A DNA stretch of 64,000 nt from Pseudomonadota bacterium (GTDB taxonomy: Bacteria > Desulfobacterota > Desulfobulbia > Desulfobulbales > JAGXFP01). The notes below the pieces were generated by a model. That model did not search any database and was not told where the DNA came from. It saw only the letters and a list, made by a program, of their open reading frames with translations. The position numbers and the translations under genes are program-made. This document shows, piece after piece, positions 1 to 64,000 of this stretch; position 1 is the stretch's first letter; each line of letters opens with the position of its first letter. The stretch is taken from the NCBI GenBank assembly GCA_018823285.1, contig JAHJIQ010000014.1, positions 23,556 to 87,555 on the forward strand, given 5' to 3'.

Positions 1-1
1 G

Positions 2-1813
2 TGGCAATCGGCAACTCTCTACCGGGAAATTGCCGAGGCAAGCGAACAGCCGGACTGGGAAAAAGTCGGGAATCTGTTCCGCGAATATTCATCGGCGTTC
101 AAAGGCACCGCGCGGGCGGAAGAGGCATATATTGAAGTGGCCAGAGCCCACATCGAAATGAAGTCGCTCCGCGAGGGTCTGAGTTACATCAATTTGTTCA
201 TGAAAAGGTATCCCTCTTCGATTTTTACGCCACGGGTTCTGGCGATGAAGGCCGATCTGCTGATGAAAATCGGCAGACGGGAAGAAGCCCTTGAGTTGTG
301 CAGGAAATTCATCGTCAACAAATCAGAGGATTACAGGCATCAGTATCCGATAATTGCCTCGATCTTTCTCGATCTCGGCCAACCCGATATTGCAGTTTCA
401 CTCGTTGACCAGGCCGTTTCGTCCATTGCGCCACTGTCTGAAGAGCTTTTCCGGGTGCTGGCCGTGAAAGGACGGTCCCTGACCCTGATGGATTCCGATG
501 AAAAAACAAAGAAGGGGCAGGAGATCCTCTTCTACCTCGCCAATGTCTCTGAAGACAACAAATTGAGATCCCAGGTGTTTTTTGATGTGGCGGAAAGTGT
601 TCTCAAAAGCGGGGAGAAGGCGGCCGCGCAACATCTTTATGATAAGGTATTGGCACTGGTCGGCAAAAATGAGAGAGCTGCCGTTTTCAGCCGCTTCCGG
701 ATTTCTTTGATCGGGGATGAACAGCGGCGAGCTAACGAACTCCAAAACAAGGCGGTCCTTGAGAACCCTGCCGGAGACCAACCCTACCTTGAGGTACTGG
801 AGAATTTCCCGCAATATCCGATCGCCCAGGACGCCCGTCTCGGACTGATGAAACGGGTGCTCTTCAGAGGGGAATCCGACAACGCCTTTGATTTGGGGAA
901 GGCCTATCTGCAGAATGGCGGAGGGGATGCCAGGAAAACAGTTATTGGTGCCCTGGGGGGGATTCTGGTGAAAAAGATTGAAGGTGCTCTCGCTGAAGGG
1001 AAGAATCCTGATGCCTTCGAGCTGTATCGGCGTGAGCATGCCATTGTTCAGGAGTATCCTGAAGGCCGGCTTCTCTTTCTGGTCGGACAGGCGCTGGAAG
1101 CCATGAACCTGTATGACCAGGCGTCGGTTGTGTATTACCGGGCCGTTGCCCTGAACCATCCCGATGACCAGAAAAGTGAACTCTATATGCGCAGGGCGGC
1201 ATTGTACATTAAAAATGGTGACTTTACGGCGGCTGAGCGGCTGCTGAATTATCTGGCGGATATCTACCAGGAGCAGCGCGAATCAGGAGAGGTTTTTCAT
1301 CTTACCGGTCAACTGCGGAGCGCTCAGGGGAAAATTGATGAGGCGGCAGAAGCCTTCGCCCGTGCGATGAAAGTTCCTGAAACCGGGGAGCGGCGTTCTG
1401 TTTATGCCGCGGCCCTGGTCAGGGTGCTCCATGCCCAGAAAAAACTTGAAGAGATGGCCGTGGTTCTTGCGGAGGCGGCTGACAAGAAATGGCTTGCCGG
1501 GGAAGAGCTGCAGACCCTCTATGGTCTTCTTGGTGATACCCGTTTGGAGAGAGGGGAAGGAGGTCTTGCCCTGAAGGCATACCGTGCAGCGATTGAAGAT
1601 GGATTGCCGACCGAAGGTGAACGGGTTCAGACGATCCATCTCCGTCTTGGTGATATTCTGGCATCATGGGGGATCACCGACAAAAGCAGAAAGCACTATC
1701 AGTTTGCCAGCAAGGGGAGTAATGAAAGATGGAGCCAGGTTGCTCTGGAGAGACTGCAGCAGGACAAAATTGATCAAAGCGTTGCAGGCCTTCGGGGTGT
1801 TCTTGATAAATAA
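2..1813 (+). CDS. TPR/helical-repeat protein, 5' end outside the window
   Basis: The frame of ORF 137..1813 stays open back to position 2 with no stop, so the window edge truncates the gene. The product is made of repeated Ala/Leu/Tyr-rich helix pairs (EEALELCRKF, YDQASVVYYRAVALN, GLALKAYRAAIE) typical of TPR-like scaffolds. No catalytic motif seen. Confidence 0.6.
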   Translation, partial: WQSATLYREIAEASEQPDWEKVGNLFREYSSAFKGTARAEEAYIEVARAHIEMKSLREGLSYINLFMKRYPSSIFTPRVLAMKADLLMKIGRREEALELCRKFIVNKSEDYRHQYPIIASIFLDLGQPDIAVSLVDQAVSSIAPLSEELFRVLAVKGRSLTLMDSDEKTKKGQEILFYLANVSEDNKLRSQVFFDVAESVLKSGEKAAAQHLYDKVLALVGKNERAAVFSRFRISLIGDEQRRANELQNKAVLENPAGDQPYLEVLENFPQYPIAQDARLGLMKRVLFRGESDNAFDLGKAYLQNGGGDARKTVIGALGGILVKKIEGALAEGKNPDAFELYRREHAIVQEYPEGRLLFLVGQALEAMNLYDQASVVYYRAVALNHPDDQKSELYMRRAALYIKNGDFTAAERLLNYLADIYQEQRESGEVFHLTGQLRSAQGKIDEAAEAFARAMKVPETGERRSVYAAALVRVLHAQKKLEEMAVVLAEAADKKWLAGEELQTLYGLLGDTRLERGEGGLALKAYRAAIEDGLPTEGERVQTIHLRLGDILASWGITDKSRKHYQFASKGSNERWSQVALERLQQDKIDQSVAGLRGVLDK

Positions 1814-2087
1814 TGTCCCGTCAGTCGAAGTTGTTTCAGCCTGAACAAAAAAAGTACTTAAAAATTACCAGCCCGATGCGGTAGGATAGTCCTGTTGCAC
1901 TGACGTGCAGGGAGAGCCAGGCACCCTTCCCGTCAGCGTGAAGACCGAATTATGAGGTGAGGTAAGCCCGCTATCGGGTGGTTATTTCGCAACACCTGCC
2001 GGAAAGCTGCAGCAATGCTGATCCCGAAAAAAATATGAACACACGACAGCCTCCGGGTGTCATGAAACAGCCGGATATCAGGAAAAT

Positions 2088-3488
2088 ATGGATCGAGCCC
2101 CGAAAATACTGATTGTTGATAACGACCAGGAAATGCGCATCTCGCTTTTCGAGGCGATGAGCCGCAAGGGCTACGAGGTTTCGGTAGCTGAAAACGGCAG
2201 CATGGCCCTGAATATGGTCAAGCGCAATGCCCCGGATATCATGATTGCCGAGATCAGAATGCCTGAAATGGATGGCATGGAACTTCTCCGGAGCTGCCGC
2301 AAACATTACCCGGAAGTATCCATCATCCTGATCACCGCGCATGCCTCAATCGAAACGGCGGTCGAGGCGATGAAATGCGGGGCGTTTGATTATATCATCA
2401 AGCCCTTTCCGGTGGAGGTCGTTGAGGACACCGTCGAGAGGCTGATCATCTCGGCGATGAGCAGGCCTGCGCTGCAGACTGCCAGGGAAAGGACCAGGGG
2501 CAGAACCGAAAAACCGATTATCGGCAACGATAAAAAGCTCATGATGCTCATGGACCGGGCGCGAAGCGTTGCCTCCAGCAAGGCGACCGTTCTCGTGCTT
2601 GGTGAATCGGGTACCGGCAAGGAGGTTTTTGCCAGATACCTTCACAATGAAAGTGACAGGCGGGATGGCCCGTTTGTGGCTTTAAACTGTGCGGCGTTGC
2701 CGGAAACACTCCTTGAGAGCGAGTTGTTCGGCCATGAAAAGGGGGCTTTCACCGGTGCGGTCACCACCAAAAAGGGCAAGTTTGAACTGGCCGATCGCGG
2801 CACTCTGCTGCTCGATGAAATCGGGGAAATTCCCCTCCATCTTCAATCGAAACTCCTCAGGGTTCTCCAGGAAGAAGAGGTGGACCGGCTTGGCGGCAGA
2901 AATCCGATCAGTATCGATGTTCATGTTGTTGCCACCACCAATCGGTCTCTTGAAAATGCCGTCAGTGAAGGGGCTTTCCGCCAGGATCTCTACTATCGCC
3001 TCAATGTTATCCCTCTGGTTCTGCCGCCTCTGCGGGAACGTCCCGGCGACATTCTCATGCTGGCGGACCATTTTATTGAAAAATATTCGGTCCTCTACAA
3101 TAAAGAGTTCAAGAAGATGTCCGGCTCTTCGGTCAGCAGGTTTCTTGAGTACGAATGGCCGGGAAATGTCAGAGAGATGGAAAACCTGGTGGAAAGGGCG
3201 GTTCTTCTCTCCTCCGGCAGCATGCTCGATGTCGATGATTTCTGGATCAATGATAATGCCCCGATGGCCGGCAAAAAATCGCCGTTCGGTCCATCTTCTG
3301 CGGTAAGCTCCGTCATGGGGGTGCCGGACAAGATTCAGACTTTGAGGGAGGTTGAGCGTCAAATGATCCTACAGGCCCTTCGCCAGACCGACAATAATCG
3401 GACACATGCAGCCAAACTTCTGGGCGTCAGTGTCAGGACTCTTCGCAATAAACTTCATGAATACCGGACCCATGGTACTGTTGACTGA
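2088..3488 (+). CDS. Sigma-54-dependent transcriptional activator (NtrC family: receiver + AAA+ + Fis-type HTH), probable flagellar regulator
   Basis: Receiver-like N-terminus (ILIVDNDQE..PDIMIAEIRMPEMDG..LITAH..KPF). AAA+ core with Walker A GESGTGKE, the sigma-54 contact loop GAFTGA (EKGAFTGAV), Walker B LLLDEIGE and RQDLYYRLNV. C-terminal HTH NRTHAAKLLGVSVRTLRNKL. Sits directly upstream of flgB. Confidence 0.9.
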   Translation: MDRAPKILIVDNDQEMRISLFEAMSRKGYEVSVAENGSMALNMVKRNAPDIMIAEIRMPEMDGMELLRSCRKHYPEVSIILITAHASIETAVEAMKCGAFDYIIKPFPVEVVEDTVERLIISAMSRPALQTARERTRGRTEKPIIGNDKKLMMLMDRARSVASSKATVLVLGESGTGKEVFARYLHNESDRRDGPFVALNCAALPETLLESELFGHEKGAFTGAVTTKKGKFELADRGTLLLDEIGEIPLHLQSKLLRVLQEEEVDRLGGRNPISIDVHVVATTNRSLENAVSEGAFRQDLYYRLNVIPLVLPPLRERPGDILMLADHFIEKYSVLYNKEFKKMSGSSVSRFLEYEWPGNVREMENLVERAVLLSSGSMLDVDDFWINDNAPMAGKKSPFGPSSAVSSVMGVPDKIQTLREVERQMILQALRQTDNNRTHAAKLLGVSVRTLRNKLHEYRTHGTVD

Positions 3489-3696
3489 GTGCCGATTTCT
3501 CGTTGCCGCACCTTCATTCATTCCTGTCTTGTTATTCACAGATATTCAAATATATTAAATAATATCAGCTATTTGTCGTCGAGAAGAAGTGCCTTTCCCG
3601 CTGGAACGCAAGGAGGCATGTTCCATTGAGGTTCTGCTGCCGGAGGCTCAATGGAAGGCAATCATCCGCAAGGGTTAACCATTTGGTTGATTTTGC

Positions 3697-3712
3697 TGGC
3701 ATTTTTTTTGCA
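3697..3712 (+). promoter_or_regulatory. Sigma-54 (-24/-12) promoter upstream of flgB
   Basis: TGGCATTTTTTTTGCA: GG at 3698-3699 and GC at 3710-3711, the canonical spacing of TGGCACG-N4-TTGCW. It lies 49 nt upstream of the flgB ATG (3761). Confidence 0.65.
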
Positions 3713-3760
3713 AAGAAACAAGTCCAGCATATTTTCGTTCAATTTTCCGACAGGAGAAAA

Positions 3761-4147
3761 ATGATGGACAAGAAACTGTTCGGCGGGTTTGTCGATATCT
3801 CGGCACGGGCGCTTGATACCCGCTATGCCAGGCAGGGGCTGATCCAGACCAACATCGCCAATATGGAAACTCCGGGCTACAAGGTGCAGGAGCTTCCGTT
3901 CAGGAAGGTGATGGAAAGCGTGATGACCCAAAAAGGCGAGCTTGCCACGACCAATGCCAGGCATATTTCTCCTGATCCGGTCGAAACCGGCCGCAGTCTG
4001 GAGTTTAAACAGGAGGACCGACCGCCGGATCTTGATGAGGAAATGGTAAAACTTTCCGAGAACCAGTTGATGTATGAATTGTCAACCAGGCTTGTCGGGA
4101 AAAAATTTGAAGGGCTCAAGTATGCCATTGATGAAGGAGGCCGCTGA
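3761..4147 (+). CDS. flgB: Flagellar basal-body rod protein FlgB
   Basis: From the internal ATG at 3761 (AGGAG 8-9 nt upstream) the product reads MMDKKLFGG..RQGLIQTNIANMETPGYK, the flg_bb_rod N-terminal signature. The 45-codon extension back to 3626 overlaps the predicted promoter and has no homology features. Confidence 0.9.
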   Translation: MMDKKLFGGFVDISARALDTRYARQGLIQTNIANMETPGYKVQELPFRKVMESVMTQKGELATTNARHISPDPVETGRSLEFKQEDRPPDLDEEMVKLSENQLMYELSTRLVGKKFEGLKYAIDEGGR

Positions 4148-4150
4148 TAA

Positions 4151-4585
4151 ATGGATATCCTGACCGCGATGAAGATAAGCGCTTCGGCCCTGAAGGCCGA
4201 AAGAACAAGGCTGAATATCAGTGCCATGAATCTTGCCAACGCCAACACCACCCGGACGGTTGAAGGCGGCCCGTACAAGGCGAAATCGGTCGTCTTCGGG
4301 GCAAGACCGCTGGAAAATGATTTCAGCGGTCATCTTGATCTGGCCGGCGCAAAGCTCAGGAAGGTAGAGGTGGTTGAGATCATTGAAGATAAGGCGCCTT
4401 TTAAAGAGGTTTACGATCCCTCTCATCCCGATGCGAATGAAAACGGGGTCGTCCTGATGCCCAATGTGAATGTGGTGGAACAGATGACCGATATCATGAG
4501 CGCCAGAAGGGCGTATGAGGCAAACGTGACTGCTCTGGATGCGGTCAAAAGCATGGCCCTGAAGGCTATGGATATCAGCAGGTAA
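4151..4585 (+). CDS. flgC: Flagellar basal-body rod protein FlgC
   Basis: MDILTAMKISASALKAERTRLNISAMNLANANTTRT at the N-terminus and SARRAYEANVTALDAVKSMALKAMDI at the C-terminus, the classic FlgC ends. Positioned after flgB. Confidence 0.95.
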   Translation: MDILTAMKISASALKAERTRLNISAMNLANANTTRTVEGGPYKAKSVVFGARPLENDFSGHLDLAGAKLRKVEVVEIIEDKAPFKEVYDPSHPDANENGVVLMPNVNVVEQMTDIMSARRAYEANVTALDAVKSMALKAMDISR

Positions 4586-4617
4586 CCGCAGAAAAAAAAG
4601 ACCCGGGAGAAACAGGA

Positions 4618-4923
4618 ATGATCAAGGATATTGGTGGTGTGAATGGTCTGCTGCAGAACAATCCGGCGGTAACGAAAGGGGGGGCAACCGGCGGCGATGG
4701 CGCGGCAGGATTTGCCGACCTGCTCAAAAGTCAGGTGGCCACGGTAAACGAAGCGATGCAGGAAGCTGACCAGGCTGCAACCGGGCTGGTTACCGGGCAG
4801 CATGCAAACATTCATGAGACGATGATCGCTCTTGAAAAGGCCAACGTTTCCTTCCGGCTGATGACCAAGATCCAGGGCAAGGTGATCAGTGCCTATCAGG
4901 AAATCATGAGGATGCAGCTTTAA
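4618..4923 (+). CDS. fliE: Flagellar hook-basal body complex protein FliE
   Basis: 101 aa. C-terminal ETMIALEKANVSFRLMTKIQGKVISAYQEIMRMQL matches the FliE family pattern. Synteny flgC-fliE-fliF. Confidence 0.9.
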   Translation: MIKDIGGVNGLLQNNPAVTKGGATGGDGAAGFADLLKSQVATVNEAMQEADQAATGLVTGQHANIHETMIALEKANVSFRLMTKIQGKVISAYQEIMRMQL

Positions 4924-4994
4924 GAACTGCCGGATTCCGGGGTTTGTAAACAGATGGTCGGGCTGGGCGCAAACAGCCCGTAAAGGAACTAGGT

Positions 4995-6614
4995 ATGGCT
5001 TCATACAAAGAGATGATGGACCAGGTGCTCGCCAATCTCAAGGGGCTCAGCATGGGGCAGCGGGTGGCGGCCCTGCTTCTGGTTGCGGTTGTGGTCGGCG
5101 GGTTGATGAGCATCACCACCGTCGGCGGCAGGCTCGATCAGAAGGTGTTGTATTCGGGACTTGCGGAAGAAGATGCGGCGGAGGTCGTTGCCAGGCTGAA
5201 GGACCTGCGGACGCCGTATACCCTGGAAAATAACGGGACCACCATCATGGTCCCGGCAAACCAGGTGTACGAGACGAGGCTTTCGCTGGCCGGTGAGGGG
5301 TTGCCCAGGGGCGGCGGGGTCGGTTTCGAGATCTTCGATAAGACCAGCTTCGGTACCACCGATTTTGTCCAGAGGATGAACTATCAGAGGGCGCTGCAGG
5401 GAGAACTGGCCAGGACCATCCGCCAGTTTCATCAGGTACTGGAGGCGCGGGTCCACCTGGCGACCCCCAAGGAGTCGGTATTCATTGAAGATGAAAAACC
5501 GGTCACCGCATCGATCAGTGTCAAGCTGAGAGGGAATGCCGGGCTGTCCAAACTCCAGATTTCCAGTATCGTGAATCTGGTCGCCACTGCCGTGCCGGGA
5601 TTGAGCAGTGACAACGTCACCCTGGTGGATACAACCGGCAGACTGCTGTATCGGAAGGATGGCGAGAGCGGCAGCATCATGACCGCAACCCAGCTTGAGT
5701 ATCAGCAGCATCTGGAAAACAGCCTGCGCCAGAAGGTCGAGAGCATGCTTGAGGAAGTGGTCGGGGTCAACAAGGTGAAGGCGCGGGTCACCGCCGATAT
5801 CGATTTTAACAGGGTAAACGTGACCGAGGAGAATTTCGACCCGGAAGGACAGGTGATCCGGAGTGAACAGTTCATGGTCGAAGGCGACAACCGGGAAGGT
5901 CTTGATCCCGGTGGAGTGCCGGGCGCCAAGGGAGACCTTGCCTCCTTTGCCGGGACCGGCAGCGGCGGGGCCGCGGCAAACGGATACCAGCGCAACAACA
6001 TTACCAGGAATTACGAAGTGAGCCGGGTGACCAGGCAGACCCAGGAAGCAAGCGGGATCATTAAAAGATTGTCGGTGGCCGTTATGGTTGACGGCAAGTA
6101 TGAAGCAGCGGCGGCCGGAGAGGGAGAAACTCCGGTCCTCACGTATGTTCCGCGGTCCGCCGAAGAACTCGCCTGGTTTGACAAGCTGGTGAAAAATACC
6201 ATCGGCTACAATGAGGAGAGGGCGGACCAGGTGGAGGTTGTTTCCATGTCCTTTGCCGCCTCGACCACCACGGAACCGAAAGAGACCTTGACAGACAAGT
6301 TGAGGCCATTCCTGGATCTGCTCCTGATGCCGATGGTCTACCTGGGGCTGGCCTTGATGGTCCTGCTGCTGGTCATCAGACCGCTGTTCAAGGTTCTGAC
6401 CAGTCCGTCAGCGATGTCATCGGGGGCGCTCCCGGGGAATCGATTCCAGACAGTTGTCGGAGGTGACATGGGGGGCATGATGCCTTCCGGTGATGAGGAT
6501 ATTTCCCTGATGCCGAAAGGGATGACCGACAAAGAGAAGATGTATAAACTGGCCCAGACCGATCCGGACCGGGCTGCGGATCTCGTCCGGCGATGGCTGC
6601 GCGAGGGTGTGTAA
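4995..6614 (+). CDS. fliF: Flagellar M-ring protein FliF
   Basis: 539 aa. N-terminal TM (VAALLLVAVVVGGLM), YscJ/FliF domain (LYSGLAEEDAAEVVARLKD..YTLENNGTTIMVP), C-terminal TM and an acidic FliG-binding tail. Confidence 0.95.
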   Translation: MASYKEMMDQVLANLKGLSMGQRVAALLLVAVVVGGLMSITTVGGRLDQKVLYSGLAEEDAAEVVARLKDLRTPYTLENNGTTIMVPANQVYETRLSLAGEGLPRGGGVGFEIFDKTSFGTTDFVQRMNYQRALQGELARTIRQFHQVLEARVHLATPKESVFIEDEKPVTASISVKLRGNAGLSKLQISSIVNLVATAVPGLSSDNVTLVDTTGRLLYRKDGESGSIMTATQLEYQQHLENSLRQKVESMLEEVVGVNKVKARVTADIDFNRVNVTEENFDPEGQVIRSEQFMVEGDNREGLDPGGVPGAKGDLASFAGTGSGGAAANGYQRNNITRNYEVSRVTRQTQEASGIIKRLSVAVMVDGKYEAAAAGEGETPVLTYVPRSAEELAWFDKLVKNTIGYNEERADQVEVVSMSFAASTTTEPKETLTDKLRPFLDLLLMPMVYLGLALMVLLLVIRPLFKVLTSPSAMSSGALPGNRFQTVVGGDMGGMMPSGDEDISLMPKGMTDKEKMYKLAQTDPDRAADLVRRWLREGV

Positions 6615-6617
6615 GAA

Positions 6618-7643
6618 ATGGCTAAGGTGAAAAAAGAGGGGTCCCCGGAAAATCTGACCGGGCCTGAAAAGGCGGCGATCTTTCTCCTGACCCTGGGTGA
6701 GGACTTCGCTTCACAGGTTTTCAAGCGTCTGGACAGCGATGATATCAAGACGGTCGGCCGTTTCATGTCCAAGATCGACAAGGTCGACAAGAACGATGTC
6801 GCGGCCCTGCTCGATGAGTTCAAGACCGATTCCGGCGATCATGATCTTTTCCTTTCAGGCGATGACATGCTCGAGCAGGCCCTGAAAAAGGCCCTGTCCG
6901 GCGACAAGGCCCATGAGCTGCTGGACGAGATCCGGTCGGACTGGAAACTGACCCTGTTCCAGAAAGCGAGAAAGCTCGAACCGAAAGTCCTGGTCAATTT
7001 CCTGACCAATGAACATCCCCAGACCATCGCGCTTCTCCTGTCGGTGCTGGACTATGCCCAATCGGCGGAGATTCTTTCCGAACTGAAGGAGGAGGTCCAG
7101 ATCGAGGTCGTGATGCGGATGGCCGAACTCGACAAGGTCAGCCCGGAAATCCTGGTGGAAATAGACCGGGTCTTGAACGAGGAGCTGATCTCCGTAGAAG
7201 GTATGGAAGGGCAGCGGCTGGGCGGGGTTGAGACCGTGGCCGAGATCCTGAATAACGCCGACCGCGCCCTTGAGGCTGCGGTCCTTGAAGGGGTTGAGGA
7301 ACAGCGGGAAAGTCTGGCCGATGAGATCAGGCGGTTGATGTTCGTCTTTGATGATCTTTACAATGTTGACGATCGGGGGATCATGGCCATTCTGAAAGAG
7401 GTGAGCACCGACGATCTGAAGCTCGCCCTGAGAACATCCACCGACGATCTGAAGGAGAAAATATTCAAGAACATGTCCTCCAGGGCCGTGGAGATGCTCA
7501 AGGAGGATATGGAAATCATGGGACCGGTTCGGGTCAAGGATGTTGAGGGGGCGCAGCAGTCCATTCTCAAGGTCGCCAAACGGCTTGAACAGGAGGGTAA
7601 GGTACAGTTGATGGGCGGCGGTGGTGACGATGAGTTCGTATAG
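6618..7643 (+). CDS. fliG: Flagellar motor switch protein FliG
   Basis: 341 aa. LTGPEKAAIFLLTLGED start, EHPQTIALLL, and the C-terminal torque-helix region MSSRAVEMLKEDME..VRVKDVEGAQQSIL. Confidence 0.95.
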   Translation: MAKVKKEGSPENLTGPEKAAIFLLTLGEDFASQVFKRLDSDDIKTVGRFMSKIDKVDKNDVAALLDEFKTDSGDHDLFLSGDDMLEQALKKALSGDKAHELLDEIRSDWKLTLFQKARKLEPKVLVNFLTNEHPQTIALLLSVLDYAQSAEILSELKEEVQIEVVMRMAELDKVSPEILVEIDRVLNEELISVEGMEGQRLGGVETVAEILNNADRALEAAVLEGVEEQRESLADEIRRLMFVFDDLYNVDDRGIMAILKEVSTDDLKLALRTSTDDLKEKIFKNMSSRAVEMLKEDMEIMGPVRVKDVEGAQQSILKVAKRLEQEGKVQLMGGGGDDEFV

Positions 7644-7651
7644 GATCCGGT

Positions 7652-8404
7652 ATGGCGATCATGAAAAACAGCAGTGGTGAAACCAACCCGGGATTCACCC
7701 CCTTCACGAGCATCCTGAGCCAGCATGAGGGAGAAAGGGTCTATGCGAGCGTTGACCCCGGTAAATTAAAGAGAGATGCCGAGGAGCAGGCCCGGATTTC
7801 AGCTGCCGAAATAGTCAGCAAGGGCAAGGCGGAGGCTGGCGAGACCCGGCAGAAGGCCTATGATGAAGGGTTTGCCAGGGGTCGCGAGGAAGGGCTTGCT
7901 GCAGTCAGGCGGGAGCACGATGCCATGCTTGTCCGGCTTCGTGAGCTGATGCAGGAGATTGAGGCCCGATGCGCGGGTGCGGTTGACCTGTTTGCCGAAC
8001 AGGAGGTGCTTGAGCTGGTCAAGGTCATGGTTGAACGACTGGTCAATCACGAGGTTTCCGTCAATCCGAGGGTCATCAGGGCGACGCTCATCAAGGCCTT
8101 GAGCTATGTAGTGGAAAATTCCGAGGTCCGGGTGTCGTTGAACCCGGATGATTTCAATCGGCTGAAGGAAGCGGGTCTTGAAGAGGCCGTGCTCCTTGAA
8201 GGGCTCTCCCGGATTCAGCTGATGGAGGATCACGCCATTGAAGCGGGAGGGTGCCTGCTGAACACCGATTACGGTGAAATCGACGCGACCCTTGCCAATC
8301 GGCGGCAGAAACTTTATCAGGCAGTGGACCGGGCGTTCATGTCGGCGCTCGCCAAAGACGTTCCGCCGGAAGATGACGGCGGCAAAGAAGAGGGCCGCAG
8401 ATGA
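7652..8404 (+). CDS. fliH: Flagellar assembly protein FliH
   Basis: 250 aa. Charged coiled-coil N-terminal half, then the FliH/YscL-type C-terminal domain (VNPRVIRATLIKAL..VRVSLNPDDF..GGCLLNTDYGEIDATL). Stop overlaps the fliI start (ATGA). Confidence 0.8.
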   Translation: MAIMKNSSGETNPGFTPFTSILSQHEGERVYASVDPGKLKRDAEEQARISAAEIVSKGKAEAGETRQKAYDEGFARGREEGLAAVRREHDAMLVRLRELMQEIEARCAGAVDLFAEQEVLELVKVMVERLVNHEVSVNPRVIRATLIKALSYVVENSEVRVSLNPDDFNRLKEAGLEEAVLLEGLSRIQLMEDHAIEAGGCLLNTDYGEIDATLANRRQKLYQAVDRAFMSALAKDVPPEDDGGKEEGRR

Positions 8405-9708
8405 ATCTGGCGTTGCCGATCCAGGAGGCGGGCCGGGTTGTTCTGGAGTCGGTCCGGGGCAGAGTCAGCCAGGTGATCGGGATGGTGATCGAGAGCGATG
8501 GTCCGGGCATTCCGGTCGGTAGTATCTGTGAGGTGGATGTTTACCGCGGTGGCGGCAAGGTGCGGGCCGAAGTGGTCGGCTTCAAGGGGGACAAGGTCCT
8601 GCTGATGCCCCTTGGCGAGATGCGGGGGGTTGAGCCGGGCAGTTTGATCAATCTTATTGGCGACCAGGCCGAGGTGCCGGTTTCTGAGGCGTTTCTGGGC
8701 CGGGTGATCGACGGTTTCGGCAATCCCATGGACGGCAAGGGGCCGATCCATTCGGAAGTGACCTATCCCCTCTACGCGGCGCCGTTGAACCCGATGGAGC
8801 GGGAGCGAATCCTTGAACCCGTTGATGTCGGAGTCCGGGCGATCAATGGCCTTCTGACCCTCGGCAAGGGGCAGCGGATCGGCATTCTCGCCGGTTCCGG
8901 GGTCGGCAAGAGTACCCTGCTGGGGATGATCGCAAGGCACACCGCCGCTGATATCAGTGTCATCGCCCTGATCGGGGAGCGGGGCAGGGAACTGAAGGAT
9001 TTTATCGAACGGGATCTCGGCAAAGAGGGACTTGCCCGGTCGGTGGTGGTCGTGGCGACCTCGGACCAGCCGCCGCTCGTCAGGATGCGGGGGGCGTACC
9101 TCGCGATGGCCATTTCTGAATATTTCCGCGATCTGAACCGTGATGTGATCCTGATGATGGATTCGGTCACCAGGTTTGCCATGTCGAGCCGGGAGGTCGG
9201 ACTTGCCATCGGTGAGCCGCCGACCTCCAGGGGATATACCCCATCGGTGTTCTCCCAGTTGCCGAAACTCCTGGAACGGGCCGGATCGTGCCAGGGAAAG
9301 GGGAGCATTACCGGGATCTACACCGTCCTGGTGGAGGGCGACGATATGAACGAGCCCATCGCCGATGCAGTGCGCTCGATCGTCGACGGCCATATCCTGT
9401 TGAGCCGCGACCTGGCCAGTCACGGGCATTATCCGGCCATTGAAGTTCTGGGCAGTGTCAGCCGGTGCATGACTGATGTGGTCTCTGCGGCACAGGTCGA
9501 GAGCGCCCACGGTTTTCTTGATCTGCTTGCCACCTATCGGCGTTCCGAAGATCTGATCAATATCGGCGCCTATGCCGCCGGGAGCAACCCGAAAATCGAC
9601 CGGGCGATCGGCAAAATCGATTCATTGAACAGGTATCTCCGGCAGCGGGTTGAAGAGAAGGTGACTTTTGCCGACAGTGTGCAGCCGTTAAAAGCGCTGC
9701 TCAACTGA
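8401..9708 (+). CDS. fliI: Flagellum-specific ATPase FliI
   Basis: 435 aa. Walker A GSGVGKST, Walker B VILMMDSVTRFA, F1/T3SS-ATPase core (GSITGIYTVLVEGDDMNEPIAD). Confidence 0.95.
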   Translation: MNLALPIQEAGRVVLESVRGRVSQVIGMVIESDGPGIPVGSICEVDVYRGGGKVRAEVVGFKGDKVLLMPLGEMRGVEPGSLINLIGDQAEVPVSEAFLGRVIDGFGNPMDGKGPIHSEVTYPLYAAPLNPMERERILEPVDVGVRAINGLLTLGKGQRIGILAGSGVGKSTLLGMIARHTAADISVIALIGERGRELKDFIERDLGKEGLARSVVVVATSDQPPLVRMRGAYLAMAISEYFRDLNRDVILMMDSVTRFAMSSREVGLAIGEPPTSRGYTPSVFSQLPKLLERAGSCQGKGSITGIYTVLVEGDDMNEPIADAVRSIVDGHILLSRDLASHGHYPAIEVLGSVSRCMTDVVSAAQVESAHGFLDLLATYRRSEDLINIGAYAAGSNPKIDRAIGKIDSLNRYLRQRVEEKVTFADSVQPLKALLN

Positions 9709-9737
9709 ACCGCAAACAGACTCCGTCGTGAAAAAAT

Positions 9738-10187
9738 ATGGCATACCAGTTCAGGCTTGAAACATTACTGACCGTGCGCCGCAACCTTGAGGAGCTTGCC
9801 CAGATGAAGCTCGCAAACGAGATGCGCCTTCTTGCCGGGCACCGGAAGCGAAAGCAGGAGCTGGAGAACTCCCGGGCGGCATTCATGGATGAACTGGAAA
9901 ACAGTAAAAAAGGCAGGATGGACAGCGCCCTCTATATCTTTTTCATGGAATCGATGCGCAGTGCGGAACTGATGATCCGTTCCCAGAATCAGGTCATCGA
10001 GTCCCAGAGACAGGTGGTGGAACAGGCAAGGGAAGCGCTGACTGAAAAAGTGAAATCCAGAAAGATCATTGAAAAGGCCAGGGAAAGGGATTACAAAAAA
10101 TATCTTCAGGAGATGCTCCGGCTCGAATATAAAGAGAATGACGAGATCATCTCCCTCCGCAATGGGAATCCGGGTCTGACCCCATGA
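9738..10187 (+). CDS. fliJ: Flagellar export chaperone/stalk protein FliJ
   Basis: 149-aa all-helical protein starting MAYQFRLETLLTVRRNLEE (FliJ-type start). Positioned after fliI. Confidence 0.75.
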   Translation: MAYQFRLETLLTVRRNLEELAQMKLANEMRLLAGHRKRKQELENSRAAFMDELENSKKGRMDSALYIFFMESMRSAELMIRSQNQVIESQRQVVEQAREALTEKVKSRKIIEKARERDYKKYLQEMLRLEYKENDEIISLRNGNPGLTP

Positions 10188-10756
10188 CCCGTTCATCAAA
10201 GAATTGCCGGAATGGAAAGCGCATGAAATTTTTTCCCGGGAAATATAAAAGCGTTGCCCTCTTTGTTCTGATGGGGTGTTTTATTCTGCTGACCCCTTTT
10301 CATGTGTCGGCAGTCACCCCGAAAACGCCGGTGAAAGCAACCGAAGCCGAGATGGAGCGGGCCGGCCGCCTGGAAAAAATGGAGAAAGAGCTTGCCCTTC
10401 GGGAAAAAACAATTGCGGTCCGGGAAAAAGAACTTGAGACCATCTCCAAGGAGGTCGACCGGAAGCTCGCCGAACTGATCGATCTCCAGCAGAAGGTGCA
10501 GGCCAGACTCGATGAACTGCAGGCCGTTAAGGACAAACGTTTCAAGGCCCTGATCAAGACCTACTCGGAAATGAGCGCCACCAAGCTCGCACCTCTCCTG
10601 AACAAGATGGACGACACCACCGTGGCCGAGATCTTAAGGGCCATGAAACCGGAAGAGGTCGCCAAGATCCTGCCCAAAATCGACCAGAGAAAAGCGGTCA
10701 ACGTCAGCAAGATTCTCGGCATGCTCGGCGGAGTTGAAAAAAGCCGGACTCCGTGA
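10184..10756 (+). CDS. MgtE_N-like flagellar accessory protein (YlxF/FlbB-like)
   Basis: N-terminal TM/signal (VALFVLMGCFILL), a coiled coil, then SATKLAPLLNKMDDTTVAEILRAMKPEEVAKIL, which resembles the MgtE intracellular N-domain. It occupies the slot between fliJ and fliK that ylxF holds in the Bacillus fla/che operon. Confidence 0.6.
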   Translation: MTRSSKNCRNGKRMKFFPGKYKSVALFVLMGCFILLTPFHVSAVTPKTPVKATEAEMERAGRLEKMEKELALREKTIAVREKELETISKEVDRKLAELIDLQQKVQARLDELQAVKDKRFKALIKTYSEMSATKLAPLLNKMDDTTVAEILRAMKPEEVAKILPKIDQRKAVNVSKILGMLGGVEKSRTP

Positions 10757-10897
10757 GCCACCCTCTGTTTATCCCGCCTCTCACATCTGCTGCGGTAAGA
10801 TTTGCGCAGTACGGAATGGAATTTAAATGATACACTAGGGCTTCAACCGCAGCTGCACCGTTTTCTTTTCTGATTCCTTTTCAAGGTGAGGGGATAA

Positions 10898-12319
10898 ATG
10901 AAAACAGCGTATGATTTCTACAAAAAGTACCTTTCCGAAAACATCTCCGACGCCGACACTCTGGAGCGGATGCGGCAGGTGATCTCCGAATTTGCCGCCC
11001 GCGCCCCGAAGATGGTGGTCATGAAATGCATCGACGGCCGGGTGCACGGCAGCAATGCGAAGGGGTATCCGCCGACAACCATCCGTTTTGGAAGAACCGA
11101 CGGCAACAAGGTCTCGCTCGACAAGAGCAATTTCTGGTACTGGAACCGGATCGATCGTGCGGTAAAAGACGCCCATTTCAACACCCCCGGAACGCCCGCG
11201 GTCTTTATCGCCTTCATGCATCATTCCGCTCGGGGTTTCGGCTGCGCATCGCATCACAACAACGGTGAGGCGGCCCTGCAGTCGGTCCTGGCCCAGGTGG
11301 CCGAGGTCAGAAAAACCTATCAGGAATCCGAACTGTACGTCCTGGGAGGCGACACCAATACCGACATCATGGCGGAGACCCTGATCTTTCCGGGAAATGC
11401 CCGGATCGAAAACGAAGAGGTCATCCGTTACTGCAATCTGAAAGAACCACGGGACGTGTTCCACGAATTTTTTCTCAAAAACGGAATCACCGATGTCGCC
11501 ACCGCCCGAAACGTCGGCAACCAGACTCCCGGGCAGCTCCTTTCCGGGATCAATCCTGAAATGTTCGCCAATTTCCAGACGAGTCTCAATATGGAGAACT
11601 ATCTGCTCCGGGAGATTACCACCACGCTCAATAAGGACCGTGGCGACCTGAAAAGGATTATCCGACCCGACATTCTCGATTACCTCTTCCTTACCCTCGA
11701 CCAGGTGCAGATCCCGGAAACCCTTGTCGGCCCGATCCTCTACCAGATCATCTGGAATATCACCTATGCCCTGTACCAGACCAATCTGAACAGCACTTTG
11801 AGCCCGGAAGAGCTGGAGCAGCGTCTCGATCATGGTGAGGAGCTGGTCTGCTATGGAGACGGCTTCGAGATGCTGCCGCGAAACAAGACGGTGCTTGTCA
11901 AAACCGGCCGCGGTGATGATGTCGATGCGCTTACCGTGGCAAAGAAAGTGCTCGAAAACAACCGGCAACGGTACAGGCAGGAGCATAGTCTTCTGGTCCA
12001 TATCAATATCGAGGTGAACGGAGAAATGATGTCGTGGGATGATTTCAACGACAATGTCGGCTCCCGGATTCTGACCATGCGCCGCAATGTCGATCATGTC
12101 TTCGGCATGGACGTTGCGATCCTCACCTCGTATTCATACCGGGATCAGAAGCGGTTCTACCCGGTGATCATCTCAAAAAATGATCCGCGGCTGGTCTACT
12201 ATGCAGACGTGATCTCCGAAATAAACTCCACCCAGAAGTTCAGCAATATCTCCCTGAAAGCACAGGAAATGCTATACAAGGCAAGTTGCATCGGGGCGAT
12301 GAATTCCGAGAGAAAGTAG
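10898..12319 (+). CDS. CsoSCA-like (carboxysome-shell-type) beta-carbonic anhydrase homologue, no N-terminal domain
   Basis: 473 aa. Motifs KC44ID46GR48V, FIAFMH108H..GFGC116ASHHNNGEAALQSVL, GGDTNTDI and DHGEELVCYGDGFE. From memory these line up with the Zn ligands (Cys/His/Cys), the Asp-Arg dyad and flanking blocks of Halothiobacillus CsoSCA. GAGGGG RBS before the ATG. Confidence 0.7.
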   Translation: MKTAYDFYKKYLSENISDADTLERMRQVISEFAARAPKMVVMKCIDGRVHGSNAKGYPPTTIRFGRTDGNKVSLDKSNFWYWNRIDRAVKDAHFNTPGTPAVFIAFMHHSARGFGCASHHNNGEAALQSVLAQVAEVRKTYQESELYVLGGDTNTDIMAETLIFPGNARIENEEVIRYCNLKEPRDVFHEFFLKNGITDVATARNVGNQTPGQLLSGINPEMFANFQTSLNMENYLLREITTTLNKDRGDLKRIIRPDILDYLFLTLDQVQIPETLVGPILYQIIWNITYALYQTNLNSTLSPEELEQRLDHGEELVCYGDGFEMLPRNKTVLVKTGRGDDVDALTVAKKVLENNRQRYRQEHSLLVHINIEVNGEMMSWDDFNDNVGSRILTMRRNVDHVFGMDVAILTSYSYRDQKRFYPVIISKNDPRLVYYADVISEINSTQKFSNISLKAQEMLYKASCIGAMNSERK

Positions 12320-12371
12320 TGAGCGGGTTCATTGCATCCAGCGCCAATTGCCCTAAGGTCAACTTCCAAAA

Positions 12372-12734
12372 GTGCCAATATCGGATTATGTAAGGACAAT
12401 CAATGGACGGACAACGATACGAGTGCTAAATGCCATTAAATCGGGGGTGCTGGTTGCCGGAATGAGTAAACAGGCTGTGTTGGTCGCCTACGGCCCACCT
12501 CCCGAGCAGGGAACCATCTCAACAGAGGCCAATCAATGGACATCTTGGCAGAGTCGTTTTGATCGAAGAGGTATCTGTTTTAATGAAGAAAACAAATTGC
12601 TTTCGGTGTGCCCAACCGGCATCAAGGGGCAAGGGAAGAATGTTATAGAAAGTTTCGGGCGCAAAATTCGAGGTTTGCTCGGCGGTGATGAGTTCAATCA
12701 GATTCAAGGCTTTCTGACAGCAGAAAAGCCCTGA
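12372..12734 (+). CDS. Hypothetical protein with an SmpA/OmlA(BamE)-like segment, possibly a remnant
   Basis: GTG-initiated 120-aa ORF. GMSKQAVLVAYGPPPEQ resembles the BamE/SmpA core. There is no signal peptide, and an in-frame stop lies 15 nt upstream of the GTG. Lies in a lower-GC stretch. Confidence 0.35.
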   Translation: MPISDYVRTINGRTTIRVLNAIKSGVLVAGMSKQAVLVAYGPPPEQGTISTEANQWTSWQSRFDRRGICFNEENKLLSVCPTGIKGQGKNVIESFGRKIRGLLGGDEFNQIQGFLTAEKP

Positions 12735-12748
12735 CGGCATAACACGAG

Positions 12749-13024
12749 GTGACAATGGGAGCGATTTTTGAAGCAAGCTGCAACCGGTGTGGTCTGCAGT
12801 TTGATTATTCCGACGGCGGCGGCTTTTATTATGACCGCTACCGCTGTGAAGATTGCGGTGAGACCATAGCAGTCACAGTTGACCGGGACTTGAACGACGC
12901 GCCTCCTCCGACCATAGAACTCTGCCGGTGCGGGGGCCGTTTTACACTGAATGCGAAACCACGTTGCCCTGACTGTAGATTAACCGACATCACAACGGGC
13001 GAAGTCATCTTGTTTGAAGACTGA
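12749..13024 (+). CDS. Small zinc-ribbon protein (four Cys pairs)
   Basis: About 90 aa with CNRC, CEDC, CRC and CPDC pairs (two predicted Zn-ribbon knuckle pairs). GAGGTG precedes an alternative ATG at 12755. Confidence 0.5.
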   Translation: MTMGAIFEASCNRCGLQFDYSDGGGFYYDRYRCEDCGETIAVTVDRDLNDAPPPTIELCRCGGRFTLNAKPRCPDCRLTDITTGEVILFED

Positions 13025-13101
13025 GCCCTGAAGAAACCTGCATTCTTTATTTTCTTCTCGAATACAGGTGTTTGCCGTTGCGACAACTGGAAAAAGAAAA
13101 A

Positions 13102-13482
13102 ATGAAATCGTACAGAGCCATCATATCGATCCTGTTTCTGCTCTGTGCTTCCTGCGCCACCCAATCTTTGTGGGAAGCAACTGACCCGGATAAATATATT
13201 CAGATAAAGTTCACAGATATCACGGAGCAGGAGCTCCAGGAAAAGGGTGTCGAATACATCAAAGACCAAAAAACCCATTTGTACTATGTCAACAAGAGCT
13301 CTGCGGAGAAATTTACAGGGTACGCGATACGGCTATTTGCTACTCCGGTAACTGTGGTAGTTGATGCAACAACGGTCGCAATTTTCGGAATTGCCATGGC
13401 TTTTACCGAAGGTGCGATTGATGATTACGAGGAAGATTCAAAGGCGGACCCACATGGGCCCGGAGAAAGAAATGATTGGTAA
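13102..13482 (+). CDS. Putative lipoprotein, unknown function
   Basis: From the ATG at 13102 the product starts MKSYRAIISILFLLCASCAT (signal peptide with a lipobox-like LCASC). It has a C-terminal hydrophobic stretch and an acidic tail. AT-rich codon usage. Confidence 0.5.
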   Translation: MKSYRAIISILFLLCASCATQSLWEATDPDKYIQIKFTDITEQELQEKGVEYIKDQKTHLYYVNKSSAEKFTGYAIRLFATPVTVVVDATTVAIFGIAMAFTEGAIDDYEEDSKADPHGPGERNDW

Positions 13483-13603
13483 AATATGTGCATTAAACCT
13501 GAGCAGGATATCTACGTGGAGCCTGATCGGATATTTTGACCAGATCATCGTCAGAGCGAATAAAATATCAAGTCTGTTTGTATCACTTTTCGAGTAGATC
13601 AAA

Positions 13604-14272
13604 ATGATGAAACGATTGCTTGTAACACTGTTGTTCCTGGTGCTTGCTTTACCTTCCCATGCCGCCATAAAACCGAGCGTTCAATTGAACGTTCCTTTAG
13701 TAAATCAGGGCAAGATGCTCTGCGGTCCTGCCACAATGGAAATGCTTTTCCGTTATTGGGGTGTGTATGATTACGATCAATACGATATTGCCGGATCGCT
13801 CCTGAAGCAGTTTTCTCAAACCGAGAGATACCGGAAATCAGGGATTCTGAAGACCGACCCTGTTGACTGGAATAAATATCCGGGGACAGGCACTATCAAT
13901 ATGCGGGAATTCCTGAAAAGGTTCGGGCGTACCCATAACATGATGATGGAATATGAGCCGGACTCGTCAGAGGCAAAGGTTCGGAAAAGAGATGAATTGT
14001 TTTACAAAGTGAAAGAGTATGTATCCAATGGCATACCGGTGGTGGTTCACCAGTACTGGAGGTTGCCTAAAGCCAAAGGTCATTATCGGGTCGTTACCGG
14101 CTATAATGAAAGCCGTCGGGAAGTGTATCTGAATGATGCTGACGGCGGAAAACGGCTGGTGCAAACGTACGATGATTTCCTGAAACTCTGGGACGTCAAT
14201 CAAAGGTGGATGCATTATAATGCGATTGTCTTTAATACCGACAGACAGAGATTAAACATAACTCTACCATAG
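13604..14272 (+). CDS. Secreted papain-like cysteine peptidase (C39-like, Peptidase_C39_2 type)
   Basis: Signal peptide MMKRLLVTLLFLVLALPSHA. Gln-x5-Cys nucleophile block VNQGKMLCGPATMEML, His block KGHYRVVTGY, and Asp block VYLNDADGG. Confidence 0.7.
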   Translation: MMKRLLVTLLFLVLALPSHAAIKPSVQLNVPLVNQGKMLCGPATMEMLFRYWGVYDYDQYDIAGSLLKQFSQTERYRKSGILKTDPVDWNKYPGTGTINMREFLKRFGRTHNMMMEYEPDSSEAKVRKRDELFYKVKEYVSNGIPVVVHQYWRLPKAKGHYRVVTGYNESRREVYLNDADGGKRLVQTYDDFLKLWDVNQRWMHYNAIVFNTDRQRLNITLP

Positions 14273-14353
14273 ATGAAGGCCGGACTTACCTTGGCCCTGC
14301 AATGACTTTATGGAAGATAAGCAATTCGGGGACCCGATTAGAGAATATTAGAG

Positions 14354-15277
14354 ATGATTAAAAAAGATGTTTTCAATATGGATGTGAAGGAACGGTTCCG
14401 GTCTTCGGCGAAGGACAAAATCTACCGCTTTATCATGGCCGACCGGATGATCAAGGGGGCGATTGTCCATTCCACCCGGGTGGTGAATGAGATGCGGGCA
14501 AACCATGAAACCGGGCCTTTGGAAACCTTGATTCTGGGGCAGGCGTATATTGCGGCAAGCCTGATCTGTTCCGGTCTGAAAGGGAAAAATGACCGGATCA
14601 GCATGAACATCCAGTGTTCGGGCCCTGTGAAGGGGCTTGATGTTGAGGCGAATGTCTTTGGTGAGGTGAGGGGGTATCTGAAGGCAAACCCCATTGTTCT
14701 CGATCATCCTGAAAGAATGAGCGGGATGCCGGCACTTTTCGGAGCGGGTTTCCTTACGGTAACCCAGTATCTGGAAGATGCCCCGGCCCCGTACTCCGGG
14801 CAGGTAGCCCTTGAGCATGGCAGCATTGCCGAGGACCTGGCCAATTATTTTCTGGTCTCGGAGCAGAATCCCACTGCTTTTAAATTGAGTGTGTTTTTTG
14901 ATGACAAGGAAGAGGTTGCAGGCGCGGGGGGGATTTTTCTCCAGGCAATGCCGGGTGTCGAACCGGCAAAAGTCGGTGAGGCGGAGAGATTGATCCTGAT
15001 GATTGATTCCTTAGGCGAACTCTTTGCAAGGGGAGAGAATCCCGAGGAAATTATCCGGAAGAGATTTGCAGACCTCAAACCAAAATTCCTGGACAATAGC
15101 CGGGTCGAGTTTTTCTGCAGGTGTTCAGAGGAGAAGATGAAGAGTTATCTGCAGAGTTTGCCCAAAGAAGACAAAGAAGACCTGCGGGAAAACGGCCCTT
15201 TTCCCATGGAGATCCGCTGCCATCACTGCAACTCGGCGTATCGGTTCACTCAGGAAGAGCTAAGAACACTTCCTTGA
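14354..15277 (+). CDS. hslO: Redox-regulated chaperone Hsp33
   Basis: 307 aa. The C-terminal zinc switch FFCRCSEEKM...IRCHHCNSAYRF (CxC...CxxC) and an Hsp33-type N-terminal domain (RFIMADRMIKGAIVHSTRVVNEM). Confidence 0.9.
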   Translation: MIKKDVFNMDVKERFRSSAKDKIYRFIMADRMIKGAIVHSTRVVNEMRANHETGPLETLILGQAYIAASLICSGLKGKNDRISMNIQCSGPVKGLDVEANVFGEVRGYLKANPIVLDHPERMSGMPALFGAGFLTVTQYLEDAPAPYSGQVALEHGSIAEDLANYFLVSEQNPTAFKLSVFFDDKEEVAGAGGIFLQAMPGVEPAKVGEAERLILMIDSLGELFARGENPEEIIRKRFADLKPKFLDNSRVEFFCRCSEEKMKSYLQSLPKEDKEDLRENGPFPMEIRCHHCNSAYRFTQEELRTLP

Positions 15278-15349
15278 CGAAAAAAGGGCATAACACTTCC
15301 CCTCAACCTGGCGTTAAATAAACCTTAAACCGGGCCAAAGGAGCAAGGG

Positions 15350-15565
15350 ATGAAAATCTGCCGGATCTCCGGAGACAAGTCAGTCGAAACGATTCATGTG
15401 GACTATCCTGCAGAGGTGTTTTGTGACGCCTGCAGCGAACTCATGGAAATCGATAATCGGGAAAATCCAATCTGCTCCTTCCTGGCGTATGACCCTGCTC
15501 TGGGGGACTGCTGTTCCAACTGCGGTAAATCCACAGAAGAGGAAAAAAGGGAGCAAGGGTTATAA
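15350..15565 (+). CDS. Small Cys-rich hypothetical protein (7 Cys in 71 aa)
   Basis: CDAC and CCSNC motifs. AAGGAG-like sequence (aaaggagcaaggg) before the ATG. No homologue recognised. Confidence 0.4.
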   Translation: MKICRISGDKSVETIHVDYPAEVFCDACSELMEIDNRENPICSFLAYDPALGDCCSNCGKSTEEEKREQGL

Positions 15566-15693
15566 GTCCCTTTCCTTCCGGGATTTTCGTGAAGAGTTGA
15601 TCCGCTACCGAATCCAATAAGATATTCACCGAAAGAATCCCCGCCGCATTTATTGACTTTATGATCTTTTTTATAAGAGCATAGACGATAAAG

Positions 15694-15722
15694 GACCCTC
15701 GCGAGGGTTGGTTGTTTTTTTC
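15694..15722 (+). terminator. Possible intrinsic terminator
   Basis: GACCCTCGCGAGGGTT palindrome followed by GGTTGTTTTTTTT. The stem is short and it lies about 130 nt after the 71-aa ORF. Confidence 0.4.
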
Positions 15723-15779
15723 GTCCGTGTTTGAAGCCGGGCATTACTTCGTTTTGAACAATCAGGGAGGTTGGAAAGG

Positions 15780-16094
15780 GTGATTCTGATTCTGAAAGGA
15801 GCTTTTCCGCAAAAGAGTATCAATCACGCAGCAAAAACATTCGCAGCACTTCCACCGATGCCCGCCACCGTTAAAAGGCAGGGGCCGTATTTCAGCTTTA
15901 CCGGTGCCGAGCAGATCAATGTGACGACACTGTATTCATTCAATAATGAGCTGACTTTTGACGGGAACAAAAAATTCATCGAGAAACGCCTGCAGGAATT
16001 TTCCAATGTTCCGGGTTTTACCTATTCCCTGGAAGCCTGGTTGAACATGGAAGAAGCAATTCTTGCCGTGAACAGCTCGCAAAGACAGGCGTGA
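15780..16094 (+). CDS. Hypothetical protein
   Basis: The ORF track starts at TTG 15771, but GGGAGG at 15765-15770 is better spaced for the in-frame GTG at 15780. No recognisable motif. Confidence 0.35.
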   Translation: MILILKGAFPQKSINHAAKTFAALPPMPATVKRQGPYFSFTGAEQINVTTLYSFNNELTFDGNKKFIEKRLQEFSNVPGFTYSLEAWLNMEEAILAVNSSQRQA

Positions 16095-16317
16095 CATGTT
16101 TTGAAGATGTCAGAACGGGTGTGGAATACCGCATTAACGCAAAACCAATCATATGAACCCGGATCAACATGACGATTGAGCAGGAGTGATTTGTTGATCA
16201 GTGAAGCGGAAATGGTAATTTCCTCGTGAGTGATCTCCTGATTGACAAAAGAGCGATCCCGAGTCATATCATCAAAGTATGGGTTGCCGATTAACTTCAA
16301 ATCTACAGGAAGGATCT

Positions 16318-16731
16318 ATGAACAAGAAACGACTGTTAGTCCCTGGTTTTCTGATTGCGCTACTGGTCTCTGTTGTTTTCGTCCCGGTTGGTTCCGAAGC
16401 CGGTCAGAAGGGTGAATGGGAGATTTCGACCACCATGGAGATTCCCGGTATGCCTTTTGCCATGCCGGCCACCACCATGCGCAAGTGCCTGGAAGACAAA
16501 GGCGTGCCTTACGGTGGCAAAGATGATGAGAAGTGCAAGGTCGAGTCCAGTAAGGTTTCGGGCGACACCGTGACCTGGAAGGTGGTCTGTGACGGCCCGG
16601 AAGGCCAGAATGAGATAACCGGAGTCAGCAAATACACCTCCGACACCATGGATACCAGGATTCAGATGAAGAATGAAGAGGGCGATATCTCGATGCATAT
16701 GACTGGTAGACGCCTCGGTCCTTGCCGGTAA
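16318..16731 (+). CDS. Secreted DUF3617-like protein
   Basis: The internal ATG at 16318 (AGGAAGGA RBS) gives MNKKRLLVPGFLIALLVSVVFVPVGSEA as a signal peptide. The mature part has the G-x-W...M-P...C...C...W-x-x-x-C...G-x-C pattern I associate with DUF3617. Confidence 0.55.
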   Translation: MNKKRLLVPGFLIALLVSVVFVPVGSEAGQKGEWEISTTMEIPGMPFAMPATTMRKCLEDKGVPYGGKDDEKCKVESSKVSGDTVTWKVVCDGPEGQNEITGVSKYTSDTMDTRIQMKNEEGDISMHMTGRRLGPCR

Positions 16732-17014
16732 GGGAAAGTCTCGCCTGATTTTTTTTGTTTGATACGTTTCAGTTCGGGCACACCGGGCGTGATCTGGTGT
16801 TGATCAGAGGTCATGTTCGATGTGCCCGTTTGTTTTCAGCGGCTGGAAATTGTTTCCCACCCCCGGCAGTTGTTTCCTTTTTTTGATCCCGATCCTTGCT
16901 GTAATCCGAAAAAATCGACCCGACAGTCAACGCTCGGACCATTTTGTTTTCCCCTTACCCGGCGGGCATTTCACAATCCATTTCCTTTCTTTCCGGCGCT
17001 CACCTTCTTTCCTG

Positions 17015-17030
17015 TGGCATGGCTTTTGCT
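17015..17030 (+). promoter_or_regulatory. Sigma-54 (-24/-12) promoter upstream of fliK
   Basis: TGGCATGGCTTTTGCT: GG at 17016-17017 and GC at 17028-17029, canonical spacing. It lies 88 nt upstream of the fliK GTG (17118), inside a 385-bp non-coding spacer. Confidence 0.65.
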
Positions 17031-17117
17031 GAAGTGACTGAACAGTGCTGACCAGGACACGAAGTCCGGTCTCAACCGTGAAAGCAACTTCTGATCATCA
17101 GGCAGGGAGGCAGAAAC

Positions 17118-18878
17118 GTGAATATCATGATGAACCCGACACCTCCTCCGTCGCTATCTGCAGGGGCTCCTGCGGAAAAAGCCGGGGGCCTTTCCAGACC
17201 GGAATCATCTTTTGCCGAATACTTCGATCGGCGAATGAACGCTGACCATAAAAAAAATCTTCTTGGCACCGGTGAGGTGAAGAAGGTGGAAAATCCTGCC
17301 GCTCCGGCGCCTCATGCTGAAGGTGAACTGGAAGAACGGCAGGCCCTTGCCGAATTGCTGGGCCAGTTGATGATGGAACTGAAGAATATGAGCAGGGAAG
17401 ACCAGGTGGCTCCCGGGGAATGGGTGATTCCGGCAGTAGATGGATCTGTTCTTGACGGGATTGCCGCAGCGGCAGGGCTCGATGAAATAGCGCGCCAGGA
17501 TCTTCTTGCCGGATTGTCGGAGGGCAAGAGTGTAGAGCTCGCTGCCCTCCTTGATCTGCTGGCGGCCCATTTCATGGCAATGGCTGACAGCGTTGCGGTA
17601 AAAGCGCCCGATACTGAACTGCCGTTTATCGAGAGCCTCCTGAACGGAATGGGCGTGCACTCCGAAAAACTCGCTGCCATTGCCGAAATGGCTTCGAATG
17701 GAGACGATCAGTTTGATCTGGCCATATATCTGGAAAAGTTGCAGGCACTTGGCGCTGAATTGCGTGGTTCGAGTGAGGTTCAACTGGCCCCGATCTCGCT
17801 TACGGACTGGGAGCGGGAGCAGTTTGCCGACCTGCTTGCGAGGGCCGGAGTCTCCAGTGAACAGATCACAGCGATCATGCCAGAGGGCAAGGGGGGTGAA
17901 CTGACTCTTTCCTTTGAAAAACTGGCGGACATCTTGGCCGGAGCGGTTTCTGCGGTAAAGGATGCCCGTGCCCGCATCGAACTGCCGGAATTCCTGTCGG
18001 AACTGAAAAGTCTCCTGGCCATGGCCGGCTATGCCGGGAAGGACGGCGGCTGGACCCCGGTGGTCCAGGAAACCCTGGAGAATGTGTATCGCGATCTTGT
18101 GGAGAGTGTTGACCTCAAGGGTGTAAAGATCAGGTGGAACGAAAACCCGGTGCAGCTCGGGGTCAATGATGAAACGATGGAGAATGTCGTCATCGACGAG
18201 TCCGGCGATGGGGAAGAGGTCCTTCTGCCTGCGGAAAGAGAGCTGGTGAAAGATTCTGCGGGGCCGGAAAAAAAAGGGAAGGGGATAAACGCTGCCCAGT
18301 ATAACGACAAGGCCGCACCGGAGATGCTCCGGAACGACGAGAATATCACGGTTTCCGGTGGCGGGGAGAGTGGGTCCAAGAGCGGAGTTGGCCAGCTGAG
18401 TGAAATCAATCGTACCGCCCCGCTGCCGCGGACCCTCTCCGAACTGCAGCAGCAGGCCTTCGAGCAGATCAGCCGCGGGGTGATGACGGGGTTGCGCAAT
18501 AACGATCATCACCTGATTTTAAAGCTCTACCCGCCGGAACTTGGCGAGGTCAAGGTCGAGATGCTGGTCAGAAATGACCAGGTGGCGGTCTCCTTTTCCA
18601 TGGAAAACAGCAGGGTCAAGGAAGCGTTGGAAGCGGGGATGGACCAGTTCAGGCAGAACCTCGAGCAGGGTGGCTTCAACCTTGGTGAATGCATGGTTTC
18701 AGTGGGTGGAGGAAACGAGTCCGATGATGCCTGGCAGCGGTTCGCCAACGAATGGCGCCAGCAGATGGCGTCAACAAGAGAAGTGGCAGGGAGTTTCAGC
18801 GACCTGCCGGACCATGCCTTTTATCGCCGGGAACATTATCTCGGCGACCACGATGGCGCGATCAGTTTTCTGGTGTAG
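17118..18878 (+). CDS. fliK: Flagellar hook-length control protein FliK
   Basis: 586 aa, acidic and Pro/Ala-rich. The C-terminal Flg_hook domain reads HHLILKLYPPELGEVKVEMLVRNDQVAVSFSMENSRVKEALE. GTG start 7 nt after GGAGG. Confidence 0.85.
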   Translation: MNIMMNPTPPPSLSAGAPAEKAGGLSRPESSFAEYFDRRMNADHKKNLLGTGEVKKVENPAAPAPHAEGELEERQALAELLGQLMMELKNMSREDQVAPGEWVIPAVDGSVLDGIAAAAGLDEIARQDLLAGLSEGKSVELAALLDLLAAHFMAMADSVAVKAPDTELPFIESLLNGMGVHSEKLAAIAEMASNGDDQFDLAIYLEKLQALGAELRGSSEVQLAPISLTDWEREQFADLLARAGVSSEQITAIMPEGKGGELTLSFEKLADILAGAVSAVKDARARIELPEFLSELKSLLAMAGYAGKDGGWTPVVQETLENVYRDLVESVDLKGVKIRWNENPVQLGVNDETMENVVIDESGDGEEVLLPAERELVKDSAGPEKKGKGINAAQYNDKAAPEMLRNDENITVSGGGESGSKSGVGQLSEINRTAPLPRTLSELQQQAFEQISRGVMTGLRNNDHHLILKLYPPELGEVKVEMLVRNDQVAVSFSMENSRVKEALEAGMDQFRQNLEQGGFNLGECMVSVGGGNESDDAWQRFANEWRQQMASTREVAGSFSDLPDHAFYRREHYLGDHDGAISFLV

Positions 18879-18931
18879 AGACCAATGTTTGAACTGTTTC
18901 CGGATTCCGGAAGCAGGGAAGAGGAAAAATC

Positions 18932-19597
18932 ATGAGCGTAACAAGTGTGAGTGCATTACCGCTGGCCCCGGAGCCGGAAGCGTTTAAGACCTTCGGTAAG
19001 AAAGAGCTCGATAAGCAGGATTTCATGAAGCTGTTCATCACCCAGCTTCAGTATCAGGATCCGATGGAACCCATGGATACCTACCAGATGTCGAGCCAGC
19101 TCGCACAGTTCAGCAGCATGGAGGCGACTCTCCGGATGAGCGAGAACATGGAAGAGCTTCTTGCCTACCAGACCTCGCAGAACAATCTCCAGCTCCTGAC
19201 CCTGCTCGACAACAAGGTCCAGACGGCCGGAAACACCATCGCGGTGAATGAGGGAACCAACAGCAGTACCGAGTTTGTGCTGGAAGACACCGCAGTATCG
19301 TGTCTGGTCGAGATCTACGACCAGGGCGGCACTATGGTGCGGCAGATCGATATGGGTCCTGTTCCGGCCGGGCTCTATGAACTAGCCTGGGACGGCAAGA
19401 ATATGGGCGGAGACCAGGTGGAGGATGGTGTATACAGCTATCGGGTCAAGGCCAGTGATTCGGTGGGTAAGGAGATCGGGACCGATTACCGGACCACCGG
19501 CACCGTTACCGGCATCGGTTTCGACAACGGCCAGGCCATTCTGAATGTCGACAAGTACATCACCGTTACCGTCGGTGAAGTGCTGAAGGTTATGTGA
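18932..19597 (+). CDS. flgD: Flagellar hook assembly (cap) protein FlgD
   Basis: KQDFMKLFITQLQYQDPMEPMD (FlgD N-terminal motif) and the FlgD Ig-like part GLYELAWDGKNMGGDQVEDGVYSYRVKA. Confidence 0.9.
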   Translation: MSVTSVSALPLAPEPEAFKTFGKKELDKQDFMKLFITQLQYQDPMEPMDTYQMSSQLAQFSSMEATLRMSENMEELLAYQTSQNNLQLLTLLDNKVQTAGNTIAVNEGTNSSTEFVLEDTAVSCLVEIYDQGGTMVRQIDMGPVPAGLYELAWDGKNMGGDQVEDGVYSYRVKASDSVGKEIGTDYRTTGTVTGIGFDNGQAILNVDKYITVTVGEVLKVM

Positions 19598-19669
19598 GAG
19601 AAGGATTATTAATGAGCCAGGCCGGAAGGATTCGGCGGGCCTAGAGGAAGACAACAAGGAGGTAAGGCA

Positions 19670-22039
19670 ATGGGTATTTCCAGTTCGTTATATTCAAGCA
19701 TCAGCGGATTGAATACCATGGGGAATTCAATGTCGGTCATCGGCGACAACGTGGCCAACGTCAATACCATCGCGTTCAAATCGAGCCGGGCCACTTTTCA
19801 GGATGTATTGTCGCAGTCGGTATCGACCGCATCCGGTTCGGCCCAGGTCGGCCGTGGTGTTACCTTGAGTACGGTTGACGGTCTGTTCGCCCAGGGATCG
19901 TTCGAGAGTTCCTCGAACCCGACCGATATGGCGATCGGCGGCCAGGGCTTTTTCATGATCCGGGAACCGGGCAACGCCGAAGCGGACAACTATACCCGGG
20001 CCGGCGAGTTCCGTTTCGATCAGGAAGGATACCTGATCAACCCTTCCGCCTACTTTGTCCAGGGCTGGCAGCTTGATGCGACAACCGGCGAGCGGACAGG
20101 GACCATCGGCGACATCAACATCAGCAAAAGCACTCCGCCGGTTGCAACCGACCGGGTCGAGGTCATCGTCAACATCGATTCCCGCGAGGACAATGAAAAT
20201 ACCGAGCTCAGGCTCTATGACGCCTGGGACGGCACCAACGTGGCGGCCGTCAACCCGACCGACCCGATCTCGTCCACCAACTACGAGTACACCACCTCGG
20301 TCAAGATCTACGACTCGATCGGCGCGAGCCACGACCTGACCGTCTACTTCGACCGGACGACCGTCGACAACCAGTGGGAATATCTGGTTACCTGTGATCC
20401 TTCGGAGGATTTCCGCTATCTTAACACGAGCGATCAGACGATCTATGCCCCGGACACCACCTACAATTTTCAGAATCATAAAGGGGCTGGCGCCTTGCAG
20501 TACGGGGTGATCAACTTCAGCACCTCCGGCGATATTCTGCAGATTGATGCCTTTAACGTTCCGCCCGACGGCGAGGTTGACCCGGCGCAGACCATAAACC
20601 GGGTGGTCCTGAACCAGACCGACCGCTACTATGCCTTTGATGTGAATTTCACCGGCGATCTCGCTAACGATTCCATCGAGATCAATTTCGGGGCCCGCTA
20701 TTCCGGGCAGACCACCAATCTTTCCCAGGTGATTGTAAGCGATTCCGGGGTCTACGACAGCGTGCTGACCACCGATTTCATCACCTCGGAAACCACCTGG
20801 AACTCGGTGTTTGACGCTAGCGGCAACCAGGTGGAGCCGGGGGACGTGTTCTCCATGGCCGGGTATCTTCCCGACGGGACGGCGGTTGCTGCCTGGAACT
20901 ACACGGTGCCCTCAGGAGCCGCATACGGGACAACAAAAGTCCAGAACTTTCTGACCGCGGTCGGCACCAACTTCGGCTGCACGGCGAGTATCGATGCCTT
21001 CGGTCGGCTCAGGCTGGAAGACACCGGTGGCGGCAACAGCGCGCTCGCCGTGACAACTTTCACCTTCACCGAATCGGCGGTACTGCCGGCCACGGTCGGC
21101 GGCATGAGCAATCCGTTCGGAGCGCAGATCAACATCACCACCTCCAAGGAGCAGATCCTCTCCAGCGATCGGGCCCTGACCACGGCCCTTGGTGTCCCGC
21201 CGGTCATTACGGCGGCCACCGACTGGGGCAGCGTGTATACGAGTGGTGGCGTAGGGCCGGTGGCCGCGAACAATACCATGATCTTTACCGGCGCCCAGCC
21301 GGACGGCACCGTGGTGGCGGCAACATTCACGGTCAACGCCACCGACTCGCCCAATAATACGGTGCAGGACCTGCTGGACTGGCTGGAAACCAATTTCAAT
21401 GCCGAAGCCGCCATTGATTATGCCGGGCGTCTGGTTCTTACCGACCGGGAATCCGGATCGGCCAGTTACAACAGCCAGCTCGCGATCGCCTCCATAGCGG
21501 GCACTGCGCCGGCGGTATTCGGGGCGGGAGCTTTCGCCGGTATCGCTGCCGATGTCAGCGGGGAGGACGGCAGCCATGCGGGGGACGTGGTCACCACCAA
21601 TTTCGACAGCGAGGCGCTCGCCTCCACCCAGTACGCCAATGCCTCGACCACCGTTTTCCAGGACCAGGATGGCTACGCCTCCGGGTTCCTGCAGTCGGTT
21701 TCGGTCGATACCGACGGGGTGATCACCGGCCAGTATTCCAACGGCCAGGTTCTGAAACGGGCCCAGGTGGCGCTGGCCACCTTCAATAACCTGGCCGGGC
21801 TCTTTAAAGAAGGGGGCAATATCTTCACCGAAACCACTGAATCCGGCGCCCCGGTCACCGGCGCTCCGGGAACGAACGGTCTCGGGTCGATTGCCCCCAA
21901 CGCCCTGGAGCAGTCAAACGTTGATATCGGCACCGAATTCGTCAAGCTGATCACCACCCAGCGAGGCTTTCAGGCGAACTCGAAAATCATCTCCACCACC
22001 GATGAAATGCTCGCGGACCTGATCAATATCAAGCGGTAG
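19670..22039 (+). CDS. flgE: Flagellar hook protein FlgE, long form (789 aa)
   Basis: N-terminal rod/hook motif SGLNTMGNSMSVIGDNVANVNTIAFK. C-terminus LEQSNVDIGTEFVKLITTQRGFQANSKIISTTDEMLADLINIKR. A large Thr/Ser/Gly/Asn/Asp-rich central insertion. AAGGAGG RBS. Confidence 0.9.
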   Translation: MGISSSLYSSISGLNTMGNSMSVIGDNVANVNTIAFKSSRATFQDVLSQSVSTASGSAQVGRGVTLSTVDGLFAQGSFESSSNPTDMAIGGQGFFMIREPGNAEADNYTRAGEFRFDQEGYLINPSAYFVQGWQLDATTGERTGTIGDINISKSTPPVATDRVEVIVNIDSREDNENTELRLYDAWDGTNVAAVNPTDPISSTNYEYTTSVKIYDSIGASHDLTVYFDRTTVDNQWEYLVTCDPSEDFRYLNTSDQTIYAPDTTYNFQNHKGAGALQYGVINFSTSGDILQIDAFNVPPDGEVDPAQTINRVVLNQTDRYYAFDVNFTGDLANDSIEINFGARYSGQTTNLSQVIVSDSGVYDSVLTTDFITSETTWNSVFDASGNQVEPGDVFSMAGYLPDGTAVAAWNYTVPSGAAYGTTKVQNFLTAVGTNFGCTASIDAFGRLRLEDTGGGNSALAVTTFTFTESAVLPATVGGMSNPFGAQINITTSKEQILSSDRALTTALGVPPVITAATDWGSVYTSGGVGPVAANNTMIFTGAQPDGTVVAATFTVNATDSPNNTVQDLLDWLETNFNAEAAIDYAGRLVLTDRESGSASYNSQLAIASIAGTAPAVFGAGAFAGIAADVSGEDGSHAGDVVTTNFDSEALASTQYANASTTVFQDQDGYASGFLQSVSVDTDGVITGQYSNGQVLKRAQVALATFNNLAGLFKEGGNIFTETTESGAPVTGAPGTNGLGSIAPNALEQSNVDIGTEFVKLITTQRGFQANSKIISTTDEMLADLINIKR

Positions 22040-22060
22040 TAAGTATTTGAAATAAATAAA

Positions 22061-22092
22061 AAAAGGCAGGGTGGAGACCCTGCCTTTTTTTA
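22061..22092 (+). terminator. Rho-independent terminator after flgE
   Basis: GGCAGGG-tggaga-CCCTGCC stem-loop (22065-22084) flanked by an A-run and followed by T7. Confidence 0.8.
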
Positions 22093-22120
22093 TGCCGAAC
22101 CTGCAAAGCAAGTCGGGCCA

Positions 22121-22354
22121 TCCTTCGACAAGCTCAGGATGATCCTTCGACAGGCTCAGGATGAGCGGGTATAAAGCTTCAGTTGAGCAGCTCGCCTGCT
22201 CGTCCCGATTAGTTAAGTTAAGCAGCGTGCCTGCTTATACGAAACTTATGCCCCTGGGCGAAAGCGAGCTTGTGAGACATCGAGACTTATGCCCCCATGG
22301 GTGAAAATAGAAATTCCGCTCACTCTGAGTCTGTCGAAGAGTGATCCAGTCGAA
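22121..22354. repeat. Composite MITE-like repeat element
   Basis: A tandem 22-mer TCCTTCGACARGCTCAGGATGA x2 (22121-22164) plus GCGG is mirrored at 22316-22341 (CCGCTCACTCTGAGTCTGTCGAAGAG; 21/26 match as reverse complement), with a partial second copy to 22354. The core carries three modules related to the 55-bp hairpin repeat (GAGCAGctcgcCTGCTC, AAGCAGcgtgcCTGCTT, ACGAAACTTATGCCC). Confidence 0.6.
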
Positions 22355-22408
22355 GTGGCAATGGCTGAAACATGGTGTTAATCAGTGTCTCGCCCGGCGT
22401 TGCCCGGT

Positions 22409-22684
22409 TTACAACTCCGTCAGCACGATATAAAAAGACGGAAGTGCCAGAATGAGGGTGCTGAGGATCCAGAAATGAGAATCCGGTTGTGATCTGAATC
22501 GCAGGGTCAAGCTTTTTATTGCGGTGCAGATACCGGCCAGCCCTGCCAGGAGGGCGATCGAGATTGCGATCAGGCCGCGGGTGCGGCAGCCGAGCACTTC
22601 CACCGGGGTGAAGGCGACGCTGAAGAAGGAGGCCGAGACGAGGAGGGGGATCAGAATCAGCAGGAGTTTCTGGTTGCGGTCCAC
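22409..22684 (-). CDS. Small membrane protein (about 3 TM), hypothetical
   Basis: 91 aa, with three hydrophobic spans (LLLILIPLLVSASFF, LIAISIALLAGLAGI, WILSTLILALPSFYIV). Downstream of the cooC-like gene on the same strand. Confidence 0.45.
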   Translation of the reverse strand: MDRNQKLLLILIPLLVSASFFSVAFTPVEVLGCRTRGLIAISIALLAGLAGICTAIKSLTLRFRSQPDSHFWILSTLILALPSFYIVLTEL

Positions 22685-22713
22685 AACGATTTTCCGAAGT
22701 TTATCTGTTTAAA

Positions 22714-23472
22714 TCATTTTATAAACGAATCAAAAATCCCATAGGCCGCTCTGATCACCGGAAGGTCATCACCCAGTTCCAGGTAGGAGCCGCCGATGAT
22801 CTCCTGATTGACCAGTTCGTCGCTGGCCGGGACGAGCCCGCCGAGGGGAAGGTTGCTTGCGGTCACCGTCTCGTTGATCTTGGCCAGGAGTTCCGGGGAG
22901 GCCGGGGACGGGACCCGGTTCACGATCAGACATTTATGTTTCACTTCCATGCCTAAAGGTCCGGTCAGGTCGGAAATTCTGCCGGCGGTCATGATGCCCC
23001 GGGCCGAAGGGTCGGAAATCACCAGCAGATGATCGATGTTCCGCAAATTCATTCGGCTTAAGTGTTCCATGCCGGCCTCATTGTCGACCAGGATGTATTT
23101 GTAGTTTTCCGCCAGATGGTCCATGGTCATGGCCAGGTACTGGTTGGCGGCGCAATAGCAGCCCGGGCCGTCCGGCTGGCCCATGGCCATCAGGTCAAAC
23201 CCTTTCGCTTCGACAATCGACTGGTGGACCTTCATCTCCATGAACTGGTCCCGGGTCATATTGGGCGGCAGTTCGCTCTTCAGCTCCTTTCTGATCTCGC
23301 CGATGGTGAGTCCCACCTCCATGGCCAGGAGTTCGTTGAGATTGGCATTGGAGTCGGCGTCCACCGCCAGGACCGGGGTGTGTCCTTTTTCCGTAAGGTA
23401 TTTGAGGAGCAAGGCGGAGAGGGTCGTTTTGCCGACGCCTCCCTTGCCTGCCATGGCGATTACTTTGGGCAT
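22714..23472 (-). CDS. CooC/AcsF-type P-loop ATPase (MinD/ParA superfamily, Ni-insertion accessory-like)
   Basis: Start chosen at the internal ATG (23472) with a GGAGA RBS. Product starts MPKVIAMAGKGGVGKTT (deviant Walker A) and carries the CxC metal motif PDGPGCYCAAN characteristic of CooC-type proteins. Confidence 0.7.
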   Translation of the reverse strand: MPKVIAMAGKGGVGKTTLSALLLKYLTEKGHTPVLAVDADSNANLNELLAMEVGLTIGEIRKELKSELPPNMTRDQFMEMKVHQSIVEAKGFDLMAMGQPDGPGCYCAANQYLAMTMDHLAENYKYILVDNEAGMEHLSRMNLRNIDHLLVISDPSARGIMTAGRISDLTGPLGMEVKHKCLIVNRVPSPASPELLAKINETVTASNLPLGGLVPASDELVNQEIIGGSYLELGDDLPVIRAAYGIFDSFIK

Positions 23473-23707
23473 TTTGATTCTCCGATTGTTCTTTAAGGTT
23501 TGAAGATGGCGATTATAGATAAACCGCGAGTCATTGTCAATTACAGGCCCCTGCGCTTTTGTAAAAAAGCGGTGAAATTTCAAAACTTTACTCTTGCAAG
23601 ATGAAGAGTAGCTGTTATTTTACCCGGACGCTTGCAACCATTGATTACGCCCGGCAACTTTCCGGCCGACGTATATACATTATAATACTGATCACAGGAG
23701 ATGCTAA

Positions 23708-26497
23708 ATGGATTACCGGGCAACGCTCAATCTGCCCCAGACCAGTTTCAAGATGAAGGCCAATCTTTCCCAGCGGGAGCCTGAATTCCTGAAAAAATGG
23801 GAGAAGGAAGGGCTTTATGAAAAGGTCCAGGCGGCAACCGCCGGAAGGCCGGTCTATATCCTCCACGACGGGCCTCCCTATGCCAATGGCCACCTGCACA
23901 TGGGCCATGCCCTGAACAAGATCCTGAAAGACATCATCCTGCGCGCGAGGAGGATGTCCGGTTATCATTGCCCCTTTGTCCCCGGGTGGGACTGTCATGG
24001 ACTGCCGATTGAACTGAATGTGGACAAGGAGCTTGGCGACAAGAAAAAAGAGATCAGCAAACTTGCCTTTCGCAAGGCCTGCCGCACCTATGCCGGAAAA
24101 TGGATCAAAACCCAGAAGGCGGAGTTTCAGCGGTTGGGGGTGCTAGGCGATTGGAAGAATCCCTACCTGACCATCAACTATTCCTACGAGGCGGCGACCG
24201 CCCGGGAATTCAATACTTTTCTGGCCAGTGGCGCCGTGGTCCGCAGCAAGAAACCGGTTCACTGGTGTCCGTCGTGCCAGACTGCGCTGGCGGAGGCTGA
24301 AGTCGAGTATGAAAATCATACCTCCGATTCGATCTATGTGAAATTCGAGATTTCGGGTGATCCCGGTGATTATCTGCCGGAACTTGCCGGGCGGAAGGTC
24401 TCGGTGGTGATCTGGACCACGACCCCGTGGACCCTGCCCGCCAATCTCGCGGTCGCCTTGCATCCCGATTTTACCTATGCAGCGGTCGAGACAGGAGGTG
24501 AGGTCTGGATCATGGCCGAGGGGCTGGTTGAAAAGGTCTTCAGCGAACTTGAAAGCGAGGGGCACAAGGTACTCGCCACCTTTTCCGGCCAGAAGCTTGA
24601 AGGGTGCAAATGCCGTCACCCGTTTCTCGATCGATTCTCCCCGGTGGTCCTTGCCGACTATGTGACCCTTGAAACCGGAACCGGCTGCGTGCATACCGCT
24701 CCGGGGCATGGCCGTGAGGACTATATCACCGGCACCCGCTACGGGCTTGAGGTGCTTTCCCCGGTCGACAGCGGCGGCAATTTCACCGCCGAGGCAGGCC
24801 CGTATCTGGGGATGAATATCCGGGAGGCGAACCCGGTGATCTGCAGAGACCTTGAGGCAAGCGGTCATCTGGTCAGACACAGCCGGATGAAACACAGCTA
24901 TCCCCACTGCTGGCGCTGTAAGAAACCGGTGATCTTCCGGGCGACCGAACAGTGGTTCATCTCGATGGAAATGAACGATCTCCGCGAGCGGGCCCTTGCC
25001 GCCATCCGGGAAGTAAAATGGATCCCCCACTGGGGAATGGACAGGATCTACGGGATGGTCGAGACCCGTCCCGACTGGTGTCTGTCGCGGCAGCGGGCCT
25101 GGGGGGTGCCGATCACCGCCATCCTCTGCAAAGGATGCGGCGAGATCCAGAACAATGAAGAAGTTAACCGCCGGATCGATCAGCTCTTCCGCAAGGAGGG
25201 CGCCGATGCGTGGTTTTCCCACGAGCTTGCGGATTTCCTGGGTCAGGGGGCAACCTGCGCGAAATGCGGCGGCGCCGAGTTTGAGAAAGAAGAGGATATC
25301 CTTGATGTCTGGTTTGATTCCGGCACCAGCCATGCGGCGGTCCTGGAAGAACGGGAAGAGCTTTCTTCCCCGGCCGATCTTTATCTCGAAGGCAGCGATC
25401 AGCACCGGGGCTGGTTTCAGAGTTCCCTGCTCGCCTCGGTTGGGACCAGGCAGCGGCCACCCTATCGCGGGGTGCTGACCCACGGCTTCGTGGTCGATGA
25501 AAACGGGCGCAAGATGTCGAAGAGCGTCGGTAATGTAATCGCTCCGGGAGAAATCATCGAAAAAAACGGGGCCGAGATCCTCCGGCTCTGGGTTGCCTCG
25601 GAAGACTATCGGGATGATATCAAGATCTCCGACAATATCATCAATCAGCTCTCCGATGCTTATCGAAAAGTGCGGAATACCATCCGCTACCTGCTGGGCA
25701 ATATCAGCGATTTTGATCCGGCCGCGAACCGGGTCGCCTATGGGGACCTGCCTGAAATCGATCAATGGGCCCTGTCCCAGCTTGAACAATTGAAAAAACG
25801 GGTCGCCGGTGCGTATGACTCTTTCGAATTTCACGTGGTATTCCACAGTCTCCTCAATTTCTGTACCGTGACCATGAGTGCCCTGTATCTCGATATTATC
25901 AAGGACCGGCTGTACACGGATGGGACCGATTCCCGGGGCAGGAGATCGGCCCAGACCGTCCTTTACGAGATTGCGGATACGGTGGTGCGGCTGATGGCGC
26001 CGGTCCTTACCTTTACCGCAGCTGAAGTCTGGGAGCATCTGCCCGCTGATCCTGCCCGCGAGGAGGACCCTGCGCTGGCGAAATTCCCTGCAGCATGCGA
26101 GAAATGGCTGCGTGGTGATCTGGACCGGAAATGGGAAAGGTTGATCAGGGTCAGAGGCGAGTTTACCAGGGCGCTGGAACTGGCCCGACAAGAAAAGGTG
26201 ATCGGCCATCCCCTTGAGGCTGAGCTGAAGATTGCGGTTTCAGGTGAGCTTGGAGCTTTTCTGGAGGAAAACTGGCAGATTCTTCACACCATCAGCATTG
26301 TATCGGAACTGAACCGGGTGGATGAACCACCGGCAAATGGCATTGTTTCCGAGGAATTCCCGGAATTGACCATCCTGGTATCACCGGCTGCCGGGCAGAA
26401 ATGCGAGCGTTGCTGGACCAGGTCGACAACCGTTGGCGCAGACGAGGTCCATCCCCTGATCTGCAACCGCTGTCTGCAGGTGGTCAGCGCATTATGA
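23708..26497 (+). CDS. ileS: Isoleucyl-tRNA synthetase
   Basis: 929 aa. HIGH-type motif (PYANGHLHMGHALN), KMSKS, a CP1 editing domain, and a C-terminal Zn motif CERCW...CNRC. Confidence 0.97.
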   Translation: MDYRATLNLPQTSFKMKANLSQREPEFLKKWEKEGLYEKVQAATAGRPVYILHDGPPYANGHLHMGHALNKILKDIILRARRMSGYHCPFVPGWDCHGLPIELNVDKELGDKKKEISKLAFRKACRTYAGKWIKTQKAEFQRLGVLGDWKNPYLTINYSYEAATAREFNTFLASGAVVRSKKPVHWCPSCQTALAEAEVEYENHTSDSIYVKFEISGDPGDYLPELAGRKVSVVIWTTTPWTLPANLAVALHPDFTYAAVETGGEVWIMAEGLVEKVFSELESEGHKVLATFSGQKLEGCKCRHPFLDRFSPVVLADYVTLETGTGCVHTAPGHGREDYITGTRYGLEVLSPVDSGGNFTAEAGPYLGMNIREANPVICRDLEASGHLVRHSRMKHSYPHCWRCKKPVIFRATEQWFISMEMNDLRERALAAIREVKWIPHWGMDRIYGMVETRPDWCLSRQRAWGVPITAILCKGCGEIQNNEEVNRRIDQLFRKEGADAWFSHELADFLGQGATCAKCGGAEFEKEEDILDVWFDSGTSHAAVLEEREELSSPADLYLEGSDQHRGWFQSSLLASVGTRQRPPYRGVLTHGFVVDENGRKMSKSVGNVIAPGEIIEKNGAEILRLWVASEDYRDDIKISDNIINQLSDAYRKVRNTIRYLLGNISDFDPAANRVAYGDLPEIDQWALSQLEQLKKRVAGAYDSFEFHVVFHSLLNFCTVTMSALYLDIIKDRLYTDGTDSRGRRSAQTVLYEIADTVVRLMAPVLTFTAAEVWEHLPADPAREEDPALAKFPAACEKWLRGDLDRKWERLIRVRGEFTRALELARQEKVIGHPLEAELKIAVSGELGAFLEENWQILHTISIVSELNRVDEPPANGIVSEEFPELTILVSPAAGQKCERCWTRSTTVGADEVHPLICNRCLQVVSAL

Positions 26498-26988
26498 GTA
26501 TCCGGACACCTCTCTATCCGCTGGCGATAGCTGCCGCCGTGGTGATCATCGACCAGCTCAGCAAGCTGTGGATCATGACCGCGTTCCGGCCCTTTGAGAT
26601 CAAACCGGTGATTCCCGGCCTGTTCAATCTGATCTTCATCACCAATACCGGAGCGGCTTTCGGGATGCTGGCCGGAGAGCAGACTCTCTGGCGGCAGCTT
26701 TTTTTCGGGACGGTTGCGGTCATTGCCCTGGTGGTTCTCGTATACGCCTTCCGGCAATATCGTGACCGGGGGATTCTGTATGTTACCGGAATAGGTTTGG
26801 TGGCCGGCGGTGCGGTGGGGAATCTGATCGACCGCGTTCGGTTCGGTCATGTGGTTGATTTTCTCGATTTCTTTATCGGCAGATATCACTGGCCGGCCTT
26901 CAATGCTGCCGATTCGGCGATCACCATCGGAGTCGGTCTTTTTCTGCTGGCAACCCTTGGTGACGATCAGGAAGAAACAAGTAAATAG
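26494..26988 (+). CDS. lspA: Lipoprotein signal peptidase II
   Basis: The ATG at 26494 overlaps the ileS stop (ATGA). Motifs IIDQLSKLWI, FNLIFITNTGAAFG and GNLIDRVRFGHVVDF are LspA hallmarks. Classic ileS-lspA pairing. Confidence 0.9.
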   Translation: MSIRTPLYPLAIAAAVVIIDQLSKLWIMTAFRPFEIKPVIPGLFNLIFITNTGAAFGMLAGEQTLWRQLFFGTVAVIALVVLVYAFRQYRDRGILYVTGIGLVAGGAVGNLIDRVRFGHVVDFLDFFIGRYHWPAFNAADSAITIGVGLFLLATLGDDQEETSK

Positions 26989-27033
26989 AGTTGAGTGCGC
27001 GGCACAAATGATCGCAATGGAGAAAAATAAAAA

Positions 27034-27981
27034 ATGAATAATAACAAGAAGATAGCTTTTCTGTTTCCCGGGCAGGGGTCCCAGTATGTCGGCATGGGTG
27101 AGGAGTTTCTGGCGGCTGACGATGAGGCTCGGAGCCTGATTGACAAGGCTGATGCGATCAGCGGCTATCCGATCAGGAAACTCTGCCTTGAAGGGCCGAT
27201 GGAGGAGCTGACCAGAACCGCGCATCTGCAGCCCGCGATCACCGTTCAGAATCTGATGGCCCTGCGCGGGCTTACCCGGGCGGGAATTAATCCTGATTAT
27301 GTTGCCGGTCACAGCCTTGGAGAATATGCAGCCCTCTGCGCGGCGGGGGTGATCAGTGAGGATGATACCCTGAGGCTGGTCACCGAGAGGGGCCGGCTGA
27401 TGGAGCGCGAGGCCGAGCAGAATCCCGGCGGGATGCATGCGGTCCTAGGTTTGCAGATTGATGAGGTTCTGGGCATTGTCGCTGCGGTCAGTGACCGGGG
27501 AGTTCTCACCGCCGCCAATCACAACTCCGAGCAGCAGATTGTCCTGTCCGGCGAGCTTTCCGCCCTGAGCGCAGCCGCTGAGATTGTGGCGGAAAAGGGA
27601 GGCAAGGCCATCCCCCTGAAGGTCAGCGGCGCCTGGCATAGCGCTCTGGTCAGCGGGGCGATTGAGGATTTCTCTGCATTCATGGGGGGGGTCAGTTTCA
27701 GTTCCCCGGCAATCCCTCTTCTTTTCAACGTGACTGCCGGTGAGGAAAATGAGCCGCAGAAGATCAAAGAGATCATGGCCAGGCAGATCGCCTCGACCGT
27801 TCGCTGGTATGAGATTATGAACGGGCTGCTCTCCCGCGGGGTTGGAACCTTTATTGAAGTCGGTCCGAAAAACGTTCTGACCGGACTTGCCAGGAAAATC
27901 CTGCCCCGGGACCATGACTGCAGGCTGATCCAGATTGACAGCCCCGAAAAGATCGAGGCGTGCCGCCGGGAATTGTCCTGA
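27034..27981 (+). CDS. fabD: Malonyl-CoA:ACP transacylase
   Basis: FLFPGQGSQYVGMG and the active-site block GHSLGEYAAL. Confidence 0.95.
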   Translation: MNNNKKIAFLFPGQGSQYVGMGEEFLAADDEARSLIDKADAISGYPIRKLCLEGPMEELTRTAHLQPAITVQNLMALRGLTRAGINPDYVAGHSLGEYAALCAAGVISEDDTLRLVTERGRLMEREAEQNPGGMHAVLGLQIDEVLGIVAAVSDRGVLTAANHNSEQQIVLSGELSALSAAAEIVAEKGGKAIPLKVSGAWHSALVSGAIEDFSAFMGGVSFSSPAIPLLFNVTAGEENEPQKIKEIMARQIASTVRWYEIMNGLLSRGVGTFIEVGPKNVLTGLARKILPRDHDCRLIQIDSPEKIEACRRELS

Positions 27982-28023
27982 ACGGACCCGTTCACGGATG
28001 GCATCGGGACAGCAAGTTGTTTC

Positions 28024-28052
28024 TTGACATTGCCCCCTTATCCATGTATCTT
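28024..28052 (+). promoter_or_regulatory. Candidate sigma-70 promoter for ffh
   Basis: TTGACA (28024-28029), a 17-nt spacer, then TATCTT (28047-28052). It lies 83 nt upstream of the ffh ATG. Confidence 0.4.
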
Positions 28053-28134
28053 TCCGGATTTTCCTGGGGCAATGTAATGATCGGGCTTCCGCCGGTAAGG
28101 GCCGGGGCCTTTAATGCTTTGATATTCGGTAGAA

Positions 28135-29499
28135 ATGTTCGATAGCTTATCAGACCGTCTCAACGGGACTTTCAAGAAACTGCGGGGCCACGGCAAGCTC
28201 TCTGAAAGCAATATCAGCGAGGCGATGGGCGAGGTCCGGACGGCACTCCTTGAGGCCGATGTCAACTTCAGGGTTGTCAAGGATTTCATCGCTGAAGTGA
28301 CGGAGAAGGCGGTCGGTCAGGAGGTTCTGACCAGCCTCGCGCCGGGGCAGCAGGTGATAAAGGTCGTTCACCAGCAGCTTATTGATCTGCTGGGGGGCGC
28401 TACCGAAGAACTGCAGTTGGGCGGTCCGCAGCCGGTGGTGATCATGCTGGCCGGTTTGCAGGGTTCCGGTAAAACAACGACCACCGGCAAGATCGCCAAA
28501 TTATTGCAGGGCAAGGGACGCAGGCCTTATCTGGTCCCCGCCGATGTGTATCGGCCGGCGGCCATCGAGCAGCTCAAGGTACTCGGTGCGAATCTGGCCC
28601 TCCCGGTACACGGTTCGAAGACTGGGGACAATCCGGTCGATATCTGCCGGACGGCGGTGGCGGCGGCAAAGCTCAGGAACTGTGACACGGTCCTGATTGA
28701 TACCGCAGGTCGTCTCCATCTTGATGAAGAACTGATGGAGGAGCTCCGCAGGATCAAGGCGGAGGTGAAACCGGCCGAGATTCTGTTTGTTGCCGATGCG
28801 ATGACCGGGCAGGATGCGGTCACGGTTGCGGAAAAATTCAATCAGGATCTTGACGTCACCGGCGTGGTCCTGACCAAGATGGATGGTGACGCCCGGGGCG
28901 GCGCCGCACTTTCCATCAAGAAGGTGACCGGCAGGCCGATCAAGTTTGTCGGGGTCGGCGAAGGGATGGACGGTCTTGAGGTTTTTCACCCGGACCGGCT
29001 GGCTTCACGGATTCTCGGGATGGGCGATGTCCTGACCCTGATCGAAAAGGCCGAAGCGGTCGTCGACCAGAAGAAGGCAGAGCAGCTGGCCAAAAAGATC
29101 AGGAAGGATGCCTTCACCCTTGAGGACTTCCGGGACCAGGTCCAGCAGATAAAAAAAATGGGGAACCTGGAACAGCTGATGGGCATGGTTCCGGGGATGA
29201 ACCGCCTCAAGCAGATGCAGAATATTCCCAAGCCCGACGAAAAAGAATTGGGCAGGATCGAGGCGATCATCAATTCGATGACCCGTCAGGAGCGGCATCG
29301 GTACCAGATCATCGACTCCAGTCGCAGGCAGAGAATCGCGAGGGGGAGCGGCACCTCGGTGCAGGATGTGAACAAGGTCATCAAAAACTATTCCGATATG
29401 TTGCAGATGATGAAGAAGATGAAAGGGATGGGCGCTTTCGGCAAAATAAAAGCCGCCGGCGGCAAGAAGAGAAAAAGACCGAAAGGGATGTTCAGATAA
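28135..29499 (+). CDS. ffh: Signal recognition particle protein Ffh
   Basis: NG domain (GLQGSGKTTTTGKIA, DTAGRL, TKMDGDARGG) and a Met-rich M domain (MGMVPGMNRLKQM). Confidence 0.97.
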   Translation: MFDSLSDRLNGTFKKLRGHGKLSESNISEAMGEVRTALLEADVNFRVVKDFIAEVTEKAVGQEVLTSLAPGQQVIKVVHQQLIDLLGGATEELQLGGPQPVVIMLAGLQGSGKTTTTGKIAKLLQGKGRRPYLVPADVYRPAAIEQLKVLGANLALPVHGSKTGDNPVDICRTAVAAAKLRNCDTVLIDTAGRLHLDEELMEELRRIKAEVKPAEILFVADAMTGQDAVTVAEKFNQDLDVTGVVLTKMDGDARGGAALSIKKVTGRPIKFVGVGEGMDGLEVFHPDRLASRILGMGDVLTLIEKAEAVVDQKKAEQLAKKIRKDAFTLEDFRDQVQQIKKMGNLEQLMGMVPGMNRLKQMQNIPKPDEKELGRIEAIINSMTRQERHRYQIIDSSRRQRIARGSGTSVQDVNKVIKNYSDMLQMMKKMKGMGAFGKIKAAGGKKRKRPKGMFR

Positions 29500-29663
29500 A
29501 GCTGAAGTTGAGCAGCTCGTCTGCTCGTACGAAACTTATGCCCGAAGGGTGCAAAGCTGAAGTTGAGCAGCTCGTCTGCTCGTACGAAACTTATGCCCGA
29601 AGGGTGCAAAGCTGAAGTTGAGCAGCTTGTCTGCTCGTACGTAACTTATGCCCGCAAGGGTGA
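29499..29663. repeat. Three head-to-tail copies of the 55-bp hairpin (REP-like) repeat
   Basis: AAGCTGAAGTTGAGCAGCTCGTCTGCTCGTACGAAACTTATGCCCGAAGGGTGCA starts at 29499, 29554 and 29609 (the third copy has a few substitutions). Each unit contains GAGCAG-ctcgt-CTGCTC flanked by AAGTT/AACTT. It begins at the ffh stop codon. Confidence 0.85.
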
Positions 29664-29788
29664 AAAAACCGGATCGAGGCACTCGTTGCCTGCCGGTGTA
29701 ACATTAAAACCATAGATTCAAATCAGACCGTGCCGGTGCATGAGAGCATTGGTTATGGGCGTCGAAAATTACGTGGAGGAACGTATTA

Positions 29789-30046
29789 ATGGCTGTAAAA
29801 ATTCGTCTTACCAGACTGGGCAGAAAGAAAAAACCGTTTTACCGCATCGTGGTCGCCAACTCAGAAGCACCGAGAGATGGAAAATTCCTGGAGATTGTCG
29901 GTACCTACGATCCGCTTAAAAATCCTGTTGAAGTAAACATCAAACAGGACAAGCTCCAGTTCTGGATCGATCGGGGCGCCACGCCTACAGAGACCGTGAA
30001 AAGCCTTCTCTGCAAATGTGCTGCCGAGGCTCCGGCAGCGGAATAA
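29789..30046 (+). CDS. rpsP: 30S ribosomal protein S16
   Basis: [23 protein letters not shown] is the S16 signature start. Confidence 0.97.
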
Positions 30047-30052
30047 CCGGTT

Positions 30053-30283
30053 ATGAAAGAACTGATCGAATTCATCGCCACTTCACTCGTCGATGACCGG
30101 GAGAGCGTATCGGTCAACGTAACTGAAGAGGGCGATTCCACGGTCCTCGAGCTGCGCGTTGCCAAAGATGACCTGGGTAAGGTCATCGGTAAGCAGGGAC
30201 GGACGGCACGTGCCATGCGTGCACTGCTTTCGGCCGCTGCCGGCAGGTCTGGCGCCAGGGCGAGGCTCGAGATTCTCGATTAG
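30053..30283 (+). CDS. KH-domain RNA-binding protein (UPF0109/YlqC-like)
   Basis: 76 aa with GKVIGKQGRTARAMRAL (the GxxG KH loop). Conserved position between rpsP and rimM. Confidence 0.85.
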   Translation: MKELIEFIATSLVDDRESVSVNVTEEGDSTVLELRVAKDDLGKVIGKQGRTARAMRALLSAAAGRSGARARLEILD

Positions 30284-30291
30284 GGAGCAGG

Positions 30292-30837
30292 GTGGATTTG
30301 ACTGCCGCAGGTTCCGGTCCGGATCAGAAAATATATATCCAGGCCGGCAAAATTAGCAAACCGCACGGCATCAAAGGTGAACTCCGGGTCCATCCCTATT
30401 CGGAGAACCCGGATGATTTTTCCGGCTATCCGGAAATTCTGGTAGTTTCGCCAGGTGGTGAGTACTCACCGTACCAGGTTCAGAGCAGCAGTGCGCACGG
30501 CAAGGTCGCGATTGTAAAAATATCCGGGGTCGATGACCGGAACGGGGCTGAAGAGCTTTCCGGACTGGAGATCTGGGTTGACAGACGCTACCTGCCTGAA
30601 CTTCTGCCGGATGAATTTTTCTGGCATGATCTGGTCGGCCTTGATGCGGTCTCCGAAAGCGGCCTTAAACTTGGCAGGGTGAAGGCCCTCTTTGCTACCG
30701 GCGGGCACGATGTGCTGGTCATCCGGGGTACCGGCCGTGAATACCTCGTTCCCGCCAGGCGCGAATTCATGCTTGATGTCGACCTGGATCGTCGCCTCCT
30801 GACCATCGCCGATGTCCCGGGGCTTTTTGACATGTAG
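30292..30837 (+). CDS. rimM: 16S rRNA processing protein RimM
   Basis: GKISKPHGIKGELRV (RimM N-terminal barrel) and a PRC-barrel C-terminus. GTG start after AGGGAG. Confidence 0.9.
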   Translation: MDLTAAGSGPDQKIYIQAGKISKPHGIKGELRVHPYSENPDDFSGYPEILVVSPGGEYSPYQVQSSSAHGKVAIVKISGVDDRNGAEELSGLEIWVDRRYLPELLPDEFFWHDLVGLDAVSESGLKLGRVKALFATGGHDVLVIRGTGREYLVPARREFMLDVDLDRRLLTIADVPGLFDM

Positions 30838-30920
30838 TGTGGCGGCCCCGCACAGATAGTTTCCCTGTCTGCCTTTGCAGGCGTTTTTAGCCCCCCAGCC
30901 TCCACAAGAAATTCTCGGCC

Positions 30921-31685
30921 ATGCAGTTTGATATCCTGACCATATTTCCGGACCTGTTACAATCGCCTCTTCAGGAAGGGATTATCCGCCGCGCTGTCCA
31001 GAGCGGCAGAATCACCGTCCATATTACCAACATCAGGGATTTTGCCACCGACAAGCACACCATGATCGACGACCGGCCCTTCGGGGGCGGTGAAGGGATG
31101 GTCATGAAGCCGGAGCCGATCGCTGCGGCACTCCGGAGTATTGCCGGTGGAGAGAGTCGCCCCCGGGTGATCCTGTTGAGCCCGCAGGGGAAAACCTTCA
31201 CCCAGCGGACTGCCGAGACCCTTGCTCTGGAGAAACATCTGGTCTTTCTCTGTGGTCGTTATGAAGGGGTCGACGAACGGGTCAGCGAAATGTTTGTCGA
31301 CGATGAGATCTCCATCGGCGACTATGTCCTGACCGGGGGAGAACTGGCGGCCATGGTCATGGTCGATGCCATCACCCGGCTGCTCCCGGGGGTACTGGGG
31401 TGTGCCGAATCGGCAAGCCAGGACACTTTCAGCAGCGGGATGCTGAAGCACCCTCAGTATACAAGGCCCCGCGAGTTTCAGGGGTCCGAAGTGCCGGAGG
31501 TGCTGCTTACCGGTGACCATCAGGCAATCCAGGATTGGCGGTTTGCCGAGTCGGTGAAGAAAACCCTGCGCAAGCGGCCGGAGATGCTGGCCGGACGCAC
31601 TTTTTCCAAGGCGGAGCGAAAGGTCCTTTCCGGTCATGGACTCCTGGCTGAAGTCGATGCTCTCGGGAAGAGGACATCAGATTAA
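30921..31685 (+). CDS. trmD: tRNA (guanine37-N1)-methyltransferase
   Basis: MQFDILTIFPDL, DDRPFGGGEGMVM, GRYEGVDERV and DYVLTGGELAAMV. Confidence 0.95.
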   Translation: MQFDILTIFPDLLQSPLQEGIIRRAVQSGRITVHITNIRDFATDKHTMIDDRPFGGGEGMVMKPEPIAAALRSIAGGESRPRVILLSPQGKTFTQRTAETLALEKHLVFLCGRYEGVDERVSEMFVDDEISIGDYVLTGGELAAMVMVDAITRLLPGVLGCAESASQDTFSSGMLKHPQYTRPREFQGSEVPEVLLTGDHQAIQDWRFAESVKKTLRKRPEMLAGRTFSKAERKVLSGHGLLAEVDALGKRTSD

Positions 31686-31726
31686 ATTTTCTGCTGCTTG
31701 AGGTTCCAGCTATCAATTCCGACACC

Positions 31727-32293
31727 ATGGAAAACGATATCAGAGTCGATCTGGCCCTTGTTCATTATCCGGTCTGCAACCGGAACAGTGAGGTGATCGG
31801 CTCGGCGGTCACCAACCTTGATATTCACGATATTGCCCGGGCGGGGCGCACCTTCGGGGTCGGCACGTATTATCTGGTGACCCCTTTTGCAGACCAGCAG
31901 CAGCTGGTGAATGAGATTGTCGATCACTGGCAGACCGGGCATGGGTCCGAATACAACAAGCCGAGAAAGGAGGCGCTGTCGATCGTTCGCGTATGCAGTG
32001 ACCTGGAAGAGCTGTTCACGGAAGTTGCCGGGAATAGAGGGGCGCGGCCGATCATTGTCGCAACCAGCGCGGCGCGGAACGCGAAGACCATGGAGTATGT
32101 CGATGCCCGGCAGAAAATCTTCACCGGTGAACCGATGCTACTCCTGTTCGGTACCGGCTGGGGGCTCGCGCCGGAGGTCACTGAACGGATTGATGCTTTT
32201 CTGCCGCCGATCGTCGGCGGGGGTGACTACAACCACCTGTCGGTCCGGTCGGCCGCCTCGATAATCCTCGACAGGCTTCTCGGGGATCGCTGA
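31727..32293 (+). CDS. Predicted SPOUT-type RNA methyltransferase (Methyltrn_RNA_4 / TM1570-like)
   Basis: 188 aa. LALVHYPVCNRNSEVIGSAVTNLDIHDIAR and a C-terminal GDYNHLSVRSAASIILDRL. I recall this family sitting between trmD and rplS in Thermotoga. Assignment from memory only. Confidence 0.5.
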   Translation: MENDIRVDLALVHYPVCNRNSEVIGSAVTNLDIHDIARAGRTFGVGTYYLVTPFADQQQLVNEIVDHWQTGHGSEYNKPRKEALSIVRVCSDLEELFTEVAGNRGARPIIVATSAARNAKTMEYVDARQKIFTGEPMLLLFGTGWGLAPEVTERIDAFLPPIVGGGDYNHLSVRSAASIILDRLLGDR

Positions 32294-32616
32294 GCGGGTC
32301 AGAAATGTTGTGAATCGTGATGATTCCCTCAGGATCTTGCCTCGACCGGGCGCAGCGGAACTCGGGTCATCAGCCCGCAGACTGCTCTTGCGCCCCTTCC
32401 GTCAACTCCGACGTTGCTCAGGCGTTGTGAAATGGCGCCTCCGCCCAGTCTGTCTGGCTGTTGCCTGACCGGATCATGGTTGAAACAGCGTGGTGATTAT
32501 GTTTTTTTTTTAAAAAAAGTGATTTTTTCTAAATCAGTACTGGAAATTTTTTGTTCCATACGTTATTTTGTCGGCTTCCGTTTTTAGACGGGCTTTATCA
32601 TAATGGAGAAATAAGC

Positions 32617-32964
32617 ATGAGCGTAATAGCAGATATCGAAAAAGAGAATATGCGGTATGACATTCCGGTCTTTCGCGCAGGCGACACCGTCAGCGTCCAT
32701 ATCCGGATCATTGAGGGAACCAAGGAAAGGGTCCAGATATTCAAAGGCGTTGTTCTCAAACGCAAGAATGGTACCATGAACGCGACCTTCACCGTGCGGA
32801 AGGTTTCCCATGGTGTCGGTGTTGAGAAGACCTTCGCCCTTCACTCACCGAGGATCGAGAAAATAGTGGTTGAAAGCCTTGGCCGGGTACGTCGGTCCCG
32901 CCTTTACTACCTTCGTGATCTTCGTGGCAAGGCGGCCAGAATCAAGGAGCGTGGCATCAACTGA
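32617..32964 (+). CDS. rplS: 50S ribosomal protein L19
   Basis: The internal ATG at 32617 (GGAGA RBS) gives [46 protein letters not shown], a canonical L19 sequence. Confidence 0.95.
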
Positions 32965-33045
32965 GGTCTGCTGCCATTATCTGGTTGACTGTTACCGCTT
33001 TCGGCTAGTGACAAAGCGGCCGGAAGTGTTCCGGGGAATTATAGA

Positions 33046-33086
33046 CCCTGCTGCAAACCATGAAGTTTGCGGCGGGGTTTTTTTTT
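33046..33086 (+). terminator. Rho-independent terminator after rplS
   Basis: A 13-bp stem CCCTGCTGCAAAC / GTTTGCGGCGGGG (two G-U pairs), a 6-nt loop, then T9. Confidence 0.8.
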
Positions 33087-33099
33087 GGCGGATTTCAAG

Positions 33100-33759
33100 A
33101 TGAGCATTCAGGGTGACCTGTTCACATCTGCAACGGAAGAGATTGGCGATAATTTTTCCTTCGAGAAGCAGCTCTACGCATCCGGAGTAAGAATTGTTGC
33201 CGGAACAGATGAGGCGGGGCGTGGACCCTTGGCCGGACCGGTGGTGGCAGCCTGTGTTGTTCTTCCCCGCGATTGTGATTGCACGGTATTTAAGGATTCC
33301 AAGAAGCTGTCCGGTGCCGCCAGAGAGAATCTTTATCAGCTGCTGAGGGAGCTTGATGCCATGATCGGCGTGGGTGTCTGCAGCGTTGAAGAGATCGACC
33401 GGCTGAATATCCTGCACGCCTCCCTTCTGGCCATGAAGAAGGCGATGGAGAACCTGCCGTTGGTTCCCGATTTTCTGCTGGTGGACGGAAAATTCACGAT
33501 TCCGCACCAGGTCTCCCAGCAGAGTCTGGTCAAGGGTGAGTCCAGGAGCGCTTCGATTGCCGCGGCTTCCATTGTTGCCAAAGAGGAACGGGACCGAATG
33601 ATGCACGATCTGGATCGGGAGTACCCGCAGTATCATTTTGCCCGGCATAAAGGGTATCCCACTGCGGAACACCGGGCGCTGATCGAAAAACACGGTCCGT
33701 CTCCGGTCCATCGCAGGTCTTTCAGGGGGGTCCGGGAATTTCTGGGAAAAGATGACTGA
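33100..33759 (+). CDS. rnhB: Ribonuclease HII
   Basis: VAGTDEAGRGPLAGPVVAA (the DEAGRG active site), DSKKLS and HYDLP-type blocks. ATG at 33100 preferred over the upstream TTG, which lies inside the terminator. Confidence 0.9.
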   Translation: MSIQGDLFTSATEEIGDNFSFEKQLYASGVRIVAGTDEAGRGPLAGPVVAACVVLPRDCDCTVFKDSKKLSGAARENLYQLLRELDAMIGVGVCSVEEIDRLNILHASLLAMKKAMENLPLVPDFLLVDGKFTIPHQVSQQSLVKGESRSASIAAASIVAKEERDRMMHDLDREYPQYHFARHKGYPTAEHRALIEKHGPSPVHRRSFRGVREFLGKDD

Positions 33760-34129
33760 AAAACGTCTGTCACTTGGCAAAAGAGGCGAGGAGCTGGCCG
33801 CTGCGCTGCTGCGGAAATCCGGTTACCGGATTCTTGAAACCAATTACCGGGGCAAGCTCGGGGAAATAGATTTGATTGCCGAGGAGGGACGGTGCCTGGT
33901 CTTTGTCGAAGTCAAGACCAGAAGCGGTCTGGAATGCGGCCACCCTCTTGAGGGGATCGATTCGCGGAAACAGCGGCAGCTGGTCAGGGCGGCCAGGGAA
34001 TACATGGCCAGGGAAAATTGCCAGGAGAGAGTGTGCCGGTTCGATGCGGTTTCTGTATTGACCGATGGTGCTGCACCCCGGCTTGAACTGGTGAAGAATA
34101 TTATCGAACTGGACGGAGATTTTTTCTGA
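33752..34129 (+). CDS. YraN-family (UPF0102) endonuclease-like protein
   Basis: GEELAAALLRKSGYRILETNYRGKLGEIDLIAEEGRCLVFVEVKTR is the typical YraN core. Follows rnhB, as in many genomes. Confidence 0.8.
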   Translation: MTEKRLSLGKRGEELAAALLRKSGYRILETNYRGKLGEIDLIAEEGRCLVFVEVKTRSGLECGHPLEGIDSRKQRQLVRAAREYMARENCQERVCRFDAVSVLTDGAAPRLELVKNIIELDGDFF

Positions 34130-35130
34130 TGACGGAACTGCTCGGCATTACCATGGGTTGTCCGGTCGGGATCGGCCCGGAAATAATCGTCCGTTTCCAT
34201 GCCGGTCTGGTGACAGGCCGTTTTCTGCCGGTGGTGCTTGGGGATCCGGGTGTTCTTGAGAGATGTGCGGCAGGAATCGGCGGCGATACCCGGGTCGTCC
34301 GCTGGCAGCCCGGAGAAAAATATGTTGCCGGGGCGATCAATGTTCTGCCCCTCTCCGATCTTCCCCGGGATCTTGTCTGGGGGAAACCGGACTCGGTGAC
34401 GGGTCTTGCCATGGGCAGCTATATCGTCGAGGCAGTGAAACTCATCAAAGAAGGTGTGCTGGCCGGGATGGTGACCTGTCCCATCACCAAGAGCGCCCTG
34501 AACCAGGCCGGATTTGATTACCCCGGGCATACCGAAATGCTCGCCGCCCTCTCGGGTGGAATCGAACACGCCATGATGCTTGCCGGGAAGAGCCTGCGGG
34601 TGACGCTGGTCACCATTCATGTTTCCCTGGCCGCGGTGCCGGAACTTCTTTCCGTGGAAAAGATCGTGAATCTGATCGGCCTGACCGGGCGTTCGCTGCA
34701 ACAGGATTTTGCAATTCCCGCGCCAAGAATCGCGGTTGCCGGGTTGAACCCCCATTCCGGAGAGGACGGGATATTCGGGACTGAGGAGCGGGAGATGATC
34801 GGCCCGGCAGTGGCCCAGGCGAGAAAGGATGGCTGGCTGGTCGAAGGCCCGTTTCCCCCGGATACCGTTTTCAATAAGGCGGTGGCGGGTAAATATGACG
34901 CGGTCGTCTGCATGTATCACGACCAGGGGCTGATTCCTTTCAAGCTGCTCCATTTTGCGGACGGGGTTAACATCACCCTCGGCCTGCCCCTGGTGAGAAC
35001 CTCGGTAGACCATGGTACGGCCTACGATATCGCCGGCAGATGGCAGGCTGATCCGGCAAGCCTTGGGGCAGCATACCGGCAGGCGGAAGAGATTATTATC
35101 AACCGTTCCCTGTTTGCTGAAAATCATTAA
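34129..35130 (+). CDS. pdxA: 4-hydroxythreonine-4-phosphate dehydrogenase
   Basis: GITMGCPVGIGPEI, YPGHTEML, GLNPHSGE and VRTSVDHGTAYDIAG. Confidence 0.9.
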   Translation: MTELLGITMGCPVGIGPEIIVRFHAGLVTGRFLPVVLGDPGVLERCAAGIGGDTRVVRWQPGEKYVAGAINVLPLSDLPRDLVWGKPDSVTGLAMGSYIVEAVKLIKEGVLAGMVTCPITKSALNQAGFDYPGHTEMLAALSGGIEHAMMLAGKSLRVTLVTIHVSLAAVPELLSVEKIVNLIGLTGRSLQQDFAIPAPRIAVAGLNPHSGEDGIFGTEEREMIGPAVAQARKDGWLVEGPFPPDTVFNKAVAGKYDAVVCMYHDQGLIPFKLLHFADGVNITLGLPLVRTSVDHGTAYDIAGRWQADPASLGAAYRQAEEIIINRSLFAENH

Positions 35131-35177
35131 ATATATTAAAGTCTTACAACGTCTGTCCGGGAATGGCGGTTATTTCA

Positions 35178-35246
35178 TTCTTCGGGTATAAGTGTCGCTG
35201 GCTCGCTCTTATCGGTACGAGCAGGCACGCTGTTCAACTGAAGTCT
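35178..35246. repeat. Degenerate copy of the 55-bp hairpin repeat (inverted orientation, with a 17-bp insertion)
   Basis: TTCGGGTATAAGTGTCG[ctggctcgctcttatcg]GTACGAGCAGGCACGCTGTTCAACTGAAGTCT is the reverse complement of the 29.5-kb unit, with substitutions. Confidence 0.6.
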
Positions 35247-35317
35247 CATGTGGAGACGGTGGTTACCGTCACGATGGACGGTTTGGGTTTGATCAAAAAA
35301 ATTATAATTACAGATAG

Positions 35318-35962
35318 ATGTCTTACGGAAAATTGATAGCGTTTGAAGGGATCGACGGCACGGGCAAATCGACCCAGATCAGGATGCTTGCGGATTGTCT
35401 TTCCGGCAGGGGATTTGATGTCGTCACCACCAGGGAACCGACTGACGGCCCCTGCGGCAGGAAAATCCGGTCGCTTTTCGCCAGTCGCGACCAGTTGACC
35501 CCGGAGGAAGAGCTGGCCCTTTTTATGGATGATCGTCGTGAACATGTGCGAGAGCTCATCCTTCCGGCATTGAAAAGAGGCGCCGTGGTCCTGACCGATC
35601 GATATTATTTTTCCACCGCCGCATACCAGGGCGCAGCCGGGCACGACCCGCAGGCCATCCTTGCCGCCAATGAAGCATTTGCCCCGGTTCCTGATCTGGT
35701 AATTATCCTTGATCTGTCTCCTGAAGAGTCAGTCAGGCGGATCAGGGATCTTCGTGGTGAGGCGCTGAACGATTTCGAGCAGCAGGAGTCTCTCCAGGCT
35801 GTTGCGGAAGTCTTTGCCGGTTTCGGGATGGATTACATAAAGCATGTTGATGCGTCAGGCCCTCAGGAAGTGGTTGCCGGACAGGTGGCACAACTGGCCC
35901 TCGAGTTGTTCAATGATAATTCCTTGCTGAGCGGGCCCTTGCCGGAAGCGGCCGGAGCCTGA
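35318..35962 (+). CDS. tmk: Thymidylate kinase
   Basis: IAFEGIDGTGKSTQ P-loop, the DRY motif (LTDRYYFS), and LID-region basic residues. Confidence 0.9.
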   Translation: MSYGKLIAFEGIDGTGKSTQIRMLADCLSGRGFDVVTTREPTDGPCGRKIRSLFASRDQLTPEEELALFMDDRREHVRELILPALKRGAVVLTDRYYFSTAAYQGAAGHDPQAILAANEAFAPVPDLVIILDLSPEESVRRIRDLRGEALNDFEQQESLQAVAEVFAGFGMDYIKHVDASGPQEVVAGQVAQLALELFNDNSLLSGPLPEAAGA

Positions 35963-35976
35963 ACGGGTAATAATGT

Positions 35977-37689
35977 ATGAAGAAAAATCTGCTGTACATC
36001 ATGGTGCTGTCCCTGCTCTGTTCGGCCTGTTCCGGGGCGAATGTTTCCCGGTCGGTCACCCTGACCGAGGGGCTTGATCCTTCCGTCGAAACCGTCGACC
36101 AGGATTGTTCCTATTTTTATTTCATGTGGGGGCGGACCGCCGAACTGGAGGAAAAGTTCGAGGAAGCAAGAGAGGCGTACGAAAAAGCGCTGGTGTGCGA
36201 CATGCATGCGACCCATATCATGAAGCGTCTTGCCGTGCTATTGATCAACATGGACAAGAAGCGTGAAGCCGCCGCCTGGATGAGCAGGATGATCGCCGAA
36301 GACCCCGATGATGTCTCGTCATATACGCTCCTGGCCAATCTCTATATCAATATGGAGCGTTTTGACAAGGCGGAAAGCACTTACCGCGAAGTGCTGGCCA
36401 GGGACCCGAAAGATTTCAACACCATGCTGATGATGGGGTCTCTCTATTCCAGGCAGGGCAAATTCGGTGAGGCCAGAGAGGTCCTTGAGAACCTGGTCAA
36501 GGTCAATCCCGAATCATTCATCGGCTTTCATTATCTGGCCAAGATCTACATGGAAATGAAAGAGTATGACAAGGCCCGGAAGGCCTTTGACAAGGCCCTT
36601 GAACTCAACTGGTCGCCGTATCTTGCCATCGAGGCGGCATATTTTCTTGAAAAGGATGGGCTTGATAAAGATGCCGCCGCGATCTACCGCCGGGTAATTG
36701 CTGACGACGAAGGCAACGAAAGGGTCCGCAGTCAGCTGATCTCCCTGCTCCTGAAAATGGACAAGATTGAAGAGGCGATTGCCGAACTTAAGGCATTGCG
36801 TCCTTTCGCAACCGATGTGCTCAAAATTGATCTGAACATCGGCAGACTCCTGATCGACCGGAAACGTTATGACGAAGCCATTGATCTGCTTCAGGAAGCC
36901 CTTGAGGCCGATCCCCAGTTCTACGAGGCGAGAACCCTGATCGCCCTCGCCTATCATGAAAAGGGTGACACTGAAAAGGCCATCGAGAACCTCACCGACA
37001 TTGAAGCCGAGGCCGACAATTATGAAGAAACCACCCTGTTCCTGGCCAAGGTCCTGGCCCGGGAGAAAAAGTATGACGCAGCCATTGCTCTTTTGAAGGA
37101 GCGGGTGGCGGATGAAAAAGGGCGTTATAAAAGCTTTTATGTGAGCATGGCCTCTCTTTACCGGCAGCAGAAGAATTATGCCGAAGCGGAAAAAACCTTT
37201 CAGGTGGTCATGCGTCTCTATCCGGATGATCCCGATCTCTTTTTTGAGTATGGGCTCTATCTTGACGGCCGGGGGCAGACCGACAAGGCGCTGGAGTATA
37301 TGGAGAAAGTTCTCGCCCTCAAGGAGGATGATCCGTACGCCCTGAATTATATCGGTTACACCTGGGCCGAGCAGGGAAAAAATCTCGACAAATCTCTGGA
37401 GTACCTGACGAGGGCCGTGAAACAGAAGCCGGATGACGGTTTCATCAAGGACAGCCTTGGCTGGGTCTTGTTCAGAATGGGCAGGCTGGATGAGGCGGTG
37501 AGCGAGATTGAGAAAGCCCTCGAGATCGAACCCGACGATCCGACCATCAACGAGCACCTGGGTGATGTCTATTACCGGGCCGGCAAGGCCGGCAAGGCTC
37601 TCAAGGCCTGGGAGAAGGCTCTCTCCCTGCACAGCGACGGTGACAAGAAGGAAAAGGTCCGGAAAAAGATAGAGGACGCCCGCAAGTGA
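35977..37689 (+). CDS. TPR-repeat lipoprotein
   Basis: Signal peptide plus lipobox (LLCSACSG). At least 10 recognisable TPR units (e.g. YTLLANLYINMERFDKAESTYREVLARDPKD, INEHLGDVYYRAGKAGKALKAWEKAL). Confidence 0.8.
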   Translation: MKKNLLYIMVLSLLCSACSGANVSRSVTLTEGLDPSVETVDQDCSYFYFMWGRTAELEEKFEEAREAYEKALVCDMHATHIMKRLAVLLINMDKKREAAAWMSRMIAEDPDDVSSYTLLANLYINMERFDKAESTYREVLARDPKDFNTMLMMGSLYSRQGKFGEAREVLENLVKVNPESFIGFHYLAKIYMEMKEYDKARKAFDKALELNWSPYLAIEAAYFLEKDGLDKDAAAIYRRVIADDEGNERVRSQLISLLLKMDKIEEAIAELKALRPFATDVLKIDLNIGRLLIDRKRYDEAIDLLQEALEADPQFYEARTLIALAYHEKGDTEKAIENLTDIEAEADNYEETTLFLAKVLAREKKYDAAIALLKERVADEKGRYKSFYVSMASLYRQQKNYAEAEKTFQVVMRLYPDDPDLFFEYGLYLDGRGQTDKALEYMEKVLALKEDDPYALNYIGYTWAEQGKNLDKSLEYLTRAVKQKPDDGFIKDSLGWVLFRMGRLDEAVSEIEKALEIEPDDPTINEHLGDVYYRAGKAGKALKAWEKALSLHSDGDKKEKVRKKIEDARK

Positions 37690-38477
37690 CCATTTTCAGA
37701 ATTCTTTGTCTCTGTCTTCTCTTTCTGATCACGGGTTGCGCGGTGAATACGCAGATGGTAGAGCTTCCCGGCCACATGGAAGCCGTGGTCAGGGATTCGT
37801 TCAGAGAGACGGCCACCTCCCAGAAGGCTTGCAGCCCATGGGTTGACGCCGATGTGAACGTCTCTCTGGAGGCAACATTCTTTTCCGGCGCCTTTGACGG
37901 GTATCTGCAGGCCATGACCCCTGCCTATCTCAAGTTTGTAGGAACCAATCCATTCGGTCAGCCGCTTCTTGCGCTGGTTTCTGATGGCAAGCGTTTCCAG
38001 TATCTCTCTTTTTCCGAACAGAAATTTTATGAGGGTGATGTCGCCGCGAAGGCATTCTCCAGATTTACCCCGCCCGGTTTTGACCCGGTTGATGGCTTTT
38101 ACTGGTTTATCGGCAGGTTGGGCCCCGGAGAAGTAAATGTTGTTGACGCGGGAGGAGATGTTCTGGACAGGGGGCGATGGGTGGAACTGCTGGATAAGCA
38201 AAAAGGTAGAAGGAGCCGGATACTTTTTGATCCGGAGCGAAAAATCATTCTCGACCATGTTCTCCTGGACAGTATCGGTGGAATAGCAATGCAGGTCGAA
38301 TATCGGGACCACCAGCCTGGAAAGTGCGGTCTGCCCGGAACCATAACGATCACCGGTGAGGAGCAGCGAGGCAGGCTGGTTCTGAGGTTGAGTGACTGGA
38401 AGGGGGAAACCCCGTTTGCAGAAACTGATTTCAAGCTCGAGATCCCCGCCGGTTTCAGGAGAGTGGCGATCCAATGA
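37686..38477 (+). CDS. Putative outer-membrane lipoprotein (LolB/DUF4292-like)
   Basis: Lipobox LFLITGCAV. Start overlaps the TPR gene stop. The family call comes from size and context only. Confidence 0.5.
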   Translation: MTIFRILCLCLLFLITGCAVNTQMVELPGHMEAVVRDSFRETATSQKACSPWVDADVNVSLEATFFSGAFDGYLQAMTPAYLKFVGTNPFGQPLLALVSDGKRFQYLSFSEQKFYEGDVAAKAFSRFTPPGFDPVDGFYWFIGRLGPGEVNVVDAGGDVLDRGRWVELLDKQKGRRSRILFDPERKIILDHVLLDSIGGIAMQVEYRDHQPGKCGLPGTITITGEEQRGRLVLRLSDWKGETPFAETDFKLEIPAGFRRVAIQ

Positions 38478-41023
38478 ACGAAGTGAACGAAAGCCGCGAC
38501 CGCAACTCACTCCCTACCCCTGTAGATCTTGATTCGATCCTGCCGTTTGTTTCCAGACCGAATCGTTACACCGGCAATGAGTTCAACCGGACGGCCAAGG
38601 ACTGGAGCAAGGTCTCCCTCCGCTGGGCCCTGCTTTTTCCGGATCTGTATGAGATCGGCATGTCCCATCAGGGGGTGCAGATACTTTATCATCTCATCAA
38701 CTCCCGGCCCGACATGCTCGCCGAACGGGCCTACGCCCCGGCCCGCGATCTTGAAGATCTCCTGAGGAGCCAGGGCCGCAAACTCTTCTCCCTGGAGTCC
38801 CACATCCCGCTTTCGGAGTTTGATCTGCTGGGGATCACTCTGCCGTATGAACTCTGCTACACCAATATCCTGACTATCCTTTCTTTGGCCGGATTGCCAT
38901 TCAGGAGCCGGGACCGGATTGAGGGCCAACCGCTGGTCATCGGCGGCGGTCCCTGCGGGTTTCATCCCGAACCGGTTGCGGATTTCTTCGATGCCATTCT
39001 TCTTGGCGATGGGGAGGAGGCGGTTTTCGAGATATCCGAAGCGGTGCTGGCAGGGAAAAGAAAGGGCCTTTCCCGGGAGGAGGTTCTTGAGCTGCTGGCC
39101 GGGATCAATGGTGTGTATGTTCCCTCGCGCTATGTGCCGCTCTATGATGCGGCGGGGCGGTTTTCCGGGATGTCTCCTTCGGCTGAGACCGCTCCGGTCA
39201 GGCGGCGGGTGCTTGCCGATCTTGAAGGGACGCCGTCCTTTCCCCCGCTGGTTCCCCACACCAGAATCGTGCATGACCGGCTCGGGGTCGAGATTGCCCG
39301 GGGCTGCACCAGGGGATGCCGCTTCTGCCAGGCCGGGATTATCTACCGGCCGGTCAGGGAAAGAAGTCCGGAAAAGATTCTCCAGCTGGCCGAGCAGGGG
39401 ATCAATGCTTCCGGTTTTGATGAGGTCGCCTTGCTGTCCCTCAGTACCGGCGATTATTCCTGTATCGCCGATCTTCTGGTCCGGATCATGGACCGGATGA
39501 GCGACCGCAAGGTGTCGGTTTCCATGCCATCGATGCGGGTCGGGACTTTGATCCCTGAGATGATGGAGCAGATCCGGCGGGTCAGGAAGACCGGCTTTAC
39601 CCTTGCCCCGGAAGCCGGAACCGATCGCTTGCGGCAGGTGATCAACAAGGGAATCACTGAACAGGATCTTCTGGAGGCGAGCCGGGCGGCGTTCGGCCTT
39701 GGCTGGAAGCTTCTGAAATTTTATTTCATGTTCGGTCTGCCCACCGAAACGGATGAGGATCTCTCTGCGATCCCGCAACTGGTCCAGAAGGCCCTCTCGA
39801 CATCAGGCGGCGGGGGGCGGAAAATAAATGTCAGTGTGGCAACCTTTGTCCCGAAACCTCACACTCCGTTCCAGCGGGTCAGACAGCTGAGCGTCGAAGA
39901 GGGTTTTGCGCGGATTGACACCCTGAAGAGAATTCTGCCCCGGGGCAGAGGGTTTCAGCTCAAGTGGCATGATCCCCGGCAGAGCTATGTTGAAGGCATC
40001 ATGTCCAGAGGAGACCGGAAACTCTCTGCCGTCATCGAAAAAGCGTGGCAGCTAGGCGCACGCCTTGACGCCTGGACCGATCATTTTCACCTTGAAACCT
40101 GGCTTGCGGCGGCTGCCGCATGCGGGGTTGATCCGGATCGTTATCTGCAGGAAATTCCCCCGGAGGCCCCTTTGCCGTGGGACCATCTTGACTGTGGAGT
40201 GGATCGGGAGTTTCTGGAAGAAGAGTTGAAGAAAGCGGTGGCGGGTGAGTACACTCCCGACTGTCGGGTACACGGCTGTCAGAAGTGTGGACTCTGTGAT
40301 TTTAAAAAGGTGAAACCGATTGTCGCCAAAGCCTTAGCTCTCCAACCGGCAACCCAGGGTGAAGCGAGGAAGGGTGCTGCAGTAGCTGCCGGAGGACGAT
40401 TCGTTTACCGGATTCAATACAGTCGGACGGGGCCGGCCAGATTTTTCGGCCATCTTGAGCTCATCCAGATGTTTTACCGGGTGCTGCAGCGGGTGAAACT
40501 GCCGCTGAACTTCTCCCAGGGTTTCAATCCATCACCGAAGATCGCTTTCAGCCCGGCTTTGCCTCTCGGCACTGAAAGTTTCGCTGAGTATCTGCAGATT
40601 GAACTTGCCGAACCTCTCCTGGATGAAGCGATGGTGCTGGCCGACCTGAACAGACAATTGCCGGAAGGGTTTTTCGCCACGTCTCTTGCTCCGCATTCAG
40701 GAAAAGTTGAGCAGCGGATAGTAACCTGCTATCATATTCTACCGAGCCGCCGGATAAGCGGAGACCTGATTGATTCCATAAAGAGCCGGGAAAAAATCGA
40801 GATCAGGGTTCTGCGCAAAGGCCGGGAAAGGGTTGTTGATGCAGCACCTCTGCTGAAGGGGCTCACTCTTCTGGACGATGGTCGGATTGAGCTTGTCATG
40901 CTGACTGAAACGAGTAAGGCGACCCTGAAACCCATGGAAATAATGGAAGAGCTCTTCGCCCTTGATCCAGCCGAAACCACTCGAGCCAAAGTGGTCAAAG
41001 TCAGCGCGATTGCTGATGATTGA
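38474..41023 (+). CDS. Radical SAM protein fused to a DUF2344-type C-terminal domain (TIGR03960+TIGR03936-like)
   Basis: 849 aa. CTRGCRFCQAG (the CX3CX2C cluster motif). The N-terminal LLFPDLYEIGMSHQGVQILYHLIN block is typical of this uncharacterised rSAM family. C-terminal third reads RIQYSRTGPARFFGHLELIQMF (DUF2344-like). Confidence 0.8.
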   Translation: MNEVNESRDRNSLPTPVDLDSILPFVSRPNRYTGNEFNRTAKDWSKVSLRWALLFPDLYEIGMSHQGVQILYHLINSRPDMLAERAYAPARDLEDLLRSQGRKLFSLESHIPLSEFDLLGITLPYELCYTNILTILSLAGLPFRSRDRIEGQPLVIGGGPCGFHPEPVADFFDAILLGDGEEAVFEISEAVLAGKRKGLSREEVLELLAGINGVYVPSRYVPLYDAAGRFSGMSPSAETAPVRRRVLADLEGTPSFPPLVPHTRIVHDRLGVEIARGCTRGCRFCQAGIIYRPVRERSPEKILQLAEQGINASGFDEVALLSLSTGDYSCIADLLVRIMDRMSDRKVSVSMPSMRVGTLIPEMMEQIRRVRKTGFTLAPEAGTDRLRQVINKGITEQDLLEASRAAFGLGWKLLKFYFMFGLPTETDEDLSAIPQLVQKALSTSGGGGRKINVSVATFVPKPHTPFQRVRQLSVEEGFARIDTLKRILPRGRGFQLKWHDPRQSYVEGIMSRGDRKLSAVIEKAWQLGARLDAWTDHFHLETWLAAAAACGVDPDRYLQEIPPEAPLPWDHLDCGVDREFLEEELKKAVAGEYTPDCRVHGCQKCGLCDFKKVKPIVAKALALQPATQGEARKGAAVAAGGRFVYRIQYSRTGPARFFGHLELIQMFYRVLQRVKLPLNFSQGFNPSPKIAFSPALPLGTESFAEYLQIELAEPLLDEAMVLADLNRQLPEGFFATSLAPHSGKVEQRIVTCYHILPSRRISGDLIDSIKSREKIEIRVLRKGRERVVDAAPLLKGLTLLDDGRIELVMLTETSKATLKPMEIMEELFALDPAETTRAKVVKVSAIADD

Positions 41024-41096
41024 GGGTGTTTGGCAGCTGTTGCAACGAATATCAATATCCGTTCGTGTTGACGACCGGGTCAGATTTTTCAATTTT

Positions 41097-41151
41097 TGCA
41101 CCCTTTGGGTATAAGTTTCGTATGAGCAGGCGAGCTGCTCAACTTAAGCTT
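41097..41151. repeat. Copy of the 55-bp hairpin repeat (inverted orientation)
   Basis: TGCACCCTTTGGGTATAAGTTTCGTATGAGCAGGCGAGCTGCTCAACTTAAGCTT is the reverse complement of the 29.5-kb unit, with about 6 substitutions. Confidence 0.75.
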
Positions 41152-41173
41152 TATTTTTCTGCGGTAGAGGGGG

Positions 41174-42718
41174 ATGTTCATGGCCACGGATCTGATCGTA
41201 AATGCCACCTCGTTCGAGATCAGGATTGCCCTTGTTGAATACGGCAATCTGGTGGAGTTTTACCTGGAACGGCCGGCCGAAAAAGGGCTGGTCAGCAATA
41301 TTTACAAGGGAAGGGTCAAGCGGGTTCTGCCCGGAATGCAGGCGGCATTTGTCGATATCGGGCTTGAACGGACCGGCTTTCTCTATGTGGACGACGTGAC
41401 CGCCCAGCGAAACGGTGACGGCCGGGTTCTCCCCTGTGAAGAAGATGAGGTCGGAGGCTGCTGCGGGGGAAACGGCCATGAGCTTCTTCCGGAGCTTGCC
41501 GGTGAGGCGGGTCTGCATATTGAAGACCTGCTGACCGAGGGGCAGGAGATCCTGGTCCAGATCTGCAAGGATCCCATCGGAACCAAGGGGGCCAGGCTGA
41601 CCTGCAATATCACTCTTCCCTGCAGAAATGTGGTCTTCATGCCGATGACCGACCATATCGGTATTTCCCGGAAAATCGAAGATGAAGAGACCAGGCAGCA
41701 CCTGAAAGATATTATTGAGGAGTTGCGTCCGGCCGGAACCGGCTTCATTGTCCGGACCGTCGGTGAGGAGGCCTCGCGGGAGGAGATTGAGGCGGATATG
41801 GAATTTCTCCTCCATCTCTGGGATGAAGTCCGGGACAGCGCAACCAGGTCTCCCGTGCCGGGACTGGTCTATGAGGACCTTGATATCACCCTGCGGACCG
41901 TGCGAGATATTTTTTCCCCGGAGGTTGATCGGCTGATCGTCGATGACTGGCAGGTTCACCGGAGGATCGTGAAATTTGTCGAAACCTTTGCCCCGCATCT
42001 CATGGACCGGATCAACCTCTATCAGGAGAAAGCGCCAATTTTCGACAGCTACGGCATCGAAATGGACATCAACCGGGCCCTCGACAAGAAGATCTGGCTG
42101 CGGTGCGGAGGCTATATCATCATCGATACCACCGAGGCGCTGACGGTTGTCGATGTCAATACCGGCAGATTCGTCGGCAAGAACGATCTTGAGGAAACGA
42201 TCTTCAAAACCAACATCGAGGCCCTGAAGGAGATCGCCTATCAGCTTCGTCTCCGCAACATCGGCGGGATCATCATCATCGACTTCATCGATATGGAGGA
42301 GGAGGCACATCGGGAAGAACTCTTTCGCGCCCTCAAGGAAGCGGTGAAAAAAGACCGGAGCAGGGTTAATATTCTCAAGGTTTCGGAGTTCGGTCTGGTT
42401 CAGATGACCAGAAAGCGCAGTTCTGAAGATCTTTCCAGGGTTCTCTGTGAGCCCTGTCATTACTGTCAGGGTGACGGGATCCTGAAATCCAGACGGACCA
42501 TCTGCTACGAAGTGCTGCGGAACATCACCGTCAACGCCGTCAAGATGAGCGGGGAAAATGTTGAAGTGCGCGTCAACCCGCAAGTTGCAACGATGATGCT
42601 CCAGGAAGAGTCTACGACCATCCATGAGATTGAAGACCAGACCGGAAAACGGATTACGGTGGTGCCGGACCAGGCGCAACACATTGAAAAGTATGAGATC
42701 GTCTGGGAGAAGGGGTAG
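41174..42718 (+). CDS. rng: Ribonuclease G/E family endoribonuclease
   Basis: S1 domain (NIYKGRVKRVLPGMQAAFVDIGLERTGFLYV) and the catalytic DNase-I-like region (GGYIIIDTTEALTVVDVNTGRF, GGIIIIDFIDM). 514 aa, consistent with Rng/CafA size. Confidence 0.9.
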   Translation: MFMATDLIVNATSFEIRIALVEYGNLVEFYLERPAEKGLVSNIYKGRVKRVLPGMQAAFVDIGLERTGFLYVDDVTAQRNGDGRVLPCEEDEVGGCCGGNGHELLPELAGEAGLHIEDLLTEGQEILVQICKDPIGTKGARLTCNITLPCRNVVFMPMTDHIGISRKIEDEETRQHLKDIIEELRPAGTGFIVRTVGEEASREEIEADMEFLLHLWDEVRDSATRSPVPGLVYEDLDITLRTVRDIFSPEVDRLIVDDWQVHRRIVKFVETFAPHLMDRINLYQEKAPIFDSYGIEMDINRALDKKIWLRCGGYIIIDTTEALTVVDVNTGRFVGKNDLEETIFKTNIEALKEIAYQLRLRNIGGIIIIDFIDMEEEAHREELFRALKEAVKKDRSRVNILKVSEFGLVQMTRKRSSEDLSRVLCEPCHYCQGDGILKSRRTICYEVLRNITVNAVKMSGENVEVRVNPQVATMMLQEESTTIHEIEDQTGKRITVVPDQAQHIEKYEIVWEKG

Positions 42719-42726
42719 GTTTTTTT

Positions 42727-42772
42727 AGTTAAGAGTTAAGAGTTAAGAGTTAAGAGTTAAGAGTTAAGAGTT
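42727..42772. repeat. Heptanucleotide microsatellite (AGTTAAG)x6.5
   Basis: Six perfect contiguous AGTTAAG units (42727-42768) plus AGTT. It is intergenic, 9 nt after the rng stop. Confidence 0.95.
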
Positions 42773-42789
42773 GGGAACGCTTTATTTTC

Positions 42790-43677
42790 ATGGCCTCTTT
42801 CAAGGCTCGCCTGTGTGGGCTTGTCGGTTCCAGTGGAATAAATCTGAATTTCGTATCACGTTGTTGCTTACTCGGAGGGGTTAAGGATTTGCAGCCGAAT
42901 ATTGATCAGATCCTCGCCTACGAGATTAAAAAGGAGATCGCGGACCGTTATTTCGGTTTCCGCAAGCTCATCGAGGATGACAAGCAGAGTCTTGAAGAGA
43001 AGGTGCGGCAGTATTCCTTTATTCTCGAAAAGAGGATCGTCTTTGATCTGTTGCGGATATATACAATGCTCGCCGATGATGTTCTGATTATGGATTTTCT
43101 GGAGATCGTCGGTCTGGACAGTGAGTATTTTTATGCGCCGGCGCTGCATGGCTCAGAGCTCGTGAACCGGCGGGTATTTGAAGGCGTGCGGTTCAGAGGG
43201 TTTTCAAGAAAGGCAGGTTTTTTCAATCTGCTGATGGATTGCTATGAACGTCTGACAGCGCATTCGGAGATGTACCGGCATAAGTTTGCCGAGCTGATGG
43301 AGATGCGCACCCTTATTGCTGACGAAATCAGGCAGTTCTATCGGCAGAATGACCTCGGAACCATCTTGGGGTTTCTTCATTCCCTGGGGAATCGTGAACG
43401 TTGCAGAGGGATGGACGGCGGAATGGAGATCGGGCTGGTAACCGAACTTGAAAAGAAGATGGCGGTAACGCCTCCTCTGCCTATAGAACAATACCTGCCG
43501 GTGGTCCCCCCCCTGCCGCTTCTTGCAGAGATCAGAGCCCCCTTGAAGAAACTCGCCGGCAGGGCCTGGAAGCAGTCTGGTGGAGATCATATCCCGGGGT
43601 TTTCAGAATACCGGCCGTTGCTCAGCCGCCTGTTTGTCGGAAGCCGAACGGGCAGGCGCAGTGAAGACAGAAAATGA
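42790..43677 (+). CDS. Hypothetical protein (helical), start uncertain
   Basis: 295-aa ORF. The in-frame TTG at 42889 has a much better RBS (GGAGGGG at 42874-42880) than the ATG at 42790. No recognisable domain. Confidence 0.55.
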   Translation: MASFKARLCGLVGSSGINLNFVSRCCLLGGVKDLQPNIDQILAYEIKKEIADRYFGFRKLIEDDKQSLEEKVRQYSFILEKRIVFDLLRIYTMLADDVLIMDFLEIVGLDSEYFYAPALHGSELVNRRVFEGVRFRGFSRKAGFFNLLMDCYERLTAHSEMYRHKFAELMEMRTLIADEIRQFYRQNDLGTILGFLHSLGNRERCRGMDGGMEIGLVTELEKKMAVTPPLPIEQYLPVVPPLPLLAEIRAPLKKLAGRAWKQSGGDHIPGFSEYRPLLSRLFVGSRTGRRSEDRK

Positions 43678-43767
43678 TAATTCCGGGATGAAGAATTGAA
43701 AATGGATAGGGTTGTTCACCAAACATCGCGCTTTCTTTGAAACCGATAGAATTCGATGCTTTAATAG

Positions 43768-43796
43768 TTGACAAACCGGCGCATTCTGTTATTAAT
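43768..43796 (+). promoter_or_regulatory. Candidate sigma-70 promoter for rplU-rpmA
   Basis: TTGACA (43768-43773), a 16/17-nt spacer, then TATTAAT (43790-43796). It lies about 120 nt upstream of rplU. Confidence 0.4.
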
Positions 43797-43916
43797 CTCT
43801 GTTTCACATCGACTGGCCGGTGATTTCCGGCGGCCGACGTTTGAACAGTTGCTGATGGAAACGGTGCAAGACCGTCAAGTATAGGATTTCAAGACCATTT
43901 TTTGTTGGAGGATGTT

Positions 43917-44228
43917 ATGTACGCTATTATTCGTACCGGTGGTAAACAGTATCAGGTTGCCCAGGGAGATCAGCTCAGGGTGGAGAAACTGACCGGTAAC
44001 GTCGGTGATAAGGTTCAGATTGAAGATGTGCTGCTGGTAACCGATGGAGACAATGTCAAGATCGGTCAGCCGGTGGTCGACGGCGCCAGGGTCTCTGCGG
44101 TGATTGTCGAGCAGGGCAAGGCCAAAAAAGTGCTTGTCTTCAAGAAGAAGAAACGGAAGGGCTACAAGGTCAGAAATGGGCACCGTCAGCAGTATACCGC
44201 TCTGCGTATTGAAGGAATTGAAGCCTGA
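43917..44228 (+). CDS. rplU: 50S ribosomal protein L21
   Basis: The ATG at 43917 after GGAGG gives MYAIIRTGGKQYQVAQGD. Confidence 0.95.
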   Translation: MYAIIRTGGKQYQVAQGDQLRVEKLTGNVGDKVQIEDVLLVTDGDNVKIGQPVVDGARVSAVIVEQGKAKKVLVFKKKKRKGYKVRNGHRQQYTALRIEGIEA

Positions 44229-44263
44229 TTAAAAATTCAGCCTGATTAATTAGAGGTAAAGAT

Positions 44264-44527
44264 ATGGCCCATAAAAAGGCAGGCGGCAGTTCCAAGAACG
44301 GTCGCGACAGCAACGCGCAAAGGCGCGGAGTGAAAATATTCGGCGGTCAGACAGTTCGGGCCGGCAACATTCTGGTTCGTCAGCTGGGCACGGTGATCCA
44401 TCCCGGCACCAATGTCGGTCTCGGCAGGGATTACACACTGTTCGCCATGGTTGACGGCGTGGTCAAATACGAAGACTTCGGACGTAGCCGCAAGCGGGTC
44501 AGTGTCTATCCGGCAGAAACAGCCTGA
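44264..44527 (+). CDS. rpmA: 50S ribosomal protein L27
   Basis: [24 protein letters not shown]. Confidence 0.97.
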
Positions 44528-44582
44528 CAACAACTCCGGACAGCGGTGTACCGCCTGGTAATGCCCTGTCCGGGATTTATAA

Positions 44583-45587
<1,005 letters not shown>

Positions 45588-45750
45588 TCCGGCCTGTTGT
45601 TAAGTTCCTCCTCCAACTGGGCAGCCGGCGCCAGTGTTGTCTAACCCATCGCTGTTTACAAACCGCTGCGCGAATCAACAGGTCATCAGGTGCACAATTT
45701 TTTTCTGTGTCGCCCGGCAATACTTTCTGGCAGTTTCTTAAGGGGAAAAA

Positions 45751-46905
45751 ATGACTTTTCAAATGCCCTTTGATGAAGGAATGAAATCACGTAAGGCATG
45801 TCTGGACAGGGCTCGCAGGGTTGTGGTCAAGGTGGGAAGCGCGATCCTGACCAGTGAGTCCGGACTTGCTACCGAAGTGATGGACCATCTCGCCCGTCAG
45901 CTGACCACCCTCCGCAAAAAAGGGCTGGAGGTCATTCTAGTCAGTTCCGGAGCGGTTGCCGCCGGTCGCCGCAAGCTCGGACTGACCAGGAAAAACATCA
46001 GCATCAAGGAAAAACAGGCAGTCGCAGCTGCGGGGCAGAGCAGCCTGATGCGCGGATATGAAGATATTTTTGACCGCTATTCCCAGAAGGTTGCCCAGGT
46101 ACTCCTGACCAGGGATGACCTTTCCAGCCGTAATCGGTATCTGAATGTCCGGAATACCATTCTGACGCTCTTGGAATGGGGGTTGATTCCGATTATTAAT
46201 GAAAATGACACCGTTTCGGTGGAAGAGCTGCGATTCGGAGATAACGATACCCTCGGTGGGATGATATCAAACCTGATTGAGGCGGAACTTTTCATCTGCC
46301 TGACCGATGTCGCCGGCTTGTATACCGCCAATCCAGCGAGTGACAGCCTTGCCGAGAAGGTATGTACGGTTGCCAAGGTGACTCGGGCGGTTGAAGAGAT
46401 GGCCGGCAATGTGAAAAGCGCTCTCGGCACCGGCGGCATGACCAGCAAGATCAACGCCGCGCGAATGGTTGCGGCCAGCGGCGGGGCCTCCTTTATCGGC
46501 CCCGGCCGGCAATCTGATATTATTGACCAGCTTTTTGCCGGGGAGCCGGTGGGTACTTTTTTTCTGCCCAACGTGGAAAAACTGCAGAGACGTAAACACT
46601 GGATTGCCTACACTCTCAAAGCACAGGGTGAGCTGGTGCTTGACGAGGGGGCGTGCAGGGCCGTGATCAGCGGCGGCAGGAGTTTGCTCCCGATCGGCAT
46701 TAAGGAGGTCCGGGGGCGTTTCGGGGTCGGGGCGCCGGTGAATTGTCTCGATGAATCAGGCCGGCTGATTGCTTCCGGTCTGGTCAGTTACCCGGCCTCG
46801 GCCATTGAAACAATTAAAGGTCAAAAGACTTCCCGGATCGAAGAGCTGCTTGGCTTTATCGATGGTGAGGAGGTTATCCACCGTGACAATCTGGTTGTCC
46901 TCTGA
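45751..46905 (+). CDS. proB: Glutamate 5-kinase (with PUA domain)
   Basis: RVVVKVGSAILT, VSSGAVAAG, NENDTV and a C-terminal PUA (LLPIGIKEVRGRF). Confidence 0.93.
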   Translation: MTFQMPFDEGMKSRKACLDRARRVVVKVGSAILTSESGLATEVMDHLARQLTTLRKKGLEVILVSSGAVAAGRRKLGLTRKNISIKEKQAVAAAGQSSLMRGYEDIFDRYSQKVAQVLLTRDDLSSRNRYLNVRNTILTLLEWGLIPIINENDTVSVEELRFGDNDTLGGMISNLIEAELFICLTDVAGLYTANPASDSLAEKVCTVAKVTRAVEEMAGNVKSALGTGGMTSKINAARMVAASGGASFIGPGRQSDIIDQLFAGEPVGTFFLPNVEKLQRRKHWIAYTLKAQGELVLDEGACRAVISGGRSLLPIGIKEVRGRFGVGAPVNCLDESGRLIASGLVSYPASAIETIKGQKTSRIEELLGFIDGEEVIHRDNLVVL

Positions 46906-46950
46906 AGGTGAGGGCGGGAAATAGAGCAGACACCAAGTGATCAGGAGAAG

Positions 46951-48210
46951 GTGATGAACATTCAGGAACAGATCAGGGATATGGCTGCCCGGGCCAGAAA
47001 GGCTTCAAGGCAGATGGCCTCTCTTTCAACCGCAGCGAAGAATCGATTGCTGATCAGAATGGCGGATTCTTTGCAGCAAAAGGCGGAATATATCCGTGCC
47101 GAAAACGAGAAGGATCTTGCCGCCGGCCGGGAGAAGGGGTTGAGCGCGGCCATGCTCGACCGTCTTGAACTCTCACCAAAGGTCATGAATTCGATGATCG
47201 GCGGTTTGCGTGAAGTTGCAGCGCTTCCCGATCCGGTGGGTGAGATCAGTGAGATGATCAAACGTCCGAACGGGATCATGGTAGGAAGAATGCGGATTCC
47301 TCTGGGCGTGGTGGGGATGATTTACGAGTCGCGGCCGAATGTGACGGTGGATGCCGCCTCCTTATGCCTCAAAGCGGGGAACAGTGTTTTTCTCCGGGGC
47401 GGCTCGGAAGCAATTCATTCAAATCTGGCCCTGGCCACGGTTCTGCGGGAGTGTCTGGCCGGGGAAGGGATCAACGGTGATGCGCTTCAGGTTGTGCCGG
47501 TGACCGACCGGGAAGCGATCAATACTCTTCTGCAGCTTGAGGAATATATCGATCTGATCATTCCCCGGGGCGGGGAGGGGCTGATCCGATTTGTCGCCGA
47601 GAATTCAAGAATCCCGGTTCTGAAGCATTACAAAGGGGTCTGCCATGCCTTTGTTGATCAGTCGGCCGAGCAGCGGATGGCGATCAATATTATCATGAAC
47701 GGCAAGGTGCAGAGACCAGGCGTCTGCAATGCGCTTGAGACCCTGCTGGTCCATCGGCGGATTGCCGGATCATTTCTGCCGGCGGTCGCCGCAGAGCTGC
47801 GAAAAAGTGGGGTCGAGCTGCGGGGCTGTCCGGAAACCTGCCGGATTCTTGGCGATTGTAAAGCGGCGGAAAAGAGCGACTGGGGGATGGAATTCCTTGA
47901 TCTCATTCTGGCGGTGAAAGTTGTTGACGATATCGACGGGGCGATGGAGCATATCGTCAGATACGGCTCCCAGCATACGGAGGTCATCATCACCAATGAT
48001 TACGCCAATTCCCAGAGGTTCCTGCGGGAAGTCGACGCCTCGGCGGTGATGGTCAATGCCTCGTCACGATTCAGCGACGGCGGTCAGTTCGGCCTCGGCA
48101 GTGAAATCGGGATCAGCACCACCAAGCTTCATGCCTATGGTCCGATGGGTCTGAAGGAACTGACCTCCCGTAAATTTATTGTGTATGGGGAAGGTCAGGT
48201 CCGAGAATAG
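46951..48210 (+). CDS. proA: Gamma-glutamyl phosphate reductase
   Basis: [14 protein letters not shown], the catalytic Cys block [11 protein letters not shown], and [12 protein letters not shown] 46951 or ATG 46954 after AGGAGAAG. Confidence 0.95.
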
Positions 48211-48252
48211 AGCTTTCCGATCCGGCACCATCATCTCCAATCCCGTTCATCA

Positions 48253-48939
48253 GTGGAGGGTCGCTTGATTTCAGCAGCAGAGTCAGAGCGCGGCGGAAGG
48301 ACAGGGGTACTGGGCGGGACCTTCGACCCGGTCCACCTCGGGCATCTTGCGGTGGCGGAACATGCTTTTGCCTCGCTTCAGCTCAACCGGGTGCTGTTCA
48401 TCCCTGCGGCAAGGCCTCCCCACAAACCTGATCTGAAAATCACCCCCTTTGTCCATCGGGCGGCCATGCTGGAACTGGCCCTGCAGGATCGGCCCGGTTT
48501 TGTCCTATCCACCATGGAGGAAAAGAGAAGCGGCCCTTCCTTTTCCGTTGATACCTTGCGAGAGCTGCGTTCTGTCCTCGGGGAAGCGGAAAAAATCTTT
48601 TTCCTGATCGGCATGGATGCCTTCGCCGAGATCGCGACCTGGAAAAATTATCGGCTCCTGCCGGAGTTGTGTGATCTGGTGGTGATCGACAGGCCCGATT
48701 TTCCGCTGGAGCTGATGAAAAAGACCGTTTCCCTGTTTGACCCCGACCCACCGGGGACTGCCGGCAGCCCTGGCAGGAATAGAGTTCGCGCGGGGGCGTT
48801 TCATGCCCTGGCGATGGAACCTGTGGACATTTCTTCGACCAGAATCCGGAAGACAGTTGGTGAGGGCGGGGCGGTGCGGGGTCTTGTCCCGCCGGGAGTT
48901 GCGGACTATATCGAGAAAAAAGGGCTGTACCGCGTATAG
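48253..48939 (+). CDS. nadD: Nicotinate-nucleotide adenylyltransferase
   Basis: GVLGGTFDPVHLGHL (the (H/T)xGH motif) and a C-terminal ISSTRIR. Confidence 0.9.
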   Translation: MEGRLISAAESERGGRTGVLGGTFDPVHLGHLAVAEHAFASLQLNRVLFIPAARPPHKPDLKITPFVHRAAMLELALQDRPGFVLSTMEEKRSGPSFSVDTLRELRSVLGEAEKIFFLIGMDAFAEIATWKNYRLLPELCDLVVIDRPDFPLELMKKTVSLFDPDPPGTAGSPGRNRVRAGAFHALAMEPVDISSTRIRKTVGEGGAVRGLVPPGVADYIEKKGLYRV

Positions 48940-48956
48940 ACCGGTCAGGTTTTCCC

Positions 48957-49721
48957 TTACAGAAAGCTGGCCAGAACGGTGGTGATGTTGTCGCGGCCGC
49001 CCATCTGGTTCGCTTCGTGGATCAGCTGCCTGCAGGTCTCTTCCAGGTTGCTGTTGGTCTGCAGGATATCAAGAATATCCTCGTCACCCAACATGCCGTT
49101 CAGGCCGTCCGAGCAGATCAGCAGTTTATCCCCGGATTCCAGTTCGAATTCATTGATATCCACCTCGACTCTGGTCCGGTAGCCGAGCGCCCTGGTGATC
49201 ATGTTCCTGATTCTCGATCGCTTGGCCTCATCGGCGGTGATCAGACCGTCTCGAATCTGTTCTTCAACCAGGGAATGATCGGTGGTGATCTGCTGGAGAT
49301 TCCCTGACCGGAGCAGGTAGGCGCGGCTGTCTCCGACGTGGGCGATTGTCACGCGCGGGGATTCGGGATCGGACCGCCAGGCCGCGACGATGGTGGTGCC
49401 CATTCCCTGCCATTCCTCGCGGCTGGTGGCAGTGTCGGAGATCACCTGGTTGGCGAGTATGATCGCCGAGTTCAAACGGTTCCCGGCACGGCTGTATCGG
49501 GAGTTGTACCCGGTAAGGTAGGGTTCGTCGGTGGTCATGGTCCGGCGGATATAATCGGTGATCAGGTCGATTGCCATTTTACTGGCCACTTCACCTGCGG
49601 CATGGCCACCCATGCCATCGGCCACCAGAAACAACCCCAGTTTCTTGTCGATCCCGTAGTTGTCTTCGTTCTTGGTGCGTTTCATGCCGACGTCGGTCAG
49701 TCCGCATACTTTGAAGTTCAA
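48957..49721 (-). CDS. PP2C-family Ser/Thr phosphatase
   Basis: GLTDVGMKRTKNEDN, VADGMGGHAAGE, LLICSDGL and GGRDNITTV. Confidence 0.9.
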   Translation of the reverse strand: MNFKVCGLTDVGMKRTKNEDNYGIDKKLGLFLVADGMGGHAAGEVASKMAIDLITDYIRRTMTTDEPYLTGYNSRYSRAGNRLNSAIILANQVISDTATSREEWQGMGTTIVAAWRSDPESPRVTIAHVGDSRAYLLRSGNLQQITTDHSLVEEQIRDGLITADEAKRSRIRNMITRALGYRTRVEVDINEFELESGDKLLICSDGLNGMLGDEDILDILQTNSNLEETCRQLIHEANQMGGRDNITTVLASFL

Positions 49722-49774
49722 GGGGCCAGCTCCTGGTGTACGATTTTAAAGTTGGTTCATCTCAATAAATGTTG

Positions 49775-52318
49775 TCAAATGTTTTCCAGGCATTGCTGGG
49801 CCTCAAGAACCACCGCCCCTGCGTTCTGGAAACGTTGCGCCCGGCTTCTGGCCATCAGCTTGTTGATCAGGGCCTCGCAACAGGGTGGGATGTCCTTGCG
49901 CAGGGTTTTAACCGGTGTAAATTTGGCGCTGGCAATATTGTGCATCAGGTTGCCGATGTTGTCGCTCTTGAAAGGTTTTTCGCCGGTAAACAGTTCGTAC
50001 ATGACCGATCCGAGAGAAAAAAGGTCTGACCTGCCGTCAAGTTTCTTGCCGAGGACCTGTTCCGGTGACATATAGTTCGGGGTGCCGAGAATAATGCCGG
50101 TCTGGGTGCTGTTGGATGTTGTCAGGCGGGCAATACCGAAATCGGTGACCTTGACATGGCCTTTTTCGGTCAGCATCACATTGGCGGGTTTGATATCGCG
50201 ATGGACAACCTTGTGTTTATGGGCGTAATCAAGGGCAAAGGCGACCCTGATGATGATGTTGAGGATCATTTTCGGCGGCAGCAGGTTGTCCTTGCGGCAA
50301 TGACGGGCCAGATCATGACCGTCGAGATATTCCATGGCCATGTATGTGGTGTCGTACTCTTCGCCGGCGTCATAGATGGTGACAATGTTGGGATGACTGA
50401 GTCGGCCGGCGGCCTCAGCTTCCCGGAAGAATCGTGCCTTGATGTCGGCCAGCTGCTCGGCATCAATATCGTCGTATCGTAGAGTCTTGATCGCCACCTT
50501 GCGATTGATTTTCGGGTCGCGGCCGAGATAGACCGTGCCGATCGCACCTTTGCCGATTTCCTTGATGATTTCATAGCGTCCGAGAGTAGGCTTGGTCTGG
50601 GTGTCCTGGAAGAGGATGTTGTTTTCGGCCCGCTGGCCTGGTGAAGGGCCGAGGAGCTTTGCTTCAGCCCTTTTCATTCGCCATATCCGATCATTGGCAT
50701 CTTTGAATTTGCCGCCTTTCAGCAGATATTCGTACACTGATATTGCCTTGTTGAACATCCGCTTCCTTTCGAAATCAAGGCCCAGGTTATAGAGGGCTTC
50801 CTTCACTGAAGGATCGTTCAGCGAGCACTTGCGGAAACTGTCGAAGGCCATGTCGAGCTGCCCCTGCCCCTGGAAGGACAGGCCGAGCATTTTGTTCATC
50901 TCGGTATGCTCATCCATCTTTTTACCGGGAGCGGCCAGGAACCTGTTCAGGAGCTGCAGCAGGAACCCGAGAATAACCACCACTGCATGGGGGACCACGT
51001 AGAACCACATTCCGTTGTTCAAGTACATGAAAAGGACACCGCCGAGCCAGGCCACCAGGAAGGAGCTGATAATGACAATCGCTATCGAGGCATTGAGCCT
51101 CTTGGTGATATTCAGCAGGATGACGCCGAAATAGAGGAGAACGACAACTTCCAGAAACCATCCCCAGCCCGGCCGGTAGATAAAACCGTTGTTGATGATG
51201 TTTTCCAGGGTATAGGCAGTGAGTTCCACCCCGGTCATTGCCTTGCCGACCGGAGTCCGGTAGGTGGGCGTGTACTGCGGATCGGTGATGCCGATCAGCA
51301 CCAGTTTGTTATCCAGAAGACCCTTGGCCATTTTCCCTTCTGCAACATCGGCAAAGGAATAACGGTTGATAATGAAGGGGTTGGTATCAAAATCGATGTA
51401 CATCTTGAAATCGTGGCCGGTGGGGATTTTTTTGCCTTCATAACGGAGGCCCCGGTAAATGTTTCTGCTGCCGGAGAGTTGAATGTCATCCATCCTTTTG
51501 TCGGCATAGGCAAGGGCCATCTGCAGTGCAAACGACGGAACCAGCCGGTCTTGATAATTGATCAGCAGCCGGTTGCTGCGGTAGAGCCCGTCACTGTCAG
51601 GCTGGAAATCAATGTGGCCGTGTCTTCCGGAAACTTTTGCCAGCGATGGATAGGTGAAATTTGCATCGGCGGGCGGCGCGTAATTCCGGTAGGCGAGATG
51701 CGGGTTCTGGAGGTTGGCCAGAAGATCTTTGGGGTTGGGGACCGCCAGTTCCTTTTGGAGCATGTTGCCGTAGAGCCATTCTGGGATCTCATGGGCGGCG
51801 CCGACCGGGGGAACCCATGAAAAAGAAAGGGGCAGGACGACATTCATTACCGGTTTGACAGCCTGATAGATAATGGTGTCCTGATCAATTTCAGTCGCGG
51901 CGTCCCGCAGCAGATTGTCAATTCTGCCTATAGTATTGCTGGTGCTGTATGCCGGTTCGCTCTTGAGTGTCTGCCGGATCTTTCTGATGGCCGAAAGACC
52001 CGGATTGACATCCTTTTCCTGATAAAGAATATTCAGTCCCACTGCCTTGGCTCCGGAATTTCCGGCCGATTTCACCATGTCGGCGATGACCGATCTGGGC
52101 CAGGGCCAGGGGCCGATGGATTCGATGCTTTTCCGGTCGATTTCAATGAGAACCACCGGACTTGGTGTCTCCCGCTGACGTAACGCCGTCATCAGGTCGT
52201 AGAGTTTGAGGTCGAAGAACTGCAGAGGGAAATACCCGGACAGCATCCCTGCCAGTATCGAAAACGAAAGCACCAGGCTTACCAGCCAGTTCGGCACTAT
52301 CAGTGGTCTTCCTTTCAT
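49775..52318 (-). CDS. CHASE2 sensor / multi-TM / TPR-like / Ser/Thr protein kinase
   Basis: N-terminal TM plus CHASE2 (IEIDRKSIESIGPWPWPRS), three or four TM helices mid-protein, a TPR-like stretch, and a C-terminal Hanks kinase (GKGAIGTVYLG, AIK, HRDIKPANVML, DFGIA, GTPNYMSPE). Confidence 0.9.
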   Translation of the reverse strand: MKGRPLIVPNWLVSLVLSFSILAGMLSGYFPLQFFDLKLYDLMTALRQRETPSPVVLIEIDRKSIESIGPWPWPRSVIADMVKSAGNSGAKAVGLNILYQEKDVNPGLSAIRKIRQTLKSEPAYSTSNTIGRIDNLLRDAATEIDQDTIIYQAVKPVMNVVLPLSFSWVPPVGAAHEIPEWLYGNMLQKELAVPNPKDLLANLQNPHLAYRNYAPPADANFTYPSLAKVSGRHGHIDFQPDSDGLYRSNRLLINYQDRLVPSFALQMALAYADKRMDDIQLSGSRNIYRGLRYEGKKIPTGHDFKMYIDFDTNPFIINRYSFADVAEGKMAKGLLDNKLVLIGITDPQYTPTYRTPVGKAMTGVELTAYTLENIINNGFIYRPGWGWFLEVVVLLYFGVILLNITKRLNASIAIVIISSFLVAWLGGVLFMYLNNGMWFYVVPHAVVVILGFLLQLLNRFLAAPGKKMDEHTEMNKMLGLSFQGQGQLDMAFDSFRKCSLNDPSVKEALYNLGLDFERKRMFNKAISVYEYLLKGGKFKDANDRIWRMKRAEAKLLGPSPGQRAENNILFQDTQTKPTLGRYEIIKEIGKGAIGTVYLGRDPKINRKVAIKTLRYDDIDAEQLADIKARFFREAEAAGRLSHPNIVTIYDAGEEYDTTYMAMEYLDGHDLARHCRKDNLLPPKMILNIIIRVAFALDYAHKHKVVHRDIKPANVMLTEKGHVKVTDFGIARLTTSNSTQTGIILGTPNYMSPEQVLGKKLDGRSDLFSLGSVMYELFTGEKPFKSDNIGNLMHNIASAKFTPVKTLRKDIPPCCEALINKLMARSRAQRFQNAGAVVLEAQQCLENI

Positions 52319-52485
52319 ATCCTGAATCTTCCTCGGGTAGCGGTTGAACAGGGGGTTGATCTATGGCCCGAGCGGATGAAATGCGTGTATGAACTCCCCA
52401 GCCCGGACAACTGGCAAAACATGTTACCATTACAAATAGTTTCAGGCAACAAAAGGCTGCTAAATGGTTGTATTGGATGATAATT

Positions 52486-52513
52486 TTGACAAATTACCAG
52501 GCAGTGATATAAT
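52486..52513 (+). promoter_or_regulatory. Consensus sigma-70 promoter for the outer-membrane protein gene
   Basis: Perfect TTGACA (52486-52491), a 16-nt spacer, then perfect TATAAT (52508-52513). It lies 64 nt upstream of the ATG at 52577. Confidence 0.65.
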
Positions 52514-52576
52514 CAGCAACGATGTAAAGAGAAGAGGATTCAGTACTATAAAGTAATTCTGTGATGGAGGTTCGGG

Positions 52577-53347
52577 ATGGGAAAAGTTGTCAGGATGTTG
52601 ATGGTTGCGGTGGTGGTTGTCGGGATGAGCGGTAACGCTTCCGCTCTTGGTCTTGAGATCTCGGCGGGGGGCTGGGCCCAGTCACCTGATGGCCAGCTGG
52701 CATATAAGTCTTTGGCGACAACCGACAGCCTCGATCTGGAAAACGATGCCAGGTACGATGAGGAAACCCAGGCGCTGGTCCGGGTGAAGATCGACATGCC
52801 CGCCGTTATCCCGAACATTTATCTGATGGCCTCCCCGATGGAATTTGAAGGAGCGGGTCAGAAGACCACCGCCTTTGATTTTGGCGATATTCAGTTTGAC
52901 GCCTCAATCCCGTTTACTTCAAGGATATCCCTGGACCATTATGACCTGGCGCTCTATTACGGTATTCCTTTGCTCGGCACGGCGAGCCTGAACACCCTGA
53001 ATATCGATCTGGGTATCAATGTCAGAATGATTGATATCGAGGCGGAAATCAATCAGCCGACCGTCGGTAAAAGGGAGAGCATCGATGAAACCCTCTACGT
53101 GCCGATGGCTTTTCTGGCGGTGCAGATCACCCCGATCGAGGAGTTGTCGATCGAGGCCGAAGCCAGAGGGGTCGGCTACAGCGGCAGTCATTACTATGAT
53201 TTTATCGGCAGGATAAAATATAAGTTCGCCGGGCCGGTGTTTGCGGCCGCCGGATATCGCCATGAAGAGATAGAGATTGACGAGAAGGATATCCGTGCCG
53301 AGGTTGATTTTTCCGGGCCCTTTGCCGAAGCTGGTTTTCAGTTTTAA
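52577..53347 (+). CDS. Outer-membrane beta-barrel protein (TIGR04219-like)
   Basis: Signal peptide ending NASA-LG, alternating-hydrophobicity strands, a GGW motif right after the cleavage site, and a C-terminal AGFQF. Confidence 0.6.
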   Translation: MGKVVRMLMVAVVVVGMSGNASALGLEISAGGWAQSPDGQLAYKSLATTDSLDLENDARYDEETQALVRVKIDMPAVIPNIYLMASPMEFEGAGQKTTAFDFGDIQFDASIPFTSRISLDHYDLALYYGIPLLGTASLNTLNIDLGINVRMIDIEAEINQPTVGKRESIDETLYVPMAFLAVQITPIEELSIEAEARGVGYSGSHYYDFIGRIKYKFAGPVFAAAGYRHEEIEIDEKDIRAEVDFSGPFAEAGFQF

Positions 53348-53403
53348 CGAGCTGTCCGGCAACACCGCTTTGCATGGGGGGCGGCTGTAATTTAATTTGA
53401 TTT

Positions 53404-53440
53404 AAGGGCGGAGCCGACCAGGCTGCCGCCCTTTTTTTTG
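53404..53440. terminator. Bidirectional rho-independent terminator between convergent genes
   Basis: GGGCGGAGCC-gacc-AGGCTGCCGCCC stem followed by T8 on the + strand. An A-rich tract on the other side serves the minus-strand cytochrome gene. Confidence 0.7.
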
Positions 53441-53448
53441 TGTAAACC

Positions 53449-53766
53449 CTATTTTCCGGAGAGGGACTCGATATACATCTTCAGTGAACGCATTTCCACG
53501 GACCGCCCATCAATTTTGCTGCCTTTGAGAGGGCCGACGACGCAGCGGTTGATCATTTCAGTAAGATTGGCTTTGGCGCCGGCTTTTTCAAGCCCCTCGC
53601 CACCCGGATGGCAGCTGTTGCAGCTTTTGGGATTGGTGGAACCGCCAAGGGCTGGATCATTGAAAAGCTTGCTTCCCTTTTCGACCGAAGACTCGCCGGC
53701 CGTTGCTGCGCCTGCCGCAATGAATATGCAGCCTGCAAGGATTGTACGGCAAAAGAGCTTATTCAT
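53449..53766 (-). CDS. Periplasmic monoheme c-type cytochrome
   Basis: A single CNSCH haem-binding motif and a signal peptide MNKLFCRTILAGCIFIAAGAATA. The second ATG (53766) is preferred because GGAGGA lies 5 nt upstream of it. Confidence 0.8.
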   Translation of the reverse strand: MNKLFCRTILAGCIFIAAGAATAGESSVEKGSKLFNDPALGGSTNPKSCNSCHPGGEGLEKAGAKANLTEMINRCVVGPLKGSKIDGRSVEMRSLKMYIESLSGK

Positions 53767-53948
53767 GTTGTCCTCCATTAAAATTGAGATTTGTTGTGCT
53801 TCATTAGATTGTTAAGGTATATGTTAGGTATTTGCAAGTGAAATAGGAGAGGAGCGGAAAATAAAAGTCCGACTGGGAGGTGGAGGGTTGTCCTGCTTGA
53901 GGGAATCAGGAAGGTTCTGCGGGCGGCTCCTCCTGCAGGGAACTGGTT

Positions 53949-54767
53949 TCAGATTTCGTCGCTGTCGATGTAGGCATAGGCGCTGTGCTTGTGGATCGAC
54001 TCGAAACTTTCAACCCCCACCGAGAACCAGGAGATGTCCGGGTGAGCCCCGGCTTCTTCGGCGACCCGCCGGACCACGTCTTCGACAAACATCGGATTTT
54101 CAAAGGCCTTCTCGGTCACGTATTTCTCATCCGGTCGTTTGAGCAGGGCGTAGACTTCGCACGAGGCGGTTTTTTCAACCAGGGTGATCAGGTCTTCAAC
54201 CCAGATAAATTTCCGGTAACGGATATTCAGGTTCACTTCGGCCCGCTGATTGTGGGCGCCATAGGCGCTGATCTCTTTTGAGCAGGGGCAGAGGGTGGTG
54301 ACCGGTACCCAGACGGAGATGACCAGGTCGTTGTTCTCCTCTCCGCCGCCGGTGAAACGGCAGCGATATTCCATGAGGCTCGGGGTGGCGGTTACCGGAG
54401 ATTTTTTTTCGATGAAATAGGGGAAGGTCATTTCCATCAGGGCCGATTCGGCGCCGAGTTCCTCCTTGATCTCTCCCAGTATTTCCGGAAAGATCGTCAC
54501 ATTGAGGTCGTCCTGATATTTATTGAGGATGGAGATGAAGGTGGTCACACAGTTTTCCCGGTTTGACCTGGGCATGTTGACCCGCAGTCTGATGGTGGAG
54601 ACGGTATCCTGGTGGCCGCCAGACTTCTGCCTGATCCTGACCGGGTAATTGATATCTTCGATGCCGACGCTCTTGAGTTTCATGCGGGCGACATTAACGT
54701 TTTTTTTCCAGGCTGTCCAGAGATCGCTGTGGTGTTCCTTTCCTGGAAGTTGACCGTAATAAATCAC
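53949..54767 (-). CDS. folE2: GTP cyclohydrolase FolE2 (type IB)
   Basis: VTTLCPCSKEISAYGAHNQRAEV, LLKRPDEKYVTEKAFENPMFVEDVVR and ESFESIHKHSAYA are the strong family blocks as I remember them for Bacillus FolE2. GTG start at 54767; an alternative ATG at 54683. Confidence 0.85.
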   Translation of the reverse strand: MIYYGQLPGKEHHSDLWTAWKKNVNVARMKLKSVGIEDINYPVRIRQKSGGHQDTVSTIRLRVNMPRSNRENCVTTFISILNKYQDDLNVTIFPEILGEIKEELGAESALMEMTFPYFIEKKSPVTATPSLMEYRCRFTGGGEENNDLVISVWVPVTTLCPCSKEISAYGAHNQRAEVNLNIRYRKFIWVEDLITLVEKTASCEVYALLKRPDEKYVTEKAFENPMFVEDVVRRVAEEAGAHPDISWFSVGVESFESIHKHSAYAYIDSDEI

Positions 54768-54873
54768 GGGGCACAGAGTTTGGTGGAAGGGGCAGGGTAA
54801 ATGTGGTAGATTTGTTTTTTTTCAAGTTCCCCGGTTTCGATTGAATCTTCTTGCCCGATGGGGTTTTGCATCT

Positions 54874-55284
54874 ATGGTTGCAGCCGATGAAGAGAAAAAG
54901 GTCCGGATTGACAAATGGTTGTGGGCGGCAAGGTTTTTCAAGACCCGCTCGCTGGCAACTCAGGCGGTTGCCGGTGGCAGGGTACATGTCAATGGCGAAA
55001 GGAGCAAGCCTTCGCGGTCGGTCATTATCGGTGACCGGCTGAAGATTACCCGGGGCGAAATCGAATATGACATTCTGGTCCTTGCCCTTGCCGAGCGGCG
55101 CGGTCCGGCCGCTGCCGCTCAGAAGCTTTACCAGGAAACAGCCGAGAGTCTTGCCGTGCGAGAGAGGCTGGCAGAAGAACGACGATTGCGGAAAGAGGCA
55201 GCCCCCGGGCCGATTTTTACCGGGCGTCCCGGCAAGAGAGACCGGAGGCTGATCCGTCGATTTATCAGGGGTGATGATGAATAA
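54874..55284 (+). CDS. hslR: Hsp15-like S4-domain RNA-binding protein
   Basis: VRIDKWLWAARFFKTRSLATQAVAGGRVHVNGERSKPS (S4 motif) and a basic C-terminal tail. ATG at 54874 preferred over the TTG at 54841. Confidence 0.8.
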   Translation: MVAADEEKKVRIDKWLWAARFFKTRSLATQAVAGGRVHVNGERSKPSRSVIIGDRLKITRGEIEYDILVLALAERRGPAAAAQKLYQETAESLAVRERLAEERRLRKEAAPGPIFTGRPGKRDRRLIRRFIRGDDE

Positions 55285-55326
55285 ATCTGTTTGTATAAAC
55301 GAAAGATTGAAGAAGGAGTTGCACGC

Positions 55327-55941
55327 ATGAGAAAGATTGAAAGAGCGTTGATCAGCCTGACCGACAAATCAGGGATTGAGGATTTTGCCCGTGAACTTGA
55401 GAAGATGGGGGTTGAGATCCTGTCAACCGGCGGGACTGCCAAAAAAATGAGGGACAGCGGGATCAAGGTGATGGATGTTTCCGAATTCACCGGCTTTCCG
55501 GAGATGCTTGACGGGCGGGTGAAGACTCTCCACCCGAAAGTTCATGGCGGCATTCTTGCCCAGAAGGAGAACCCGGATCATCTGGCGCAGATGGCGAAGC
55601 ACGGGATGAAACCGATCGACCTGGTGGCGGTCAATCTGTACGCCTTTGAAAAAACCGTGGCCGATCCAAATTGTAGCCTTGCCGACGCCATCGAAAATAT
55701 CGATATCGGCGGTCCGACCATGCTCCGCTCTTCGGCCAAGAATTTTCGCGATGTGACCGTTCTCGTCGACCCTGCCGATTATCCCCAGGTTTTAAAAGAG
55801 ATGAAGGCGACCGGCAATACCACCCTGAAAACCAGGTTCCGCCTTGCGGCCAAGGTCTTTGCCCTGACCAGCAGGTATGATACGACCATTTCCGCCTGGC
55901 TGGAAAAGGTCGATGTAGACAATAATCCGTACTTCAGGTAG
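55327..55941 (+). CDS. Stand-alone IMP cyclohydrolase domain (PurH N-terminal/MGS-like domain only)
   Basis: [60 protein letters not shown] and [16 protein letters not shown] match PurH residues ~1-200. The ORF stops at the domain boundary and purN starts 10 nt later. Confidence 0.85.
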
Positions 55942-55950
55942 GAGATCTTT

Positions 55951-56538
55951 ATGAAGATGGCGGTCCTGTTGTCCGGCAGCGGCCGGACCCTGGATAATTT
56001 CCACGAGCGGATAGTCTCGGGTACCATGCGGGGCAGTATCGAAGTGGTCATCTCCAACGTTGCCGGTGTGCTCGGCCTGGAGAAGGCCGAAAAATATGGT
56101 TACCCGGCGTATGTTGCTCCCACGAGTAAAGAGACCAACGAAATACTGGCGAAGTATGATGTCGACCTGATTCTCCTGGCGGGTTATCTCAAACTCTATA
56201 CCCCGCCGCAACATCTGAAACGCGCGGTCGTGAACATCCATCCGTCGCTCATACCCTCGTTCTGCGGGGACGGTTTTTACGGGATGCGGGTTCATCGGGC
56301 GGTCAAGGCGCGAGGGGTCAGGGTCAGCGGCTGCACCGTTCATTTTGCAAACGAGGTATACGATGAGGGGCCGATCATCGTCCAGCACTGTGTGCCGGTC
56401 TTTGCTGAGGACACCCCGGATGATGTTGCGGCCAGGGTTTTTGCGGCGGAATGTGAAGCGTACCCGGAAGCGATTAACCTGGTGTGCGAAAAAGGGGTGG
56501 ACTATTTCTGGTCCGGTGAAGGGAGGAGGCAAGGATGA
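55951..56538 (+). CDS. purN: Phosphoribosylglycinamide formyltransferase
   Basis: MAVLLSGSGRTL, NIHPSLIPSFCG and SGCTVHFANEVYDEGPII. Confidence 0.93.
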   Translation: MKMAVLLSGSGRTLDNFHERIVSGTMRGSIEVVISNVAGVLGLEKAEKYGYPAYVAPTSKETNEILAKYDVDLILLAGYLKLYTPPQHLKRAVVNIHPSLIPSFCGDGFYGMRVHRAVKARGVRVSGCTVHFANEVYDEGPIIVQHCVPVFAEDTPDDVAARVFAAECEAYPEAINLVCEKGVDYFWSGEGRRQG

Positions 56539-57080
56539 CTACCGAGAAAAAAAAAGTGATGTCGGCCCACGATATTGAGCTTTCCCTGTCAAGAATCGCG
56601 ATCGAGATTGTTGAACGGAACCGCAACCTGAATAATCTGGCGATCGTCGGTATTCATACCGGCGGCGTCTTTCTGGCCGAGAGAATCAAGAAGATGATCG
56701 AGGAGCGGGTCAAGGTCAAGCTGCCCATCGGCAGTCTTGATATCACCCTCTACCGGGACGACTGGAGCCTGGCCAGCCAGAGCCCGGTGGTCAAAACCAC
56801 CGACCTTAATTTCCCGGTGGAGTGCTGCACCGTGGTCCTGATCGATGACGTGCTGTTCACCGGCCGGACCATCCGGGCGGCGCTCGATGCGATCATGGAT
56901 TTCGGCCGGCCGATGGTGCTGCAGCTGGCCGTTCTGCTCGATCGCGGCGGCCGGGAGCTGCCCATTCAACCGGACTTTGTCGGAATGCATGTTCTGGTGG
57001 AAGACAATGAACGGGTCGATGTCCATTTAAGCGAGAAAGACGGGGTAGATGAAGTCATTATCAGGCCGGCCGGGAAATGA
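56535..57080 (+). CDS. pyrR: Bifunctional pyrimidine regulatory protein / uracil phosphoribosyltransferase PyrR
   Basis: LAIVGIHTGGVFLA and the PRPP loop VVLIDDVLFTGRTIRAALDA. 181 aa. Confidence 0.93.
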   Translation: MTTEKKKVMSAHDIELSLSRIAIEIVERNRNLNNLAIVGIHTGGVFLAERIKKMIEERVKVKLPIGSLDITLYRDDWSLASQSPVVKTTDLNFPVECCTVVLIDDVLFTGRTIRAALDAIMDFGRPMVLQLAVLLDRGGRELPIQPDFVGMHVLVEDNERVDVHLSEKDGVDEVIIRPAGK

Positions 57081-58471
57081 CTTTAGGGTCGGACATGGTG
57101 AAGAATGGCAAGTCATCGAATCCGGGGCCGGATCTGCAGTATATCCACCGGCGGATCAAAAAAAAATTCGAAGACTATCAAACCTATCATTTCAGCGCCA
57201 ATCAGAATGATATCCTGAAGACCTTTTTTGATCTGGCCCAGGAATTCGATTCTTTTCAGGATTTCTACCGGATCTGCGTGCTGGTCCCCTGCGATTGCCT
57301 GCAGATGCAGGTCTCTCTTTATCTGGAGGCTGAATCCGGGATCGGCCTGCAGCTGGTCTGTAATTCCAGTGATGGTGTTCGCTACGATTCCGCCCCTGCC
57401 CCTTCTTATGTCAGGACTTCCCAGGAGCCATATGATCATGAAGGCTCATACCTGGTTCCCATTTCCCGCAAACAGTTCCATCAGGCCGATGCCCCGGCAA
57501 TGAAAAAGGCGGCCCGCATCCTCGGGATGCTGGAGGTTTCCGCCGGCCGTGAACTTTCCGGCGAGGAACGGTTTTTCTTTATCAAATACGCCAACCGTAT
57601 TGCCTACAATCTTCACAACCGTAAACTGATGCAGCAGAATATCCGCCATCTGGAGTTCATCAACACTCTGGTGATGGATATTGAACACAATGTGATCATC
57701 CCCAATATGTACTTCAAGCACCTCTTCAACCGGCTCAAGGCTTCGATTGGCGGGCTGGAGGAGCTGGTGCTGGATGAGGAGGGGGCAAGCGAGCCTTACC
57801 GGGGGCGGCTTGCCACCGTTTACCAGGGGCTTCGGGAAAATCACCGGCAGCTTCTCGACCACCATTCGACCACCTCGCTCTTCCTCGAAAGCCTGTTTCG
57901 CAAAGACCATTTCACCGAGGGGCATCTGGTTTTAAAACCACGGTCCTGTATGGTGGAACAGGAGATCATCAGGCCGCAGCTCGAAAACTATCTCAATCGT
58001 TTTTCCCTCTACGGGATTGAGGTCCGATACCCCGATGACATGGAAGATGAGTTGCCGTTAAGCGTCGATATCGGCCTTCTCGCCCAGGTGTACGCGAACC
58101 TTTTCTCCAATGCGGTTAAATATACCGAGAGTGTGAAAACCGCAGCGGGGTTTGCCAGGAAAGCGATGGCCTATGGCCGCAAGCTGGAAAAAGATTATTT
58201 CGGGCCGGGCAAGGACGGGATGAAATTCAACGTGTTTTCCACCGGACCGCAGCTGTCCGCCACTGAACAGGAGCGGGTGTTTGACGACGGTTTCCGGGGC
58301 AGCAATTCGGGTCGCAGCTCCGGCACCGGGCATGGGCTCTCTTTTGTCAGACACGTGATCGAGATCCATGGCGGTCGGGTGGGCTACGAATCGGTCGAAG
58401 AGGGGAATAACTTCTATTTTGTTCTTCCCCTTGCCGGAGAATATAAAGGGATGAAAGATGTTTCCCCTTAA
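57077..58471 (+). CDS. Cytoplasmic sensor histidine kinase (orphan, divergent H-box)
   Basis: HATPase_c blocks NLFSNAVKYT (N), DDGFRG (G1-like) and GTGHGLSFVRHVIEIHGG (G2). Candidate H-box DIEHNVIIP. No TM segment. Start overlaps the pyrR stop. Confidence 0.8.
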   Translation: MTLGSDMVKNGKSSNPGPDLQYIHRRIKKKFEDYQTYHFSANQNDILKTFFDLAQEFDSFQDFYRICVLVPCDCLQMQVSLYLEAESGIGLQLVCNSSDGVRYDSAPAPSYVRTSQEPYDHEGSYLVPISRKQFHQADAPAMKKAARILGMLEVSAGRELSGEERFFFIKYANRIAYNLHNRKLMQQNIRHLEFINTLVMDIEHNVIIPNMYFKHLFNRLKASIGGLEELVLDEEGASEPYRGRLATVYQGLRENHRQLLDHHSTTSLFLESLFRKDHFTEGHLVLKPRSCMVEQEIIRPQLENYLNRFSLYGIEVRYPDDMEDELPLSVDIGLLAQVYANLFSNAVKYTESVKTAAGFARKAMAYGRKLEKDYFGPGKDGMKFNVFSTGPQLSATEQERVFDDGFRGSNSGRSSGTGHGLSFVRHVIEIHGGRVGYESVEEGNNFYFVLPLAGEYKGMKDVSP

Positions 58472-59165
58472 GGATGATGTTCCGTCGAGCAGTTTCCCGG
58501 CCATCAACCTCTGGCTGATCATCGTCAATGTCCTCTGTTTTGTCTACGAGCTGATGCTCGGCGACCACCTCAATCCATTTCTTTCGACCTATGGTTTTGT
58601 GCCGGCGAGGTTTATGGCGGCGCAGGCTGAAAACTATTTTGATTTCGGGCGCTTTCTGCCGGTGTTCTCCTCCATGTTTCTCCATGGCGGGTTTCTGCAT
58701 GTCATTTCCAATATGTGGATGTTGTGGATATTCGGCGACAATGTCGAAGACAGTATGGGCCATGGACGATATCTTTTCTTCTACCTGCTGTGCGGTTTTG
58801 TCTCGGTGTTCGCCCAGGGGCTTTCGGCTCCGGGTTCGGTGGTGCCGATGATCGGGGCCAGCGGGGCGATTTCCGGGGTGCTGGGGGCCTATTTTGTTCT
58901 CCATCCGCGGGCGAGGATCACCACCCTGGTGCCGATCTTCTTTTTCCTGACCATCATCAGGATCCCGGCCTTTGTTTTTCTCGGCTTCTGGATTCTGCTG
59001 CAGATTTTGCAGGGGTCCGCCAATCTCCTGGATACCGGCGCCGGGGCAAAAGGAGGCGTTGCGTGGTGGGCCCATGTCGGCGGCTTTGTCATGGGTTTTG
59101 TGCTGATTCATCTGTTCAGGAAAAAAAAGGGCCGGTTAGTCAGAAAGCCGTGGTATCAGTTCTGA
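58458..59165 (+). CDS. Rhomboid-family intramembrane serine protease
   Basis: Six TM helices, HGGFLHVISNMWMLWIFG, the catalytic GASGAISGVLGAY, and AHVGGFVMG. Overlaps the HK gene by 14 nt. Confidence 0.85.
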   Translation: MFPLKDDVPSSSFPAINLWLIIVNVLCFVYELMLGDHLNPFLSTYGFVPARFMAAQAENYFDFGRFLPVFSSMFLHGGFLHVISNMWMLWIFGDNVEDSMGHGRYLFFYLLCGFVSVFAQGLSAPGSVVPMIGASGAISGVLGAYFVLHPRARITTLVPIFFFLTIIRIPAFVFLGFWILLQILQGSANLLDTGAGAKGGVAWWAHVGGFVMGFVLIHLFRKKKGRLVRKPWYQF

Positions 59166-59531
59166 GCTTGTAATTTTTTCCCGGGTCAATCTCCAGATAC
59201 TCCGGAATATCCCTGTTCACTATTCCAGCTGCCTGGTCCGTTTCATTGCTGGCTGCACTACTGAGGATATACCTGTGACAAATTGCCCCATTTCAGAACC
59301 CTCTGTCGGTGTTATAATGAAATCCGATGCCGTAATGCTCCTCCGGTTTCATCCCCCTTTTTTCCGGACATATTACGGCTTCTTTCCCCCTAGAAAGGGT
59401 GGCATCATAATGGTGGTGTCACCCTTTTTCCTTGTTTTTTTCTCTTTAAAAAAAGCCCCGGCAGATATACTTTCAGGAACCACCTCCTGTCGGGTTAAAT
59501 GATGACAGGTCATTTCTGATGGAACCAGGCG

Positions 59532-60386
59532 ATGGGTGAAAAGCAATCCGCAACTGAAGATTTCAATCTTTCCGGGCATGTTGTCAGGATGCTTGCCGGG
59601 CTGTTCCTGTTCTATGTGGTGATCATGACCTGCGGCTTCGCCTTCGAGGTTTTTCCCACCGAGGAGCCGGTGGTCCTTGCGGCAAAGGTCACGGCTGCCA
59701 TCTGCGGGGCGATTATGCTCGGACTCGGAGGCTGGCTGCTTCACAGCTCGTTCGCGAGGCTTTTCGTTCTGGCCGGAATTCCGGCTGGTTCCTTTCCCGG
59801 GCGACTGGGCCTCTATTTCCGGCAGCGGGTAACCGGCAAAACCCTGCTGGCCGGTTTGCCTTATCTCCTGCTGAGTTTCCAGCTCGGGTATTTCCTGTTC
59901 AGCGGCAACTCCTGGCCGGCCGCCGGCGGAGAGGAGCTGCAGGAACTCTTTATGGTCGAGTACGGGATCATTCATGCCACCCTCTTTCTCGGTTGTATTT
60001 CCCTGATCCCGGCTATCGGCCGGGGCCGTCCGGTCAAGTATCTGCTGATCCTGCTCTTCGGCGCTTTCTATGCCTGGGCAATGCTCGATCAACTGAGTTT
60101 TTACGGCTATGCCTCCTATCTCTTTCTGCTCGCGAGCAAGTTCGGCGGCTACTTTCTCCGGCCGCCCTCGGCGAATCAAAAATTTGCCCTTTTTCTCCGT
60201 TGGGGAGCGCAGATCAGTACCTTTGTCCTGATTCTTGCCGCCCTCAACAATACTTCAATCAGCGGGCCGCTGAACATCCTCTGCGGATTCTGGTATTTTT
60301 TACTGCTGGCGATCTATGAGATCCTGGATGTCTTTTCGGTAAAGACCGGCGCCACCGGTGGTGGCGCGATGAAGAGTGAAGAGTGA
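59532..60386 (+). CDS. Polytopic membrane protein, unknown function
   Basis: 284 aa with about 8 hydrophobic helices. The antisense ORF 59373..60179 is Arg/Pro/Gly-rich low complexity and was rejected. Confidence 0.6.
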   Translation: MGEKQSATEDFNLSGHVVRMLAGLFLFYVVIMTCGFAFEVFPTEEPVVLAAKVTAAICGAIMLGLGGWLLHSSFARLFVLAGIPAGSFPGRLGLYFRQRVTGKTLLAGLPYLLLSFQLGYFLFSGNSWPAAGGEELQELFMVEYGIIHATLFLGCISLIPAIGRGRPVKYLLILLFGAFYAWAMLDQLSFYGYASYLFLLASKFGGYFLRPPSANQKFALFLRWGAQISTFVLILAALNNTSISGPLNILCGFWYFLLLAIYEILDVFSVKTGATGGGAMKSEE

Positions 60387-60430
60387 AGAATTTGGAGTGT
60401 GGAGTTCCCGTAGGCAACACTTCTGCATTC

Positions 60431-62269
60431 TTAATTCTGCCTTTCTCTGAAATCATGGATGACTTTGAGGAAGGCCGGGCCGTACTTTTCGAGTTTGTTT
60501 GCGCCGACGCCGTGGATGGCCAGGAGCGCGGAATTATCTTTCGGCAGATACGCCGCCATTTCGATCAGGGTTTTATCTCCGAAGACCACGAAGGGCGGGA
60601 CCCCTGCCGCATCGGCCAGGCTTTTGCGTAAGGAGCGCAATTTTTCAAAGAGTTCCTCGTTGTAGTCAAGGTCAGTTGTATTGCGTGGCCCTTTTTTCTT
60701 TTTGGTGGTAACCGGTCTGACCCGGGGCTTCGCCATGGTCAGGGTCTTTTCCCCGCGCAGGAGCGGACGGGAGGCGTCGGTGAGTTTCAGCACCGAGTAA
60801 TCGGCCACATCCTGGAAGAGATAGCCGTGCTGGACCAGATGGTGGAGCAGGCTTGCCCAGAACTCCTTGGGTTGATCACTGCCGATTCCGTAGGTGGAGA
60901 GCTGGTCGTGCTGCTGTTTCATGATCCGTTCATTTTTCGATCCGCGCAAAACATCAATCACATAACCGATACCGAACCGCTGCCCGACCCGGTAGACGCA
61001 GGAGAGCGCTTTTCTGGCGTCATCGGTCACATCATGGAGTTCCGGGGGTGACAGGCAGATATCACAGTTGCCGCAGGGTTCCGGCAACTGTTCGCCGAAA
61101 TAGCCGAGCAGCACCTGGCGTCGACAACTCTGCGCTTCGGCAAAGGCGACCATCGCGTTCAGTTTATGGATCTCAATCCGTTTCTGTTCCTGGTTTCTGC
61201 CAAGCTCAATCAGGCCGCGGGCCACTGCGATATCACCATAGCCGAAGAGCAGAACCGCCTCCGAGGGCAGGCCGTCTCGGCCGGCGCGGCCGGTTTCCTG
61301 GTAGTAGCTTTCAATGTTCTTGGGCAGATCGTAATGCACCACGAAGCGAACATTGGGTTTGTCGATCCCCATCCCGAAGGCGACCGTCGCCACCACCACC
61401 TGCAGGTTGTCTTTGAGAAAGTCGTCCTGAACCTGTTTGCGTTCCTCTGCGGGAAGACCAGCGTGATAAGCGGCCGCCGAAAACCCTGCCGCAGATAGCT
61501 GGTCGGCCACCTGTTCCACCCGCTTGCGGGAAAGGCAGTAGACGATCCCGGACTCCTTTTCCCGCCCTTGAAGAAAGGTGCGGAGCTGATCTTTAGGTTT
61601 CAGCTTGTCGATCACCGTGTAACGGATATTGGGTCGGTCAAAACCGGCGACATAGGTTTTGGCCTGCTGCAGATTCAAACGGGTCAGAATATCGGCCCGG
61701 GTTTGCTCCTCGGCGGTGGCGGTGAGGGCGATCAGCGGGATCTTCGGAAACAGTCCGCGCAAGCGGCCGAGCTGGATGTATTCAGGCCGAAAATCATGGC
61801 CCCATTGCGATACGCAATGTGCCTCATCAATGGCAAAGAGAGAGATTTCGATATCAACCAGGCGGTCGAGAAAATCACTGCTCATCAGCCGTTCCGGGGC
61901 CACGTAAAGAAGATCAAGCTCTCTGTGGTGAAAGCGGCGCAGAACTTCCCGCGCCTCGTCCGCTTTCAGGGAGGAGTTGTAGAAGTCGGCCCGGACTCCG
62001 TTGGCCCGGAGCGCATCCACCTGGTCTTTCATCAGCGAGATCAGCGGGCTGACCACCAGCGCTACCCCCGGCCGGTGCAGGGCCGGAATCTGGTAGCAGA
62101 GCGATTTGCCGCCGCCGGTGGGCATCAGGACAAAGGCATCCTCACCCCGGATCAGGCCGGAGATGATTTCCTCCTGGTAGGGACGGAACTCGCTGTAACC
62201 GAAAATGGTGCGCAGGTTGTCGAGAGGTGTCGGGCTGGTGGTCGGCAAAGGGGCGTTCATGTCAATCAT
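60431..62269 (-). CDS. recQ: ATP-dependent DNA helicase RecQ
   Basis: LMPTGGGKSLCYQ, DEAHCVSQWGHDFRPEY, the Zn-binding CRRQ..CGNCDIC, plus RQC and HRDC domains. 612 aa. Confidence 0.97.
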   Translation of the reverse strand: MIDMNAPLPTTSPTPLDNLRTIFGYSEFRPYQEEIISGLIRGEDAFVLMPTGGGKSLCYQIPALHRPGVALVVSPLISLMKDQVDALRANGVRADFYNSSLKADEAREVLRRFHHRELDLLYVAPERLMSSDFLDRLVDIEISLFAIDEAHCVSQWGHDFRPEYIQLGRLRGLFPKIPLIALTATAEEQTRADILTRLNLQQAKTYVAGFDRPNIRYTVIDKLKPKDQLRTFLQGREKESGIVYCLSRKRVEQVADQLSAAGFSAAAYHAGLPAEERKQVQDDFLKDNLQVVVATVAFGMGIDKPNVRFVVHYDLPKNIESYYQETGRAGRDGLPSEAVLLFGYGDIAVARGLIELGRNQEQKRIEIHKLNAMVAFAEAQSCRRQVLLGYFGEQLPEPCGNCDICLSPPELHDVTDDARKALSCVYRVGQRFGIGYVIDVLRGSKNERIMKQQHDQLSTYGIGSDQPKEFWASLLHHLVQHGYLFQDVADYSVLKLTDASRPLLRGEKTLTMAKPRVRPVTTKKKKGPRNTTDLDYNEELFEKLRSLRKSLADAAGVPPFVVFGDKTLIEMAAYLPKDNSALLAIHGVGANKLEKYGPAFLKVIHDFRERQN

Positions 62270-62347
62270 GAACAGAATGTACCCGGTTTACCGGAATCAG
62301 CCAATAATCAATATCTCAACTTTCTGAGTTTGATTAATCTCCCGATA

Positions 62348-62401
62348 AAGCTGAGTTGAGCAGCTGGCCTGCTCGTACGAAACTTATACTCGCAGGGTGA
62401 A
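62348..62401. repeat. Copy of the 55-bp hairpin repeat
   Basis: AAGCTGAGTTGAGCAGCTGGCCTGCTCGTACGAAACTTATACTCGCAGGGTGAA. Confidence 0.75.
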
Positions 62402-62440
62402 ATTAAGAGATTTTGGCGATTTTTCGTGCCTGTGTTCCAC

Positions 62441-62520
62441 AAGAAGCCAGAAGCCAGGAGTCAGAAGCCAGGAGAAAAGCTTTAAACTCAGTCATTCTGG
62501 CTCCTGACTTCTGGCTTCTG
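62441..62520. repeat. Imperfect 26-bp inverted repeat built from CAGAAGC/CAGGAG units
   Basis: AAGAAGCCAGAAGCCAGGAGTCAGAA (62441-62466) and TTCTGGCTCCTGACTTCTGGCTTCTG (62495-62520) are reverse complements at 23/26 positions, with a 28-nt spacer. Confidence 0.7.
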
Positions 62521-62623
62521 AATTCTCATCATGGAATGCCACCATGCCTCTCAATTAATTTATAACAGCAAATCAACACCATAAGACAAGTCAGAAAGTT
62601 GAGATCAATATCCGGTGGGGTGC

Positions 62624-64000
62624 TCAGTTTCCTGATAATCCTTTGAGCTCTGCGGATTTCTGCAGGTAATAGTCGTAATCACCGCCGTAGAGGCGCATCT
62701 CGCCGTGATCGATTTCCATCACATGATCGACCAGGGAACGGAGAAAGTGGCGGTCGTGACTCACCAGAATTACGGTGCCGGTGAATTTCTGCAGGGCCTC
62801 AAGGAGAATCTCGCGGGACTGCAGATCGAGATGGTTGGTGGGCTCGTCGAGGATCAGAAAATTCAGGGGGCGGGCCAGAAGCGTTGCGATCACCACCCTG
62901 CTTTTTTCCCCGCCCGAGAGCTGGGCGATTTTCTTGTCACCGTCTTCACCCTGGAAGAGGAAGGCGCCGCAGAGGTTTCTGATCACCCCGATATTGGCCT
63001 GGGGGATCACGTTCTGGATGGTCTCGAAGACGGTGCTGCCGCCATGCAGGACGTCCATCGAGTGCTGGCTGAAATAGCCGATCGAGACGTTAGCCCCAAT
63101 CGTTACCGTGCCGCCGGTCGGTTCGGTCTTCCCGGCGATGACCTTCAGAAAGGTTGATTTTCCCGCCCCGTTCACTCCGACCACCGCAATTTTCTCTCCC
63201 CGCCGGACCATCCCGGAAACACCGCTGAACACCGGCTTTTCGGGGGAGCCTTCATTGCCTGGCCAGGTCTTGGCAAGATCGACCATGGCCACCACGTCGT
63301 CGCCGCTTCTGGGTGGCTCGGGGAATTCAAAACGCATGACCCGCTGCTCGGCGGGGAGAACGATCCTTTCGATCTTTTCAATCTTCTTGATCCGGGATTG
63401 CACCTGGGAGGCGTGGGAGGCCCGGGCGGCAAAACGGGCGATAAATTCCTCTTCTTTGGCGAGCATTTCCTGCTGCCGCCGGGCGCTTGCGACGAGCTGC
63501 TCGCGGCGGATCTCCCGCTCGCGCAGGTAGAAATCGTAGTTGCCGCTGTAGGTGGTGATGGTCTGGTCTGCCACCTCGATAATCCGGCTGACAATGGCGT
63601 TCATGAAGGTCCGGTCATGGCTCGTCATCAGCACCGCCCCCTTGAACTCGTTTTTCAGCCATTCTTCAAGCCAGAGAATCGACTCGATATCGAGATGGTT
63701 GGTGGGTTCGTCTAAGAGCAGCACATCGGGGTTGATGGTCAGGATTTTGGCCAGCGCGATCCGCATCTTCCAGCCGCCGGAAAATGATTCGACCGGCCGG
63801 TTGTAATCGTCCGGACCGATGCCGAGACCGGTGAGCACCGTCTGGGCCCGGGTTTCCAGATCATAGCCGCCCCGGTGCTCAAATTCCTCCTGGGCGTTGC
63901 CGTAGCGCTCAAGGAGAGCGGCCAGTTCGTCATCCGCCATGGGTTCCGCCATCGCCGCTTCCATTTTCCGGATTTCATCCCCCAGGGCCAGCACCTCCGA
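62624..64000 (-). CDS. ABC-F family ATPase (two ABC domains, no TM), N-terminus outside the window
   Basis: The frame is open to the window end. It shows the first-domain signature FSGGWKMRIALAKIL + LLLDEPTNHLD, an inter-domain linker, the second domain GVNGAGKSTFL, LSGGEKSRV and LILDEPTNHLD. Confidence 0.9.
   Translation of the reverse strand, partial: SEVLALGDEIRKMEAAMAEPMADDELAALLERYGNAQEEFEHRGGYDLETRAQTVLTGLGIGPDDYNRPVESFSGGWKMRIALAKILTINPDVLLLDEPTNHLDIESILWLEEWLKNEFKGAVLMTSHDRTFMNAIVSRIIEVADQTITTYSGNYDFYLREREIRREQLVASARRQQEMLAKEEEFIARFAARASHASQVQSRIKKIEKIERIVLPAEQRVMRFEFPEPPRSGDDVVAMVDLAKTWPGNEGSPEKPVFSGVSGMVRRGEKIAVVGVNGAGKSTFLKVIAGKTEPTGGTVTIGANVSIGYFSQHSMDVLHGGSTVFETIQNVIPQANIGVIRNLCGAFLFQGEDGDKKIAQLSGGEKSRVVIATLLARPLNFLILDEPTNHLDLQSREILLEALQKFTGTVILVSHDRHFLRSLVDHVMEIDHGEMRLYGGDYDYYLQKSAELKGLSGN

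Follow-up and report, generated by a model that had tools for sequence, protein, structure and literature searches.

A sigma-54 activator gene upstream of flgB

The window, by which we mean the whole stretch of 64,000 nucleotides that was analysed, carries near its beginning the gene of a sigma-54 activator of the FlrC/FleR type (hereafter the regulator), followed by early flagellar genes. The region comprises the following features.

Positions 1-1813, plus strand: 3' part of the gene of a TPR protein (695 aa), whose start lies upstream of the window
Positions 1814-2087, no strand: intergenic gap of 274 bp with no kinase remnant detectable by synteny or tblastn
Positions 2088-3488, plus strand: sigma-54 activator gene of FlrC/FleR type, a complete ORF of 466 aa
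Positions 3697-3711, plus strand: sigma-54 -24/-12 element TGGCATTTTTTTTGC, with one mismatch, about 50 bp upstream of the flgB start at 3761
Positions 3761-10187, plus strand: flgB-flgC-fliE-fliF-fliG-fliH-fliI-fliJ operon, identified with Pfam, all ORFs intact
Positions 17015-17029, plus strand: second sigma-54 promoter-like element TGGCATGGCTTTTGC, upstream of fliK-flgD-flgE (17118-22039)

An AGGA Shine-Dalgarno-like motif lies just 5' of the regulator ORF, the translation of which starts MDRAPKILIVDNDQEM. In Pfam, residues 7-114 match Response_reg (PF00072) with 101.5 bits against a cut-off of 30.2 and thus constitute a receiver domain; residues 144-310 match Sigma54_activat (PF00158) with 239 bits, and AAA_lid_14 and HTH_8 (57 bits) are matched as well. 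The protein is laid out as follows.

Residues 7-114: receiver
Residues 126-148 (approximate limits): disordered linker
Residues 144-385: AAA+ domain
Residues 418-459: Fis-type HTH

As read from the translation, the AAA+ motifs are intact (GESGTGKE, GAFTGA and LLLDEIGE), and this domain is ∼80% identical to that of orthologues. Having an AAA+ domain with Walker A, Walker B and GAFTGA together with a Fis-type HTH, the regulator is a bacterial sigma-54 enhancer-binding protein. It scored under every cut-off of the named NCBIfam equivalogs AtoC, NtrC, FlbD, ZraR and LuxO; the 419 bits obtained with the FlbD model (NF050807, cut-off 750) indicate that it is not a FlbD orthologue, and the FlgR model (NF049963, cut-off 750) gave 372 bits. 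The FleQ-type N-terminal domain PF06490 was absent from the Pfam matches of the regulator, the N-terminus of which is a near-canonical Response_reg.

Gene order at this locus is conserved among relatives and consists of an FlrA-like enhancer-binding protein, the TPR protein, a histidine kinase where one is present, and the response regulator. Two genes upstream of the regulator lies a receiver-less sigma-54 activator (positions 6364-7605 of locus L085). The TPR protein occupies the same position in 11/11 loci, and its N-terminus resembles a signal peptide or membrane anchor. Downstream, the operon yields the Pfam matches Flg_bb_rod, FliE, YscJ_FliF, FliG, FliH, ATP-synt_ab and FliJ and is the likely target of the regulator; a TGGYAY-N5-TTGCW element precedes flgB in all nine of the loci inspected. 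A search for a sigma-54 promoter in front of the regulator gene itself gave none, the only candidate there being a weak GG-N10-GC at 1977. Elsewhere in the window, a CHASE2 Ser/Thr kinase and a PP2C-like phosphatase are encoded at 48957-52318, 46 kb from the regulator.

Glu replaces the phospho-acceptor Asp in the receiver

The codons of the receiver pocket that are considered here are the following.

Positions 2121-2123, plus strand: Asn12 codon (AAC), at the metal-binding second Asp of the DD pair according to alignment with known receivers
Positions 2250-2252, plus strand: Glu55 codon (GAG), at the phospho-acceptor column (NtrC D54, FleR D53) in ungapped phmmer alignments
Positions 2334-2336, plus strand: Thr83 codon, the conserved Thr being kept
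Positions 2400-2402, plus strand: Lys105 codon, the conserved Lys being kept and followed by Pro106

The earlier note had placed Glu55 at the phospho-acceptor column and had read the acidic pocket as D11-N12-D13, with Asn as the middle residue. Both assignments hold. In a gap-free phmmer alignment, residues 7-120 of the regulator pair with residues 6-119 of the receiver of NtrC (1dc7), so that E55 corresponds to NtrC D54, N12 to D11 and D13 to D12; the register is unchanged in the alignments, likewise ungapped, to FleR (7w9h), NtrC1 and Spo0F. The NtrC and FleR receivers are also the best and second-best matches among solved structures (E 9e-23 and 4e-22, respectively). In FleR, D10 is a ligand of the active-site metal (PMC10696123); since N12 aligns with it, N12 stands at the second Asp of the DD pair (DD2).

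In an AlphaFold2 model, the receiver is predicted to adopt the canonical (beta-alpha)5 fold, with five strand-helix units and a pLDDT of 85-97; E55 is placed at the C-terminal end of strand 3, T83 ends strand 4 and K105 lies just past strand 5. A canonical receiver has an Asp acceptor at the end of strand 3, where the regulator has Glu55, and a DD pair for Mg2+, which here reads D11-N12. The remaining residues, Thr/Ser, Tyr/Phe and Lys, are present as T83, Y102 and K105, along with P106, in agreement with the retention of the downstream Thr and Lys that had already been pointed out. On its residues, the domain falls under the published definition of a pseudo-receiver or aspartate-less receiver (PMC4395418, PMC12632262). 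The conservation of T83, Y102, K105 and P106, the 101 bits to PF00072 and the high pLDDT indicate that it is not a decaying domain. One further deviation is Ala84 (T+1), at a position where Gly is 94% conserved.

The adjacent kinase gene is missing from the Glu-bearing genomes

Flagellum-associated two-component systems (FlrBC, FleSR, FlgSR) encode the kinase with the regulator, which is not the case here. In the Asp-bearing sister genomes, a gene of ∼1.0-1.1 kb for an FlrB/FleS-like PAS histidine kinase stands at the position of the gap. This gene lies immediately 5' of the regulator in six Asp-bearing loci, those of the closest relatives and of three more distant ones, and the domains of these kinases are PAS-HisKA-HATPase_c. 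By contrast, the only two genomes in which we found Glu, that of the regulator and that of its sister P0002, have the TPR gene, a short gap (274 or 197 bp) and the response regulator gene, with the kinase absent. The earlier observation that no histidine kinase flanks the regulator is therefore borne out in the window and by synteny, neither the window nor loci L081 and L082 having one between the regulator gene and that of the TPR protein. A tblastn search of the 274-bp gap with two orthologous kinases gave no match at E<=10. Nor was a relocated FlrB-like kinase found in the window plus 8 kb upstream (∼72 kb of the 180-kb contig of an incomplete MAG), where the sole match was a generic one, of 28%, to a HATPase_c protein at 57077-58471.

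Glu at the acceptor position and the missing neighbouring kinase gene together suggest that the regulator probably no longer responds to phosphorylation. However, a separate clade (P0105, P0090 and P0110) has no adjacent kinase and keeps the full Asp pocket with all catalytic residues, so the absence of a kinase from the locus is not in itself proof that phosphorylation has been lost. The TPR protein, put forward in the earlier note as an alternative source of control, is an unlikely one, and we rejected it as a replacement for the kinase because it is found in all 11 loci regardless of the kinase and is apparently exported or membrane-anchored.

Glu at the acceptor position is rare and confined to one lineage

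In an alignment of homologues, as had been proposed for checking the column, Glu55 falls on the acceptor position, which holds Asp in 118 of the 120 nearest homologues; Glu occurs only in the regulator and in P0002. Position 12 is Asp in 117 of the 120 database homologues. P0002 is 69% identical to the regulator and has Glu encoded by GAA at the acceptor position and His (CAT) at position 12; its gene is the same in an NCBI MAG and in an independent Logan assembly (0 mismatches in 1407 bases). The use of GAG in one lineage and GAA in the other indicates that Glu has persisted through ∼31% protein divergence. Among the background receivers of the other fetched loci, Asp was present in 193/194 and Glu in 0/194. 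These loci came from a full-length protein scan of genome contigs that keyed on the generic AAA+ region and gave no orthologues; they represent paralogous sigma-54 activators of 38-50% identity. A protein database search with the receiver only found no further Glu members; its matches, for the most part fragments or proteins of other families, all had Asp at the acceptor position. A receiver-only alignment scan of metagenome contigs gave one close match and no further Glu among the matches listed.

The regulator and P0002 are sisters in 196/200 bootstraps of the regulator tree, and their genomes are sisters in 481/500 bootstraps of a FliF+FliG+FlgC tree. The pair is nested among P0003, P0007 and P0005, all of which have Asp and an adjacent PAS-HisKA-HATPase_c kinase. 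The pairing of Glu with kinase loss is a single phylogenetic event and not a replicated correlation. Substitution has been concentrated in the receiver. For deviations at conserved receiver columns, the two Glu proteins rank first and second of 120 (11/52 and 13/52, with a median of ∼4%), whereas in the AAA+ domain only 3/158 columns deviate in the regulator and 4/157 in P0002 (Fisher p ∼1e-5 for the contrast). Changes common to both proteins cluster at positions 12, 51-52, 55, 84 (T+1), 87-88 and 112. The suggestion of the earlier note that the regulator is independent of phosphorylation draws support from the loss of the kinase in the Glu genomes and from this receiver-only change.

A probable kinase-independent regulator and the alternatives

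The most likely reading of these data, which we hold with reasonable but far from complete confidence, is that a regulator of the FlrC/FleR type has come to work independently of a kinase and that its Glu plausibly serves as a phosphomimic. Where the acceptor Asp is replaced, Glu is the most frequent substitute (26%) and can bring about activation that does not depend on phosphate (PMC4395418), and both DD2-to-Asn and Asp-to-Glu changes are typical of pseudo-receivers (PMC12632262). The host would be Desulfobulbales-like and the regulator part of a sigma-54 cascade of polar-flagellum style. Ancestrally, Asp55 would have been phosphorylated by a cytoplasmic FlrB/FleS-like PAS kinase whose gene directly preceded that of the regulator. 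In the ancestor that the regulator's genome shares with one sister, the kinase gene would have been deleted and the acceptor Asp changed to Glu, and the metal-binding Asp12 would afterwards have drifted to Asn in the regulator and to His in the sister. The receiver would now be unable to accept a phosphoryl group, and we infer that its phosphorylation has been lost.

With a side chain longer than that of Asp by one methylene, Glu55 could engage Thr83 and Lys105 through its carboxylate, and these contacts may bias the receiver to the active conformation, as in the engineered NtrC D54E protein; Glu55 would then be a phosphomimic and the regulator constitutively active. Acting across a flexible linker, the receiver would help the AAA+ ring to assemble, in the mode of positive control known for NtrC and FleR. 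The linker is predicted to be coil, with pLDDT <50 over residues 127-143, is poorly conserved (9-35% identity) and reads A-H-A where the GHG motif would read G-H-G, which fits the features of positive control in FleR (PMC10696123); the assignment of this mode comes from a low-confidence prediction and from analogy, and is correspondingly tentative. The promoters on which the regulator acts are presumably the sigma-54 promoters upstream of flgB and fliK, which would be activated whenever the regulator is made. The regulator would thereby come under the control of its own expression or of some partner, and the assembly checkpoint mediated by the kinase would disappear. Counterparts of the FlrB-like kinase sense assembly of the MS ring and export apparatus. 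It is conceivable, although we would not call it probable, that the assembly checkpoint of the polar flagellum was naturally hard-wired in one Desulfobulbales lineage, the FlrB-like kinase having been deleted and the regulator then rescued by a phosphomimetic Asp-to-Glu change.

Among the alternatives, the one that survives best, although we regard it as unlikely, is a pseudo-receiver that is kinase-independent without being constitutive and is set by a partner or ligand, Glu55 having a structural role. The model for it is FlbD, a rod/hook activator resembling FlgR, FlrC and FleR that has no cognate kinase and is controlled by FliX (PMC7064773), and pseudo-receivers often bind partners or ligands (PMC12632262). 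Moreover, the beta4-alpha4-beta5 surface is changed in both Glu proteins (positions 84, 87, 88 and 112), which fits a new interaction surface. However, the analysis yielded no candidate for such a partner: the TPR protein, the single neighbour that is conserved, occurs with or without a kinase and has a signal-peptide-like N-terminus. The score with the FlbD model lies below its cut-off.

We consider it improbable that the regulator is locked in an unphosphorylated state of low activity, dispensable or acting as a competitor, with an FlrA/FleQ-like activator driving the promoters and Glu and Asn reflecting relaxed constraint. The receiver-less activator two genes upstream could fill that role, the receiver of the regulator evolves faster than in relatives, and Glu fails to activate some receivers: Asp-to-Glu is insufficient in CheY, PhoB and Spo0A, where further changes are needed, the Glu of ChxR is dispensable for activity (PMC4395418), and in some pseudo-receivers Asp-to-Glu has been disproved as the source of activity (PMC12632262). 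On the other hand, purifying selection acts on the AAA+ and DNA-binding domains as strongly as in any orthologue, with three to four deviations in ∼158 conserved AAA+ columns and all motifs intact. Glu is kept in both lineages despite codon drift, and the switch residues Thr, Tyr, Lys and Pro are retained. Since unphosphorylated FleR, which is positively regulated, has only low ATPase activity (PMC10696123), a regulator locked in this state would be expected to decay, which it has not.

Covalent modification elsewhere in the receiver or by another enzyme, whether Ser/Thr phosphorylation or methylation or phosphorylation of Glu55, has very little in its favour: Glu methylation or phosphorylation is conceivable in principle and a CHASE2 Ser/Thr kinase with a phosphatase is encoded in the window, but no Glu phosphorylation is known to contribute to bacterial signalling (PMC4395418), that kinase is distant and has no link to flagellar genes, and the metal-binding Asp needed for phosphotransfer chemistry is gone. 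A sequencing or assembly artefact is hardly credible, for although the source is a MAG and one altered base is enough to turn Asp into either Glu or Asn, the sister has Glu by a different codon and another residue at position 12, its gene agrees in two independent assemblies, both Glu genomes lack the kinase gene, and 11-13 other conserved receiver positions are changed too. Judged from the sequences, Glu55 is the product of neither chance nor sequencing error.

Significance

Glu at the acceptor position with Asn at DD2 is the commonest, textbook signature of pseudo-receivers, and the regulator carries a known kind of degenerate receiver. The mechanisms by which pseudo-receivers are activated remain a mystery, and few have been traced to phosphorylatable ancestors (PMC12632262). 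In the present case the change is so recent that it can be read directly: sister genomes with ∼67-69% identity keep Asp and the cognate kinase, and the Glu lineage has lost both and remodelled only the receiver. The two states form a testable pair for asking whether a natural Asp-to-Glu change is enough for a sigma-54 activator under positive regulation to go on working when its kinase is gone, and, second, how flagellar assembly is controlled once a checkpoint kinase of the FlrB/FleS type has been removed. If the hard-wiring is real, the sigma-54 flagellar genes would be expressed without a checkpoint, and the sisters with Asp and kinase as the before state, together with the contrasting clade that has Asp and no adjacent kinase, would form an evolutionary series on which the decay of two-component systems into constitutive regulators could be tested. 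The practical significance is modest, as this is an uncultured MAG with a well-known substitution pattern.

Comparison with known systems

FlrC of Vibrio cholerae, FleR of Pseudomonas aeruginosa and FlgR of Campylobacter jejuni have the same combination of receiver, sigma-54 AAA+ domain and HTH. As in these systems, the gene has early flagellar genes beside it and, upstream, an FlrA/FleQ-like activator that lacks a receiver, and the rod and hook genes have sigma-54 promoters in front of them. Like FlrB and FleS, the kinase paired with the orthologues in related genomes is a cytoplasmic PAS kinase. With FleR, the regulator moreover shares a short, unstructured linker between receiver and AAA+ domain and the absence of the GHG motif. 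However, FlrC needs phosphorylation at D54 and FleR at D53, whereas the regulator has a Glu acceptor, Asn at the metal position and no cognate kinase gene; in addition, a TPR gene separates the two activator genes here.

The engineered D54E change makes NtrC a phosphomimic according to the account of Klose, Weiss and Kustu (1993) cited in PMC4395418. The Glu of the regulator stands at the same column in the same family, with Thr and Lys kept as potential partners of the longer carboxylate. It differs in being natural and conserved across two diverged lineages, and in being accompanied by the loss of the DD2 Asp and by at least 10 other receiver changes. The regulator also resembles aspartate-less or pseudo-receivers such as ChxR, plant PRRs and fungal Rim15p, which keep the receiver fold and have the acceptor Asp replaced; Lys is usually kept in pseudo-receivers, and most characterised examples are orphans (PMC4395418, PMC12632262). 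These proteins have other output domains, however, and in the regulator a recent, canonical and kinase-paired ancestry can be read from sister genomes.

FlbD of Caulobacter crescentus is likewise a sigma-54 activator that serves flagellar rod and hook genes; its N-terminal domain resembles a receiver and it lacks a cognate kinase, but it is regulated by FliX and belongs to a different lineage. Finally, FleQ and FlrA are flagellar sigma-54 activators in which the N-terminal domain is not phosphorylated. That domain is of the divergent FleQ type, in contrast to the near-canonical receiver of the regulator, and the likelier candidate for the role of FleQ/FlrA at this locus is the separate activator without a receiver that is encoded two genes upstream.

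Domain organization and active site of the regulator

The FlrC/FleR-type sigma-54 activator (P0001) has the following Pfam layout:

2088-3488, forward strand: sigma-54 activator gene, ORF of 466 aa
Residues 7-114: receiver domain (PF00072, 101.5 bits against a cut-off of 30.2)
Residues 144-310: sigma-54 interaction AAA+ domain (239 bits)
Same protein: AAA lid
Residues 418-459: Fis-type HTH

The GESGTGKE, GAFTGA and DE motifs are undamaged in its translation, and the protein stays below the curated NCBIfam equivalog cut-offs for AtoC (492 versus 714), NtrC (428 versus 559), FlbD (419 versus 750) and FlgR (372 versus 750).

An earlier note had placed a Glu at the phospho-acceptor position and an Asn in the acidic pocket, with the Thr and Lys retained, and alignment bears out these assignments. 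Using phmmer, residues 7-120 align without gaps to residues 6-119 of the NtrC receiver (1dc7), and the receiver also aligns gaplessly to FleR (7w9h), NtrC1 and Spo0F. Glu55 (GAG, 2250-2252) falls in the column of NtrC D54, and Asn12 (AAC) in that of NtrC D11 and FleR D10, the latter an active-site metal ligand according to the FleR structure paper (PMC10696123). Thr83, Tyr102, Lys105 and Pro106 are kept. An AlphaFold2 model from 48 orthologues predicts a canonical five-unit receiver (pLDDT 85-97), in which strands 3 and 4 end at Glu55 and Thr83, respectively, and Lys105 comes just past strand 5.

The acceptor Glu is rare and the receiver is remodelled

We compared the 120 nearest homologues (58-69% identity, query included) from a 5.8-billion-protein collection; this sample takes in Desulfurivibrio, Thiovibrio, and Desulfobulbaceae and Desulfurivibrionaceae MAGs. 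This alignment with orthologues, which the note had proposed as a check, gives Asp at column 55 in 118 of the 120, the only exceptions being the query and its closest relative, P0002, whose pocket reads D-H-D ... E. Column 12 is Asp in 117. No further Glu member was found by a receiver-only protein search, and receivers from unrelated fetched loci carry Asp at the acceptor column in 193 of 194 cases and Glu in none. A sequencing or assembly artefact is excluded, since the Glu codons differ (GAG in the query, GAA in P0002) and the P0002 gene is identical across two independent assemblies.

Deviations were then counted over columns in which the other sequences show at least 85% conservation. The query (11/52) and P0002 (13/52) show the two highest receiver values among the 120 proteins (median ∼4%), whereas their AAA+ domains deviate at only 3/158 and 4/157 columns (receiver versus AAA+, Fisher p ∼1e-5). 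The changes common to the pair, at columns 12, 51, 52, 55, 84 (T+1 Gly to Ala), 87, 88 and 112, map to the active site and to the strand 4/helix 4/helix 5 side. The receiver alone has changed regime and, because its fold is confidently modelled and the Thr/Tyr/Lys switch is kept, it has been remodelled, not left to decay.

The kinase gene is missing from the locus

The synteny of the locus is the most informative result of this analysis. In six kinase-bearing loci, from Desulfurivibrio alkaliphilus (L083), Thiovibrio frasassiensis (L168) and four MAGs (L084, L086, L087 and L169), the order is ftsEX on the opposite strand, a receiver-less sigma-54 activator in FlrA/FleQ-like position, a ∼690-aa TPR protein, an FlrB/FleS-like histidine kinase, the regulator, then flgB onward, a layout similar to flrA-flrBC and fleQ-fleSR. 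The kinase is cytoplasmic (326-394 aa) and its gene abuts or overlaps that of the regulator in several of the six; the larger ones carry PAS, HisKA and HATPase_c, and the two smallest (L086, L087) match HATPase_c only. The query locus (L085, extending upstream of the window) and both P0002 loci (L081, L082) have otherwise the same gene order, with the kinase gene absent. The TPR stop and regulator start are 274 bp apart in the query and 197 bp in P0002, and tblastn detected no kinase remnant in the 274-bp gap, in agreement with the note's statement that no cognate histidine kinase flanks the regulator.

Only ∼87 residues, none of them in a Pfam domain, precede the AAA+ domain of the activator in FlrA/FleQ position (L085 6364-7605); with gene calls of 338-461 aa in relatives, either the N-terminal region or the placement of the start varies.

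The note had also suggested control through the adjacent TPR protein:

Window 1-1813 (full gene L085 7639-9726): TPR protein, ∼695 aa

This was not supported. In 11 of 11 Desulfobulbales-type flagellar loci, kinase present or not, a ∼695-aa TPR protein is encoded after the FlrA-like activator and ahead of the kinase/regulator genes, and it is unlikely to replace a cytoplasmic kinase because its N-terminus, MKLSQARLVNESRRFLVVVLFLLFEVTIPSPVPAVG, resembles a signal peptide or membrane anchor. Elsewhere in the window, a CHASE2-domain Ser/Thr protein kinase adjoining a PP2C-like phosphatase ORF (48957-52318, reverse strand) and a 464-aa HATPase_c protein with no HisKA match (57077-58471, forward strand) have no evident link to the flagellar locus.

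Evolutionary history of the kinase loss

NJ trees of the regulator protein join the query and P0002 as sisters in 196 of 200 bootstraps, and trees of concatenated FliF, FliG and FlgC (942 columns) do so in 481 of 500. The concatenated tree nests them in a group of five genomes (413/500); the remaining three, P0003, P0007 and P0005, each combine Asp with the kinase. Most simply, the common ancestor of the pair underwent a single kinase deletion and a single Asp-to-Glu change. The adjacent kinase is also missing beside three other orthologues, P0105, P0090 and P0110, where the gaps are:

L170 5827-6000: 174 bp
L171 4872-5000: 129 bp
L172 4988-5000: 13 bp

These three proteins retain Asp55, the DD pair, Thr and Lys, deviate at only 3-5 of 51-53 receiver columns, and presumably remain substrates of a kinase whose gene lies elsewhere. 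Two of them cluster with the kinase-bearing P0117 (491/500), so the gene appears to have been lost from their loci in a second, independent event. Because they keep the Asp pocket, a missing flanking kinase is not diagnostic; the pairing of Glu with kinase loss is a single evolutionary event, not a replicated correlation.

Probable flagellar targets

Downstream of the regulator, flgB, flgC, fliE, fliF, fliG, fliH, fliI, fliJ and later fliK, flgD and flgE are all intact. The features of this region are:

3697-3711: sigma-54 -24/-12 element TGGCATTTTTTTTGC, ∼50 bp upstream of flgB
3761: true start of flgB, directly downstream of the regulator gene
10898-12319: 473-aa ORF, no Pfam match
13604-14272: C39-like peptidase
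14354-15277: Hsp33-like gene
17015-17029: second sigma-54 -24/-12 element, upstream of fliK

An equivalent TGGYAY-N5-TTGCW precedes flgB in 9 of 9 loci inspected. A perfect 10-nt inverted repeat, TTCCATTGAG-N16-CTCAATGGAA (3621-3656), lies ∼40 bp upstream of the flgB promoter and is a candidate enhancer (activator-binding) site. Between the fliJ/MgtE_N-like genes and fliK are ∼6 kb of apparently non-flagellar genes (10898-16731); in L081 and L083, fliK comes almost directly. The fliF of Desulfurivibrio alkaliphilus is called as two ORFs of 350 and 170 aa (L083 12889-14434), which suggests a frameshift or sequencing error.

Mode of control and comparison with known systems

No part of the regulator is less conserved (9-35% identity) than the linker joining helix 5 to the AAA+ domain (∼126-148), which is predicted as coil (pLDDT <50 over 127-143), and the receiver reads A-H-A versus the G-H-G of negatively regulated activators such as NtrC1 and DctD (PMC10696123). 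By these two criteria, used in the same study to assign positive control, the query resembles FleR, which shows only low ATPase activity when unphosphorylated or as D53A (PMC10696123). If this behaviour holds here, an unphosphorylatable receiver would make a weak activator unless its active state were otherwise stabilised, and Glu at the acceptor would be a classical means of doing so. NtrC D54E (Klose et al. 1993, as cited in PMC4395418) is the precedent, and a 2025 review of pseudo-receivers offers the same hypothesis (PMC12632262), although such a Glu is neither always sufficient nor always necessary (PMC4395418, PMC12632262). On these grounds, we consider the regulator probably kinase-independent and at least partly constitutively active, and infer a phosphomimic role for Glu55. 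Control by a partner protein, by analogy with the kinase-less Caulobacter FlbD governed by FliX (PMC7064773), would be a rather unlikely alternative.

In the FlrBC, FleSR and FlgSR systems of Vibrio, Pseudomonas and Campylobacter, rod and hook transcription requires assembly of the MS ring, rotor and export apparatus (PMC7064773, PMC12607845); were the regulator fixed in an active-like state with its kinase deleted, this assembly checkpoint would be lost. Glu accounts for 26% of acceptor replacements in aspartate-less receivers (PMC4395418), and acceptor Glu and Asn at DD2, the second Asp of the metal-binding pair (column 12), are the commonest pseudo-receiver substitutions (PMC4395418, PMC12632262). 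The survival of the ancestral state in sister genomes makes the kinase-loss transition directly testable. FleQ/FlrA and FlbD are known kinase-independent flagellar sigma-54 activators; the acceptor Glu, the DD2 Asn and kinase-independent flagellar activators are all previously known types.
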